Below are positions 1 through 58,800 of a DNA stretch of 58,800 nt, one piece after another (position 1 is the first letter of the stretch; each line of letters starts with the position of its first letter). Where the stretch lies: the NCBI GenBank assembly GCA_964645355.1, contig CAZXZU010000003.1, positions 1 to 58,800 on the forward strand, in the 5' to 3' direction. A model generated the notes under the pieces. The model was not told the origin of the DNA, did not search any database, and saw only the letters and a list, made by a program, of their open reading frames with translations. Source of the DNA: an uncultured Heliomicrobium sp. (GTDB lineage: Bacteria > Acidobacteriota > Blastocatellia > RBC074). The position numbers and the translations under genes were made by a program.

Positions 1-2254
1 CCTTGAATCCGGTGGTCGAAGCCGTCAGCCCCGCGATGTTGTACCGCTCGCTGGCAGTGTTCGTGCCCGCGCCATTGGAGAAATAATAGTTGCCGTTGCT
101 GTCGGTCGTCACCGTGTCGAGCACGGTCGTGCCGTCGGGTGCGATCAACTGCACAGCGACGCCGCTGATGCCCATCTCGCCCGCGTCCTGAACGCCGTCG
201 TTGTCGGCGTCCATCCAAATGCGGTTGCCGACTTCGATGGAAGGCACGGAGCACAATGCCTCGATGTCGCCGATGCCTCCGCCTTTGCCCAAATTGCTTG
301 TTCCGGTCGAACCCACTACCTCATAACCTCTCGCCAAAGCCCCTGTTGAAGTATTGAAATACCGAACGCCTTGAGAGAAAAAGGCCAGTGGGTCAAGCGA
401 CGTTTGCGCCACTTCCCCCTTGCCGTAAACAGTCGTCAGACCGCCATTGCCGGTTTCGTAATGCCCGTCTCCGGTGAGGACCGCCGTGTTCACAAAGAAA
501 TCGCCGTAAAAGAATTCGCCGACGCCGTTTGGTCCGTCTGTGTTGAGAAAGCCCGGATAACCGGGAATTCCAATATCGTTGACGCCTGTTCCCTCGACCA
601 CAAACGAGCTTCCCTGTTTCTGAGCGCGAATAACGTCTCCGGCTACAACGCCGAATCTCAAGGCCACGTCGGTGGAGATTGCCTGATATTGTCCCCAGCC
701 TGCCTGATGTCCGAAGCGGTCAGCCAGACCAATCACCATCGAACCGTCATCAGTGAAAGTGATATCCGAAAGAATCGGTTGCGGTGCCGACGTGAAGTTG
801 GCAAAAACAGGAGCGTCCACGTCAGACCAGGTGTTGGTCCAACGTTGCCATAGCCCAGTGGTCGCCAGCGCTCCGATCCTGTGGGCAGGCTCGCGGCTGT
901 AATCAAGTGCGAAGTTGACGACGGTTGTGAAGCTGGTTGGATTGGCCGGGTCGAACGACAGCACGTAGGCGCGCTGGTCCGGCGACTGCTTACGAGTCGC
1001 GGAACCGGAAGCGTCGCAAACCGCGCCCAGATAACCAACGCCGTTGCGAAAGGCCAGTCCCCAGGGGCGCAGTTGGCCGCTGGTGCAGCTTGGCGCGCCC
1101 GAAATCGTTTGTCCGCCGCCAGAAACAATGTTGTAGCTTCGCACCAAACTGCCGGCCAGAGTGTTGGGATTGCTGGCCAGATTCGTGATCGGCGAACTGA
1201 TGTCCACCGCGATCAACGTGCGCTGAAAGAGGTTGACCGCCCACAGCGTTCTGCCGTCTTCGGTCACGTCAATGTCGCCGTAACTCATCTTGCCGACCTT
1301 GTCGAAGGCATCCAGGTCCCAACTCGGCTGGGTGTTGGTCGTTGACAGCCCATTGTCATTGCCTGAAGCAACGGCTCCCGCGCCAACGCTGTTTCGCGTA
1401 ACCGAGCCGAGGTCAATCGCCGCGCCGCCGTTCGACGGCGTGACTCCCTGCAGGTCGAATCCGCCCGCCAGCACAGCCGCTGCCGAATTGGTGTAATCCA
1501 GCACGTAAATGCCGTCCGCGCCGCGCGGGCCAATCGTCGAATGGCGCTTGAGCATGGAACCGGCGAAGACCTGTTTCGTCGAGGCTTGATAAGCAATCCC
1601 CCAGGTCGTTCCAAGATTGGCTGCGGAGAAAGTTGCGGGTTTGGTCGGCATCGGCGATGCGCCCGTGTCGTTGTAATTGAAATGGACTATGACCGGATTA
1701 TTGTTGCTGCTGGTGTCGCCGTTTTCATAACAGGGCACGACCATCACCGGATTGGCGTCGCCGCAATCCGCCGGATTGCGGACGCCGAAGTTGACGTTGG
1801 TGGCCGGGGCCGAAGCAACGAACTGCACGCTGGTGCCGCTGCCCGTTCCAAACGGGCTGGTTTTTAGATAACTCAAGCTCGCCGGGATAAAGAACTCGAC
1901 GCGGTAAGGCCCGGTGCCTACGTCTGATGTCGCAATACTGTAATTGCCGTTGGCATCCGTGGTCACCACGCCGCCGGGCGTGACGTTCGTTCCGGCGGCG
2001 TTGTAAGCATGCACTTCCATCCCCTCCACCCCAGGCTCATTCGCGCCATCATCAACACCGTCGGCGTCGAAATCGCGGAAGACATTGCCGCTGACCGCGC
2101 CGCTGACACTGATTGGCCCGCGCAGGAAATTTATCGCTTCCGCTCGCCAACTCTGAAAACCCAAAGCCGCAGTCAAACAACTTCCAATAATGACCGCTGC
2201 AATCGCCAGGCGCTTGACCGTAAAACTCATATTCCGTGTGTGTGTGGTTCGCAT
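1..2254 (-). CDS. secreted SdrD/Cna-B-type repeat surface protein (C-terminus lies beyond window start)
   Basis: Absent from the ORF track because it has no stop inside the window. My minus-strand translation in the frame of codon 2..4 stays open from 2254 to position 2. GGAG lies 5 nt upstream of the ATG at 2254; alternative ATGs are at 2230 and 2302. N-terminus MRTTHTRNMSFTVKRLAIAAVIIGSCLTAALG is a signal peptide. It is followed by GNVFRDFDADGVDDGANEPGVEGMEVHAY..DANGNYSI and, near the window edge, GNRIWMDADNDGVQDAGEMGISGVAVQLIAPDGT..DSNGNYYF, which are SdrD B-like repeats. None of the reported minus-strand shadow ORFs uses this frame. Confidence 0.75.
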   Translation of the reverse strand, partial: MRTTHTRNMSFTVKRLAIAAVIIGSCLTAALGFQSWRAEAINFLRGPISVSGAVSGNVFRDFDADGVDDGANEPGVEGMEVHAYNAAGTNVTPGGVVTTDANGNYSIATSDVGTGPYRVEFFIPASLSYLKTSPFGTGSGTSVQFVASAPATNVNFGVRNPADCGDANPVMVVPCYENGDTSSNNNPVIVHFNYNDTGASPMPTKPATFSAANLGTTWGIAYQASTKQVFAGSMLKRHSTIGPRGADGIYVLDYTNSAAAVLAGGFDLQGVTPSNGGAAIDLGSVTRNSVGAGAVASGNDNGLSTTNTQPSWDLDAFDKVGKMSYGDIDVTEDGRTLWAVNLFQRTLIAVDISSPITNLASNPNTLAGSLVRSYNIVSGGGQTISGAPSCTSGQLRPWGLAFRNGVGYLGAVCDASGSATRKQSPDQRAYVLSFDPANPTSFTTVVNFALDYSREPAHRIGALATTGLWQRWTNTWSDVDAPVFANFTSAPQPILSDITFTDDGSMVIGLADRFGHQAGWGQYQAISTDVALRFGVVAGDVIRAQKQGSSFVVEGTGVNDIGIPGYPGFLNTDGPNGVGEFFYGDFFVNTAVLTGDGHYETGNGGLTTVYGKGEVAQTSLDPLAFFSQGVRYFNTSTGALARGYEVVGSTGTSNLGKGGGIGDIEALCSVPSIEVGNRIWMDADNDGVQDAGEMGISGVAVQLIAPDGTTVLDTVTTDSNGNYYFSNGAGTNTASERYNIAGLTASTTGFK

Positions 2255-3205
2255 AATCTCTCCTGAGATAAACACCGCTACCAGAGCGCATTCGCTCAGC
2301 ATACGGCGGTGCAAGGGGTGAGGGGTTGTTGGTTAATTCGGATGAGCGAGCCTTGTTTTATGGACGGCGGCTTCGGTAGGATAGCCATCGAAACCTGTCA
2401 TCCAATCTCTCGCTTATCCGGCGATTTGTTGGTAACGCTTGTAACTCCAAGTAATGGTTTCACCGGCGGGGAGCGTGTTCCAGACGCTTCCCGCTTTGAT
2501 TTGTCCTGACTCAACCTTCGTCGCGCTCGCGGCGTTTAACTTTGGCCGTGGGGCCTCGGCTCCTGGCCGTCGCGTCAGCAATGCCTGAATTCCATCTTCG
2601 CTGACTCGACAAAGAGGTGTTTCCTGTCCTGCTCGGCTGAAACGCCAAGCTCAGATCACACCGTCGCTGACGCAACGAAGACGGATCAAACACTTAATCA
2701 AGTTTTGATTTACGAGTTCGCAAAAAAGTGAAGCAGCTTTTTTTAGTGATAATCCTGCGCGTGGGGATGAGTTCAACTGCCCGGAGTTCAGACTTTAACC
2801 GAGTGGGCGGAAAGTGCTTGCCGGGTGGTTATCAGGATTTTGCTTGCTGTACCTCAGGATCGAAAACCGACTGTCGAAAGAGGAAAAATCCGACACAGAC
2901 AATTTAATTGCTGCCCCCACCTCGATCAAGCGATTTTTTATATTTATTCAACCTTTCAAGAAACTTTCGCATAATCCGACAAGGCATGTCGGAGCACGCG
3001 ACGCGAAATGCGAGATGCCGTCAGACGATGACTGACATTGAAAGCAGTCTGCGGTCATCGTTTCCAAGAGGATGTGATTGTCCGTTGCGCTTAAGCGTGG
3101 TAAATCTGCTCGCAAGGCAACTCGCCTTACCTTTAAGGTGACAAGTCCGAATCGCTTCATTACAATCCGCGCTTCTCACTCACACTACATACTTCCTGGT
3201 TATCA

Positions 3206-4303
3206 ATGGAGAGCAATTTAATGAGCGATGGTTTGCAGATTCGACAGGATGGCGCGCTGGATTTGTTGTCGCTGGGCGCGCTGGTTCACAGGCTTGATCC
3301 GGGCGTGATTCCGTTTCGCAAAGCGGTGACTTGCCAGATTCACGTCAGCGGAGGCGAGTTCAACGTCGCTGCCAATCTGGCGGACTGTTTCGGTTTACGC
3401 ACCGGCGTAGCCTCCGCGATGGTGGATTATCCGATTGGCGAATTGATCGGTGAGCGCGTCAAAGCCATGGGCGTCAAACCCTTTTACAAACGGTTCAAGC
3501 ACGACGGAGTTCGCGGCCCGAATATGGCTACGGTGTTCAGCGACAGAGGTTATGGCGTGCGCGCTCCCGTGGTCTTTTACAATCGATCGAATGAAGCGGC
3601 GGCTTTGCTGAAGCCGGGCGATTTCGATTGGGACGCGATTTTCGCCGGCGGAGTCCGTTGGTTTCACAGCGGAGGCATTTTCGCCGCTCTGTCTGAAACT
3701 ACGGCTGAGTTAATCATCGAAGGCATGCAAGCCGCTAAAGCTGCCGGAGCTGTGACTTCGTTCGATCTGAACTTCCGCGAAAAGCTGTGGAAAATTTCGG
3801 GCGGACAGGATCGCGCCGTTTCTGTCATTGATCGCATTGTCAAAAACGTAGACGTGTTGGTCGGCAACGAAGAAGATTTGCAAAAAGGCTTGGGCATTGC
3901 CGGCCCCGAAGTCGCGGCAAAATCGAAGCTGGATCCGGCGGCGTTCTTTGGCATGATTGATCGCGTCACGGTCAAACATCCAAACATCAAAATCGTGGCA
4001 ACTACCTTGCGCGAAGTCCACACCACCAGCCGCCATTCGTGGGGAGCCGTGGCCTGGGTCAACGGCGAACCTCACGTTTCGATGACTGCCGAACTGGACG
4101 TGCTTGACCGCGTAGGCGGCGGAGACGGGTTTGCCGCCGGATTCTTTTACGGCTTGCTGACGGGCGAAACTCCGGCGGAAGCATTGAAACTCGGCTGGGC
4201 GCATGGAGCATTGCTGACGACTTTCCCCGGCGATACGACGATGGCTTCGGTGGATCAGGTGCGAGCCTTTGCTCAGGGCGGCTCGGCGCGCATTCAGCGG
4301 TAA
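3206..4303 (+). CDS. PfkB-family sugar kinase (2-keto-3-deoxygluconate kinase-like)
   Basis: 365-aa ORF with the C-terminal PfkB signature DRVGGGDGFAAGFFYGLL and overall ribokinase-fold layout. GGAGAG lies 7 nt before the second ATG at 3221, which may be the true start. Confidence 0.75.
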   Translation: MESNLMSDGLQIRQDGALDLLSLGALVHRLDPGVIPFRKAVTCQIHVSGGEFNVAANLADCFGLRTGVASAMVDYPIGELIGERVKAMGVKPFYKRFKHDGVRGPNMATVFSDRGYGVRAPVVFYNRSNEAAALLKPGDFDWDAIFAGGVRWFHSGGIFAALSETTAELIIEGMQAAKAAGAVTSFDLNFREKLWKISGGQDRAVSVIDRIVKNVDVLVGNEEDLQKGLGIAGPEVAAKSKLDPAAFFGMIDRVTVKHPNIKIVATTLREVHTTSRHSWGAVAWVNGEPHVSMTAELDVLDRVGGGDGFAAGFFYGLLTGETPAEALKLGWAHGALLTTFPGDTTMASVDQVRAFAQGGSARIQR

Positions 4304-4343
4304 ATCAAATCTTTCAAGTAACTGCTCAGGAAGACGGCAAGAA

Positions 4344-4432
4344 AGATAACGGAACAAACGGAAATAACGGAATAAACTGAAGCCCTCTTCTCTTTTTTCC
4401 GTCTGTTCAGTTATTTCCGTTTGTTCCGTTAT
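4344..4432. repeat. periodic-unit hairpin element (9-nt units ATAACGGAA-like); probable terminator of the kinase gene
   Basis: 4344-4367 (GATAACGGAACAAACGGAAATAAC) is the perfect reverse complement of 4409-4432, a 24-bp stem. The arms are built of about 4 tandem 9-nt units. A T-rich tract follows (TTCAGTTTTTCTGG). It sits 40 nt after the kinase stop. Confidence 0.7.
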
Positions 4433-4509
4433 CTATTCAGTTTTTCTGGACAAGAACATTCGATGGCCTGAGTAGTTACTTTTTCAAAACGAACATTGAG
4501 AGGTAGAAA

Positions 4510-5676
4510 ATGAATCCGTTAGTAGAAGTAGAAAAGCTCGGCCAAAGTATTTGGTACGACAACATTCGCCGCTTGTTGATAGACAACGGCGACATTGCCG
4601 GAAAGATCGCCAATGACGATTTGCGCGGCATCACATCCAACCCGACGATCTTTGAAAAAGCCATCGCGGGCAGCACCGATTACAACGACGCGATGCAAAA
4701 ACTGATCGCCGAAGGCAAAAGCGTCAACGATATTTACGAGAGCTTGGCCATCGAAGACATTCAGCGCACAGCCGATTTGTTCACGTCGGTTTACGAGCGC
4801 ACGAACAAGCTGGACGGTTATGTCAGTTTGGAAGTTTCTCCGCTGCTGGCGCGTGACACCGCCGGGACAGTCGCCGAAGCAAAACGTTTGTGGGCGACGC
4901 TCGGTCGTCCGAACGTTTGCATCAAGATTCCGGCTACGCCCGAAGGCATTCCGGCAATTCGCCAGGTTATCGCCGCCGGAATCAACGTCAACGTGACGAT
5001 GATTTTCGCGCTGGAAAATTATGAAGAAGTCACCGACGCATTTATCTCCGGTCTGGAAGATCGCGCTGCTGCCGGTCAGCCGATTGACCACGTAGCTTCG
5101 GTCGCCAGCGTTTTTGTTTCGCGCATTGATTCGGCGGTTGACGCTCAACTGGAAGCTCGCATTCGCCACTCCAACGACGAAAACGAAAAGATGACGTTGA
5201 GTTCCCTGCTGGGCAAAGCCGCCATCGCCAACGCCAAGCTTCAGTATCAATGCTTCAAGAAAATTTTCGCCAGCGAACGTTTCGCCAAGCTGAAAGCCAA
5301 AGGCGCGCAAGCTCAGCGTCCGTTGTGGGCTTCGACCGGAACGAAGAATCCGGCTTACAGCGACGTGCTTTACGTTGACAGCTTGATAGCAGCAGACACG
5401 GTAAACACGATTCCGCCCGCGACTTACACGGCTTTCCGCGATCACGGAACAGTCGCGCTGACGATTGAAACCGGTTTGGATCAAGCCAAAACCGATCTGG
5501 CTAAACTGGCTGAACTCGGAGTCAGTTTGGAAGCCGTTTGCCAAAAACTTCAAGACGACGGCGTCAAAGCCTTTGCCGATTCGTTCGAAAGCCTGATGCA
5601 GACGATTCAATCGAAACAAGCCGCGATGACCAGCGGGCTGGCGGATCGCATGGAGGCTGCACTGGGAAAAGCCTAG
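4510..5676 (+). CDS. tal: transaldolase (long type)
   Basis: 388-aa ORF with GAGAGG 6 nt upstream of the ATG. N-terminus MNPLVEVEKLGQSIWYDNIRR...ITSNPTIFEKAI is typical of transaldolase. Ends ...AALGKA* at 5674-5676. Confidence 0.9.
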   Translation: MNPLVEVEKLGQSIWYDNIRRLLIDNGDIAGKIANDDLRGITSNPTIFEKAIAGSTDYNDAMQKLIAEGKSVNDIYESLAIEDIQRTADLFTSVYERTNKLDGYVSLEVSPLLARDTAGTVAEAKRLWATLGRPNVCIKIPATPEGIPAIRQVIAAGINVNVTMIFALENYEEVTDAFISGLEDRAAAGQPIDHVASVASVFVSRIDSAVDAQLEARIRHSNDENEKMTLSSLLGKAAIANAKLQYQCFKKIFASERFAKLKAKGAQAQRPLWASTGTKNPAYSDVLYVDSLIAADTVNTIPPATYTAFRDHGTVALTIETGLDQAKTDLAKLAELGVSLEAVCQKLQDDGVKAFADSFESLMQTIQSKQAAMTSGLADRMEAALGKA

Positions 5677-7385
5677 ACGCCGTATCCCAGGTCATCAGTC
5701 GCGCGGAAGCCGAGCAATGGACTCGGAAAATCTGGCGCAAGGATGCGGCGTTATGGAAGTCGGATGAAGACAACGCGAAGATCATTCGCAACTCGCTCGG
5801 TTGGGTGACGGTGATTGAACAGGTCAGCGCGGCAGCCGAAGAACTCGCAGCTTTCAGCGCGCGGATAAGAAATGACGGCTTTAAGCACGTCATGTTGCTC
5901 GGAATGGGCGGTAGCAGTTTGTGCCCTGAAGTCTTCCGGCGCACGTTCGGAAAAACTCCTGGCTTCCCCGAACTGCACGTGCTGGACAGCACAGACCCGG
6001 CGACGGTTGCTGCGCTTGAAGCCAAAGTTGATCTGGCCAAAACGCTGTTTGTCGTTGCCAGCAAGTCAGGTTCAACAGTCGAACCGTTGATGTTTTACCG
6101 CTACTTTTTCGACCGCGTGCGCCAGCTAAAAGGCGACAAGGCGGGCGAAAACTTCATCACCATCACAGACCCAGGAACACAGATGGAGCAGTACGCGAAA
6201 GACGACCGCTTCCGTCGAATCTTCCTGAATCCATCGGACATCGGCGGACGTTATTCGGCTCTGTCATTTTTCGGAATGGTTCCGGCTGCGCTGCAAGGCT
6301 TCGATTTCAAAACCTTGATTGACCGAGCCGAACGCGCCATGCACGCCTGCTCGCCAGTGGTTCCGGCTGCTGAAAATCCTGCGGTTCGATTGGGAGCAAT
6401 CATCGGAACTCTGGCGCTGGAAGGCCGCAACAAGATGACGCTGACCACCGATCCTGAAATCGCTTCGCTGGGTTTGTGGATTGAACAGCTTGTGGCCGAA
6501 AGCTCCGGCAAAGAAAGCAAAGGCATTTTGCCCGTCGCCGGCGAACCGCTGGGCAAGCCCTCGGTTTACGGCAATGACAGAGTTTTCATTCACATCGCAG
6601 TCGGTCTGATTGATCCCGAAGCCGAAAATAAGCTGCGCGTTCTGGAAGCCGCCGGCCATCCGGTTGTTCGCAGAGTCTTGAACGACACGCTCGATCTGGG
6701 CGAAGAGTTTTACCTGTGGGAAATGGCTACGGCTGTGGCAGGCAAGATTCTCGACATCAATCCTTTCGATCAACCGAACGTTCAGGAATCGAAAGATCAC
6801 ACCGTCAACCTGCTGGAAGATTTCAGAAAGCACAGCAAACTGACTGACCAATCTCTGAAACCGGAAGCTCGCCAGCATTTGGCGGTCGAAGGTCGGGGGC
6901 TGAAGATTTTCTGCACCGAATCAACGATCAACAAACTTGACGCAAACCAACCAGTTGAATCGTTCATCGGCGCTCATCTGAAACGTGTCGGAGTCGGCGA
7001 TTACGTCACGCTCTGTGATTACATTCAGGAAAGCGACGAACACGAAGCCTTGCTGCAAAACATTCGCAATCACTTGCGCGATGCCTTGCACGTGGCGACG
7101 ACGACGGGTTACGGGCCGCGATTCCTGCATTCAACCGGCCAGCTTCACAAAGGCGGAGACGACAGCGGCGTGTTCCTTCAAATCACGGCTGACGATGCGC
7201 GGGACGTTCCACTGCCCGGCGAACCGTTCGGCTTCAGCGTGCTGAAACAGGCTCAGGCACTGGGCGATTTCGCTTCGCTGGCCAGTCGTCATCGCCGAGC
7301 GATTCGCGTTCATTTGGGCGCTGACATTGCGGCAGGGTTGAAAACGCTGCTGGCGATTGTGCAAAGCCAGTTGCCGATTCTTTGA
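5664..7385 (+). CDS. pgi: glucose-6-phosphate isomerase domain, in the -1 frame relative to tal and without its own start codon (probable Tal-Pgi fusion by frameshift or indel)
   Basis: PGI motifs are present: MLLGMGGSSLCPEVF and VVASKSGSTVEP. Homology-like sequence (SLDAVSQVISRAEAEQWTRKIWRKDAALW) begins right at the tal stop. The first in-frame ATG/GTG/TTG after the tal stop is GTG at 5805. The ORF-track start at 5538 lies 139 nt inside tal and encodes Arg-rich junk. Confidence 0.8.
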   Translation, partial: GKSLDAVSQVISRAEAEQWTRKIWRKDAALWKSDEDNAKIIRNSLGWVTVIEQVSAAAEELAAFSARIRNDGFKHVMLLGMGGSSLCPEVFRRTFGKTPGFPELHVLDSTDPATVAALEAKVDLAKTLFVVASKSGSTVEPLMFYRYFFDRVRQLKGDKAGENFITITDPGTQMEQYAKDDRFRRIFLNPSDIGGRYSALSFFGMVPAALQGFDFKTLIDRAERAMHACSPVVPAAENPAVRLGAIIGTLALEGRNKMTLTTDPEIASLGLWIEQLVAESSGKESKGILPVAGEPLGKPSVYGNDRVFIHIAVGLIDPEAENKLRVLEAAGHPVVRRVLNDTLDLGEEFYLWEMATAVAGKILDINPFDQPNVQESKDHTVNLLEDFRKHSKLTDQSLKPEARQHLAVEGRGLKIFCTESTINKLDANQPVESFIGAHLKRVGVGDYVTLCDYIQESDEHEALLQNIRNHLRDALHVATTTGYGPRFLHSTGQLHKGGDDSGVFLQITADDARDVPLPGEPFGFSVLKQAQALGDFASLASRHRRAIRVHLGADIAAGLKTLLAIVQSQLPIL

Positions 7386-7436
7386 GGCGAAGGCAAAAGG
7401 AACACAGACCATCGTTTGCCAAGTTACAAATGCCAG

Positions 7437-7477
7437 GGCGATTGGACTTTATACTGAGTTCAATCGCCTTTCATTTT
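7437..7477 (+). terminator. possible intrinsic terminator after pgi
   Basis: GGCGATTG (7437-7444) pairs with CAATCGCC (7461-7468), followed by TTTCATTTT. The loop is long (16 nt), so this is weak. Confidence 0.3.
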
Positions 7478-7506
7478 GAGAAAATTCGGAGGTTCCCGGA
7501 GGTTAA

Positions 7507-8667
7507 ATGACCACACTCGATGTCGAACAAGCAGTGGCTGACAGATACAGTCAGGCAGCGCAACAGCAGGAAGCAGCTTTGTGTTGCCCAATAAACTATG
7601 ACCCAAAATATCTAAGAGCTATACCCGATGAGATCATAGATCGGGATTATGGCTGTGGCGACCCGTCGGCATTTTTACGCGAAGGCGACGTCGCGTTGGA
7701 TTTGGGATCGGGCGGCGGCAAAATTTGTTTCATCGCTTCGCAGATCGTTGGCTCGACAGGCCGTGTCATAGGCGTGGATATGAACGAAGAAATGTTGGCG
7801 CTGGCTGAAAAACATCGGCACGCGATTGGCGACAAAATCGGTTATCACAACGTCGAATTCCGCAAAGGACGGATTCAGGATTTGCAGTTGAATCTGTCGC
7901 TGGTTGGCGATTATCTAGGCGAATATCCAATCCGTTCAGCGAATGAACTGGCGCGCTTCAATGCTTACTGCGATCAGATCAGACAATCGCGCCCGTTGGT
8001 CGCCGATGAATCGGTGGATGTCGTGCTGTCGAATTGCGTGCTGAATCTGGTGCGGCCAGAAGACAAGGGACAACTGTTCGCGGAAATGTTCAGAGTCTTG
8101 CGTCGCGGCGGTCGAGTGGCAATCAGCGACATTGTCAGCGATGAAGACGTGCCTGAAGAATTGCGGCGCGACCCTGAATTATGGTCGGGCTGCATTTCCG
8201 GCGCTTACCGCGAAGACGCTTTTCTGGAAGCTTTCGACCGAGCGGGTTTTTACGGGATGGAAATCGTCAAACGCGATGAAAAGCCCTGGCAAACAGTTCA
8301 AGGGATCGAGTTTCGTTCAATGACCGTTGTCGCGCACAAAGGCAAACAAGGTCAGTGTTGGGAACGCAAACAAGCAGTGATTTACCGCGGCCCCTGGCGC
8401 AAGGTCATTGACGACGACGGCCACGTTCTGGAGCGCGGCAAACGCATGGCTGTCTGCGACAAGACTTTTCAGATATACAGCCGCGAACCTTATGCCTCTG
8501 AAATCGTCGCCGTTGAGCCGATAGAAAACATCTCGCTTGAAAATGCCGCTGAGTTTGATTGCAAACGATCAGTTGTTCGCCACCCACGAGAAACCAAAGG
8601 GCAGGATTACGATCTGACGGATTTATCAAACTCAAATTGTTGCGAGCCTGGCTCCAACTGCTGTTAA
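7507..8667 (+). CDS. arsM: SAM-dependent methyltransferase, arsenite methyltransferase (ArsM)-like
   Basis: GGAGG is present upstream. Motifs: ALCCP, YGCGDP, SAM-binding VALDLGSGGGK, VIGVDMNEEML, SNCVLNLV and SGCISGA. These match the ArsM conserved-Cys layout. The tail is Cys-rich (NCCEPGSNCC*). Confidence 0.7.
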   Translation: MTTLDVEQAVADRYSQAAQQQEAALCCPINYDPKYLRAIPDEIIDRDYGCGDPSAFLREGDVALDLGSGGGKICFIASQIVGSTGRVIGVDMNEEMLALAEKHRHAIGDKIGYHNVEFRKGRIQDLQLNLSLVGDYLGEYPIRSANELARFNAYCDQIRQSRPLVADESVDVVLSNCVLNLVRPEDKGQLFAEMFRVLRRGGRVAISDIVSDEDVPEELRRDPELWSGCISGAYREDAFLEAFDRAGFYGMEIVKRDEKPWQTVQGIEFRSMTVVAHKGKQGQCWERKQAVIYRGPWRKVIDDDGHVLERGKRMAVCDKTFQIYSREPYASEIVAVEPIENISLENAAEFDCKRSVVRHPRETKGQDYDLTDLSNSNCCEPGSNCC

Positions 8668-8686
8668 TCGCTTCCTCTGCCTGACA

Positions 8687-9274
8687 ATGGAAATTCTGAC
8701 TGCCGCGACAACTCTGTTTTTGATTATGGATCCGCTGGGCAACGTGCCGGTTTTTATCTCGTTGCTGAAAAACGTCGCACCTGAACGACGGCGGCTGATT
8801 CTGATTCGTGAACTGGTCATTGCTTATCTGGTCATGCTGGTGTTTCTGCTTTCCGGCCAACACCTGCTGAAATTTCTGAGCCTGAAGCAGGAATCCATCA
8901 GCATCGCCGGAGGCATCGTCCTGTTCCTGATTGCGTTGCGAATGATCTTTCCGCAGGAAGGCGGGATTATGGGCGAGCAAACCGACGGCGAACCGTTCAT
9001 CGTTCCGCTGGCGATTCCGATGGTTGCAGGGCCTTCGACTTTGGCTGCGCTGATGTTGATGGCGCAATCGGCTCCGAAGCGTATGTCCAGTTGGGTTTTG
9101 GCTTTGACGGCGGCGTGGGTGGTGACGGCTGTGATTCTGCTGGCTTCGCCGTTGTTTTTCAGACTGCTGAGACAGCGCGGTTTAACAGCGATGGAGCGGT
9201 TGATGGGAATGTTGCTGGTGATGATGTCGGTTCAAATGTTCCTGGACGGACTGGCTCAATACCTTCGCAAATAA
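8687..9274 (+). CDS. marC: MarC-family (UPF0056) integral membrane protein
   Basis: 195 aa and multi-TM. N-terminus MEILTAATTLFLIMDPLGNVPVFISLL is the characteristic MarC-family motif. Confidence 0.8.
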   Translation: MEILTAATTLFLIMDPLGNVPVFISLLKNVAPERRRLILIRELVIAYLVMLVFLLSGQHLLKFLSLKQESISIAGGIVLFLIALRMIFPQEGGIMGEQTDGEPFIVPLAIPMVAGPSTLAALMLMAQSAPKRMSSWVLALTAAWVVTAVILLASPLFFRLLRQRGLTAMERLMGMLLVMMSVQMFLDGLAQYLRK

Positions 9275-9288
9275 CCGGCCTAATTCCT

Positions 9289-9651
9289 TCAAGTCCGCCG
9301 TTTGGATAACAACGCGCAGACAAAGCCAAAGACGGCAAGCGCCAGCATCAAGCCAATCAAAAATTCCAATGTCGAGTTTCTCTCCGGCTGGCACTTCAAC
9401 CATTCCGGCGACAAGCCAACGAATAGCGCCATGTAAAAGACTCCCGCCGTAAACGCCCAACCGCTGGCTAAAACCGTCACCTCCGACCGTTGTCGAGTTT
9501 GAAAAAATCCGACCAGCAACCAGGCGACGATGACGTAATCCACAATCCACAACGGAGCGAATTGCCAATTGCCCCAATTGATGACGGCTTCACCGATGCC
9601 AAGCCCAATGGCGAAGATCAGCGCCAGCCAGCGACTCAGTTGCAACAACAT
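9289..9651 (-). CDS. small hydrophobic membrane protein, unknown function
   Basis: 120-aa ORF with about 4 hydrophobic segments. It converges on marC with a 14-nt gap. No recognisable family. Confidence 0.5.
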   Translation of the reverse strand: MLLQLSRWLALIFAIGLGIGEAVINWGNWQFAPLWIVDYVIVAWLLVGFFQTRQRSEVTVLASGWAFTAGVFYMALFVGLSPEWLKCQPERNSTLEFLIGLMLALAVFGFVCALLSKRRT

Positions 9652-9660
9652 TTTTGCTCC

Positions 9661-10671
9661 TTACTTGGCAGCTTCGGTTTTGGCGGCAGCCGGTTTCAAA
9701 CAGAAGATGACGAAATCGCCACGCTTGCGATATTCATCCGCGTTGATCGAATCCAGATTGTCCACCGGAACGATGGAAACAACTTTGACTTTGGCTTTGG
9801 GCATTCGGCGAATGACTCGCGCAGCAGTGCCGAGCTTGTAATCGCTGTGAAAAGCTCCGTTGTAATGAACGGTGACGTTTTTAGGCTGTGAGCCATTGGC
9901 GGTCGGCGCGGCGGCGGCAATCGCTTCGGCCATGGTTTCGTCTTTCAGGCATTGCGCGAAGTAAAACCGCTCGACCATTGCCTTTTCTTCGGCGACTTTC
10001 TTTTCGTCCTTCTTCTCTTCTTTTTTATCGCCCGCTTTGGAATCGCCAGCAGGATGGCTGCTCATCGCTTCGGTGAACCGTTTGAAGTAATCATCCATTG
10101 GGCATTGATGTTGGGCAGCAACCATCTTGCGGTCGGCTTCTGGCAAAGCGTTGATTGAATCCAAACCTTGCCGTGAAATCTGCGAAGCCAGTCGGCGAGG
10201 AATGTTGCTGGCAATCACAGGCCAGTTGTGAGCGCGAGCAATCTCTACCAACGAACGGTAATCGGTCGCGTACCGAGGCCACGGACGCGACGCTTTCAAA
10301 AAAGCTTCTTCACTCAATTTTCCAGACAGATATTCATTAAGCGATTGCTGGACATCACGCTCGAACATTTCCAGCGAAACGGTGACGCCGACTTTTCGTC
10401 GCAGCAATCCTTCCAAAATCGCTCGCTCAAGTTTATGCGTAGCCGGGTCGTCGTGCTGCTCGCCGACAAAGACAACATCGGCGCGAGTCAGTTCTATCAG
10501 CATCGCTTCAAAGTCGCTGAATCGCTTTTCACGGGAATCGTAAACTCGCTGAGGGACGTAACCGGAACCGGCCATTGGTCCCTGATGAGGGCTGGTTTGA
10601 GCCATCGCCGAAACCGAGACTAAGACGCTCGCCAATGCGATTAAAAGAATCGCTGAAATTTTTGATTTCAT
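9661..10671 (-). CDS. ChaN-family (haem-binding uptake/Tiki superfamily) periplasmic protein
   Basis: Signal peptide MKSKISAILLIALASVLVSVSAMAQ and the motif VVFVGEQHDDPATHKLE, typical of ChaN/Cofac_haem_bdg proteins. Confidence 0.65.
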   Translation of the reverse strand: MKSKISAILLIALASVLVSVSAMAQTSPHQGPMAGSGYVPQRVYDSREKRFSDFEAMLIELTRADVVFVGEQHDDPATHKLERAILEGLLRRKVGVTVSLEMFERDVQQSLNEYLSGKLSEEAFLKASRPWPRYATDYRSLVEIARAHNWPVIASNIPRRLASQISRQGLDSINALPEADRKMVAAQHQCPMDDYFKRFTEAMSSHPAGDSKAGDKKEEKKDEKKVAEEKAMVERFYFAQCLKDETMAEAIAAAAPTANGSQPKNVTVHYNGAFHSDYKLGTAARVIRRMPKAKVKVVSIVPVDNLDSINADEYRKRGDFVIFCLKPAAAKTEAAK

Positions 10672-10776
10672 TTGCTTGATTGCCTTTGTATTTGTTGAGT
10701 TGATTACCTTGAAGGCTTCGCAGTATACCCATCGCGTCTGAATTTCAAAACCTGCGTTCGTAGTTCCGCCTTTAGG

Positions 10777-10893
10777 CCAATGACGTTAAGTTAAGAGTTT
10801 GTGGGACAATCTGCCAGATTGTCCCACCTGGACTTAATCAGTTGAAGCAGTGGAACAAGCTGGCAGCTTATTCCACTAACTTAACGTCATTGG
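10777..10893. mobile_element. MITE-like 117-bp element with 16-bp perfect terminal inverted repeats and an 8-bp flanking direct repeat
   Basis: TIR CCAATGACGTTAAGTT (10777-10792) is the reverse complement of 10878-10893. CCTTTAGG flanks both ends directly (10769-10776 and 10894-10901). Internal hairpins: GTGGGACAATC-TGCCA-GATTGTCCCAC (10801-10827) and AGTGGAA..TTCCACT (10849-10877). Confidence 0.6.
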
Positions 10894-10952
10894 CCTTTAG
10901 GTGGCTGCGCGGCTTTTCAGCCGCCTGCAAGCGCGACGAATCTAAAATCAAG

Positions 10953-11432
10953 ATGAAGCTGAATTGGAGAAAAGCCGACGAACAACCACGCGCTTCCCAC
11001 CTGGCATTGGGCGAACTAGGCGAACGGTTGGCGGTTGAGCATCTGGAACGGCAAGGTTATCGAATCGTGGCAACCAATTTCACGCTTCCGATTGGCTACA
11101 GTTTGAAAGGCCGCCCGGTCACAGGTGAAATAGACATTGTGGCTTACGACGAATCGGTTCAACCATTCACGCTGACCTTCGTTGAAGTGAAAACTCGAAC
11201 GCGAACGGACATTGCCGCGCCGGAAGCTGCGGTTGATCGTCGCAAACAGCGCCAGATAGTCCGCACGGCCAGACTTTATCGTCGTTTGATGGCGGTTCAG
11301 AACGAACCTTTTCGTTACGATGTGGTCAGCGTCATCATTGCGCCTGATGTTGAAGAGCAAGTCTCACTTCTTCGTAACTATTTCAGCGAAAACCAGTTCG
11401 CGCAAAGCAGATGGAACTCAGACACGCACTGA
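10953..11432 (+). CDS. yraN: YraN-family (UPF0102) endonuclease-like protein
   Basis: LGELGERLAVEHLERQGYRIVATNF...GEIDIVAYD...FVEVKTRT are the YraN motifs. The start is taken at ATG 10953, because the longer ORF-track start at 10842 lies inside the MITE-like element. Confidence 0.75.
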   Translation: MKLNWRKADEQPRASHLALGELGERLAVEHLERQGYRIVATNFTLPIGYSLKGRPVTGEIDIVAYDESVQPFTLTFVEVKTRTRTDIAAPEAAVDRRKQRQIVRTARLYRRLMAVQNEPFRYDVVSVIIAPDVEEQVSLLRNYFSENQFAQSRWNSDTH

Positions 11433-11470
11433 CTCATCCGTGGTTTCCCAGTTTTTCTTTGATGACCCCG

Positions 11471-11499
11471 TTGACAAAACTTGGTGGCTTCGCTAAAAA
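11471..11499 (+). promoter_or_regulatory. sigma70-like promoter for tRNA-Gly
   Basis: TTGACA (11471-11476), a 17-nt spacer, then TAAAAA (11494-11499). It ends 12 nt upstream of the tRNA 5' end. Confidence 0.5.
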
Positions 11500-11511
11500 G
11501 CTTCTTCCCAA

Positions 11512-11588
<77 letters not shown>

Positions 11589-11784
11589 TTTCCCAACCTT
11601 GCCATCAGGTAATTTCATTGAAATGCAGTTGAGGTCTTACAACAGTGAGACCCAAACGATGCGGCGAAGGCGACTGTCAGAACTCTTGTCCTGACGTTTT
11701 CTGAGCATGCTGACTCCCCAACAAGAGTCCTGTGCAACTCACTAAACCAATATCCTTCGCCGCTTTTGCTTTCTGAACCTGAAC

Positions 11785-13926
11785 TCAGCGAACTCCAAAA
11801 TCAATCCACTGATCGGCGCGAGCGTATTTCGATTTGGCCAAAGTGTCGGTCACAATCAGATGAAAGACGTAATCGCCAGGCGGCAATCCGGTCAGCACCA
11901 ATTCGCCTCCGCAATCCATTCTGCCGCCGGTGCCTGGATTTTCAACCGGTCGCGCCTGGCTTTGATAAATCGGTTTTCCTTCCTGATAAATTTCCACCTG
12001 CATGGTGACGTTGGCTTTCCCGGCTGGGTCGGTTTTGGCGTTGTAAACCGCTGCGCCGTATTCAAATTTGCCTCCGCGCGGAAAGCGCCTGGCCGAAGGC
12101 GACATGTTCACTTCAGCCGTTATCAATTCCGGTTTTGGTTTGTAATCAGCCGGAACGGTCATGATTAAGCCCGAAAGCGCCAGTCGTTTTTTACTCAGGT
12201 CGGGAACGTTGATGAACTGGCCGGATGAGCCGAGTTTGCCGGTTGCGGGATCGCGTATGACGCAGCGCAATTGATACGCGCCGGGCTTTTTGATGACGAA
12301 ATCGTCGGCGTAAAACATGCCTTTGGTCATCGCTATCTGGTAACGCTCCGGTTCGACATCCAGAGTGAAAACTCGCCCGTGCTGGTCAATGATTGCGCCT
12401 GCTTCGTTGAAGGTAAAAGCGATCAGTTCCAGCTTGACCGTTTTGAATCCGGGGCGTTGCGGATCGTCTTTGAAAGTCAGCTTGGACATATCAATCTGGT
12501 AAAGCGAGCGTATGAACGATCCCTGCTTGTCGGAATTGAAGAAGAATGAAGTCATCTGCATTCCCAGATCGCGCGCTCCGAACGGAGAGTAAAGCGCGCC
12601 CAGAATTGCTCGGTTGCGAGCTTCGGGCGTGTCCACGGCTACGGTCGGCAGATCGCGGCGGCGTTCGCGGTCGGCGATGCCAAGAAAGCCTGAGCGAGTG
12701 CGGATTCGCAATCCGGGGCGAGTGACCTTCAATTTGATCGTGTGGTATTTGCGGTCGAACTTTTCATCGTCCGGGTCGAAACCCAGCAGGTAATAGCTGC
12801 GCGAATCTTCCAGCGATTTGCGAATGCCCAGATTGATGTCGTTGTTGTTCAGAAACGCCATGCCTCCGGTTTCGCGCGCGATGTAAGTTAAACCTTCCTG
12901 TGAATCGAAGTTTTCCTGCGCGACGCGGCTGAAATCTTCAGGGCGAGGGATGCCGCTGGTTGAAGCGTCCGGCATCAAGGTCTGCAATCCTTTGGCGTCA
13001 ATCGAATAAACGACCACGCTTGAACGATTGGCCAGATCGGTCAAGCGTCGCAGATTTTCCAGCACCTGAGCGTTGTCTCGCTCACGGCCAAACAATCTGA
13101 AGCCATCCGAAATCAAAACCACCATTTTGCGACCGGGCAGTTCGCGCAACCCGCGAATGACGAAGTTCAGCGAACCCAGCGTGCCGACGGAAAAAACCGT
13201 TTCGCGGAAATCGTCGGCGCGAGCTTCAGCGTCCCTCGCTTCCTGAGATCGCTGGTCGTTGGGATCGTTGCCGGGAAAGCGCGGCATCATGTCTCGGCTG
13301 TTCGGGTGCCAACTCAACCGGTCAACGGCCGTGCTCAAAATGCGTTTGTCGCTGGTGAATTGCTGCAACATCCCCAAGCCTCGCCCCGTGCGAATGATGC
13401 CGACCAAATCGCCTTCCTGCATCTGTTCGCGGACGAATTTCTTGATCGCTTCGCGGGCGAAGTAGGTGCTCTGAAACGACAAGCCCAGATCGTCAACGAC
13501 GAAGGCAATCGTGCGGCGAACTTCTTCAGGCGCAAGCTCTTTTGTTGGAATTCCGACCGGAGGCAAAGGCGCTTTCGCACCTTTCGGAGCTTCAGCTTCA
13601 GGCTTTTTCGCCTCGGCCAGTTTCATCAGTTTGAAGTAACTGACCGGTTGTTTTTTGCCGTCAACCGACAACTCGAAATCGGCGTCGGTCAGGTCGTCAA
13701 CGTGAACGCCTTTGCGGTCGGTGACTACAGCATCAATCTGAACCAGTGTAGTGCTGATGCGAACGACGGATTCAGGGTCTTGCGACGGATTTGGTTGAGT
13801 TGGCGGCGGAGTTTGCGCCGGTTTCTGTTCCGGCTTAGTTTGCGATTGCGCGAACGCTGAGTTCAGCAGCAGGAACGCGACAAATAGCTGAGCGATGAAA
13901 GATCGAATGTTGATTTTGGGGAGCAT
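11785..13926 (-). CDS. VWA-domain protein (acidobacterial VWFA-related type) with long C-terminal extension
   Basis: 713 aa with AGGAG 7 nt upstream. Signal peptide MLPKINIRSFIAQLFVAFLLLNSAFAQ. The VWA core is IAFVVDDLGLS...VVLISDG. Confidence 0.75.
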   Translation of the reverse strand: MLPKINIRSFIAQLFVAFLLLNSAFAQSQTKPEQKPAQTPPPTQPNPSQDPESVVRISTTLVQIDAVVTDRKGVHVDDLTDADFELSVDGKKQPVSYFKLMKLAEAKKPEAEAPKGAKAPLPPVGIPTKELAPEEVRRTIAFVVDDLGLSFQSTYFAREAIKKFVREQMQEGDLVGIIRTGRGLGMLQQFTSDKRILSTAVDRLSWHPNSRDMMPRFPGNDPNDQRSQEARDAEARADDFRETVFSVGTLGSLNFVIRGLRELPGRKMVVLISDGFRLFGRERDNAQVLENLRRLTDLANRSSVVVYSIDAKGLQTLMPDASTSGIPRPEDFSRVAQENFDSQEGLTYIARETGGMAFLNNNDINLGIRKSLEDSRSYYLLGFDPDDEKFDRKYHTIKLKVTRPGLRIRTRSGFLGIADRERRRDLPTVAVDTPEARNRAILGALYSPFGARDLGMQMTSFFFNSDKQGSFIRSLYQIDMSKLTFKDDPQRPGFKTVKLELIAFTFNEAGAIIDQHGRVFTLDVEPERYQIAMTKGMFYADDFVIKKPGAYQLRCVIRDPATGKLGSSGQFINVPDLSKKRLALSGLIMTVPADYKPKPELITAEVNMSPSARRFPRGGKFEYGAAVYNAKTDPAGKANVTMQVEIYQEGKPIYQSQARPVENPGTGGRMDCGGELVLTGLPPGDYVFHLIVTDTLAKSKYARADQWIDFGVR

Positions 13927-14060
13927 AACCGTTTCTCCTTTTTCCTTCTGGCTGTTGTTATTACCGGCTGAAAATGGTGACTTCCGGCGCGCGCAGCATA
14001 GTAAATCATCGCCTAAATTGACAGTAAAACTCTGCTGCTCGGCAGTGTAAGCAGCGATTG

Positions 14061-14789
14061 TTACTGACGTTTCAGGAACTCGATCAAACGATCCGGCTTG
14101 TTGGTAACGATGCCGTCAACGCCTAACTCTGTCATTCGCCGGAACTGGGCGTCTTCGTCGGCAGTCCAAACATAAAGCTTCTTGCCGCTGGCTTTGGTTT
14201 GCCGAGCCAGATAGCCGTAACAAAGCTCGACCTGCATGCACAGAACTTGATAGTTGATGCGGCGCAGCGCAATCCACGGAAAGGCTTCTCGCCAGCGGAC
14301 AATCGGATTCAAAGTCTCATTGCCCAGAATCACGCCGAGTTCAATGTCGCTGACTTCTTCGCCAAGCCGCCGCATCAACTCAATGTCGAACGAAGCCAGC
14401 ATCACTTCATCCTGGCATTGCCGAGCGCGGACGATCCGCAAAGTTTCAGCCGCCGCTCTGGCGTCTTTGATTTCCAGGTAAAGGCGCAGCTTGCCGGTTG
14501 TCAGGTCCAGCGTTTCGTCCAAAGTCGGCACTCGCTCGCCCTTGCCGTCACCTTCACCAACGGCGGCTTGCTTGATTTCGGCCAGCGTCAACTGGTCTAC
14601 GCGGCCTTTCAGATTGGTGGTGTGATCCAGCGTTTCGTCGTGAATGACGACGACCTGATTGTCGCTGGAACAATGCAGATCAAGTTCGATCATCTGCGCG
14701 CCCTGGACGATGGCGAGCGCAAACGCAGCCAGAGTGTTTTCCGGCTGATAGGCTGAAGCTCCGCGATGGGCGATGACAATTGGTGGCAT
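14061..14789 (-). CDS. glycerophosphodiester phosphodiesterase
   Basis: N-terminal IAHRGASAYQPENTLAAFALAI...IELDLH and VWT motifs typical of the GDPD family. Confidence 0.85.
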   Translation of the reverse strand: MPPIVIAHRGASAYQPENTLAAFALAIVQGAQMIELDLHCSSDNQVVVIHDETLDHTTNLKGRVDQLTLAEIKQAAVGEGDGKGERVPTLDETLDLTTGKLRLYLEIKDARAAAETLRIVRARQCQDEVMLASFDIELMRRLGEEVSDIELGVILGNETLNPIVRWREAFPWIALRRINYQVLCMQVELCYGYLARQTKASGKKLYVWTADEDAQFRRMTELGVDGIVTNKPDRLIEFLKRQ

Positions 14790-14807
14790 GATTTCAGGCT
14801 TTCAAGT

Positions 14808-15023
14808 TCAGGCGCTCCGATTATCAACACCTACTTCGCTGAGACCCTCTATCAGTAGTCGCTTTTGGTGACGTTCAAGAAACTCTTCCACCGCTAAAGC
14901 CACCAGTTCGTTCAATGACATCTTCATTTCCAAAGCTACTACCTTTAGTCGTTCAAGCAACTGCGGAGGCAGGGCAATGCCCGGTTTCGATTTTGCGAGT
15001 TTTGCTTTTGCCATAAAAATCAC
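14808..15023 (-). CDS. ribbon-helix-helix (CopG/Arc/MetJ-like) small DNA-binding protein, antitoxin-like, no partner toxin
   Basis: 71 aa. GIALPPQLLERLKVVALEMKMSLNELVALAVEEFLERH fits a beta-strand plus two helices, the RHH layout. It lies 19 nt upstream of the GDPD gene. Confidence 0.55.
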   Translation of the reverse strand: MIFMAKAKLAKSKPGIALPPQLLERLKVVALEMKMSLNELVALAVEEFLERHQKRLLIEGLSEVGVDNRSA

Positions 15024-15094
15024 CTTGAGGTCATTTTACCTAAAGCATGTGCGTCATTCAGAAATCGTGAGGTCTGGCAGAAATAGTGAAGTCC

Positions 15095-15235
15095 GGCTCC
15101 AGAGGAGCCAACTGTTTATAGCAATCGCGTGGCATCGCCCCCAAGCTCCATCGGAGCGACCTCTGACACAGGCCGCTCCGATGGAGCTTGGGGGCTTGCA
15201 GATTCTCATCTATAAACAGGTCGCGCCGCTGGCGC
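15095..15235. repeat. nested palindromic intergenic element
   Basis: Perfect 22-bp inverted repeat: GCCCCCAAGCTCCATCGGAGCG (15137-15158) with 15174-15195. Outer pair CTGTTTATAG (15112-15121) with CTATAAACAG (15210-15219). Flanking mini-palindromes GGCTCCAGAGGAGCC and GCGCCGCTGGCGC. Confidence 0.8.
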
Positions 15236-15288
15236 TAAAACCATTGAAAATGTGGAGAGTGACACGCACAAGCTTCAAATAACTTAGC

Positions 15289-15705
15289 TTAAACAAGCCT
15301 TTGGTCCGGGGCCAAAACAGCTACGACAGTTTCGACCGGCACGCCAACTACTCGCGCCAACTTCAGAGCTTGCCCAGCAACAAAAAACGCTGATCCCGGA
15401 TCGAACGGGTCTGACGGGTCAGTGGCGTTGTACATCGCCTGACAACACGATTCCTCGAAGCAATACTGCTCCCCCTGTGTTCGGTCTTTGACCGCTAGCA
15501 GTCGGCGGCGCACTTCATCAAATACAGCGTGACCAGCCGACCAACGCTCCGGCGTAATCGCCAGTTCCAGCACGCAGGCGTTGCTCACGGAATCAGACAC
15601 GTGGCCAGCAAACAAACGAAGCAGACTGGCAATCAACTTGCCCATCCCCCGCTCGTATGGGCCAGGATAGCTTTTTGGATAATTGTGAATGTCAGGAAAT
15701 GGCAA
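15289..15705 (-). CDS. hypothetical protein (138 aa), co-oriented 26 nt downstream of the DUF1800 gene
   Basis: Intact ORF with no signal peptide and no family motif that I recognise. Coding is suggested only by length and position. Confidence 0.4.
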   Translation of the reverse strand: MPFPDIHNYPKSYPGPYERGMGKLIASLLRLFAGHVSDSVSNACVLELAITPERWSAGHAVFDEVRRRLLAVKDRTQGEQYCFEESCCQAMYNATDPSDPFDPGSAFFVAGQALKLARVVGVPVETVVAVLAPDQRLV

Positions 15706-15730
15706 GCATTGACCTCCTGCTGTCTAACAT

Positions 15731-17884
15731 CTATTTCACCTGAAACTCTCGTGAGCCAAGAATCAGAGCGGCCACATTGCCGATCAGTTCGTTGTTGCGG
15801 CGTTCGTCAAATTTCGCCGGAGTCATTTTCGCTCGCTGATCGCTGAGGACTTTCGTCAGGTTGTCGCGTGTTTCCTTCGAGACTTCGCTGTGAATCAACG
15901 TCGCCAGCAAACCATCGAGCAGGCGCTTTTGATCTTTGGCGGTTTCAGCCGCGACAAAGCGCCCGACTTCCACACGAGTTCCGTTGATGCGATTGCCGAC
16001 CAAAGCCAACGCAAAATTCATTCGTTCCAGCAGAGTGGCGCTGCTCAGCCAGCGCGAAGAATCTTCGGAATAACCTGTCGGCGGCTGGCACTGATAAAGC
16101 GGTTCGCCCATTCGCGCGACAGTTTGAACCAGTGGCGCAGCGGCGTCGGTTGCGGCTCCTGTTGCTCGAATCGCGGATGCGGCCAATTCCAGCGGAGATT
16201 TGATTTTGTTGCGGTAATACTTTGCCGAATAAAACTCCGGCGAAGTCAGAATCGCGCGGACAACTTGCCGAATGTCGCCATCGGTTTTGGTGAAGACTTC
16301 GGCGGCGCGTTCAACCAGCGAAGCCGGCGGTTCGTCGGCAACAAAGCGTTGAGCCAGCTTGAAGGAAATGAACTTGGCCGTCGAAGGATGTTTGGCCAGT
16401 AAATCCAGCACGCGCAAACCGTCTTCGATGCCACCGCCAGCAGCGATGCGTTTGCCCAGCACCAGCTTTTCGCCTTTGTCGTGGCTGCGCGGACGGAAGA
16501 TGAACATCTGGTTCGGCTGCTGTCCAACAGTCCATCCGGTCAGACAGCGTGCGACTTCCTGAACGTCTTTTTGCGTGTAACCGCCATCAACTCCCAGCGT
16601 GTGAAGCTCCATCAATTCGCGCGCGTAATTTTCATTCAAACCAGGTCGGCGCGGCGGCGGAAGCAAGTTTCCATCAGCGTCGTATCTGGGCGGCGGCGGA
16701 GGCTGTTCCATCTGGCTCAGGAAGTTGTCTAGGTAAACCATCATCGCGGGACTTTGAGCCACGGCGGTCAGCAACTCTTTGAACTTGCCTAGCGCGTTTG
16801 GACGAATTACGTCTCGTTCGTAAATCGTCAACATCAACCGTTCGTTGTCTTTTCCGGCAAAGACATTGAAGTGGTTGAACCAGAAATCAACCATCACTTC
16901 CTGTAACTGGCGTTCGCTGAAAACGGCGCGGAGCAACTTGGCTTGCTGCAATTCACGCAGCGGGCGCTGCGTATCCACAGGCGTAGGCGTGACTTGGGGA
17001 CGGGGGGATTGAGGGACTGAGGGATTGAGGGATTGAGGGATTGAGCGTCCCTCTTTCTCTCCTTCCCTCTGTCCCGCCATTTCTCCATCTTTCTTCACAG
17101 CCAAAGGCGTTGGAGTTGGAGTCGGCGTCGGAACCGGACGTGGCGGTGGCGGCAAGAAGTTCTGGAAAAGCTCTGGCAACGTAGCTTGCAACGTGTTTAG
17201 CGATTGCAGCGGGCGAGTGAGGAAATCGTCGGCCACATCTTCAGGGTGAAGCTGTTCGTCCAGATAACGTTCGATGCCAATCTTTTTTACGCGCTCTATG
17301 TCGCCGGGTCGCGGGCCGAAACCGGCTCGGCTAAGCAGGTGCAGAATCTTTTGATCTTCGGTCAACGGCACAGTCGAAACTCGGCGAGTTCGCGTGTTGT
17401 CACTCGCCGAATTTGCCGGAAGCGCAATCAGCCGCTCGCCTGCGGACAAAGCTCCGGCGGGAAGGTTTGGCCTTATTGAAGGAATCGGAGACGCCGGTTG
17501 AGGCGGTGGATTCTGTGCGCCGATCATTCCGCGCAGCTTGGTTTGCTGTTCAGGGCGCAACGTAGGCAGAAATTCTTCCAGCACGGCCCGGCGTTCGCGC
17601 TCAAGCTGACTTTTCAATTCGTTGTGTTGCTGGCTGCCCGGTTGAAGCGGCTGCATTTGCCGCAAAAGGCCGTCAATGCGCGGGCGTCGGCGCTGAAGCA
17701 ATTCATCCAACTTTGCAGTTTGCTCCGGCGCAAGCTGCAAAGCGTTCGTCATCTCAGCCACGATGCGAGTTTCATCGAACGGAATCTGCTGCGCGAAAAA
17801 CGGCCAGGCAGATAAAGTCGCCACCAGAAATAAACCTGCTACCAATGCTAAAAATCGAGCGCGGTAAACAACCAGCTTGTTCAT
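15731..17884 (-). CDS. DUF1800-family protein with N-terminal Spy/CpxP-like (LTXXQ) region
   Basis: 717 aa. Signal MNKLVVYRARFLALVAGLFLVATLSA. Two L-x-PEQ-x-x-KL motifs (LAPEQTAKL, LRPEQQTKL), then a Pro/Thr linker. The C-terminal block is DUF1800-like (FWFNHFNVF..., ELMELHTLGVDGGYTQKDV). Confidence 0.7.
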   Translation of the reverse strand: MNKLVVYRARFLALVAGLFLVATLSAWPFFAQQIPFDETRIVAEMTNALQLAPEQTAKLDELLQRRRPRIDGLLRQMQPLQPGSQQHNELKSQLERERRAVLEEFLPTLRPEQQTKLRGMIGAQNPPPQPASPIPSIRPNLPAGALSAGERLIALPANSASDNTRTRRVSTVPLTEDQKILHLLSRAGFGPRPGDIERVKKIGIERYLDEQLHPEDVADDFLTRPLQSLNTLQATLPELFQNFLPPPPRPVPTPTPTPTPLAVKKDGEMAGQREGEKEGRSIPQSLNPSVPQSPRPQVTPTPVDTQRPLRELQQAKLLRAVFSERQLQEVMVDFWFNHFNVFAGKDNERLMLTIYERDVIRPNALGKFKELLTAVAQSPAMMVYLDNFLSQMEQPPPPPRYDADGNLLPPPRRPGLNENYARELMELHTLGVDGGYTQKDVQEVARCLTGWTVGQQPNQMFIFRPRSHDKGEKLVLGKRIAAGGGIEDGLRVLDLLAKHPSTAKFISFKLAQRFVADEPPASLVERAAEVFTKTDGDIRQVVRAILTSPEFYSAKYYRNKIKSPLELAASAIRATGAATDAAAPLVQTVARMGEPLYQCQPPTGYSEDSSRWLSSATLLERMNFALALVGNRINGTRVEVGRFVAAETAKDQKRLLDGLLATLIHSEVSKETRDNLTKVLSDQRAKMTPAKFDERRNNELIGNVAALILGSREFQVK
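16996..17078. repeat. periodic 8-nt-unit hairpin element translated in frame inside the DUF1800 linker
   Basis: The left arm is 5 tandem GATTGAGG/GACTGAGG units. The right arm is 8-nt units containing TCCCTC. GAGGGA pairs with TCCCTC every 8 nt. It is translated as GQREGEKEGRSIPQSLNPSVPQSPRP. Confidence 0.65.
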
Positions 17885-18057
17885 GTTTCGTTCCTCATCA
17901 GGGTTGATGTTTTTGAAGGCGGGCGAATCTTACTCCAAACGCGACCTGAAAAAGTAGGTCAAAGCTGTCTGGTTTAACCTGCCTGACGATGCGGCGACCG
18001 GCTGCCAGGCGGCGACATCACATAAAGTAAGCTGACTGCTTGCCTTACTCCGAAAGG

Positions 18058-18086
18058 TTGACGGAATCGGATGTTGCGACTAGACT
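18058..18086 (+). promoter_or_regulatory. candidate sigma70-like promoter for the TonB-dependent receptor (about 240-nt leader)
   Basis: TTGACG (18058-18063), a 17-nt spacer, then TAGACT (18081-18086). Confidence 0.35.
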
Positions 18087-18333
18087 CTTGCGCCATAAGG
18101 CTAGCTTTACTAACTAAATGCCCGCGACTTCACAGACGGGCAATCGCGCGGTGGCAACAAGTCACAACCAATTTTGAAATCAGTTTCACTCGCTTGATTC
18201 GCTGATGTTTCCATCCGGAGACACCGTAGTTTACCTAAGTTTGAACCATTAACTTTACGACTCAACGCCGGGTTGGCTTGTGCATTCGTGCGGGTTACCC
18301 GGATAGAAAACCCCTTAAACTGAGGAGACCGCT

Positions 18334-21300
18334 ATGCGACACCTTTATAGTAAAGCTGCCAAGTCATTGGGATTGACGCTTGCACTGTTACTGACAGTGG
18401 GGCTTTTGCCCGGTTTGGCTTCGGCTCAAGTGCTTTATGGATCGTTGGTTGGTAACGTAGCCGACCAAAACGGCGCAGTCATTGCCGGCGCGACTGTGAC
18501 GCTGACAAACAAAGGCACCAGCCAAACTCGCCAATCCATAACCAATTCAGATGGCGAGTTTTCAATCGTCAACGTTCTGCCAGGTGAATACGACCTGAAA
18601 GTCACCAAGCAGGGATTTACGACCCACACCAAAACCGGTTTAGTCGTAACCGCCAATAACGCAATACGCGCCGATGTGGCGCTGAACATCGGCAACGTCA
18701 CGGACGTTGTTTCGGTCGCGGCTGACGCAACCGTTTTGCAGACCGAATCCGCAACCGTCAAATCGGAAGTCAGCAGCAAGGAAATTCAGGCCATCCCGCT
18801 GGCGGCTTATCGTAACTACCAATCCATCATCAACCTGGTTCCCGGCACCACGACCGGACGTTTCCAGAACGCGCAAACCGACACGCCTGAAATGTCGCTG
18901 ACCACCAACGTCAACGGCACTGCGCGCAACAACAACAACACCCGTTTGGACGGCGCGACCAGCGTCAATATCTGGTTGCCGCACCATACGGCTTATGTTC
19001 CGCCGTCGGAATCCATTGCCGAAGTGAACGTTTCGACCAACAACTTCGACGCCGAACAGGGTCTGGCGGGCGGCGCGGCCATCACGGTCATCTCGAAATC
19101 GGGAACGAACCAATATCACGGCTCGGCTTTCGCCTATCACGACAATCACAAGTTCCGCGCGAAAAACTACTTCCAGGCCAATCAGGTCATCATTGGCGGA
19201 CAGACGATCAATACGCCGAACAAACCCAAGCTGCTCCGCACGATTCCCGGCGGAACCATTGGCGGGCCGATCAAGAAAGACAAGCTGTTTTTCTTCGGCA
19301 GTTGGGAAGGGATGTTTGAAGGCCAGATTGCCGACGGGCGTTTCACCGTGCCGACGGCGGATCAGCGCGCGGGCAATTTCAGCGCCTTCAACACAACAAT
19401 TTATGACCCAACAACGGGCAGCATCAATGGAACCGGGCGCACCGCCTTTACCAATGCGACGATTCCGACCAATCGCATCAACCCGATTGCCACGAAGCTG
19501 TTGGCTCTGATTCCGGCGGCGAACCTGCCAGGCACGACCAACAACTATTACAACTCAGCGCCGATGTCGCTGGATCGCAACAATTACGACGTAAAGGTGA
19601 ACTGGAACAGAACCCAAGCCCACCAAATCTGGACGAAGTTCAGCCACATGAAAGCTGATGCTCAGGCGGAATTCGCTTTGGGCGCTGCCGGCGGCCCGGG
19701 ACTTTGCGTCGGAACCTGCGGCAGCGGAACCGGCATCACCAAATCTTATGTCGGCACGGTCGGCCACACCTGGACGATTGGCAGCGGCTTCATCGTTGAT
19801 GGAAATTTCTCCGTCACGCAACGCACTCAATCGGTGTTGGGGCCGGATTATGGCAAGAACATCGGAACGGATGTCCTTGGCATTCCCGGCACGAACGGTT
19901 CCGATATTCGCCAGAGCGGCTTCCCGCAATTCAACTTCAACACTTACACCGGTCTGGGCAACCAGAACAACTGGAGTCCGATTTTCCGCGATGAGCGCAG
20001 TTACACGTTCACGCAAAACGCTTCGAAAATCGTCAAGAACCACGACATTCGTTTCGGAGCCGACATCGTCAAACACGAATTGACTCACTGGCAGCCGGAA
20101 ATTGGCGCCGGCCCGCGCGGACGTTTCAATTTCACCGGTCGTGAAACGACGCTCAACGGCGGAGCAGGTCCCAATCAGTACAATTCGTTTGCGGCTTTCC
20201 TGTTGGGAACCCCAAATAACGTTGAAAAGAGTCTGCAATACGAAACGATGACCACGCGCGAATGGCAACTGGGCTTTTTCGTTCGTGATCGTTGGCAGGC
20301 CACTCGCAACCTGACTTTTACCCTGGGTCTGCGTTACGAGCTTTACCCGATCATGCATCGCGCGGATCGCGGCATCGAATTGCTGGATTTGAATTCTCCT
20401 GTAACGCGCAATGCCGCGGGCGCTCTGACCGGCAACATGCAAGTGTTGCTCGGCGGTCGCGGCGGCAACGAAAGCTCCCTGGGAGTGTCTTCCAGCACGA
20501 AGCTGTTCGCTCCTCGCCTGGGCTTTGCCTATCGCCTGGGTGACAACACGGTCATTCGCGGCGGTTACGGTTTGACTTATGACCCGATGCCGTTTGGCCG
20601 TCCGCTGCGTGGTTTCTACCCGCTGACGATTGCCCAAACCTTCATTTCAACGGCGGCTGGAGCCAGCCAGTTGTTCACCCCGTTCGGCACGCTTTCCAGC
20701 ACGGTCGGCATCCCGAACTTCACCGGTCCTGACCTGACTAAAGCGCGCGTTGATCTGCCGGGCACGGTGCAAATGAGAACTCCGTATCCGGGTCAGTTGC
20801 ATCGCGGCTACATTCAATCCTGGAACCTGTTTGTCGAGCGCAAACTCATTTCGGACATCAAAATCGAAGTGGGTTATGTGGGGACACAAACCGTCCGCGC
20901 ATTAGGCGACACCGAAGGCAACGCAGCCGAACCCGGCGGCGTTCAACCGCTCAACGCCAAATACGGCCGCACCGCCAGCACTCTGCTGTGGGACGGCCAG
21001 TTCAGCGCGAACTATCACGCCTTGCAAGTGGCCGTAAATCGCCGCTTTGCCAATGGCCTGTTCCTGAAGGGCGCTTACACCTGGTCGAAAGCCATCAACA
21101 TGACCGACGACACGGGCTGGGCGGGATTGACCTTCAACTCGCCTTCACAACGTGGCCGTAACCGCGCTCTGGCCGGTTACGACATTCCGCATAACTTCAA
21201 CATCGGCAGCGCTTACGAACTGCCTTTCGGCAAAGGCAAGAAATGGGCCAGTGACGGCGCAACCGCCAGCGTTCTTGGCGGCTGGTCTGTCAGCACAGTC

Positions 21301-21744
21301 CTGAGCGCGGTGCAGGGTCGTCCGTTTACCGTCTCGGCGGACGGCGGTTCGGCCAACGCTCCCGGTGCTGGAACGCAAACTCCCGATTTGATCGCCAAAT
21401 CGAATAAGATCGGCGGCGTCGGCACGACGGTCATCGGCGGCACGGATCAGTTGTTCTATGATCCGGCGGCTTTCCGTTTGGTCACCGGCGCGGCTCGTTT
21501 CGGTTCGGCTGGACGCAACATCCTGCGCGGACCCGGTTACGGCAACATTGACGTGTCATTGCTGCGTACCTTCCGCCTTACCGAAGGCATGACGCTGGAC
21601 TTCCGTGTTGATTCGTTCAACTTCACCAACACGCCGCACTTCAACAACCCGAACAGCAATATGTCGGGCGGGCGCTTCCTGGTCATCACCAGCGCGGCGC
21701 AGGATCAGCGGCAATTCCGCTTCGGCTTGCGCCTGGGCTTCTAA
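18334..21744 (+). CDS. TonB-dependent outer-membrane receptor with N-terminal carboxypeptidase-regulatory-like domain
   Basis: 1136 aa with GAGGAG upstream and a signal peptide. GSLVGNVADQNGAVIAGATVTLTNKGT...SDGEFSIVNVLPGEYDLKVTKQGF is a CarboxypepD_reg domain. The C-terminus ...FRFGLRLGF ends in an aromatic residue, as expected for a beta-barrel. Confidence 0.85.
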   Translation: MRHLYSKAAKSLGLTLALLLTVGLLPGLASAQVLYGSLVGNVADQNGAVIAGATVTLTNKGTSQTRQSITNSDGEFSIVNVLPGEYDLKVTKQGFTTHTKTGLVVTANNAIRADVALNIGNVTDVVSVAADATVLQTESATVKSEVSSKEIQAIPLAAYRNYQSIINLVPGTTTGRFQNAQTDTPEMSLTTNVNGTARNNNNTRLDGATSVNIWLPHHTAYVPPSESIAEVNVSTNNFDAEQGLAGGAAITVISKSGTNQYHGSAFAYHDNHKFRAKNYFQANQVIIGGQTINTPNKPKLLRTIPGGTIGGPIKKDKLFFFGSWEGMFEGQIADGRFTVPTADQRAGNFSAFNTTIYDPTTGSINGTGRTAFTNATIPTNRINPIATKLLALIPAANLPGTTNNYYNSAPMSLDRNNYDVKVNWNRTQAHQIWTKFSHMKADAQAEFALGAAGGPGLCVGTCGSGTGITKSYVGTVGHTWTIGSGFIVDGNFSVTQRTQSVLGPDYGKNIGTDVLGIPGTNGSDIRQSGFPQFNFNTYTGLGNQNNWSPIFRDERSYTFTQNASKIVKNHDIRFGADIVKHELTHWQPEIGAGPRGRFNFTGRETTLNGGAGPNQYNSFAAFLLGTPNNVEKSLQYETMTTREWQLGFFVRDRWQATRNLTFTLGLRYELYPIMHRADRGIELLDLNSPVTRNAAGALTGNMQVLLGGRGGNESSLGVSSSTKLFAPRLGFAYRLGDNTVIRGGYGLTYDPMPFGRPLRGFYPLTIAQTFISTAAGASQLFTPFGTLSSTVGIPNFTGPDLTKARVDLPGTVQMRTPYPGQLHRGYIQSWNLFVERKLISDIKIEVGYVGTQTVRALGDTEGNAAEPGGVQPLNAKYGRTASTLLWDGQFSANYHALQVAVNRRFANGLFLKGAYTWSKAINMTDDTGWAGLTFNSPSQRGRNRALAGYDIPHNFNIGSAYELPFGKGKKWASDGATASVLGGWSVSTVLSAVQGRPFTVSADGGSANAPGAGTQTPDLIAKSNKIGGVGTTVIGGTDQLFYDPAAFRLVTGAARFGSAGRNILRGPGYGNIDVSLLRTFRLTEGMTLDFRVDSFNFTNTPHFNNPNSNMSGGRFLVITSAAQDQRQFRFGLRLGF

Positions 21745-21777
21745 GGCCAGAGCTTCAATCGAAGCGCGATCAAAAAA

Positions 21778-21814
21778 AGACGGCAGAGCATCAAAACTCT
21801 GCCGTCTTTTTTTT
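21778..21814 (+). terminator. intrinsic terminator after the receptor gene
   Basis: AGACGGCAGAG (21778-21788), loop CATCAAAA, CTCTGCCGTCT (21797-21807), then a T7 run. An A-run upstream makes it potentially bidirectional. Confidence 0.85.
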
Positions 21815-21892
21815 CGGCGACGACAAATTTCCGCAACCTGATTTTTTGCATTCGGGGAAATGTGCTATTTTCCGCGCCAAGCGAGGTTGATT

Positions 21893-22624
21893 ATGAGTAC
21901 AGCACAACGTGAATTGCTAAAAACAATTGAATACCCGGAATCGGACGGTGAGCCTATGGCTGAAACTCAGGTGCATGCGGAATTGATGATTGACTTGCGA
22001 TTCGGGCTGCGGAACTTTTTTCGCCACGATCCGCAAACTTACGTCGGCGTCAACATGCTGATGTATTACGTCGAGGGCAATCCGCGAAAAAGCGTCGCGC
22101 CAGACGTATTTGTCGTTCGCAACAACAGCAAAGAACCCAAACGCCGAATCTGGAAAGTTTGGGAAGAAGGCAAAGCTCCGGACGTGGTAATTGAATTGTC
22201 TTCAGCCAGCACCTTTGAAGAAGACCTGCAAAAAAAATGGCACGTGTACAGCCAGATGGGCGTCCAGGAGTATTACATCTTCGATCCGCTGTATGAATTC
22301 CTGAAACGCCCGCTGCTGGCTTATCGGCTGGAAGGCGGCGAACTAATCCGCGTGATTCCAAATCAAGGCGTAGTCAGCAGCCATGCACTTGGACTGGATT
22401 TGGTTGATACCGGTGAAACCCTCCGGTTACGTGATCCGCGAACAGGCGAATTCCTGCTGACAGAACAGGAAGAAACCGAACGCGCCGAGCGGGAAGCAAA
22501 GCGCGCCGAGCAGGAAGCAAAGCGCGCTGAATACGCAATCGCGGCCAGTGTTGCCGCAGAAGCCAAAGCCGCCAAGCTGGCGGGAAAATTACTAGAACTA
22601 GGCATTGACCCGAATCAATTGTGA
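21893..22624 (+). CDS. Uma2-family (DUF820) restriction-endonuclease-fold protein
   Basis: EYPESDGEPMAETQVHAELMIDL...PDVFVV...PDVVIELSS are the Uma2 motifs. The C-terminus is a charged coiled coil (ERAEREAKRAEQEAKRAE...LLELGIDPNQL). The start is taken at ATG 21893, which is preceded by GAGG. Confidence 0.75.
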   Translation: MSTAQRELLKTIEYPESDGEPMAETQVHAELMIDLRFGLRNFFRHDPQTYVGVNMLMYYVEGNPRKSVAPDVFVVRNNSKEPKRRIWKVWEEGKAPDVVIELSSASTFEEDLQKKWHVYSQMGVQEYYIFDPLYEFLKRPLLAYRLEGGELIRVIPNQGVVSSHALGLDLVDTGETLRLRDPRTGEFLLTEQEETERAEREAKRAEQEAKRAEYAIAASVAAEAKAAKLAGKLLELGIDPNQL

Positions 22625-22662
22625 AGCCGCCGTTTGTTTCCAGTGGCCACCGATTTCCACTG

Positions 22663-24483
22663 TCACCGCTTCCATTCACTGCCTGTTCCCTGCTTCAACA
22701 CATTCAGCGAATCCATTTTGACCTTTGCCCAAAACTCACGCGAACCGTTCGGCCAGACGACGCCGACGCCTTCGATTGCCGCTTCCTTGCCCAGGCCGAA
22801 ATGCGCGCGCGGATCGTTCGCCGCCAGATAGCTGCCGTCGGTGTGAACGCGCGACCAAAGCGGCTTGCCGGTTTTGCGAATCACAGCCACGCGAGCGCCA
22901 ATGCCGTCGCGGTTGTCTTTGACGCCAATCAACTTCACTTGCAGCCAGTGGTTGGTCTTCGCGCTTTGATTCAGCATCAACCGTGCCGGGCCGTTGTTGT
23001 TGGCAACCAGCACATCAACGTCTCCGTCGTTATCAATGTCGCCGAAAGCGGCTGAGCGGCTGACTTCAGCCAATTGCAAAGCGGCTCCGGCTTCGTCTGT
23101 GACTTCGCGGAAAACCCGCTGCCTACCGGTCGCGGTACTGACTCGACCTGCCGCTTCATTGTGAAAAAGCTGATTGCGCTGATGGAACGGGTAAGGCTGC
23201 CCACGAAGGCTCGGCATCAAAGTCACCGCGCCGTTGGCCGCAAACAAATCCAGCCAGCCGTCGTTGTCATAATCCAGCCACGACACGCCGAAACCTGTCG
23301 AAAGAAAGCTGGCCTGAGCAAGATTGAAATCCGCCGTCGCGTCGTCGAACAAACCTTTGCCGTTATTTTTGTAAAGCGTGCTGCCTTCTTTGGTCAGGTT
23401 GGTGACCAGCAAATCTTCGTCGCCATCGTTGTCTATGTCGCCAGCCGTGACGCCCATTCCAGCGCGTGGCGCTCCGTCGGCGGAATAAGCCGCGCCGGCC
23501 ATCAAACCGCCTTCTTCAAATTTGCCGCCGCCCCCGGAATTCTTAACGCCGAGCCAGAGCAAGTTGGCCGCGCCGTCGTTGGCGACGTAAATATCCGTCA
23601 AACCGTCGCCGTTGAAATCCGCGCAAATCACGCCCAAGCCCGGCCCGAAAGCCGAACCGATTCCCGACGATTGAGTCGCGTCAACAAACTTGCCCCCTCC
23701 TGTCTGTGTGCTTTCGTTGTGAAACAGGCGGTCAGGCACGGGACGGTAAGCCGACGGCGAACAATAATCCGGTTCGCCGGTCGGGGCGAAGCATTGCTTG
23801 TTGCCTTTAACCGTGAAATCAACGTAGTTGCAGACGAACAAGTCCAGCCGCCCGTCGTGGTCGTAATCCACAAACGCCGCGCTGCTGCTCCAACGCGGGT
23901 CATCAAGTCCGGCACCGGCTTGAGCCGTCACGTCTGTAAACGTCCCATTGCCGTTGTTTCGATAAAGCACGTTCGCGCCGAAGTTCGTCACGTAAAGATC
24001 AACGTCGCCGTCATTGTCGTAATCGCCCGTCGCCGCGCCCATCCCGTAAGCGACCAGGCCAACTCCGGCGGCTTCGGTCACGTCCGCGAATTTCAGCTTG
24101 CCGCTGGGAATGAGTTCGTTGCGAAAGAGCCGATTGCCCGGCTTGAAGTCTTTCGGCGGCGGAAATTTCAGCTTGACGTTTTCAGCGGAGTTGAGCTTTG
24201 TGCCTTGCAGCAGATAAACGTCCAGGTCGCCGTCGTTGTCGTAATCAAACAACGCCGCGCCTGCGCCCATCATTTCAGCCATGAAGAATTCGCCTGTCGC
24301 GCCGGTGAAGTGATGAAAGTTCAAGCCGGTTTCAGCGGCGACTTCACGAAACAACGGCTGTTGAGCCGCTGAAAAATCAAAAGGCAAAAGGCAAAAGACA
24401 AAAGGCAAAAATAAGTAAAGGAAAGTTCCGACCTTTTGATTTTTGATTTTTGATTTTTGCCTTTTGATTTCTGTGGTCTTCAT
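22663..24483 (-). CDS. ASPIC/UnbV-type FG-GAP/VCBS repeat protein (CRTAC1 family), secreted
   Basis: 606 aa with repeated DYDNDGDxDLxV / [14 protein letters not shown] modules and a C-terminal UnbV-like block (GIGARVAV...[19 protein letters not shown]). Its start overlaps the upstream TPR stop by 4 nt (ATGA). Confidence 0.8.
23117..23142. repeat. family-A palindromic element, single arm, inside the ASPIC/UnbV CDS
   Basis: CGCTGCCTACCGGTCGCGGTACTGAC, translated on the minus strand as (R)VSTATGRQR. Confidence 0.75.
24374..24470. repeat. A/T-rich periodic 7-nt-unit palindrome that encodes the N-terminus of the ASPIC/UnbV protein
   Basis: AAATCAAAAGGCAAAA (24374-24389) pairs perfectly with TTTTGCCTTTTGATTT (24455-24470). 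The arms are tandem CAAAAGG and TTTTTGA units. Confidence 0.75.
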
Positions 24484-25970
24484 CGCTCTTGCTCCAAAAT
24501 TTTCAAATCTCTTTCGATCTGCGCCAGCAACTCCGTTTGCTTCAGCGCCGCCGCCTTGTCACGTGCGAGTCTGGCGAACTTCAATCCGTTGGCTTTGTCG
24601 CCGGCGCGAGCATAAGCCGCCGCCAGCGCGTAAGTGAATCGCGGAGTTTCGCCATCTTCAGGCGTCAACGTTTGCCGCAAATGTTCAATCGCTTCGGGCA
24701 GACGTTTTTTGTAAATCAACATTCTAGCCAGTTGAAAATGCGCCAGCCGAAAATTGGGTTTGTGTTCAACCGCCAATTCATAATGCTTCGCGGCCTCGTC
24801 GAATTTTTGCTCAGCTTCCAGCGAAGCGCCGTAATTCAAATGAGCTTCGGCAAAACCCGGATTGGCTTCGATGGCGCGGGCAAAAGCCTGCACGGCTTCG
24901 GCAAAACGTTTCTGCTCCGCCAGCGTGACGCCGAAATTGTAATGCGCTTCGGCCAGATTCGGATTCAACGCGATGGCTGCGCGGTAATGCTCTTCGGCTT
25001 TTGACGGCTGGCGCGTTCGACCGTAAAGCTGAATCAGGTTGACGCGGACTTGCAGATATTGCGGATTGATTTCCAGCGCACGCAGATGTTCTGCGATTGA
25101 TTCTTCCAATCGGCCTTCGGCTTCAAGCGCCACGCCGCGCCGCAAACGATCAGCCGCGCCAGTGTTCAAATCGGCGACTGCGTTCATCAACGGATCAGGC
25201 AGAAAAGGCCGAACGAGTTTGTTTTGCTGAGACAACTGCAAATGCTCAGCGGTTTTCGCCGCGTCGCCAGCGTCCCGGTAAGCCAGCGCCAAAGCGTAAT
25301 GCGCCGCTCCCCACGAAGGCGACAACTCAACGGCTTTTCGCAAATTATCAATCGCGGACTTGTCGCCGAGCTTCGCCCCAAGTTTCAAGATGATTCGGCC
25401 AAGCCCGTAAAACGCCTGAGCCGTGCGCGGCTCTTTGGCGATGATGGTTTCATAAAGCTTGCGGCTTTCGGCCAGTTCGTTTAGCGCAAACAGCGAATCG
25501 GCAAGCCGCAATTGCGCTGGCAGATAGTAAGGCTTTTTCGCCAAAGCTTCGCGGAAAGTTGAGGCGGCTTCGGCGTGTTTGCCGAGCGCCGATTGGCAAA
25601 CCGCCAACAGATAAATCCATTGAAACTCGTTCGGCTGAAGCCGTCGCGCTCGTTGATAAATCGCCGCCGCCAGTTCGTGATCTTCGTAAGTCTGCAAAAG
25701 CATCGCCAGCCGCCCGACCGCGCCAGCATCGTTGGGATTGTTTCTAGCTCCTTCGTCGGCCTGTTTGACTTGTTCGCGTATGCCCGGGCCGAAGTTGTCG
25801 AATGTGATTTTTGGAAGTTCAGTTGGAGTTTGGGCTTGCACAGAAAGCGTCAACATCACAAAAACCATTTCACCGCAGAGGCGCAGAGCAACGCAGAGAC
25901 TTCGCGGAGAAAAGCCTCTGCGAAACCTCTGCGGTTCTTTGCGTCTCTGCGGTGAAAAAAGGGTTCTCAT
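24480..25970 (-). CDS. TPR-repeat protein
   Basis: Many 34-aa TPR units (e.g. [32 protein letters not shown]). Start is uncertain. ATG 25970 gives an ATGA overlap with the upstream stop. ATG 25868 lies immediately after a palindromic element. The ORF-track start is 25991. Confidence 0.8.
25869..25956. repeat. periodic-unit palindrome (CTCTGCG/CGCAGAG units) at the hydrolase-TPR gene junction
   Basis: Arms 25869-25910 and 25915-25956 are imperfect reverse complements: TTCACCGCAGAGGCGCAGAGCAACGCAGAGAC... versus ...GTCTCTGCGGTGAA. The loop is AAAG. Confidence 0.75.
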
Positions 25971-27613
25971 TTCAGTTTTGCTTTCAACCATTCAACCAGC
26001 TTCGTTTTGTAACCCAGCCATTCGGCGTGGCCTTCCCAGTTTTCGATTCCGTGCGGGGCGCCAGCCACATCAAATTTTTCGTAACTTGCGCCTACTCGAT
26101 CAAGTTCTTTCTCGAGCGCGACGGCTTGGGCGTGCAGCCTGTCAGCCGTTCCTTGAATCAGCAACAGCGGCGGCATCTTCCGGTGAACTGCCGTGATGGG
26201 CGAAAACCGCCGCAGCATGTTCATCGCGTAATCGTTCTTTTCCGTCAGCCCAAACAATCGCGCAGGAATCGAACGCGGCGAAAAATCCACTGCCATCGGC
26301 AGAAAATCGTAAACGCCGTAAAACGAGACAACCGCACTGACCTTGACCACCCCGTCCACAGCCGTCTGAGCGACCATCTGCCCGCTGGCCGATTCACCTA
26401 TGAGCGCGATCCGGTTCGGGTCAATGTTGAACGCTTTGGCGTTTTCACGAATGAACTCGATTGCCGCGCGCAAATCTCTGATTTGTTCCTGATGCCGGAC
26501 ATGCGGCGTCAGCCGGTAATCAATCGAAAACCACGCGAAGCCTGCTTTGGCCAGCGGCTCAAACAGCGGCGCGACGTAAGTTACTTTGTCGCCCGCTTCC
26601 CAGCCTCCGCCGTGAACGATGATTATTGCCGGACGCGGCGCTTTGCCCGGCGGCAAGTAAGCGTCCAGCTTCAAGTTGTGGCGCGGGCTGAAGACGATGT
26701 TTTTCTTCAGCTTGGTTGTGTATGGCCGGTGATCAGGCTTCGACAAATTCACTTGCTGCCCTAGCCAGGCGGTCAGCAAACCTTTGTAACCCCACTGAGT
26801 CGGCAACCAGTTTTCGGCGCGGTGAATCGCTCCGTCAACGGCTATGTATTCGCAACTTCGACCGGCGGCGCGCATGGCTTCGCAAAACTGCCCGGCTTGT
26901 TGCGGCGTAGCTTCGCGGTCGTTCGCGCCGTGAACAATCAGAGTTGGCAAAGTTGGCTGAGCCGGAAGTTGGCGAAGATCGTAAAAGCCGCCGATGCCGA
27001 CAACGGCTTTGATTCCCGGCGTTTTTTCGGCAGCCATCAGCGCCAGACTCGCGCCTGTGTCTTCGCCAAGCAAAGCGATGTTGTCAGGATCAATTCGGAA
27101 CTCGCGCGCGTGGCAGCGAATGAATTCAACGGCGGCGCGAACATCGTCAACCGATTCGGCTGCGCGGCTTGCGCCGGTTTTGCGGTAATCAATCGAAAAC
27201 CAGTTGTAACCGGCGGCGGTCAGCAGCTCCAGAAACTGCCCCGTGAAGCTGACTCGGCTGCCGCTTTCCCAATTGCCACCGTGAATGACAACAACCGCCG
27301 GGCGCTTGTCGCCGCGTTTCTGCGCGTAAGCATCCAGCGACAATTCGACGCCGTCCACTTGGCGATAAACTATGTCGCCCATCACGCCGGGCACGATGTA
27401 ATTGCCTTCGGGGTTGCGGACGTTGATCGGCAGGCAGGCATTGGAACGGTACCGCGCGCGTAAGCAAGCGGCAGGTTCCGCAGAAAACCGCTTGCTGACG
27501 CGCGCGGTACCGTAACCGCGATTCAATGGCGAATGGTCAATGGCGAATGCGTCCAACTGGCTCAACGCAATCAACCAAACAATCGCCAAACAGATTTTCT
27601 TTACGGGATTCAT
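25967..27613 (-). CDS. tandem double alpha/beta-hydrolase (esterase/lipase-type) secreted protein
   Basis: There are two HGG boxes ([18 protein letters not shown]) and two nucleophile elbows (GEDTGAS, GESASGQ). The start is taken at ATG 27613, giving the signal peptide [24 protein letters not shown]. The ORF-track start is 27664. Confidence 0.75.
27446..27513. repeat. family-A palindromic element (subtype 2 arms) inside the hydrolase CDS
   Basis: ACGGTACCGCGCGCGTAAGCAAGCGG (27446-27471) against CCGCTTGCTGACGCGCGCGGTACCGT (27488-27513), with one mismatch. Translated as [25 protein letters not shown]. Confidence 0.8.
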
Positions 27614-27726
27614 CGGCCAAAGAGATAGCACAGAACAGCGCAGCGAGGTAGCGCCAACAGCCAATTTGAGTTACAACTTGCCGCCGTCAATCCAACCCAC
27701 TTTGGGTCCATTTTCAGGAAGGTGTT

Positions 27727-29466
27727 ATGAGTTTTTTTCCGCGAGCAATTTGTCTGGCTGTTGCCTGCCTGCTGTTCAATTCCGTCTTTGCCCAAACCGC
27801 CAAAAAGCCGCGTCAGCCGGTAGCGCCTACAAAAGCCGCCATTGCGGCGATGATTCCCAAACTGCGCGCAGCCGTCAAAGCCAAGCCCGATGACCCTCAG
27901 CTTCGCAACACGCTGGGCGCTGTGTTGGCCGACAGCGGGCAGATCAATCCGGCGATCATCGAATTCCGCGAAGCCGTCAAGCTGAAGCCGGACTTCGTCG
28001 AAGCCTGGACGAATCTGGCAGCCGCGCTGGAACAAAAAGGCGAAGTTGCGGCGGCGATTGAGGCTTTTCAGCGAGCGACTCAGTTGAATCCGAAAGACCC
28101 CGGACTGCATGTCAGCTTGGGTTCGCTGCTTCACCGCGCGCAGATGTTGGACGCCGCAGTCGGAGAATTTCGTTACGCGCTGCAACTGAAGCCCGCGCCG
28201 GAGCTTCACGCGAATCTGGGTTTCGTGCTTGGGCAGGCTGGCGATCTGGCCGCTTCGCTGAAAGAATTTGAAGCCGCCATCAAGCTCAAGCCTGATTTTG
28301 CCGAAGCCCATTACTATCTGGGAATTGGCCGAATGCTGACTGAAGATTTTGCCGGAGCCGTTGCCGCATTGCGCGAAGCAGCCAGGCTGACGCCGAAAAA
28401 CCCGGACGCTCAAAACGCGCTTGGTTCGGCGCTGCTTCGCAAAGGCGGACGCGCGGACATTGCCGAAGCAGTCGTCGCGCTTAGAATTGCCGTCAAACTC
28501 CGACCGCAATTGCCGCAGTTTCTGACCACGCTCGGCGCGGCTTTGCGCGAAGACGAACAATTCGACGAATCAATCTCGACATTGCGGCAAGCCATCAAGA
28601 TCAAACCGGACTTGATCGAAGCTCATTCAAATCTGGGGCTGTCTCTGTTGCAGGTGAAAAATTACGACGGAGCAATCGCCGAATTCCGTGAAGCTTTGAA
28701 GCTGGACGATCAAAACCTAAGCTCGCATCTAAACCTGGGTTTGACCTTGATGCAGAAAGGCGACGTGGCCGCCGCCGTCGAGCAATTCCAAAAGCTGATT
28801 GCCATCGCGCCCGAAGCGCCCGAAGCGCATTTCAACCTGGCACTGGCTTACAAACGCAAAGATGATCGCGACAGCGCCGTCGCCGCGCTGCAAAAAGCCA
28901 TTGGCTTTGCGACGGATTTCGCTGACGCTCACTTCACGCTGGGCGAGATTCTTTACCAGCAATCGAAACTGGACGAAGCCGAAACCGCGCTGGTGACGGC
29001 GATCAAACTGCGCGACAACGATGTCGAGTATCACCACGTGCTGGGCAATGTGCTGTTGAAAAAAGGCAAAGTTGATGAAGCCATCGCCGAGCTTCGCGCG
29101 GCAATCAAACTTTCGCCGACCTCGCCCGAACCGCGCAACTCGCTGGGCGCGGCACTCAGACAAAAGGGCGAAACCGATGCCGCTCGCGTTGAATTGCAGG
29201 AAGCCGCGCGTCTGTTGAAACTGAAACAGGAGCAGGATGCAGCCGTGACCATCGTCGCCACAGGCATTCAACGATTGAACGAAAACAAACTGGCCGAAGC
29301 TATCGAACGCTTTGAAGCCGCCATCAAGCTGGCACCGGATTTCGCTCAGGCACATTTGCAATTGAGCATCGCGCTGAAAAAGAAAGGCCAGACGGCTGCG
29401 GCTCAGACGGCCAGGCAAAAAGCAGAGCAACTTGATCCGCGATTGAAAAACACTTCAAAACAATAA
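27727..29466 (+). CDS. TPR-repeat protein, secreted
   Basis: 579 aa with signal MSFFPRAICLAVACLLFNSVFAQ, then about 14 TPR units (e.g. AEAHYYLGIG..., PEAHFNLALAYKRKDD). Confidence 0.85.
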   Translation: MSFFPRAICLAVACLLFNSVFAQTAKKPRQPVAPTKAAIAAMIPKLRAAVKAKPDDPQLRNTLGAVLADSGQINPAIIEFREAVKLKPDFVEAWTNLAAALEQKGEVAAAIEAFQRATQLNPKDPGLHVSLGSLLHRAQMLDAAVGEFRYALQLKPAPELHANLGFVLGQAGDLAASLKEFEAAIKLKPDFAEAHYYLGIGRMLTEDFAGAVAALREAARLTPKNPDAQNALGSALLRKGGRADIAEAVVALRIAVKLRPQLPQFLTTLGAALREDEQFDESISTLRQAIKIKPDLIEAHSNLGLSLLQVKNYDGAIAEFREALKLDDQNLSSHLNLGLTLMQKGDVAAAVEQFQKLIAIAPEAPEAHFNLALAYKRKDDRDSAVAALQKAIGFATDFADAHFTLGEILYQQSKLDEAETALVTAIKLRDNDVEYHHVLGNVLLKKGKVDEAIAELRAAIKLSPTSPEPRNSLGAALRQKGETDAARVELQEAARLLKLKQEQDAAVTIVATGIQRLNENKLAEAIERFEAAIKLAPDFAQAHLQLSIALKKKGQTAAAQTARQKAEQLDPRLKNTSKQ

Positions 29467-29799
29467 TTCCGTCCCTGAAAATTTTCCTGAAACGTAATCC
29501 TCAGTCGCGCCTTTCGCTTCGGGATATAGGCACCACCGGATGTTGTGCCTGCAATTATTCGATCTTTCGTATTAGCGGAAAAGCTATTGCCAGTTAATTC
29601 CAACTGCATTATCTTCCCGCCGCCTTAAACCGTCCCCTCACTTTTGTTCTAACAAAGTGCAATCGTTTTCGTTCTTCCGGCCAGCCTTGCGGTCAAAGGC
29701 TGACCGAACAAATCAGTCGTCATTCGCATCCCTCAAAAAAAACGACGACCTGGAAACGTGCAAGCCCCACGCTTGCCTAAATCAGGAGGAAACCTGGAT

Positions 29800-32700
29800 A
29801 TGAAACGTTTGATGATGTTTTTGACCGTTCTGGTCTGCGCTGTTCTTCTCGCTTCAGTAACCGTCTTTGTTCAGGAGCAGTTGCGGCCACAACTTGGCGA
29901 CCGCGACGAAGCTCCTCAAAGAACCATTGATCCCGACAATCTGCCGACAACCTTCCTGAACCAAAATCGCTTTCACAAACTGATTATCAACAACGACGAC
30001 CAGGCCGTTTACGACGAACTGGCCGGACGCGGAGCCATCCGTGAAGAGTTCAATTACGGTTCGTTCCGGTTGGTCATCGTGGATCAGGAAGCCATTGGCG
30101 GTCGTGCGGCAATGCAAGCTCTGGCCGTGGCCGCGCGCGACGAACAGAATTTGATCGTGCTGAATGGTTACGTGCTGGACACTTCAAACGCCGAACCGCT
30201 CGGCAAACAACCGCCAGCCGATTTGCGCCAGACGCAGATGGCAGTTGCACGCAAAAATTTTTCGCGTCCGGGCAGCGGGCTTTATATCGTCCAGTTCATC
30301 GGGCCGATTCAGGACGAATGGCTGAGTTCGCTGAACCGAACCGGCGCTGATGTCGTCAGCTACGTTCCCAACAACGCTTACGTGGTTCGCGCCGACAGCG
30401 ACGCGGCGATGCGTTTGATTCAGATGAAAGACGAGTTGTCGTTTGTGCAATGGGTTGGTGATTACGAACCGGCATTCCGCATCAGGCAATCGCTGGTGGC
30501 CGCGCGCGAACTCGACGCCGACCAGTTCGTCAACGTCACTGTTCAATTCATCGAAAGCGCGGACACACGCCGACAGGTCAACGATTTGAAACGCTCCGCT
30601 CGGCGCTTCATCGCTGAAGCTCAGGTGCTGAATTACCGCAACGTAACGATGAATCTGCCGATGTCCGAAGTGATGGAACTGGCCGGACAGGACAACGTCT
30701 TTGCGATTGAACCGGCGGGACAACGTCGCCGTTTTGACGAAGCTCAAGGACAGATCAGCGCAGGTAATCTGACCGGCAATGCTCCCAGCGCGCCGGGTTA
30801 TCTGGCCTGGTTGGGAACGAAAGGCTTCACCAGTTCGCAATTCACTGGCTTTGCCGTCAACGTGGTTGACGACGCTTACACACTGACAGGTCACCCCGAT
30901 CTGGCCAGCGGTCGCGTCGCGTTTCAAAACAATCCTACTAGCCAGACCGGCGCTCAAGGCGGTCACGGATTCCTGAATTCGCACATCATCGGCGGATTGA
31001 ACACCGGAACCGGCTCAGCCAACGAAGACTCGCTCGGTTACAACTACGGTCTGGGAATCGCTCCCTGGGCGCGCGTAGGCGTGACGGCGATTTTCGGCAC
31101 AGGCTCTTCAACTCCGGCTGCGTGGGAAAGCACGGCTTACGGCAGCGGCGCTCGTATCTCTTCGAATTCCTGGGGCTTCCAGACTCAGACCGGCGGGCCG
31201 ATTGCGGATTACGACAGCAATTCGCAGGCTTACGATTCAATCGTGCGCGACGCCCAAACCGGAACTGCCGGGCATCAACAACTGACGGTGGTTTTTGCCG
31301 CCGGCAATGACGGTTCCGGCTCGAACACGGTCAGCACTCCCGGCACAGCCAAAAACATCATCACCGTCGGCGCGGGCGAAAACGTTCGCCAGACCGGCAC
31401 GGACGGTTGCGGCATTGCCAACACCGGAGCCGACAGCGCCAACGACATCATCAGTTTTTCCAGCCGAGGCCCTGTCAATTCGGCGGGCGGCGATGGCCGA
31501 GTCAAACCAGACATCATCGCTCCCGGCACGCACATTCAAGCCGGAATTCCTCAATCGAATTACGACGGCAGCAGCGTCTGCAACCAGTATTGGCCAAGCG
31601 GTCAAACGCTGTACGGCTGGTCGTCCGGCACGTCGCATTCCTGCCCGGCGGTGGCCGGCGGAGCAACGTTGGTTTACCAGGACTTCCTCAACAAAGGTTT
31701 AAGCGCGCCTTCACCGGCGATGGTCAAAGCGTCGTTGATGAACTCTGCGGCTTACATGTCGGGAACCGGCGCAGGCGGTAATCTGCCCTCGAACAACCAG
31801 GGCATGGGCAGAATGGATTTAGGCCGAGCGTTCGACACAGGTGCGCGTGTTCGCGTTGACCAAACTCAAGTGCTTGGTGCAACCGGCGCAACGCACCAGA
31901 TCACAGGTTCAATCGTTGACACGACCAAACCCTTCCGCGTGAGTTTGGCCTGGACTGATGCTCCCGGCCCAACGACTGGCGCTCCGTGGGTCAACAACCT
32001 CGATCTGGAAGTTACTGTCGGCGGCGTGACTTACAAAGGCAACGTCTTCACCGGCGCGAACTCGTCCAGCGGCGGAACCGCCGACGCCAAAAACAACGTC
32101 GAGTCGGTTTTCCTGCCTGCCGGAACTTCGGGCAATTACACCGTCACGGTCAGAGCGACCAACATTGCGGGCGATGGCGTTCCGGGCAATGCCGACACCA
32201 CGGATCAGGACTTCGCGCTGGTGGTTTACAACGCCAACGGCAGCACTTCGACTACGCCGACCATCGGCGTCAGCCCGACCAGCCTGAGCTTCACGGCGAC
32301 AGTCGGCGGCAGCAATCCCGCCAATCAAACCGTCAGCATCACCAACACCGGCGGCGGCACGTTGAATTGGTCGCAGACCGACAACGCTTCGTGGTTGACG
32401 GTCACTCCGGCATCGGGAACCGCGCCTTCGACGTTGACGACTTCTGTCAGCATCAGCGGACTGGCTGCCGGAACTTACAACGGCACAATCACTGTCACGG
32501 CAACTGGCGCGACCAATACGCCGCTTTCGATTCCTGTGACTTTGACCGTGACCAACCCGGTTTCTCAGTTGATCGTCAACGGCGGATTTGAAACCAACTC
32601 GACTCCGTGGGTTTTGAGCGGAGCAACAAGACGAACTGACGGCAATGCCCGAACCGGAACCGGTTATCTTAGAGAAGGCGCGGCGAACAGCGTTTCGCAC

Positions 32701-33021
32701 ACCGCTTATCAAACGATCACCATTCCAACGGGAACAACGCCAGGTTTGAGTTTTTACCTGAACGTCACGTCCAGCGAAACGACGACAGTAACGCAGTATG
32801 ATCGGCTGTTCATCGAAGTCCGCAACACGTCTGGAACATTGCTGACTACGCTGGCGACTTTCAGCAACTTGAACAAGGTGACGGCGACCAACGCTTACAC
32901 GCTGCGCGGAACTTACGGCCTGTCGGCTTACGCCGGTCAAACCGTGCGAATTCAATTCCGAGCAACGACTGACAGTTCGTTAATCACATCTTTCAGGATT
33001 GACGACGTGTCAGTGCAGTAA
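29800..33021 (+). CDS. S8-family (subtilisin-like) serine peptidase with C-terminal Ig-like/BACON-like and jelly-roll domains
   Basis: AGGAGG lies 11 nt upstream of ATG 29800 and the signal is MKRLMMFLTVLVCAVLLASV. Catalytic residues: Asp region VNVVDDAY, His region GGHGFLNSHIIGG, Ser region WSSGTSHSCPAVAGGATL. An Ig-like segment follows: ISVSPTSLSFTATVGGSNPANQTVSITNTGGGTLNW. Confidence 0.85.
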   Translation: MKRLMMFLTVLVCAVLLASVTVFVQEQLRPQLGDRDEAPQRTIDPDNLPTTFLNQNRFHKLIINNDDQAVYDELAGRGAIREEFNYGSFRLVIVDQEAIGGRAAMQALAVAARDEQNLIVLNGYVLDTSNAEPLGKQPPADLRQTQMAVARKNFSRPGSGLYIVQFIGPIQDEWLSSLNRTGADVVSYVPNNAYVVRADSDAAMRLIQMKDELSFVQWVGDYEPAFRIRQSLVAARELDADQFVNVTVQFIESADTRRQVNDLKRSARRFIAEAQVLNYRNVTMNLPMSEVMELAGQDNVFAIEPAGQRRRFDEAQGQISAGNLTGNAPSAPGYLAWLGTKGFTSSQFTGFAVNVVDDAYTLTGHPDLASGRVAFQNNPTSQTGAQGGHGFLNSHIIGGLNTGTGSANEDSLGYNYGLGIAPWARVGVTAIFGTGSSTPAAWESTAYGSGARISSNSWGFQTQTGGPIADYDSNSQAYDSIVRDAQTGTAGHQQLTVVFAAGNDGSGSNTVSTPGTAKNIITVGAGENVRQTGTDGCGIANTGADSANDIISFSSRGPVNSAGGDGRVKPDIIAPGTHIQAGIPQSNYDGSSVCNQYWPSGQTLYGWSSGTSHSCPAVAGGATLVYQDFLNKGLSAPSPAMVKASLMNSAAYMSGTGAGGNLPSNNQGMGRMDLGRAFDTGARVRVDQTQVLGATGATHQITGSIVDTTKPFRVSLAWTDAPGPTTGAPWVNNLDLEVTVGGVTYKGNVFTGANSSSGGTADAKNNVESVFLPAGTSGNYTVTVRATNIAGDGVPGNADTTDQDFALVVYNANGSTSTTPTIGVSPTSLSFTATVGGSNPANQTVSITNTGGGTLNWSQTDNASWLTVTPASGTAPSTLTTSVSISGLAAGTYNGTITVTATGATNTPLSIPVTLTVTNPVSQLIVNGGFETNSTPWVLSGATRRTDGNARTGTGYLREGAANSVSHTAYQTITIPTGTTPGLSFYLNVTSSETTTVTQYDRLFIEVRNTSGTLLTTLATFSNLNKVTATNAYTLRGTYGLSAYAGQTVRIQFRATTDSSLITSFRIDDVSVQ

Positions 33022-33033
33022 GCTCGCCAAACG

Positions 33034-33080
33034 CAAAAGGCAAAGCGCGAATGTTCAAACATCCGCGCTCAGCCTTTTTA
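33034..33080 (+). terminator. probable terminator after the S8 peptidase gene
   Basis: AAAAGGC..GCGCGAATG-loop-CATCCGCGC..GCCTTTTT is an extended stem with one mismatch, followed by a T-run. Confidence 0.45.
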
Positions 33081-33218
33081 CAAAAACTTCTTTCAACCGG
33101 CGATACCCGATGCCGACCTTTCCCGCTTAACTGTTTGAGGTCGCATTTTGAACCGGTTCAAGGCAAGACCGGTGCTCCGACTGGCCAGTCTTTCTCCTGA
33201 GTCTGGCCAGTGAAACAG

Positions 33219-33300
33219 ACGGCGTCGCAAGCGGCGAAATCGCTTTGCCATCGGCAGTGGCAAACGCGATCAAGCCAGTAGCGACGCCGTATTTTTTATT
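33219..33300 (+). other. long structured hairpin plus U-tract (orphan terminator or small RNA candidate)
   Basis: ACGGCGTCGC (33219-33228) pairs with GCGACGCCGT (33281-33290), followed by ATTTTTTATT. The 52-nt interior has sub-hairpins (GGCGAAATCGC, TTGCC..GGCAA). Confidence 0.35.
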
Positions 33301-33357
33301 CCCGCCTAAATTTCTCTCCGCTGTCTTTCACACAACATCAACAGCACCTACGCTCGT

Positions 33358-33428
33358 GTCGGTAGCCCGCGCGTGAGCAAGGGCTTTTTCACTAAACCCG
33401 GTACCTTCCTTACGGTCGGGCTACTGAC
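33358..33428. repeat. family-A palindromic element, divergent copy with compensatory arm changes
   Basis: GTCGGTAGCCCGCGCGTGAGCAAGGG ... CCGGTACCTTCCTTACGGTCGGGCTACTGAC. GTAGCCCG pairs with CGGGCTAC here, replacing the GTACCGCG/CGCGGTAC pair of the other copies. Confidence 0.7.
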
Positions 33429-33624
33429 ACTGCTGCATTGATCCAAAAAATTCATTGGCAGTGATACCCGTCCTCACGCTTTCACGCTCTTGCGAGTGAG
33501 GCCGGAAAGCGTTGCCCGATGGCGGATGAAGTTCAACAGAAATTTCACCGCTGCCATCAACCTTCAGCCTAAAGAACACCGCCCGCGCGGTGAAACCCAA
33601 AACAATATAAACGGAGAAAATGTC

Positions 33625-35745
33625 ATGAAAGCCAATTACAAAACTCAGCCCAGCAATGCGTGGGAAAAACTGTTTCAAAACTTCAGACGCATCGGATTCG
33701 CAGCGGCAATCCTGATGATTACTGCATTCGCCGCCGGCACATCGCGTGCTGCGGATTATTACCCGGCCACGTCAGCCGATTTGATCCTGGCCATTCAACA
33801 AGCCGATAACACCAGCGTGCCCGATGTCATTCATCTATCAACTTATGGCGTTTACAAACTGACTGCCGCCAATAACGGCGAAAACGGTTTTCCGAAAATC
33901 ACCACCAAGATTCGTATCGTCGGCAACGGCGCTGTCATAGAACGTGACGCCGGCGCTCCGAATTTCCGCTTCTTCGAACTTTATTACACCGGCAATCTGA
34001 CGCTGGAAAATCTGACCTTGCGCGGAGGCAAGACAGCAGGCGGGGGCGGAGCCGCGATCTTCAATGTGGCATCCGAACTGACGCTGCTCAATTCCGTGTT
34101 TGAAAAAAATCTGGTTGACGGCAACTACGTCAACGCCTGTGGTGGCGCGGTTTACAACCATCAAGGCAAAGTCACGATTGACGGCTGCACCTTTCGCAAC
34201 AACACGGCTCCCGGCGGCGGCGGTTTCGCCAGCGACGGCAGTTCAGCCTATCCGCCGGCTTCAACACAAGTGGCGAATGTCACGATTACCAACAGTTCAT
34301 TTGTCTATAACTCGGCAACAATCGCTTATAACAATGCAGGCGGAATGGGCGGCGGATTCATGCTTCGTGGAGCGCATAAGGTAGACGTTACCAATGTCAC
34401 CGTTGCATACAACAAATCAGCCTATATGGGAGGCGGCATCCTGTTGCATACGCTGCAACATAAAGACGATCTTCTGAACCCGCTGCATGCCAAATTCACC
34501 AACCTGACAATTGCCTGGAACCGCGCAACCAGCATGGGAGGCGGCATTTACTGGACAGCTTGCGGCCCATCCTGCCCCATAGTCCTGGAACCCGAAGTCG
34601 CCAATACCGTGATCGCCAACAACATTGCTCCGTCGTACAAAAATTACGACACCAACCACGGCTTCAATTCCAAAGGCCACAATGTGCTTGGCCCTGGCAT
34701 TGGTTCCTTCCTGTTCGGAACCGCGACTTACAACATCAGCGGCACCCTGACCGGATTCGCGCTTGACCCGACCGACAAATTCATCAGCGGCTCACTTTCC
34801 CAACTCAACGGGCTGAGCAGCACCGGCGACGCAGGCGGCGAATCGCTGCGTCCGATGGCACCAGTCAGCACGTCGCTGTTGATTGATAAGGCTGATCCGA
34901 ATTTTTGCCCGGCTAAGGATCAACTCGGTTTTGATCGAGTCGGAACTTGCGACATCGGCGCAATCGAATACCGCGATTGCACGGCTCCGCCAGCCGATAT
35001 GACTGCGTGGTGGCCGTTTGACGAATACTACTTCCTGGAAGATTTCACGACCTGGAGCTTCCTGAATCACGCAAACCCGAACCCGAATGGCCCGTTGCAA
35101 GTGGCGGGTATGGTCGGCAGCGCCGCAAAGTTCACCAATGCCAGCCACGTGCTGGAAGTGCCGAGTCAGGCGGACATCAACCTTTACAACTCTTGCGCGG
35201 TTGACGGTGGAGCGGCATTTTCAATTGACGCCTGGGTGAAGACATCCGCCAGCGGTTTGCAGGTGATTTTGGATAAGCGCCAATCCAACAGTAGCGGTAT
35301 CCAAGGCTATCACCTGTTTATTTACAACGGCAGACTTGGCTTCCAACTGGCGGCGTACGGCGCACCTCACGCCAATTACTTTTCGCCTGTGCCCACGCTT
35401 TCGAACCAGATACCTGATTTGAGCGACAACAAATGGCACTTCGTCGCCATTACAGTTTATGTTCGCTGCCAAAGAAATGGGTCAGCCTTCGAAGGCAAAA
35501 TGTACATTGACGGAAATGAAGTTCAGACATTCCAGCCTGGCGGACAGGATTATTCCAACAACGCGCCATTGCGAATCGGCGGACATTCCTTCAGCCCATG
35601 GGCCTTCTTCAACGGCAGCCTGGATGAGATCGAAATCTTCCAGCGCACGTTGAGTAAGCCTGAGATCGAAGCTCTCTACAACGCGGGCTGGGCAGGCAAA
35701 TGCGGCAAGAAAGACCCGCCATCCTGCTTGCCTGAATGCAAATAA
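33625..35745 (+). CDS. secreted right-handed beta-helix protein with C-terminal LamG/concanavalin-like domain
   Basis: GGAG is upstream of ATG 33625, with an N-terminal TM/signal segment (IGFAAAILMITAFAAGTSRA). Repetitive GGG(A/F)xxN beta-helix rungs are present. The C-terminus FSIDAWVK...DNKWHFVAITV...MYIDGNEV...FNGSLDEIEIFQRTLS is Laminin_G_3-like. Confidence 0.7.
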   Translation: MKANYKTQPSNAWEKLFQNFRRIGFAAAILMITAFAAGTSRAADYYPATSADLILAIQQADNTSVPDVIHLSTYGVYKLTAANNGENGFPKITTKIRIVGNGAVIERDAGAPNFRFFELYYTGNLTLENLTLRGGKTAGGGGAAIFNVASELTLLNSVFEKNLVDGNYVNACGGAVYNHQGKVTIDGCTFRNNTAPGGGGFASDGSSAYPPASTQVANVTITNSSFVYNSATIAYNNAGGMGGGFMLRGAHKVDVTNVTVAYNKSAYMGGGILLHTLQHKDDLLNPLHAKFTNLTIAWNRATSMGGGIYWTACGPSCPIVLEPEVANTVIANNIAPSYKNYDTNHGFNSKGHNVLGPGIGSFLFGTATYNISGTLTGFALDPTDKFISGSLSQLNGLSSTGDAGGESLRPMAPVSTSLLIDKADPNFCPAKDQLGFDRVGTCDIGAIEYRDCTAPPADMTAWWPFDEYYFLEDFTTWSFLNHANPNPNGPLQVAGMVGSAAKFTNASHVLEVPSQADINLYNSCAVDGGAAFSIDAWVKTSASGLQVILDKRQSNSSGIQGYHLFIYNGRLGFQLAAYGAPHANYFSPVPTLSNQIPDLSDNKWHFVAITVYVRCQRNGSAFEGKMYIDGNEVQTFQPGGQDYSNNAPLRIGGHSFSPWAFFNGSLDEIEIFQRTLSKPEIEALYNAGWAGKCGKKDPPSCLPECK

Positions 35746-35769
35746 ACCACGGCGATAAACAGACAACCA

Positions 35770-35818
35770 AAACGGCGCAATAGAGTGAGAGCCCCTCGAA
35801 TGCGCCGTTTCCTTTTTG
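35770..35818. terminator. hairpin terminator between convergent genes
   Basis: AAACGGCGCA (35770-35779) pairs with TGCGCCGTTT (35801-35810), followed by CCTTTTTG. Confidence 0.55.
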
Positions 35819-35830
35819 ACTTCTTCACTA

Positions 35831-36091
35831 TCAGCCGCCGCTCAGCGCCTGCAGGATGTGAACCTCATCCGCGGACTTCAAAGCCACGTTCAGCCCGAAA
35901 ACCTGTTCGCCATTGACGAAGATTTTCATGTGCGGACGAATGGCATCCTGTTCATCAATCATCCGAAATCGAATGCCGGGAAAGCTGCGGTTCAAATCTT
36001 CCAGCACGTCAGCGACCGTAGCTCCGGCGGCATCAACTTCTTTTTGCTGCCCGGTGTACGAAAGCAGCGGACTGGGAATAATCACTTTCAT
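35831..36091 (-). CDS. MoaD/ThiS-family ubiquitin-like small protein ending in Gly-Gly
   Basis: MKVIIPSPLLSYTGQQKEVDAAGATVADVLEDLN...MKIFVNGEQV...ADEVHILQALSGG* shows a beta-grasp pattern with a C-terminal GG. The ORF-track start at 36124 runs into a repeat element, so ATG 36091 is preferred. Confidence 0.7.
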   Translation of the reverse strand: MKVIIPSPLLSYTGQQKEVDAAGATVADVLEDLNRSFPGIRFRMIDEQDAIRPHMKIFVNGEQVFGLNVALKSADEVHILQALSGG

Positions 36092-36109
36092 AGCAAACTC
36101 CAAAAACAT

Positions 36110-36287
36110 CTTCCACGAAGTCACACGAAGCAGGCACGAAGAGAAGAAAATCTTTGGACAGGATTGACAGGATTCAACAAGATGAAGATTTCAAACTGAG
36201 TTCAGATCAATCCTGTTCAATCTTGTAAATCCTGTCTACATTCTTCTTTGTCTTTCTTCGTGTTCCCTTCGTGTGACTTCGTGGAAG
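36110..36287. repeat. composite nested palindrome (outer CACGAAG units, inner GACAGGATT units)
   Basis: CTTCCACGAAGTCACACGAAG (36110-36130) is the perfect reverse complement of 36267-36287. Inside, GGACAGGATTGACAGGATT pairs with AATCCTGTTCAATCTTGTAAATCCTGTC. The inner units match those of the element at 57998-58094. Confidence 0.8.
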
Positions 36288-36296
36288 AAAACATCC

Positions 36297-37463
36297 TTAC
36301 AATTCGACAGCTTCGACGGCGTAAACGTGCGGCAAGTGCCGGGCGATGCACGTCCATTTTTCGCCTTCGTTCGTGCTGGCCCAGATTTCTCCGCAAGTCG
36401 TGCCGAAGTAAACCCCTACGGGATCACGCGCGTCGGCAGTCATCGCCTGCCGAAAAACTGTCAGCCAGGCTTGTTCCTTCGGCAATCCGTTGTCCTGCCG
36501 TTGCCAGCTTTTGCCGGAGTTGCGCGTGACATAAGCCGCAGGCTTGCCGCCCGGCGAAGTTCGCGGCCAGACCTGAGTCCCATCCATCGGAAAGACCCAA
36601 GCCGTTTTAGGATCGCGCGGATGCAACACCATCGGGAAGCCAATGTCGCCGACTGACTTCGGCATCTTTTCGCCGATGCGAACCCACAGGTTTTCGGCTC
36701 CGGCGGCGGTGCGATCCAAGCGGTAAATGCCGCAATGGTTTTGCTGGTACAAAATATCCGGAGCCAACGGATGCAGCCTGACGCAATGCGGGTCCTGGCC
36801 GTATTCAGGCAACGGGTCGGGAAAAAAGTCCGCGCGGCTCCCGGCGTTCAACGGATTCCAGGTAGCGCCTTTGTCCGAGCTTTCAAAAACTCCGCCGCCA
36901 GACATGCCAACGTACAAATGATTCGCATCGCGCGGATCAACGATGACCGAATGCAGTTTCGGGCCGTCAGGCGTGCCGCTCTGATCGCCGCCTGTCCAGG
37001 TCATCAGCATCGGGTGATCGTTGAAGCCCGAAACTGCCGACCAAGTGTCGCCGCCATCTTCCGACCTGAACAACGCTTGCGGCGAAGTCCCTGCGTACCA
37101 AACCTTCGCTTCGCTGGCGTGCCCGGGCGTCAGCCAGAAAACGTGATCCACGGTTCTTCCCTTTTCGCCTTCTGCGGCTTTAGGAAAAGCGGGTGGCTTG
37201 GCGGCCTCTTTCCAGGTTTTGCCTTGATTGGTCGAACGATAAACCGTCGGCCCCAAATGGCCGGTCTTCGCCGCCATCAACAAAGTTTTTCCGTCGCGCG
37301 GATCAAGCACTACATGATGGATGATATTGCCCAGAAAGATCGGCCCTTTGGTTTGCCAGGTTTTTCGTTTTGAATCTGAAGTCAGAATGAAAGCGCCTTT
37401 CTTGGTGGCGACCAGCAAAGCGACTGATTTTGCTACGGGTTTCTTTTTCGCAGTTTGTTTCAC
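36297..37463 (-). CDS. BNR/Asp-box repeat beta-propeller protein (sialidase/Ycf48-like fold)
   Basis: Five Asp-box-like motifs: STNQGKTW, SEDGGDTW, SSDKGATW, TRNSGKSW, STNEGEKW. Confidence 0.7.
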   Translation of the reverse strand: MKQTAKKKPVAKSVALLVATKKGAFILTSDSKRKTWQTKGPIFLGNIIHHVVLDPRDGKTLLMAAKTGHLGPTVYRSTNQGKTWKEAAKPPAFPKAAEGEKGRTVDHVFWLTPGHASEAKVWYAGTSPQALFRSEDGGDTWSAVSGFNDHPMLMTWTGGDQSGTPDGPKLHSVIVDPRDANHLYVGMSGGGVFESSDKGATWNPLNAGSRADFFPDPLPEYGQDPHCVRLHPLAPDILYQQNHCGIYRLDRTAAGAENLWVRIGEKMPKSVGDIGFPMVLHPRDPKTAWVFPMDGTQVWPRTSPGGKPAAYVTRNSGKSWQRQDNGLPKEQAWLTVFRQAMTADARDPVGVYFGTTCGEIWASTNEGEKWTCIARHLPHVYAVEAVEL

Positions 37464-37689
37464 GTTGATGACTCCTTACGTTTGGTTTGAATTTTGGGGG
37501 CGAATGCCCGTGCAAATATACATTACCAGCGGCAGAAATGTTCCATCTGCAAAACAAATGTTTCATCCAACCGGGTCAAACCTTGTAATAAAAATCCTGC
37601 CTGACCATAATCCGCGCGCAATCTTCCCTTCCATTTAGCAAACGGGTCACGATGTGAGTTTCAACAGCATCGGCAAACAAATTAAATCG

Positions 37690-37710
37690 CCTGCCTTCGG
37701 GCAGGTTTTG
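37690..37710 (+). promoter_or_regulatory. UUCG-tetraloop hairpin plus U4 in the leader, 13 nt before the PSD1 start codon
   Basis: CCTGCC-TTCG-GGCAGG followed by TTTTG. Confidence 0.4.
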
Positions 37711-37722
37711 CAAACAACCGGC

Positions 37723-41016
<3,294 letters not shown>

Positions 41017-41021
41017 GCAAA

Positions 41022-41669
41022 GTGAGTTTGCCCGCGCGTTTGTTTTCGCGCCGACGTTTGAAGTTCATCGCCGTCAGCTTTGGGCTGATTGCTGTGTTGT
41101 TTGGAGTGGCTTGGTGGCAACGCGCTCCTTTGCTGAAAGGCATTGCGCGAGTTTGGATTGTTTCGGAGGCTCCGACGCCAGCCGACGCGATTGTCATTCT
41201 GGGCGGCGGTTTGGAATTGCGGACTCTGAAAGCGGCGGAGCTTTACCACGCCGGATTCGCCAACCGGATTCTGGTCATGCAGCCGGAGCGAACGAAGATC
41301 AACAAGCTAGGTTTGATCGTTGACCAGGGCGCTTTGACCGCTGAGTTTTTGAAACTGGAAAACGTCCCCGAAAGCGCGATTGTCAGGCTGGAGCCGGAAG
41401 TGACCAGCACTTTGGATGAAGCCGAAGCGACAGCAGCTTGGGCAAAAGCGAATGGCGCGCACCAAGTTCTGGTAACGACTGACATTTTCCACACCCGGCG
41501 AGCGCTTTGGATTTTGAATCGCAAGCTGAAGGAAGTCGGCGTTGAAGTGAAGATGATCGCTGTCCCACAGAAAAAATACGACGCCGACAACTGGTGGCAA
41601 ACCGAACCCGGCGTGATTGATTTTCAAAACGAGGTCATCAAGTTCGCGGTTTATCGTTGGCGGTATTGA
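41022..41669 (+). CDS. DUF218 (YdcF/ElyC/SanA-like) membrane-anchored protein
   Basis: GTG 41022 lies 8 nt after AAGGAG and just after the PSD1 stop. N-terminal TM FIAVSFGLIAVLFGVAWW, then ADAIVILGGGLELRTLKAAELYHAGFANRILV, which is typical of DUF218. Confidence 0.7.
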   Translation: MSLPARLFSRRRLKFIAVSFGLIAVLFGVAWWQRAPLLKGIARVWIVSEAPTPADAIVILGGGLELRTLKAAELYHAGFANRILVMQPERTKINKLGLIVDQGALTAEFLKLENVPESAIVRLEPEVTSTLDEAEATAAWAKANGAHQVLVTTDIFHTRRALWILNRKLKEVGVEVKMIAVPQKKYDADNWWQTEPGVIDFQNEVIKFAVYRWRY

Positions 41670-41689
41670 GGAATCGGAAATGCGGAAGC

Positions 41690-42088
41690 TCAATCCAACC
41701 AGATGCGTTTGTTGGTGTACTGGTCAAGAGTTTCATCCGTGCTGACAAGTGAATAATCTTCGACGGTGGATTGGGCGACAAGAATTCTGTCGAATGGGTC
41801 TTTGTGATGAAAAGGCATCGCTTCAATCCGATCAATATGATCCAACTTGATAGAAAGAAGTTTGATGTTGTTATGAACAACGTGAAACTCAACAAGCTGT
41901 TTCACCGGCTCGTCGAGTTTTATCTTTCCGATTGAAACCTTGATCGCCAGTTCCCAAATGCTGGCCAAACTCAGGAAAACTGAATTGTTTCCGTCTTCCA
42001 ACAGGTCTTTTGTCGCTTGTGGCAGATTGGCAGCTTGCTCTTTGCCAGCGAACCAAAGAAAGGCGTGAGTGTCGAGTAACAGGTTCAT
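41690..42088 (-). CDS. vapC: PIN-domain toxin, VapC family
   Basis: MNLLLDTHAFLWF...SLASIWELAIKVSIGK...PFHHKDPFDRILVAQS...LVSTDE carries the PIN acidic residues. There is a 4-nt ATGA overlap with the upstream antitoxin gene. Confidence 0.85.
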   Translation of the reverse strand: MNLLLDTHAFLWFAGKEQAANLPQATKDLLEDGNNSVFLSLASIWELAIKVSIGKIKLDEPVKQLVEFHVVHNNIKLLSIKLDHIDRIEAMPFHHKDPFDRILVAQSTVEDYSLVSTDETLDQYTNKRIWLD

Positions 42089-42333
42089 GGCATGTACTCC
42101 GCGAAATCTTCCAGAGGCTCGTCAAAGTCGGGGCTGATCCAAACGATTGTGCTGCTCAACCCAGCTCGACGGCCTTTAGGCTTTTCGCCGTTAGGCTGAG
42201 AATCATGACCGTTAACCCGGACGATTTTGGCGACAGTTTGATTTTTAGCAGTGATGAGTAATTCTTCGCCGGGCTGAATGTTGCTCAGCAGTTCCTGGGT
42301 TTGCGGCGTCAGTTCGGAAAATTCAAGTTGCAT
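42085..42333 (-). CDS. vapB: VapB-type antitoxin (Phd/YefM-like N-terminus, DFDEPLEDFAEYM tail)
   Basis: 82 aa from ATG 42333. The tail ...WISPDFDEPLEDFAEYMP is typical of antitoxins paired with PIN toxins. The ORF-track start at 42453 adds an implausible hydrophobic extension. Confidence 0.7.
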   Translation of the reverse strand: MQLEFSELTPQTQELLSNIQPGEELLITAKNQTVAKIVRVNGHDSQPNGEKPKGRRAGLSSTIVWISPDFDEPLEDFAEYMP

Positions 42334-42382
42334 AGTTGGCTCCTTTGTTCGAGCCGCGATTATACAAGCGAAGAGAATCAAT

Positions 42383-43630
42383 ATGAACTTCAGACTGGCG
42401 GTATTGGCGACAATGTTGTTTGCGCTGACAATCGGCGGTGGTGGGGCAGCCATTCAATCATCCACGCAAACTGGTTCGCCAGTCAGCGTTTACCTGCTCA
42501 AACCTGCTCGCGTTTTTGACGGCGAGCAATTGCGCGAAGGCTGGGCGGTGCTGGTGCGCGGCGAAAAGATCGAGGCTGCCAGCGCGACAAGCGAAATCAA
42601 AGCGCCCGCCGATGCCAAAATCATAGAGCTTCCCAACTCGACGTTAATGCCCGGTTTGATCGAAGCGCATTCGCACGTGCTGCTGCATCCTTACAGCGAA
42701 ACTTCCTGGAACGATCAGGTCGCGCGTGAACATCAAAGCTTGCGCGTGGCGCGAGCAACGAATCATTTGCGCGACACTTTGCTGGCGGGCTTCACCACGA
42801 TCAGAGACTTGGGAACCGAAGGCGCTGGATTCGCCGATGTAGGTTTGAAGCAAGCTGTTCAGCAAGGAATCATCCCCGGCCCGCGAATGCTGGTGGCGAC
42901 CCTGGCGATTGTCGCTTCGGGCAGTTACGGCCCCAAAGGTTACGCCACAGAATGGAACGTGCCGCAAGGCGCTGAAGAAGCCGACGGCGTTGACAGCTTG
43001 ACCCGCGCCGTTCGCACTCAAATAGGCAAAGGCGCTGACTGGATCAAGGTTTACGCCGATTACCGCTGGGGCAAAGGCGGAGCCGCTCCGACGTTTTCGC
43101 TGGAAGAATTGAAGCTGATTGTGGAAACGGCCAGGAGCGCAGGCATTCCGGTTTCCGCTCATTCGGCAACGCCTGAAGGCATGCGCCGCGCGACGCTGGC
43201 CGGAGTCGAAACCATTGAACACGGCGACGAAGGCACGCCGGAAGTGTTCCGTTTGATGAAAGAAAAAGGCGTCGCGCTCTGCCCAACTCTTTCCGTCGGC
43301 AATCAAGCTCGCAAACCCGCGATGATGAAAGCCGCTCTGGCAGCGGGCGTGACCATCGCGGCGGGCAGCGACGTTGGCGTGTTCGCTCACGGCGACAACG
43401 CGCGCGAGTTGGAAGCAATGGTTAAATTCGGAATGTCGCCGGTTGATGCGCTGCGCTCGGCGACTTCCGTCAACGCGCGAGTGCTGCATCTGGAAAATCA
43501 GATCGGCACGGTCAAACCCGGATTGCTGGCTGACTTGATCGCCGTCGAAGGCGACCCGACGCGCGATGTTTCCGTCGTTCGCAAAATCAAACTGGTGATG
43601 AAAGCCGGCAAGCTTTACAAAACTTTCTGA
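42383..43630 (+). CDS. metal-dependent amidohydrolase (imidazolonepropionase/prolidase-like), secreted
   Basis: Signal MNFRLAVLATMLFALTIGGGGAA, HxH motif LMPGLIEAHSHVLLHP, and a C-terminal GTVKPGLLADLIAVEGDP block. Confidence 0.8.
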   Translation: MNFRLAVLATMLFALTIGGGGAAIQSSTQTGSPVSVYLLKPARVFDGEQLREGWAVLVRGEKIEAASATSEIKAPADAKIIELPNSTLMPGLIEAHSHVLLHPYSETSWNDQVAREHQSLRVARATNHLRDTLLAGFTTIRDLGTEGAGFADVGLKQAVQQGIIPGPRMLVATLAIVASGSYGPKGYATEWNVPQGAEEADGVDSLTRAVRTQIGKGADWIKVYADYRWGKGGAAPTFSLEELKLIVETARSAGIPVSAHSATPEGMRRATLAGVETIEHGDEGTPEVFRLMKEKGVALCPTLSVGNQARKPAMMKAALAAGVTIAAGSDVGVFAHGDNARELEAMVKFGMSPVDALRSATSVNARVLHLENQIGTVKPGLLADLIAVEGDPTRDVSVVRKIKLVMKAGKLYKTF

Positions 43631-43649
43631 CACCGCAAAGGAGCAAGCA

Positions 43650-44897
43650 ATGAAACAGCAAACACAAATTGAAACGGCAATTGCGCGCCGCGACTTTCTG
43701 AAAACTTCGGCGGTTGGCGTTGGCGGAGCGATGCTGGCGTCGCTTCCGGCTTCGGCCAAAGTGCTTGGAGCAAATGACCGCATTCGCGTCGCTGCCATCG
43801 GAACCGGCGGACGCATGCGAGGCTTGCTGAACTATTTCAAGAACCAACCGGACACTGAGCTTGTCGCGCTGTGCGATGTTTACCAACCGAACATCGAACG
43901 CGCGGCGACTCAGCTTGGCATTCCAGGCGCTAAACAAATCAAAGACTATCGAGCCGTGCTCGACGATAAAAACATTGACGCCGTGGTCATCGCTACGCCC
44001 GATCACTGGCACGTCAAAATCACTTCTGACGCCGTAGCCGCCGGCAAAGACGTGTACGTCGAAAAGCCCATCACTCACTCGCTGGAAGAAGGCGCGGGAA
44101 TCATCAAAGCCGTCGAGACGAGCAAGCGCGTAATCCAGGTCGGCATGCAGCAACGAAGCTGGGAGCATTTCATTCATGGCAAAAAGATCATTGACGACGG
44201 CACACTCGGCAAAATCACGACGGTCAGGATGTGGTGGTATCAGAACTACCCGGCCAGCGGTCATTCAAACAAAATCGCTTACGACAAACTCGACCAGAAA
44301 GCCTGGCTCGGCAATGCTCCGGCGCAGGAACTGACGCCCGCTAAATTTTATTGGTGGCGTTGGTACTGGAACTTCGGCGGAGGCGCGCTGACCGATTTGA
44401 TGTGTCATTGGATTGACGTGGTTCATTGGTACACCGGAGCGACGACTCCACTGGCGGCGACAACCGTCGGCAATCGTTACGTGCTGGACTGGGAATGCCC
44501 CGACACCATCAACTGCGTGCTGGAATATCCGAAGAACTTCACGGCGACCTATCACGGTACGATGAGCAGCAGCATTGACGACGGCGGCCTTGAGCTTCGC
44601 GGAACGAAAGCGACAATGAAACTCGACCGCGAACGGCTGGCCGTTTACCCTGAAAGCGGCCAGGGCTTCACTCGCGCGGGCGAAGCCAAACACAGCATCC
44701 TGATCCCGTCCAAAGGCGACGGAACCGCCACTCACATCCGCAACTTCCTGGATTCGGTCAAAAGCCGCAAGACGCCGAACGCCGACATCCGCGTCGCCGT
44801 CGAAGCCGCGCGCGCGGCTCACATCGGCAATCTGGCGTTGAAACAGGAACGCAAGGTTCGTTGGGATGCTCAACTGGGACGGATTCAAGGCGAATAG
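43650..44897 (+). CDS. Gfo/Idh/MocA-family oxidoreductase with Tat signal
   Basis: Twin-arginine signal RRDFLKTSAVGVGGAMLA and Rossmann N-terminus IRVAAIGTGGRMRGLL. Confidence 0.8.
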   Translation: MKQQTQIETAIARRDFLKTSAVGVGGAMLASLPASAKVLGANDRIRVAAIGTGGRMRGLLNYFKNQPDTELVALCDVYQPNIERAATQLGIPGAKQIKDYRAVLDDKNIDAVVIATPDHWHVKITSDAVAAGKDVYVEKPITHSLEEGAGIIKAVETSKRVIQVGMQQRSWEHFIHGKKIIDDGTLGKITTVRMWWYQNYPASGHSNKIAYDKLDQKAWLGNAPAQELTPAKFYWWRWYWNFGGGALTDLMCHWIDVVHWYTGATTPLAATTVGNRYVLDWECPDTINCVLEYPKNFTATYHGTMSSSIDDGGLELRGTKATMKLDRERLAVYPESGQGFTRAGEAKHSILIPSKGDGTATHIRNFLDSVKSRKTPNADIRVAVEAARAAHIGNLALKQERKVRWDAQLGRIQGE

Positions 44898-44908
44898 TCG
44901 GACGATTT

Positions 44909-45322
44909 ATGCCTAGAAACGATGCTTATCACCAAGTCGTAAAACAAGCCTTGCTCAAAGACGGCTGGCAAGTGACGCGCGACCATCTCAGCATCAAATA
45001 CGGCGGGCTTCATGTGCAAATTGATCTCGCAGCGGAAAGGCAATTGAACAATCTGCCGGATCAAAAGGCTGCAATTGAAGTCAAAGTTTTCGAGGGAATA
45101 TCTTTCGTCAACAACTTTGAAAAAGCAGTAGGCCAATACAGCGTTTATCGCTTTCTTTTGAAAAAAGCCCGAATGGACCGTCAGTTGTTTCTGGCCATCA
45201 CAGAGGCGGTTTACAATAAATTCTTCATACTCCCGGCAGTTCGGGAGTACGTCACCGAGCAAGAAATTTTCCTGCTCATTTTTGACCCTAAACACGAGGA
45301 GGTTATCGCATGGATCAAATAG
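44909..45322 (+). CDS. xisH: XisH-family protein (endonuclease-like fold)
   Basis: MPRNDAYHQVVKQALLKDGWQVTRDHLSIKYGGLHVQIDLAAE...IEVKVF... is typical XisH. The start is taken at ATG 44909. Confidence 0.8.
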   Translation: MPRNDAYHQVVKQALLKDGWQVTRDHLSIKYGGLHVQIDLAAERQLNNLPDQKAAIEVKVFEGISFVNNFEKAVGQYSVYRFLLKKARMDRQLFLAITEAVYNKFFILPAVREYVTEQEIFLLIFDPKHEEVIAWIK

Positions 45323-45654
45323 CCAAACTCAATCGTTATCGGCAGATTTTGCAGCAAATTGTAGAGCATCACGCGGCGACACCTGCTGAGCCGGAACACA
45401 TCGAATCGCTTCCCATTTGCGACTCTGTACACGGCGATTATTTGTTGATGGACGTGGATAGATCGCCCAAAGGCAGCGGAGTCATTGTCGTTCACCTGCG
45501 CCTGAAAAACGGCAAGGTACTGATTGAACGTGATGGAATCGAAGACGGCATTGCACAGGATTTAATCGAAGCAGGTATTCCGGCAGAAGATATTGTGTTC
45601 ACCTTTTATGGCAACAAACCGCAACCTTACTACGAATTGGCAGCAGCAGCTTAA
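45310..45654 (+). CDS. xisI: XisI-family protein
   Basis: MDQIAKLNRYRQILQQIVEHHA...DSVHGDYLLMDV...HLRLKNGKVLIERDGIEDGIAQDLIEAGIPAEDIV is typical XisI. It overlaps xisH by 13 nt. Confidence 0.8.
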   Translation: MDQIAKLNRYRQILQQIVEHHAATPAEPEHIESLPICDSVHGDYLLMDVDRSPKGSGVIVVHLRLKNGKVLIERDGIEDGIAQDLIEAGIPAEDIVFTFYGNKPQPYYELAAAA

Positions 45655-45681
45655 ACCCGAATTTTTATCAGGAGCATTTTT

Positions 45682-47103
45682 ATGAGCTTGAACAACCCCG
45701 ACGAAAAAAACAGTAATGACGTTTCTCGCCGCTGGTTTATCGAACAATGCGGCGTAGGTTTGGGCGCGTTGGCGCTCAATCACTTGCTGGCAAGCGAAGG
45801 TTACGCGCAATCGCAAAACCCGCTGGCTCCTAAAAAGACGCACTTCCCGCCGAAGATCAAGAACGTCATCTATCTGTTTATGGCCGGAGGCCCCAGCCAC
45901 ATAGAAATGTTTGACAACAAACCTTCGCTGGCAAAGTTCGATGGCACTTTGCCACCGCCAGACTTGCTGAAAGGGTATCGAGCGGCGTTCATCAACCCGA
46001 ACTCGAAGCTGTTGGGGCCGAAGTTCAAGTTCGCCAAGCATGGCCAGTCCGGCGCGGAAGTTTCCGAACTGTTGCCGCACACGGCCAAAATTGCCGACGA
46101 CATCACCATCGTCAAAGGCATGGTCAGCGATGCGTTCAATCACGCTCCGGCACAGTTGATGATGAACACGGGTTCGATGATTTTCGGGCGACCGAGTTTT
46201 GGCGCGTGGACGATTTACGGAATGGGCAGCGAAGCCGAAGACCTGCCCGCTTATGTCGTTTTCAGCACCGGCAGCAAAGGCCCAAGCGGCGGCAATTCGT
46301 GTTGGGGCAGCGGATTTCTGCCGACGGTTTATCAGGGAGTCCAATTCCGTAACGTGGGCGATCCGGTGCTTTACCTGTCCAATCCGCGCGGAGTTGACGC
46401 CAAGCTCCAACGCGATTCGCTGGACACGATACAGAAGCTGAACCGCATGCGGCTGGACACGGTCGGCGATCCTGAAATCGCCACGCGCATCAATTCGTTC
46501 GAGATGGCTTACAAGATGCAAACCAGCGCGCCGGAGCTGATGGACTTGGGCAAAGAGCCAAAGCACATTCTGGAAATGTACGGAGCCGAACCGGGCAAAC
46601 CTTCGTTCGCCAATTCGGTTTTGATGGCTCGGCGAATGGTCGAACGCGGAGTGCGCTTCGTCCAGATTTACCACGAAGCCTGGGATCAACACGGTTCGCT
46701 GGTTCGTGACCTGACCAAAAATTGCCTGGACACAGATCAAGCCTGCGCGGCGTTGGTCAAAGATTTGAAGCAACGCGGAATGCTGGACGACACGCTGGTT
46801 ATATGGGGCGGCGAGTTCGGGCGAACGCCTATGGTTCAAGGCGGCAGCGACGGACGCGATCATCACCCGAACGCTTTCACCATGTGGCTGGCGGGCGGAG
46901 GCTTCAAACCCGGCATCACTTACGGCGAAAGCGATGAACTCGGTTTCAACGTCGTCAAAGACCGCGTACACGTTCACGACCTGCACGCGACGCTGTTGCA
47001 CCAACTCGGCTTCGATCACGAAAAACTGACTTATCGTTTTCAGGGGCGCGACTTCCGGCTGACGGACGTTGCCGGATTGGTCGTAGACAAACTGCTGGCT
47101 TAG
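45682..47103 (+). CDS. DUF1501-family (sulfatase-fold) protein with Tat signal
   Basis: [17 protein letters not shown], then [19 protein letters not shown] ... WGGEFGRTP ... GRDHH. Confidence 0.85.
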
Positions 47104-47113
47104 AGGTGAAGCG

Positions 47114-47842
47114 ATGAAACGATGGATTGCAATTCTGTTTGTGATGGTGGCGCTGACCTGCTTGGCCGTTTCGCAGGAAGTGTGGAAGCCGAAGCCCAAG
47201 CGCAGCGATGCTGTAAGAGTTCTGGTTGCTACCGGCGGTCACGATTACGATCCTGAGTTCTATTCCGTTTTCGACGACGAAGCGATTAACGCCAAAGTTG
47301 ATCCTCATCCGCGCGCTTACAGTTACGACATGCGACGGCGCGCCGACGTGCTGGTGATGTACGACACGGCGCAAGCTCTGGAACCGGCGAGACAGAAAAA
47401 CCTGCGCGATTTCGTCGAAAGCGGCAAAGGCGTTGTCGTGCTGCATCACGCCATCTGCACCAACGTCAATTGGCCGTGGTGGTATGAAGAAGTCGTCGGC
47501 GGACGATGGTTGTTTGAACCGGTGGGCGGCAAAGTCGGCAGCTACAAACACGACCTGGATTTGACGATCAAACCGGCGATGCAGCATCCGATCCTGAATG
47601 GCATTTCGACTTTCCGCATTCACGATGAAACTTACAAAGACCTGTGGATTTCGCCGAAGGTCAAAGTGCTGCTGACGACCGACGATAAAACCAGCGACGG
47701 CCCAGTCGCCTGGATCAGCCCTTACGAAAAAGCGCGCGTCGTTTACATCCAGCTTGGCCACGACCGCAACGCGAACCTGAATCCGAACTACCAACGGCTG
47801 GTCAGAAACGCGATTCAGTGGGCGGCGGGAAGATTGAATTGA
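47114..47842 (+). CDS. ThuA-domain protein
   Basis: Signal MKRWIAILFVMVALTCLAVS, then VLVATGGHDYDPEFYSVF ... GVVVLHHA ... DETY, the ThuA-like pattern. Confidence 0.7.
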   Translation: MKRWIAILFVMVALTCLAVSQEVWKPKPKRSDAVRVLVATGGHDYDPEFYSVFDDEAINAKVDPHPRAYSYDMRRRADVLVMYDTAQALEPARQKNLRDFVESGKGVVVLHHAICTNVNWPWWYEEVVGGRWLFEPVGGKVGSYKHDLDLTIKPAMQHPILNGISTFRIHDETYKDLWISPKVKVLLTTDDKTSDGPVAWISPYEKARVVYIQLGHDRNANLNPNYQRLVRNAIQWAAGRLN

Positions 47843-47848
47843 TGAAAG

Positions 47849-48112
47849 TGTGTAGCTGCTCAGCACTTCTTCGTCCCAGCGGGACGGTTGATTTTAGGCA
47901 GGTCGTTTTACGGCCTGCGTGTGACGGTAAAATCATTTGCGTCCCATCGGGACGGCTGATTGGTGGTCAACATTGATTTTATTCGCTAACCAGGAATTCA
48001 GCCGTCCCGACGGGACGCGGCAATCTCTTCGCCATTTTGCAGGCCGTAAAACGACCTGCCTAAATTCAAATGTCCCTACGGGACAAAAAGGTTGAACGGC
48101 AGCAGCCTGCAC
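47849..48112. repeat. long imperfect palindrome (~110-nt arms) containing four GTCCC-NNN-GGGAC mini-hairpins
   Basis: Perfect 25-bp core TTAGGCAGGTCGTTTTACGGCCTGC (about 47895-47919) against its complement at about 48038-48062. CGTCCCATCGGGACGGCTGA against TCAGCCGTCCCGACGGGACG. Outer GTCCCAGCGGGAC and GTCCCTACGGGAC. The flanks GTGTAGCTGCTCAGCAC and GCAGCAGCCTGCAC are also partly complementary. Confidence 0.75.
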
Positions 48113-48193
48113 TGGCCTGAAATAGATGAAGATTTATCTGTCACAAATTTATTGGCTGGCGCGAACCGACAATGCGCATAACGACTTTAAGCC

Positions 48194-48715
48194 ATGAATC
48201 TGCCTGAGTACGAAATTCGCCTTGCCACGTCTGAAGATGTTCTCTTTCTTCAGGACATTGAAAGCGCAGCCGGTGATCTCTTTTTGCAGTTTGAATTCAC
48301 TGCCCACCTGGCTGCCGACTCAACACCGCTCGAAGATTTTTACGAAGCTCTGAAAGACAACCTGCTTTGGTTGGCTGTGTCATCGGGCGGTCACCCAATC
48401 GGGTTCGCTCTGGTTTATATGCTCGAAGGCGCGGCGCATTTGGAAGAGTTGGCCGTTCATCCGGATTACGGACGCCGGGGTATTGGCGAGAAGCTGGTGC
48501 AGGCGGTGATTGACTGGGCGCGATCCGGCAAGATTTCAGCGGTGACGTTGACGACGTTCCGCGACATTCCCTGGAACGCGCCGTTTTACCAAAAGCTGGG
48601 ATTCAGGATTTTAGAAGCGGATGAATTGACGCCGAACCTTGTCAGGATAGTAGACGATGAAGAGAAACGCGGTTTGGCCAGAGAGCTTCGCGTGGTGATG
48701 AGGCGAATCGCGTAA
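48194..48715 (+). CDS. GNAT-family N-acetyltransferase
   Basis: LAVHPDYGRRGIGEKLVQAVIDWA is the acetyl-CoA-binding R/Q-x-x-G-x-G/A motif. Confidence 0.8.
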   Translation: MNLPEYEIRLATSEDVLFLQDIESAAGDLFLQFEFTAHLAADSTPLEDFYEALKDNLLWLAVSSGGHPIGFALVYMLEGAAHLEELAVHPDYGRRGIGEKLVQAVIDWARSGKISAVTLTTFRDIPWNAPFYQKLGFRILEADELTPNLVRIVDDEEKRGLARELRVVMRRIA

Positions 48716-48717
48716 CC

Positions 48718-48744
48718 GCGTTCCCTACCGGTCGCGGTACTGAC
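48718..48744. repeat. family-A palindromic element, single arm, between convergent genes
   Basis: GCGTTCCCTACCGGTCGCGGTACTGAC starts 3 nt after the GNAT stop. Confidence 0.75.
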
Positions 48745-48758
48745 CCAGTTGAGAAGTT

Positions 48759-49676
48759 TCAGCCGCTTTTGGTGATCGCGTTGATTTCGCCGCCGACCAG
48801 AATGGCTATGCCGGTAAAGTAAAACCACAGCATCAGCACCATCACTCCGCCCAACGCGCCGTAAGTCGCGCTGTAATTTCCGAACCGCGAAACGTAATAC
48901 CGAAAGCCAAACGAAATCAGCAGCCAGCAGACCACGGCGAACACCGCGCCGGGCGTGAACCAACGCCAGCGATGTTTGAAGTTCGGCGCGAAGTAGTAAA
49001 TCAAATCAACCGCGATCAATATCAGAATGCTGGCCAGCGGCCATTGAGCAACGCCGAAAACGGTATTGAAGGCTGCGCCTAAGTCGAAGTGGCGCGCGAT
49101 GCTCTGCCCCAGGCTTTTGCCGAAAAAGATCAGCGACAGCGCAGTCAGCACAAAAACCGCCAGGCCGAGCGTCAGCCAGATGGAAAGCAGTTTTTCCCGC
49201 CACCATGAACGCGGCGCAGTGTTTCGGTAAGCTCGATTGATTGAGCCGATGATCGCTTCCATCCCGGCGGACGAAGCCCAAATTGCGATAAGAATGCTGA
49301 AGCTGAGCAAACCGCCTCGCGGTCGTTCGGTGACCTGTTGAAAGGTGGTGTTAATCAGGCGATAAGCATCGGCAGGCAAGACGTTGTTCAACGCGCCCAG
49401 CCAGTAATCCAGCTTGCGCGGAATCGGCAACGGCAGAAAAGCCAGCAGCGCCGTCAGAAAAATCAACAACGGGAATAGAGAAAACAACCAGTAATAGGCA
49501 AGCTGGGCAGAGCGCCCGAAAACGTCGTCTTCGAATATGTTGTCCCAGAGTTGGCGAAAGAATGAGGGAGACGAACGGACGGAGGGACGGAGAGACGGGG
49601 AGACGGGGGGATTATCTCCCTCCGTTCGCCCTGTCTCTCTGTCGCCCAATTTCACTGTCTCTTTTCCGATTATCAC
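48759..49676 (-). CDS. YihY/BrkB-family membrane protein
   Basis: FGRSAQLAYYWLFSLFPLLIFL plus 6 TM segments. The GTG start at 49676 overlaps the upstream stop (GTGA). The first ~38 codons run through a repeat element. Confidence 0.75.
   Translation of the reverse strand: MIIGKETVKLGDRETGRTEGDNPPVSPSLRPSVRSSPSFFRQLWDNIFEDDVFGRSAQLAYYWLFSLFPLLIFLTALLAFLPLPIPRKLDYWLGALNNVLPADAYRLINTTFQQVTERPRGGLLSFSILIAIWASSAGMEAIIGSINRAYRNTAPRSWWREKLLSIWLTLGLAVFVLTALSLIFFGKSLGQSIARHFDLGAAFNTVFGVAQWPLASILILIAVDLIYYFAPNFKHRWRWFTPGAVFAVVCWLLISFGFRYYVSRFGNYSATYGALGGVMVLMLWFYFTGIAILVGGEINAITKSG
49564..49647. repeat. periodic 8-nt-unit element (GGAGGGAC/GGAGAGAC units) at the M36-protein/yihY junction
   Basis: GAGGGAGACGAACGGACGGAGGGACGGAGAGACGGGGAGACGGGGGG ... 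TCTCCCTCCGTTCGCCCTGTCTCTCTGTCGCCC. It shares partial complementarity (CGAACGGA..GGAGGGA with TCCCTCCGTTCG) and its units resemble the right arm of 16996-17078. Confidence 0.6.
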
Positions 49677-52600
49677 TTCAGTTGGATTGTCACTCGATTA
49701 GCTGTCACGCCGCCAACGGTTACGACGACTTCGACGCGGCGAGCTCCCTGTCCGGCCAGAGCCGTCGGGAACTCGACGTTGATTTGATCCAGCCCGGCGA
49801 AGCTGCCTTGCGCCCCGGCGTAAAGCACGTTGGCCGCGCGGCCATCAATCGTCACGGTCACAGATTCGGCGACACCGTTTCCGTCATTCGGATTTGCGGC
49901 GGGGACTCGGCGAACTCCGGTGGCGTAAAGCACCAGAATGTTCGGGCGTCCGTTGACCACGACATCGAACGGCGGTTGTTGGAAATTGATGCCGTCAATC
50001 GTCGTTTGAGCCGCCGCGTCGCCAGTGCCGGAAGCGTTGGCCGTGAAAATGGCAGGCGCAGTTGCGGCAATCTGGATATTTCCCAGCGCGTAACTGCCTT
50101 GCGGATTCGTGACTATGATCGTTGCCGAACCCGGATCAACTCCGACGGGAACGACAAAGTTGATCTGCGTCGGCGAAACGAAAAACAGCGGCGCTGGAAT
50201 TCCGTTGACCGTCAACATGGTGTCGGCCAGGCCGAACGGCAGCGGAATTGATTGAGCGAGTTCGATGCGCGGAGCCAGATTCACTCCGAAAGCGGCGGCA
50301 ATCGAATCCACGGCCAGCGGCCCGACTTTGAAATCGGCGGCGTTGACCGCGGTCAGCGGAGAAGCCTGAATAACACTGATTTGCACGATTTTGACATCGG
50401 CGAGCGTTCCGTCGCTGGCCGTGAAATTAACCGTGATATTGCGGCCAATGTCGGCGGCTGCGGGCGTCCAGCGGAAAGTGCCGCGCGCGCTGTTGTTGGT
50501 GTCGTTGGCAACGGTGAAGTTCGCTCCTGCCGGCAAACCTTCAGCCGTGATCGAAATCGGCACTCCCGAACCCAAATCCTGAGCCGAAACAACGAAGGCC
50601 AGTTCGCGTCCCGGCAAAGCAATTTGCTGAGTGACAGGCACGATCACCAGCGGCGGCTGGTTCGGCGAAATGATGGTCAGGCCGTCCAGTTTGAACCGTT
50701 CGTTGGTGACGACAGTGGTTGTGCCTGTCGAGCCGGTGTTGCCTCCAACTGCGTAAACCCAACCGCCCAGCACGGCGCTGCCCGGACGCGAACGCAGCGT
50801 AGGCAGATTCAACGAAGCATCAGACGGCAGCCAGCGGTCGGCGGCAAAATCGTAAACGTCCACGGTGTTCACCAGCCCGGAGTTGTTTTCGCCGCCGATA
50901 ATCAGCCACAGCACTTTGCCTGAAGCGTCCTGAGCCAGCGCGCTGGTTCCGTAAAAGTGCGCGTTGGGCATAGGCGCAATCAGCGACCATCTTTGAGTGG
51001 TGAAGTCGAAAACTTCGCCTGTCGTCAGCGGGCCGACTCCGCCGACGACATAAAGCTTGCCTCCGACAAAAGCCGATTCGTGAGCGAAGCGCGCCGAATT
51101 CATAGGCGGCAAAGCAGTCCAGGTGTTGGCTTGAATGTTGTAAACCTGAGCGTTGGTTATGCCTCCAATCAGGTCGCTGCCGCCGGTCATAAAGTAACGG
51201 TTGTTTGCCGGGTCCGCGGCCAGAGCGTAAGCGTGAACGCTGACCGGCGGAATGGCGAGCTTGGACCAGGCGTTGGCGGCAATGTCGTAAACGAATTGGC
51301 CTCGGTCAATTTCCACGGCGGGCGTGATGCCGCCGGGCAGATAAATTTTTCCGTTGATGGTCACGGCTCTGCCGGAATTGATCGGAGCAGGCAGCGGCGC
51401 AAGAACTTCCCAGGCCGGTGTTGCAACAGCCGGTTCCAGGCGCTGAACCGTTGTCAGCGCGCTTGCATTGCCGGTATTCGTGCGTCCGCCGATTTGATAA
51501 ATGTATTTGCCGTCGCTGGTTGCAGCCAAACGATTGATGGCGGCGGGCAGCGGCGTTTGAGTTTGCCAGCGGCTTTCTATGATGAAGTCGCTGCCGGACA
51601 AAGTTGTGGTTTCAGCGCCTTCGTCGTCAACGGCGACAATCTGCAAGCGCCCGTTGGCGGTGACGGCGTTCGACGGAATCGTCCAGTTGAAGGATTTGGA
51701 TTCCCCGCCCAGATCAGCGATGTTGGCGATAAGCTGCGGCGTAGTCGCCGTGCTGCGATACAACGCCACCCGATGACGCGCGATTCGCCGATTGTCAGCC
51801 GATTGCCAGCGCAACGTGACGGTCGAGCCGGTGAAAACCCGCTCGCCTCCAGCAGGCGAAAGCACAGACACAGTCGGCGGTGTCAGCGCGGTGTAAGTAA
51901 AACCGCCAATGACCTTCTTTTCAGCCGTGACGGAGTTTCTGACCGTCACGTCAACCGCCGCCGCTGCGGTCGCCGCAGGAGCAATGGCGCGCAACGTGTT
52001 CGAGTTGATGAAAGTTCGCGTCGCCGTAACCGCGCCGAAAAGCACTGTGGTTTCAGGCGAAAAGTTCGACCCGTTGATTGTCACTTGAGCGCCGCCGCGT
52101 ATCGAACCGGAGTTCGGGAAAATCCCAGTCACGTCAGGCGCGCCAACCGTCGAACCATTGACGTAATAAGTGAAAGCGTTGAGCAGCGTCGTCGTTCCGT
52201 AACGAGTTTCGACTCGAACGCTGGCTCTGCCTGCCGGCTGCGCCGGAGTGTTGACGGCGATGGCCGTGCTGCCCAGCGCGCGAACGTTCACTCCCGGCGT
52301 GTTGTTGAAGAAAATCCTGACATCGCCTGCTTCGGTGAAGTTCAAACCGCTGATCGTCACCACTGTGTTTCCGGCTGGCAAACCGGACGCGGGCGTGATG
52401 CCTGTGATGGCCGGAGCCAACGCATTCGGCGGCGGAATAAAAGTCGGGTCTGACGAACGCGCAATCAGTCGAATGTCGTCAATCGTCCAGCCGTCCGCGG
52501 TTCCAACCGAACTGACGCGGAATCGAATTCGCACGCGCGATTGGCCGGCCAGCGCGTCCAGTTTCTGCACCGCCTGATTGAAGGTCGCCAGCGTGCCGGT

Positions 52601-55459
52601 GAAAGCCGTCGCGCGATTCCAGGTCGCGCCGTCGTTGGTTGAAAACTCCACGTTGCCGTAATCGGTTCCGGCTGTTCCAAAGGCATAACGATGAGCGAAA
52701 GTCAGCGTTACTCCCACGGCGCGCGACAGATCGAAAAGCGGCGAAACCAGCGAAGCATTTGTCCCGGCGGCGTAATTGGCGTTCGGGCTGTCAGTCCACG
52801 AACGAGTTCCCGAAGCCGGCACGGTTTCGATAATCGCCCAGGAGTTGGCCGGAGTTCCGCTGACACTCCAACCGGCATTGCCCGCTTCAACGGTGTCGTC
52901 GAAGACAACTTTTTCGCCAACCACGTCGGCTTGCGCGGTGATTTGAACTGCCGTTCCGTTGCCGTTGTTGGCGTCGTCGTAAGTAATGATGATTTTGTCG
53001 CGCGCGCCCAGCGAAGCCTGCAACTGACCATCGCCCGCTGTCGCCGCGCCCGTCACAACTCGCAAACTGGAATTGTAACTGCCCACGCTGACGGCATCCG
53101 GCGTCAGCATCACCATTTCTTCGTCGCCTGTGATTGAGCTTCGGACTTTGGCGCGAATGGTTCCGGTCGCGTTGCGGTCGCCCAACATTATGCGAACGGT
53201 TTCACCCAGCAGGTAAGATTTTTGGTCAAGCTGAACAATGCCCAGATCGCTGCAAAACGGCGGCAAGTCGAAAGCCTGAACCGGGTTGCGGTCAACGGCT
53301 CCAACCGACGAAGCCGAATAACCCAGACCGCGTTTGGCAAACGCCGTCCACATCGCGCATTGGTTCGCGCCTGCGTTGTTTGCCCTGTCGGCGGCCATAA
53401 TCGAATTGCGCGAATCCAGAAACGACGGCGCGGGAGCGGACAACTTCATGCCGTCAACCACCAATTGCAGACTTTGCCGTTGGCCTTCGGCGAAACCCAG
53501 CTTGCGAATCAACTGAGCGCGAACTTCCAGCAACGTGTTGCACCAGACTTCCCCGACTCCGTGCGGAGCCACGCTGGTTGCCACGTCGGCGTACATCAGC
53601 GGATAAACCGTGGTGCTGGTGCTGTAAGGAAAACGGCGAATGCCGCGCGTGAAATTGCCTGTGGCGTATTGGCCTACGGCATAGCTTCCATCCAGATTGT
53701 CGGTTTCGGAAGCCAACAAAACTATGCCGAAATAATCCGACCAGCCTTCGCCCATTTGCTGGAAGCCGCCAAGCTGGCGAACCAGACGAGTGCTTAAACC
53801 GTGCGTCAGTTCGTGGATGATGATGCCCTGGTCGAAATCTCCGTCGCGTTGAGGCGTGCCGCCAGTCCACAAATACATCTGCATTCGACCTGGGTTGCCG
53901 TCAGCCGGAGTGGAGAAATTGGCGTTGTTGGTTCCGCCGCCATCCTGAGCTTCGGCGCGAACCGGGTCATTGCCCAATCCCAGACCGCCGAAATTGCTGG
54001 TCTGGAAATTCCCCGACGCTTCGTTGAAACCGAACAGGTACATAATGTCGTGGTAACGATTCACCCAGTAAAACATATTGGCCAGCGCCGCATTCTGATT
54101 GTCCGGCGTCGTCGGTTCCATTGTCAGATCGAGCGGGAAAGAAAAATTGCTGTCCGGCACAGTCAGCCGAGGCGAATCATCCGGCTGATTGTTGTTGTCA
54201 CGATCCAGGTAAGCGTCGGTATTGTTCGTTGTGAAACTGGTCGGCGGCTGGCCGTTCCACCAATCGTTGCGCGGATCGCTTGACTGATAAATCGCCGTGC
54301 CGTTGAACGGAGTTGCTCGGAACGGCACATCCTGGCGCTGGACGGTTGCCGGATTGCTGCCGGTAACCGGCAAGTTCGGGCGCGGGCTTTCTTTGGTGAA
54401 AACCAGTCCGTGCGGAGTCGGCTGAGCCAACGGGTTCAGAGTCCCGCCTTTAGGCGGAAGCGTTGGGAGCGAACCATTCCGCCTGAAGGCGGGACTACGT
54501 ACTTCTTCTTCAAAACAATACGAAGTCAGATTCCTGCGGAAAAGCAGCGCACCGGTTTCAGCGTCCACTACCATCTGATAAACGTCCGGCGTTTCAGCCA
54601 GCCACATCTCGAATTCCCAAGCCAGTCGCAGTTGATCGTTGAGGGTTGGGAAATAAACCAGCCGAGCTTCAATGTCGCGCTCGAACTTCGCCGACAGCGA
54701 AAGCTTCTGCTTCAAGGCTCGGCCAGCGGCGGCGGTTTTAATCGCAGCGACGTTCGTCGCTTCGACATCGGCGTAAGTCAGCGCCCGGTTAAATGCCGCG
54801 TTGACCGTCAAACGTGGCCGAGCCAGGTTCGCTGCCCGCGCGGCTGACGGCATCAATTCGCCTCCGGCAGTAATCAGCGCGCCGCTGCGGTCGAAGTGAA
54901 AAGCGTACTCGCCCTGAAAAACTTCTATGCCGTTGACTTCCTGCTGCATAAACAGATGCGTCACGCCGTTGTGATCCGTTCGGTAACGGCGCGCCACGCG
55001 CAAACCGTCAACTTCGTCGTCGCCCAGGCGATAAAGGTCATTGTTGGATTTCAAAAAATATCTGGCCCCGGCTTCGACATCGGAAGTGGCTTGAGTCAAA
55101 TCCTGAGTGAAACTGTAAACGCGGCTGGGGGCGTTGGTCAGACTGCTGAATTGAATTTGCGCGCTTGGCCGTTCACGACGCAGCCGCGAATCTCGCGCGG
55201 TGACAAGCTGGCGACCTTCGGCCTCGGCCGCCTTCATCTCGGCTGGCGGCGCGGGCAATGACTGAGACAAACCGGCGCGAATATCAAAGTCTTCTTGTTG
55301 TTGCGGAACGCGCTTTGGCTGTTGGGATTGACGCTGCGCTCCAGCCGTGAAAGAGGCCGTAAAAATCAGCGAGAAAACGCAGACAATGGCGACGAATGTG
55401 GCAAGGTAGAGAGTTGTTCTTTTCATTTGCAGTTTGATGGTGGTTAAGCGCATCAACAA
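49673..55459 (-). CDS. giant secreted multidomain protein: FTP propeptide + M36 (fungalysin-like) metalloprotease + IPT/TIG repeats + Kelch propeller + Ig-like + Solibacter-type C-terminal domain
   Basis: 1928 aa with signal MKRTTLYLATFVAIVCVFSLIF (ATG 55426 is the likely start). FTP-like NGVTHLFMQQEVNGIEVFQGE. Zinc site IIIHELTHG...GEGWSDY. IPT/TIG units: ITGITPASGLPAGNTVVTISGLNF and VTGIFPNSGSIRGGAQVTINGSNF. Kelch-like YQIGGRT... and GKIYLPGG. C-terminal PAIFTANASGTGDAAAQ...YAGAQGSFAGLDQINVEFP. Confidence 0.8.
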   Translation of the reverse strand: MLMRLTTIKLQMKRTTLYLATFVAIVCVFSLIFTASFTAGAQRQSQQPKRVPQQQEDFDIRAGLSQSLPAPPAEMKAAEAEGRQLVTARDSRLRRERPSAQIQFSSLTNAPSRVYSFTQDLTQATSDVEAGARYFLKSNNDLYRLGDDEVDGLRVARRYRTDHNGVTHLFMQQEVNGIEVFQGEYAFHFDRSGALITAGGELMPSAARAANLARPRLTVNAAFNRALTYADVEATNVAAIKTAAAGRALKQKLSLSAKFERDIEARLVYFPTLNDQLRLAWEFEMWLAETPDVYQMVVDAETGALLFRRNLTSYCFEEEVRSPAFRRNGSLPTLPPKGGTLNPLAQPTPHGLVFTKESPRPNLPVTGSNPATVQRQDVPFRATPFNGTAIYQSSDPRNDWWNGQPPTSFTTNNTDAYLDRDNNNQPDDSPRLTVPDSNFSFPLDLTMEPTTPDNQNAALANMFYWVNRYHDIMYLFGFNEASGNFQTSNFGGLGLGNDPVRAEAQDGGGTNNANFSTPADGNPGRMQMYLWTGGTPQRDGDFDQGIIIHELTHGLSTRLVRQLGGFQQMGEGWSDYFGIVLLASETDNLDGSYAVGQYATGNFTRGIRRFPYSTSTTVYPLMYADVATSVAPHGVGEVWCNTLLEVRAQLIRKLGFAEGQRQSLQLVVDGMKLSAPAPSFLDSRNSIMAADRANNAGANQCAMWTAFAKRGLGYSASSVGAVDRNPVQAFDLPPFCSDLGIVQLDQKSYLLGETVRIMLGDRNATGTIRAKVRSSITGDEEMVMLTPDAVSVGSYNSSLRVVTGAATAGDGQLQASLGARDKIIITYDDANNGNGTAVQITAQADVVGEKVVFDDTVEAGNAGWSVSGTPANSWAIIETVPASGTRSWTDSPNANYAAGTNASLVSPLFDLSRAVGVTLTFAHRYAFGTAGTDYGNVEFSTNDGATWNRATAFTGTLATFNQAVQKLDALAGQSRVRIRFRVSSVGTADGWTIDDIRLIARSSDPTFIPPPNALAPAITGITPASGLPAGNTVVTISGLNFTEAGDVRIFFNNTPGVNVRALGSTAIAVNTPAQPAGRASVRVETRYGTTTLLNAFTYYVNGSTVGAPDVTGIFPNSGSIRGGAQVTINGSNFSPETTVLFGAVTATRTFINSNTLRAIAPAATAAAAVDVTVRNSVTAEKKVIGGFTYTALTPPTVSVLSPAGGERVFTGSTVTLRWQSADNRRIARHRVALYRSTATTPQLIANIADLGGESKSFNWTIPSNAVTANGRLQIVAVDDEGAETTTLSGSDFIIESRWQTQTPLPAAINRLAATSDGKYIYQIGGRTNTGNASALTTVQRLEPAVATPAWEVLAPLPAPINSGRAVTINGKIYLPGGITPAVEIDRGQFVYDIAANAWSKLAIPPVSVHAYALAADPANNRYFMTGGSDLIGGITNAQVYNIQANTWTALPPMNSARFAHESAFVGGKLYVVGGVGPLTTGEVFDFTTQRWSLIAPMPNAHFYGTSALAQDASGKVLWLIIGGENNSGLVNTVDVYDFAADRWLPSDASLNLPTLRSRPGSAVLGGWVYAVGGNTGSTGTTTVVTNERFKLDGLTIISPNQPPLVIVPVTQQIALPGRELAFVVSAQDLGSGVPISITAEGLPAGANFTVANDTNNSARGTFRWTPAAADIGRNITVNFTASDGTLADVKIVQISVIQASPLTAVNAADFKVGPLAVDSIAAAFGVNLAPRIELAQSIPLPFGLADTMLTVNGIPAPLFFVSPTQINFVVPVGVDPGSATIIVTNPQGSYALGNIQIAATAPAIFTANASGTGDAAAQTTIDGINFQQPPFDVVVNGRPNILVLYATGVRRVPAANPNDGNGVAESVTVTIDGRAANVLYAGAQGSFAGLDQINVEFPTALAGQGARRVEVVVTVGGVTANRVTIQLK

Positions 55460-55645
55460 GCGCTGAGTTTCTTTTCCGTATTCATCCCAGGTCTGCCTGA
55501 GTATGAACTTTGAATTTGATGCGAAAGCTGTTTGAGATCACAACCGTCTAGGTTCGGACGTTGGCGATTCTAGCTGAGAAGGCAGGTCGGATAGAAGCAT
55601 TTCAAAATGAAATCTTTTGAGTCTTTGACCAAATCGCTCAGGCCA

Positions 55646-55727
55646 GTCAGTACCGCGACCGGTAGGGAGCGTCGTTCTTTTATCTCACCGCACTTGAAAA
55701 CTCGCTCCCTACCGGTCGCGGTACTGA
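55646..55727. repeat. family-A palindromic element, archetype copy (perfect 25-bp arms)
   Basis: GTCAGTACCGCGACCGGTAGGGAGCG (55646-55671) and CGCTCCCTACCGGTCGCGGTACTGA (55703-55727), separated by a 31-nt spacer. Intergenic. Confidence 0.9.
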
Positions 55728-55801
55728 TTCATCGTACCTTTGACCAAAGGGTTCCCGGACGTTAAAACAACTTCTTCAATCTCAACCACGGAGAATCAAC
55801 C

Positions 55802-56701
55802 ATGAAAATTCTGGTCACTGGCGCAACCGGTTTCATCGGCCAGGCTTTATGCAAGCTGCTGGCTGCCGAAGGCCACGAATTCAACGTTCTGTCACGCCGC
55901 CCGGAATCGGTGGCTTTGCCCGACTCAACGGCCTTTCGCTGGAATCCGGAAGCCGAGACTCCGCCAGTTGAAGCCTGGGCCGGCGTCGAAGCCGTCATTC
56001 ATCTGGCCGGAGAACCCGTCGCCGCCAAACGTTGGACTGAAGAACAAAAGCGCCGCATACGCGATTCGCGCGTCGTCGGGACTCGGAATCTGGTTAAAGG
56101 AATGCAGCAAGCCGAACAGCCGGCAAAAGTTTTTATCAGCAGTTCGGCGGTCGGCTTTTACGGCAACCGTGGCGATGAACAAGTGGACGAACGCTCAGCG
56201 CCCGGAACCGGCTTTTTCCCTGACGTATGCACGGCTTGGGAACGCGAAGCGCAAGCCGCCGATCCATTGGGAACCCGCGTTGTGCTTGCTCGCACCGGCG
56301 TTGTGCTTGGCAATGGCGGGATGCTGGAAAAGATTTTGCTGCCCTTCAAGCTGGGCGTCGGCGGCAGGTTGGGCAGCGGCAAACAATGGTTTCCGTGGAT
56401 TCACCTGGACGATATGGTTGGCCTGTTGCACCACGCTCTATTCAACGATCAGGTCAGCGGAGCAATCAACGCAGTCGCGCCCAATTCTGTGACCAACGCG
56501 GAATTCACCAAAACTTTGGGACGGGCGCTGAATCGCCCGACGATCTTCCCTGTCCCGGAATTCGCGCTGCGAATCTTGATGGGAGAACTGGCCAATGCCG
56601 CGTTGGACAGCCAGCGAGTTTTCCCAACAGTGGCGCTGGAAACCGGCTACGAATTCCGTTACGCGGCGCTGCAACCGGCGCTGGATTCATTGCTGCGCTG
56701 A
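55802..56701 (+). CDS. TIGR01777-type SDR/epimerase-family protein (YfcH-like, with DUF1731 C-terminus)
   Basis: MKILVTGATGFIGQALCKLL ... GKQWFPWIHLDD ... INAVAPNSVTNAEFTKTLGRALNRP. Confidence 0.8.
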   Translation: MKILVTGATGFIGQALCKLLAAEGHEFNVLSRRPESVALPDSTAFRWNPEAETPPVEAWAGVEAVIHLAGEPVAAKRWTEEQKRRIRDSRVVGTRNLVKGMQQAEQPAKVFISSSAVGFYGNRGDEQVDERSAPGTGFFPDVCTAWEREAQAADPLGTRVVLARTGVVLGNGGMLEKILLPFKLGVGGRLGSGKQWFPWIHLDDMVGLLHHALFNDQVSGAINAVAPNSVTNAEFTKTLGRALNRPTIFPVPEFALRILMGELANAALDSQRVFPTVALETGYEFRYAALQPALDSLLR

Positions 56702-56791
56702 AGCCCGGTTCGCTGGCCGGAATTCAACACGCAAAGTAGAATGCCGCCGCAAAGTTATTTCACTTCCCAACCCAAACAGGAGATTCACGAA

Positions 56792-57979
56792 ATGCGATTG
56801 AAAAGAGCGATGACTCTGTTGTCACTGCTTGCGCTTGGCGGACTGCTCGGCGCTTGCGAAACAAAATCCGCGGAAATGGGCAAAGCCCCCGCGACTGAAA
56901 CTGCGGCTAAAGGAGCGGAAGCAAAATTGAAGAAGGAAAGTTTTGGCAAATTGCCCGACGGTGCCGAAGTTGACGTTTATACGCTAAGCAACAAAAACGG
57001 CGTCGAGGCAAAAATCACCAACTACGGCGCGACGCTGACTTCGATCAAAGCGCCGGATCGCAACGGCAAATTCGACGACGTCGTGCTCGGTTACGACAGC
57101 ATCGCCGGTTATCTGGACAAGAATCCGCACTTCGGTTCAATCGCCGGACGTTACGCCAACCGAATCGCCAATGGCGAGTTCAAGCTCGGCGGCAAGACTT
57201 ACACACTGGCTAAAAACAACGGCCCAAACCATCTGCACGGCGGGCCGAACGGTTTTTACAAACAACTCTGGACGGCTTCAGATGTGTCAGGCAAAGACGG
57301 ACAAGCCGTCGCTTTCAAATATCTGAGCAAGGACGGCGAGGAAAATTATCCCGGAAACCTGAACGTCACGGTGACTTACACGCTGACGGACAAGAACGAA
57401 TTGAAGATTGATTATCTGGCCACAACCGACAAAGAAACGATCTTGAACCTGACCAATCACGCTTACTTCAATCTGGCCGGAGCCGGCAGCGGCGACATTC
57501 TGAAACATCAATTGAAAATCAACGCCACGCAGTTCACTCCCGTGGACAAGACAATGATTCCAACCGGCAAGCTGGAAAATCTGGCAGGCACGCCAATGGA
57601 TTTTTCCAAGCCAACGGCGATTGGCGAACGGATTGACTCCAAATACGATCAACTGGTTATGGGCGGCGGCTACGATCACAATTACGTGCTGGCAACCGGC
57701 GGCTCGCTGACGGTTCAAGCCGTTGAAGCTTACGACCCTTCGACCGGTCGAGTGATGGAAACCTTCACCGACCAACCGGGAGTGCAGCTTTACACCGCCA
57801 ATTTCCTGGACGGCACGATCACAGGCAAAGGCGGCAAAACCTATCCGCGCCGTTCTGCCTTTTGTTTGGAGACTCAACACTTTCCCGATTCGCCGAACAA
57901 ACCGAACTTCCCGACCGCGGTGCTGAAACCGGGCGACAAGTATCAGACGACGACGATCTATAAATTTTCGGCGCGCTAA
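56792..57979 (+). CDS. galM: aldose 1-epimerase (galactose mutarotase), lipoprotein-type signal
   Basis: AGGAG lies 9 nt upstream and the signal is MRLKRAMTLLSLLALGGLLGAC. Motifs: GRYANRIANGEF.L.GK.Y.L..NNGPNHLHGG, NLTNHAYFNL, FCLETQHFPDSPN. Confidence 0.9.
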   Translation: MRLKRAMTLLSLLALGGLLGACETKSAEMGKAPATETAAKGAEAKLKKESFGKLPDGAEVDVYTLSNKNGVEAKITNYGATLTSIKAPDRNGKFDDVVLGYDSIAGYLDKNPHFGSIAGRYANRIANGEFKLGGKTYTLAKNNGPNHLHGGPNGFYKQLWTASDVSGKDGQAVAFKYLSKDGEENYPGNLNVTVTYTLTDKNELKIDYLATTDKETILNLTNHAYFNLAGAGSGDILKHQLKINATQFTPVDKTMIPTGKLENLAGTPMDFSKPTAIGERIDSKYDQLVMGGGYDHNYVLATGGSLTVQAVEAYDPSTGRVMETFTDQPGVQLYTANFLDGTITGKGGKTYPRRSAFCLETQHFPDSPNKPNFPTAVLKPGDKYQTTTIYKFSAR

Positions 57980-57997
57980 ATTCTGAGCCAAGACATT

Positions 57998-58094
57998 TAG
58001 ACAGGATTGACAGGATTTTCAGGATTGAAGAAAGCAAAGAAGCTATGCGCCTTTTCTTTACTGCCAATCCTGTCAATCTTGTAAATCCTGTCTA
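57998..58094. repeat. periodic 9-nt-unit palindrome (GACAGGATT units); probable galM terminator
   Basis: TAGACAGGATTGACAGGATTTTCAGGATT ... AATCCTGTCAATCTTGTAAATCCTGTCTA. It uses the same unit family as the inner part of 36110-36287. Confidence 0.8.
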
Positions 58095-58199
58095 CTATTT
58101 TGTCTGGCTTGCATCAACCAAATCGCACGATTAAGATGCGCCTGCGTTTGGAGGCCGTCAATCTTTTGGCATCAAAACTCCGGCGCATCGTTACATTCA

Positions 58200-58445
58200 A
58201 TGGCAAATCGCATCCTGGTAGAAATCAAATCTCGCAACGAATTCTGGCGCAACGCGGTGATGGTCGAATGGGACTATCAGTTTCCGCAGCGAAAGCTGGG
58301 AGCCGAAGCGCAGAACTTTTACCTGATTGAAGAAACCTGGCTGGAAGATTTACAGCGAGTCGCCGCTCAATGCTTTTCCGTGGCATTACCGGCTCCGCTA
58401 AATCCGGGACGCCGACAGTTGTTTCGCCGATTGCTGGCCAGATAA
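58200..58445 (+). CDS. hypothetical small protein (81 aa)
   Basis: ORF only. There is no obvious SD sequence and no recognisable motif. Confidence 0.25.
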   Translation: MANRILVEIKSRNEFWRNAVMVEWDYQFPQRKLGAEAQNFYLIEETWLEDLQRVAAQCFSVALPAPLNPGRRQLFRRLLAR

Positions 58446-58476
58446 TTGTTCAGACTTGTTGGAGAAGCGCCACCAA

Positions 58477-58558
58477 TCAGTACCGCGACCGGTAGGGAGC
58501 GAGTACACACAAGTGGCCAATTGAAGAAAACCGCGCTCCCTACCGGTCGCGGTACTGA
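58477..58558. repeat. family-A palindromic element (perfect 25-bp arms)
   Basis: TCAGTACCGCGACCGGTAGGGAGCG (58477-58501) and CGCTCCCTACCGGTCGCGGTACTGA (58534-58558), separated by a 32-nt spacer. Confidence 0.9.
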
Positions 58559-58608
58559 CTCGACTGAACCAGACACTAAAACAATTTCCGAGAGGGACAA
58601 TCGCTCAA

Positions 58609-58800
58609 ATGACAAAGAACCTGATCAAAATGACTATCGCTGTTGCCGCCGCAGCCTTTGTGCTCGGCTCTACGCTGACCACCAACGCTTATCCGCCGTT
58701 TCTGAAAAAATCCCAGAAGTTCGGCGCTAAAGATTGCACGTTCTGCCACAAAGAAGCCGAAGGCGGCGAAGGTTGGAACGACCGTGGCAATTGGCTGATC
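58609..58800 (+). CDS. secreted c-type-cytochrome-like protein, 5' part only (runs off window end)
   Basis: My translation from ATG 58609 is MTKNLIKMTIAVAAAAFVLGSTLTTNAYPPFLKKSQKFGAKDCTFCHKEAEGGEGWNDRGNWLI. It has a signal peptide and a CxxCH haem motif (CTFCH) and is open to the window edge. Confidence 0.5.
   Translation, partial: MTKNLIKMTIAVAAAAFVLGSTLTTNAYPPFLKKSQKFGAKDCTFCHKEAEGGEGWNDRGNWLI

Follow-up and report, generated by a model that had tools for sequence, protein, structure and literature searches.

The window analysed here, a 58,800-nt stretch of DNA from an uncultured Heliomicrobium sp. (contig CAZXZU010000003.1, positions 1-58,800), carries a short palindromic element between two divergent genes at 55646-55727, and the same element recurs at six further places. 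What kind of element this is, and which activity dispersed it, is the question that the locus raises. The elements are most probably REP-like units and REPIN-like doublets of an Acidobacteriota Y1 (HUH-tyrosine) single-stranded DNA transposase system of the class 3 TnpAY1 kind. The novelty lies in the sequence family and in its occurrence in Blastocatellia; the kind of system is already described.

The palindromic family in the window

A search of the window with the arm GTCAGTACCGCGACCGGTAGGGAGCG, allowing up to three mismatches, returned seven matches, at 23117(-), 40223(-), 48719(-), 55646(+), 55703(-), 58476(+) and 58534(-), against a mean of 0 in 100 dinucleotide-preserving shuffles. A 12-nt core of GTCAGTACCGCGACCGGTAGGGAGCG returned the identical seven sites. 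An inverted-repeat scan identified the paired arms at 27446-27471/27488-27513 (26 nt, 96%), at 55647-55671/55703-55727 and 58477-58501/58534-58558 (each 25 nt, 100%), and at 40157-40187/40223-40253 (77%, a hetero-combination). Reading the sequence directly showed the diverged doublet (33358-33428) and, as single arms, 23117-23142 and 48718-48744. The resulting seven loci are:

23117-23142 (-): single arm with one mismatch, within the FG-GAP/ASPIC-UnbV ORF 22663-24483 (-)
27446-27513: full doublet, subtype 2/subtype 2, 26-nt arms with the foot ACGGTA replacing TCAGTA, 16-nt spacer
33358-33428: diverged doublet, intergenic, flanked by ORFs for an S8 protease (29758-33021, +) and a LamG-domain protein (33490-35745, +)
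40162-40248: 87-nt hetero-doublet, left arm subtype 2 and right arm subtype 1, within ORF 37654-41016 (+)
48718-48744 (-): single arm with one mismatch in the gap between two convergent ORFs, GNAT acetyltransferase (48194-48715, +), whose stop lies 3 nt before the arm, and BrkB family (48759-49676, -), whose end is 15 nt away
55646-55727: full doublet, subtype 1/subtype 1, perfect 25-bp inverted arms, 31-nt spacer, flanked by two divergently starting ORFs, M36 peptidase (49673-55459, -) and epimerase (55802-56701, +)
58477-58558: full doublet, subtype 1/subtype 1, perfect 25-bp inverted arms, 32-nt spacer, 32 nt 3' of the small ORF 58200-58445

A preliminary description of the window had reported seven loci of this family, perfect 25-bp inverted repeats at 55.6k and 58.5k, spacers of about 16-34 nt, two arm subtypes, a chimera of subtype 2 and subtype 1 at 40.1k, and four stop-free reading frames out of six per arm, encoding peptides such as SVPRPVGS. 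All of these features were recovered, the reading frames by inspection of the sequence, with spacers between paired arms measuring 16-35 nt.

An inverted pair of arms can fold as a stem of 25-30 bp. Folded as single-stranded DNA, the doublets reach -34 to -37 kcal/mol at z values near -10: -34.5 kcal/mol (z = -11) for 55646-55727, -35 kcal/mol (z = -9.4) for 58477-58558 and -36.8 kcal/mol (z = -10.4) for 27446-27513. The diverged copy at 33358-33428 is weaker (-18.8 kcal/mol, z = -3.4); in it, compensatory substitutions in both arms preserve the inter-arm stem as well as the intra-arm stem, with swaps at 7/26 and 9/24.

The window also contains numerous palindromes and heptamer-repeat elements of other kinds, mostly intergenic and unrelated to this family. 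Their units include CGGAA[AC]AA, AAAGGCA, CAGGATT and GCAGAG-rich sequences, together with a pair of 54-nt arms, and they lie at:

4344-4434
10766-10904
15096-15235
24372-24473, overlapping the N-terminus of the FG-GAP ORF
25868-25957
36109-36288
47865-48092
57998-58094

A further palindrome with 25-nt arms (AGTCCCGCCTTTAGGCGG...) at 54440-54496 lies in the 1928-aa M36 peptidase ORF (49673-55459, -), between the propeptide and catalytic domains, and looks like an in-frame insertion of another repeat family. In the methyltransferase ORF 7507-8667, the Pfam Methyltransf_31 match falls in two stretches (58-127 being the best), and this domain may be interrupted by some insert.

Copies in independent assemblies

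Window positions 54734-57059 and 46596-49081 are 99.9-100% identical to contigs of independent assemblies from two replicate Hainich groundwater samples. The 55646-55727 copy was found in assembly L115, and the 48718-48744 arm is identical in L196 and L197. Since the 55.6k and 48.7k copies thus recur in three independent short-read assemblies of one groundwater population, that of well H51, they are not assembly artefacts, a concern that the preliminary description had raised. Only two mismatches separate the window from L115 over 2326 nt, both of them within 55646-55727 (spacer and right arm, one each). No presence/absence polymorphism of the copies was observed among these near-identical assemblies (exact-protein look-ups, single population).

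Structure of the arm

Comparison of arms across many genomes defined a unit of ~27 nt, consisting of a 5' foot, (G)TCAG(T/A)A, and an 8-bp hairpin closed by a GGTA loop, CCGCGACC-GGTA-GGGAGCGG. The loop variants GTAA, GTCA and GTGA are rarer than GGTA, and the foot and the GGTA loop are conserved in many species. Arms occur singly or as REPIN-like inverted pairs.

The intra-arm hairpin is supported by covariation. In 107 distinct arms it scored 0.333 versus 0.135 for shuffled arms, a value reached in 0 of 500 shuffles, and it contained 91 double-sided changes versus 30 expected; slid-register controls scored 0.05-0.10. Taking the T of TCAG as the start of the count, positions 13 and 20 of the arm show covariation (G-C, C-G and A-T). 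The two middle stem pairs form a G.A + A.G tandem mismatch in the subtypes of the window and C-G + T.G in other lineages. A mini-hairpin proposed earlier from the window, TACCG-CGAC-CGGTA, was not supported: its TACCG/CGGTA stem scored 0.058 versus 0.051 for shuffled arms, 103 of 500 shuffles scoring as high, and showed no covariation above control, the hairpin described above being supported instead.

Distribution in other genomes

Doublets were sought in one genome per species with the pattern TCAGTACCGCG-N38-68-CGCGGTACTGA. This gave at least 109 loci, spread over at least 34 assemblies; the family is therefore not confined to the window, and the matches listed are nearly all labelled Blastocatellia, Pyrinomonadaceae or Acidobacteriota. 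By blastn, the window overlapped none of the genome contigs with these loci that were compared with it. Against seven loci in the 58.8 kb of the window, L112 has 12 arms over 19.7 kb, and among metagenome loci L174 (1.6 kb) and L166 (7.6 kb) reach as many as 21.

Doublets range from 65 to 88 nt in size, with a bimodal distribution of lengths at 65-69 nt and 80-83 nt. The two arms of one doublet differ at no more than one of 14 variable positions in 77 of 115 doublets, and the pairing of subtype 1 with subtype 2, as seen in the window, recurs in ~13 doublets from several assemblies. The whole doublet including its loop is conserved in some lineages, as illustrated by GGGTCAATTAACAAACCC, which was found in both orientations in SMAG_U3370 and SMAG_U3303; spacers are also conserved among some MFD06229 copies. 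No target-site duplication was found in 138 doublets, which gave just three weak matches of 2-4 nt. The 3 nt preceding TCAG are purine-rich.

Several metagenome-assembled genome records that contain the repeat are labelled Heliomicrobium, Clostridia or Phycisphaerales (L002, L010, L011, L014, L018, L026, L030, L032, L039, L066 and others). The Firmicutes labels on repeat-bearing contigs seem to reflect wrongly assigned bins. Those naming Planctomycetota, a phylum in which class 3 genes have been reported, may be genuine.

A Y1 transposase gene flanked by arms

The preliminary description had stated that the window holds no RAYT or other transposase. In agreement with this, no Y1 transposase was found by phmmer among window ORFs of at least 70 aa, and none of 40 main ORFs had a transposase domain by Pfam; for this genome, the association with a Y1 gene therefore rests on homology with other genomes. 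The search for a RAYT-like tnpA elsewhere, as had been suggested, was successful in related Acidobacteriota, where arms flank a Y1 (IS200-like) gene on both sides. In L063, a Pyrinomonadaceae MAG, a 167-aa ORF is bracketed by full doublets 6 nt upstream and 3 nt downstream, whose arms differ from subtype 1 of the window solely at the covarying pair. Genes P0064, P0060 and P0005, on long contigs, are likewise bracketed by inverted arms.

This arrangement was consistently observed among 80 metagenome loci of the Y1 gene. Upstream of the gene, an arm was present within 260 nt in 69 of 71 cases; downstream, one in the opposite orientation was present within 300 nt in 68 of 72. By our own estimate, the chance rate is ~7%. 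Protein clusters at 70% identity coincide with arm sequence types. No tnpB was seen beside the Y1 gene in four loci with called genes. Many Y1 genes, for example at L158, L144, L174 and L190, have head-to-tail arrays beside them, with up to 5-6 arms on one side, spaced ~40-65 nt apart and all directed towards the gene. The gene between the two doublets of L059 encodes a peptidoglycan-binding protein and was rejected as a transposase candidate.

The L063 ORF matches Pfam Y1_Tnp at 34.7 bits (cut-off 23) and stays below the NCBIfam cut-offs for REP_Tyr_transpos (25.4 bits versus 80) and IS200 (30 bits versus 55). A word-indexed search gave 1555 homologues of it, and a full profile search gave 3372 clusters (50% identity). 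The typical product in related Acidobacteriota is a HUH-Y1 transposase-like protein of ~169 aa, with an invariant RTNHVH (HUH) motif, an invariant Tyr motif YV[IL]NGQ that includes invariant Y156 and Q161, and a conserved N-terminus, WNDT..YLITFRCYGTWLHGD. Neither a sequence search nor a profile search of the PDB with this protein gave a significant match, and 4ER8 was not found by them, so a fold search was needed. Using an AlphaFold model (pLDDT 81), the top 30 PDB matches were all TnpA of IS608, ISDra2 or IS200, or the E. coli RAYT 4ER8. By its motifs and predicted fold, the arm-flanked protein is a HUH-Y1 enzyme.

Copies inside genes

Three of the seven window copies lie inside coding sequences. 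The hetero-doublet at 40162-40248 sits in frame in the PSD1 (DUF1553) domain of a PSCyt1/PSCyt2/PSD1 protein, the Pfam PSD1 match being split in two stretches. At the insertion site, 93 of 121 homologues have a 3-aa linker instead; the other 28 proteins, that of the window included, hold unrelated inserts in this loop, some of which resemble translations of other repeat families. Given this combination of short linkers and varied inserts, the PSD1 loop is an insertion-tolerant hot spot. The same DUF1553 protein contains ESAIRNPQSAIQQ, which resembles a heptamer-repeat peptide, near residue 155 of ORF 37654-41016 (window ~38100-38140). In homologues P0124, P0128, P0129 and P0137, the peptide NPQSAIRNPQS occupies the loop in which the family sits in the window, so that a single tolerant loop seems to have been used by several repeat families.

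The single arm at 23117-23142 lies in frame in the FG-GAP/UnbV protein, to which it adds ~9 residues (VSTATGRQR). Among 121 homologues, 119 have no such insert; the exception, P0249 (76% identical), carries at this position an insert resembling a diverged arm. The doublet at 27446-27513 falls within the alpha/beta hydrolase ORF 25967-27664 (-), just past a predicted signal peptide. It is placed inside the coding sequence because a signal-peptide-like start lies upstream, and on this reading of the sequence it would be truly intragenic.

Of 104 doublets from other genomes, 11 are enclosed by an ORF reaching at least 60 codons on each side, and ~90% lie outside long ORFs. Judging by the translations, the host ORFs include two SUMF1-like paralogues, a DmpA-like peptidase and a UvrD-like helicase. 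The SUMF1/FGE-like paralogues are on different contigs of one MAG (MFD06229.bin.2.137) and carry a doublet at the same codon position:

L020, 1184-1266: doublet of 83 nt
L109, 439-506: doublet of 68 nt

The peptides encoded by the arms recur as SVPRxVxS...LxTxRGTD or ISTASGSER...LATARGTD. That the class 3 Y1 system is an active, RPE-like remodeller of proteins, its units and other repeat families of these genomes repeatedly entering tolerant surface loops such as that of PSD1 in frame and the arm-encoded peptides being retained for a function, is a speculative extension that we consider doubtful.

Comparison with known systems

Class 3 TnpAY1 proteins were defined by Quentin et al. 2018 by NHVH and Y----Q motifs, a length of ~155-178 aa and extended N-terminal conservation, in a study (BMC Genomics 19:475) that rested on 24 proteins and manual inspection. 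The class occurs in Planctomycetes, Acidobacteria and Proteobacteria, and its genes have on their flanks atypical hairpins whose foot reads CnGA, with ~600 copies reported in Solibacter usitatus (PMC6006769). The class was said to resemble both IS and REPtron and was flagged as rare, possibly intermediate between IS200-type IS and domesticated REP systems, and transposition, binding or cleavage was demonstrated for none of its proteins (PMC6006769). Di Nocera et al. 2013 likewise noted, in Acidobacteria, a group of tyrosine transposases with inverted repeats on their flanks (PMC3733652).

The Y1 protein described here matches the published description of class 3 in its NHVH and Y----Q motifs, its length of about 170-178 aa, N-terminal conservation and occurrence in Acidobacteria. 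Its gene has several flanking hairpins, as in class 3, and the CAGA foot of the GTCAGAACC... variants and of other arms fits CnGA; the foot is CAGT in the window and in many further arms. The two differ in the fifth residue of the Tyr motif, published as YV[VI][AENY]EQ and found here as YV[IL]NGQ with G, and in size, 24 proteins having been published versus 3372 clusters at 50% identity here. The covarying hairpins, the REPIN-like doublets, the co-clustering of protein and arm and the in-frame gene copies go beyond the class 3 description. By published motifs, with one Tyr-motif residue differing, the family fits the class 3 signature and can provisionally be set beside class 3. The REP/RPE-like behaviour proposed in the preliminary description was thus upheld, with the refinement that a matching kind, class 3 TnpAY1 with its CnGA-foot hairpins, had already been published (PMC6006769).

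A short hairpin with a conserved 5' foot, singlets alongside inverted doublets, a Y1-like gene flanked by the units, the lack of target-site duplication and the conservation of the whole doublet in some lineages are all shared with the REP/REPIN-RAYT systems of Proteobacteria, which were reportedly treated by Nunvar in 2010 and by Bertels and Rainey in 2011, and are represented structurally by the E. coli RAYT 4ER8. The recurring hetero-pairs of two unit types resemble the Y and Z REPs of E. coli BIMEs. The family nevertheless departs from canonical REPs in its foot, (G)TCAG(T/A)A rather than GT[AG]G, with GTAG sitting at the junction of the loop and the 3' stem, and in its location: canonical REPs are extragenic, whereas three of seven window copies, and maybe ~10% of doublets elsewhere, are intragenic. 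The protein departs from class 2 RAYTs in that it does not reach the NCBIfam RAYT cut-off and in its predicted fold, which is no closer to RAYT than to IS200 TnpA. On foot, curated RAYT model and extragenic location, the family does not qualify as canonical REP.

As in REPINs, two inverted units form one long hairpin. The evidence for copying of the doublet as a unit is mixed, spacers being conserved in SMAG_U3370, SMAG_U3303 and some MFD06229 copies and unrelated between the two perfect doublets of the window at 55.6k and 58.5k; the unrelated spacers make these two a poor fit to simple whole-doublet copying. The co-clustering of protein clade and arm type would be compatible with a single-copy, vertically inherited transposase gene as in REPIN systems. 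With IS200/IS605 elements the system shares the HUH-Y1 fold, with IS608 and ISDra2 TnpA as the best structural matches, as well as hairpin ends and insertion without duplication. It differs from them in that the ends are inverted copies of one unit and in that a great many units stand dispersed with no gene between them.

Alternative explanations

The elements might instead be sites maintained by the host, either as hairpins at transcript 3' ends or for mRNA stability or as nucleoid or topoisomerase binding sites, with the Y1 gene being incidental or domesticated. REP and BIME elements of E. coli have host roles of the transcript-end, stability and protein-binding type. The very stable stems reported above, the location of two window copies (48718 and 58477) just past gene ends, and the conservation of foot and GGTA loop across many species would agree with such a role. 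A terminator consensus scan, however, did not call the elements, because no T run follows them, and its total number of calls equalled the shuffle expectation; moreover, one copy lies in a divergent promoter region and three lie inside genes. A host-site origin of this sort is unlikely, although it is compatible with the Y1-system explanation, the two not being exclusive.

The Rfam search that the preliminary description had proposed gave a tRNA as the sole match over the whole window at the gathering threshold, and thus no family for the element; positions 55500-58800, scanned in E-value mode, gave merely sub-threshold matches to miRNA-precursor hairpin models. CRISPR arrays and integron attC sites were considered and rejected, the former for lacking regular unique-sequence spacers and cas genes, the latter for lacking cassette arrays and the R/L box consensus.

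A second alternative is that these are palindromes resembling the RPEs of Rickettsia, having no transposase of their own and acting mainly as in-frame peptide modules. RPEs are 100-150 bp long and occur in a phylum other than Acidobacteriota, and we know of no dedicated transposase for them. Like RPEs, copies of the present family are found in frame in real genes, where they add a peptide segment; this location, typical for RPEs, applies to three of seven copies in the window and to at most 11 of 104 doublets elsewhere (in the SUMF1-like, DmpA-like and UvrD-like genes), and peptides of the SVPRxVxS...LxTxRGTD type recur. Against this, the copies are mostly intergenic, with ~90% of doublets elsewhere outside long ORFs, the arms bracket a dedicated Y1 gene, and there is no sign of sequence kinship to RPE families and no Rfam match. 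In-frame copies have also been reported for ordinary REP systems (PMC3733652, PMC6006769), with REPs inside genes described in several species (PMC3733652). We regard the RPE-like explanation as quite improbable.

Least tenable is the view that the elements are MITEs of a conventional DDE-type insertion sequence with the 25-nt arms as terminal inverted repeats, which would suit the inverted ends, the 65-88 nt size and the dispersal but is largely refuted, and is now barely credible, given the lack of target-site duplication noted above, the absence of a DDE transposase between arm pairs in the loci inspected, single arms that are covarying hairpins unneeded by DDE terminal repeats, and arms that flank a Y1 transposase gene; the possibility, raised at the outset, that the motif is the terminal repeat of a known IS is answered in the same way for DDE elements.

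Proposed mechanism and implications

Under the favoured explanation, a class 3-type Y1 transposase system, single-stranded DNA would be bound by the Y1 protein at the arm hairpin, in the manner of IS608 TnpA and the E. coli RAYT. Cutting and rejoining by the protein close to the foot would then mobilise single arms or doublets and leave no target duplication, and the window copies would be non-autonomous products of a Y1 gene located elsewhere in their own genome. Copies would persist in intergenic DNA and, if their length and frame permit it, inside genes too, which would thereby gain surface-loop peptides of 9-29 aa.

To our knowledge, class 3 Y1 transposases have had no experimental follow-up since 2018. 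The class 3-type family found here is large, with its 3372 clusters at 50% identity, and is common in soil and groundwater Acidobacteria. The DNA partner is a precisely defined and strongly covarying hairpin, and the partner protein is therefore predictable; together, the hairpin units and the Y1 proteins provide concrete substrates for the biochemistry of how such systems move. A notable share of the copies survive in frame in genes, which explains odd low-complexity peptides (…SVPRAVAS…, …LATARGTD…) in Acidobacterial proteins.
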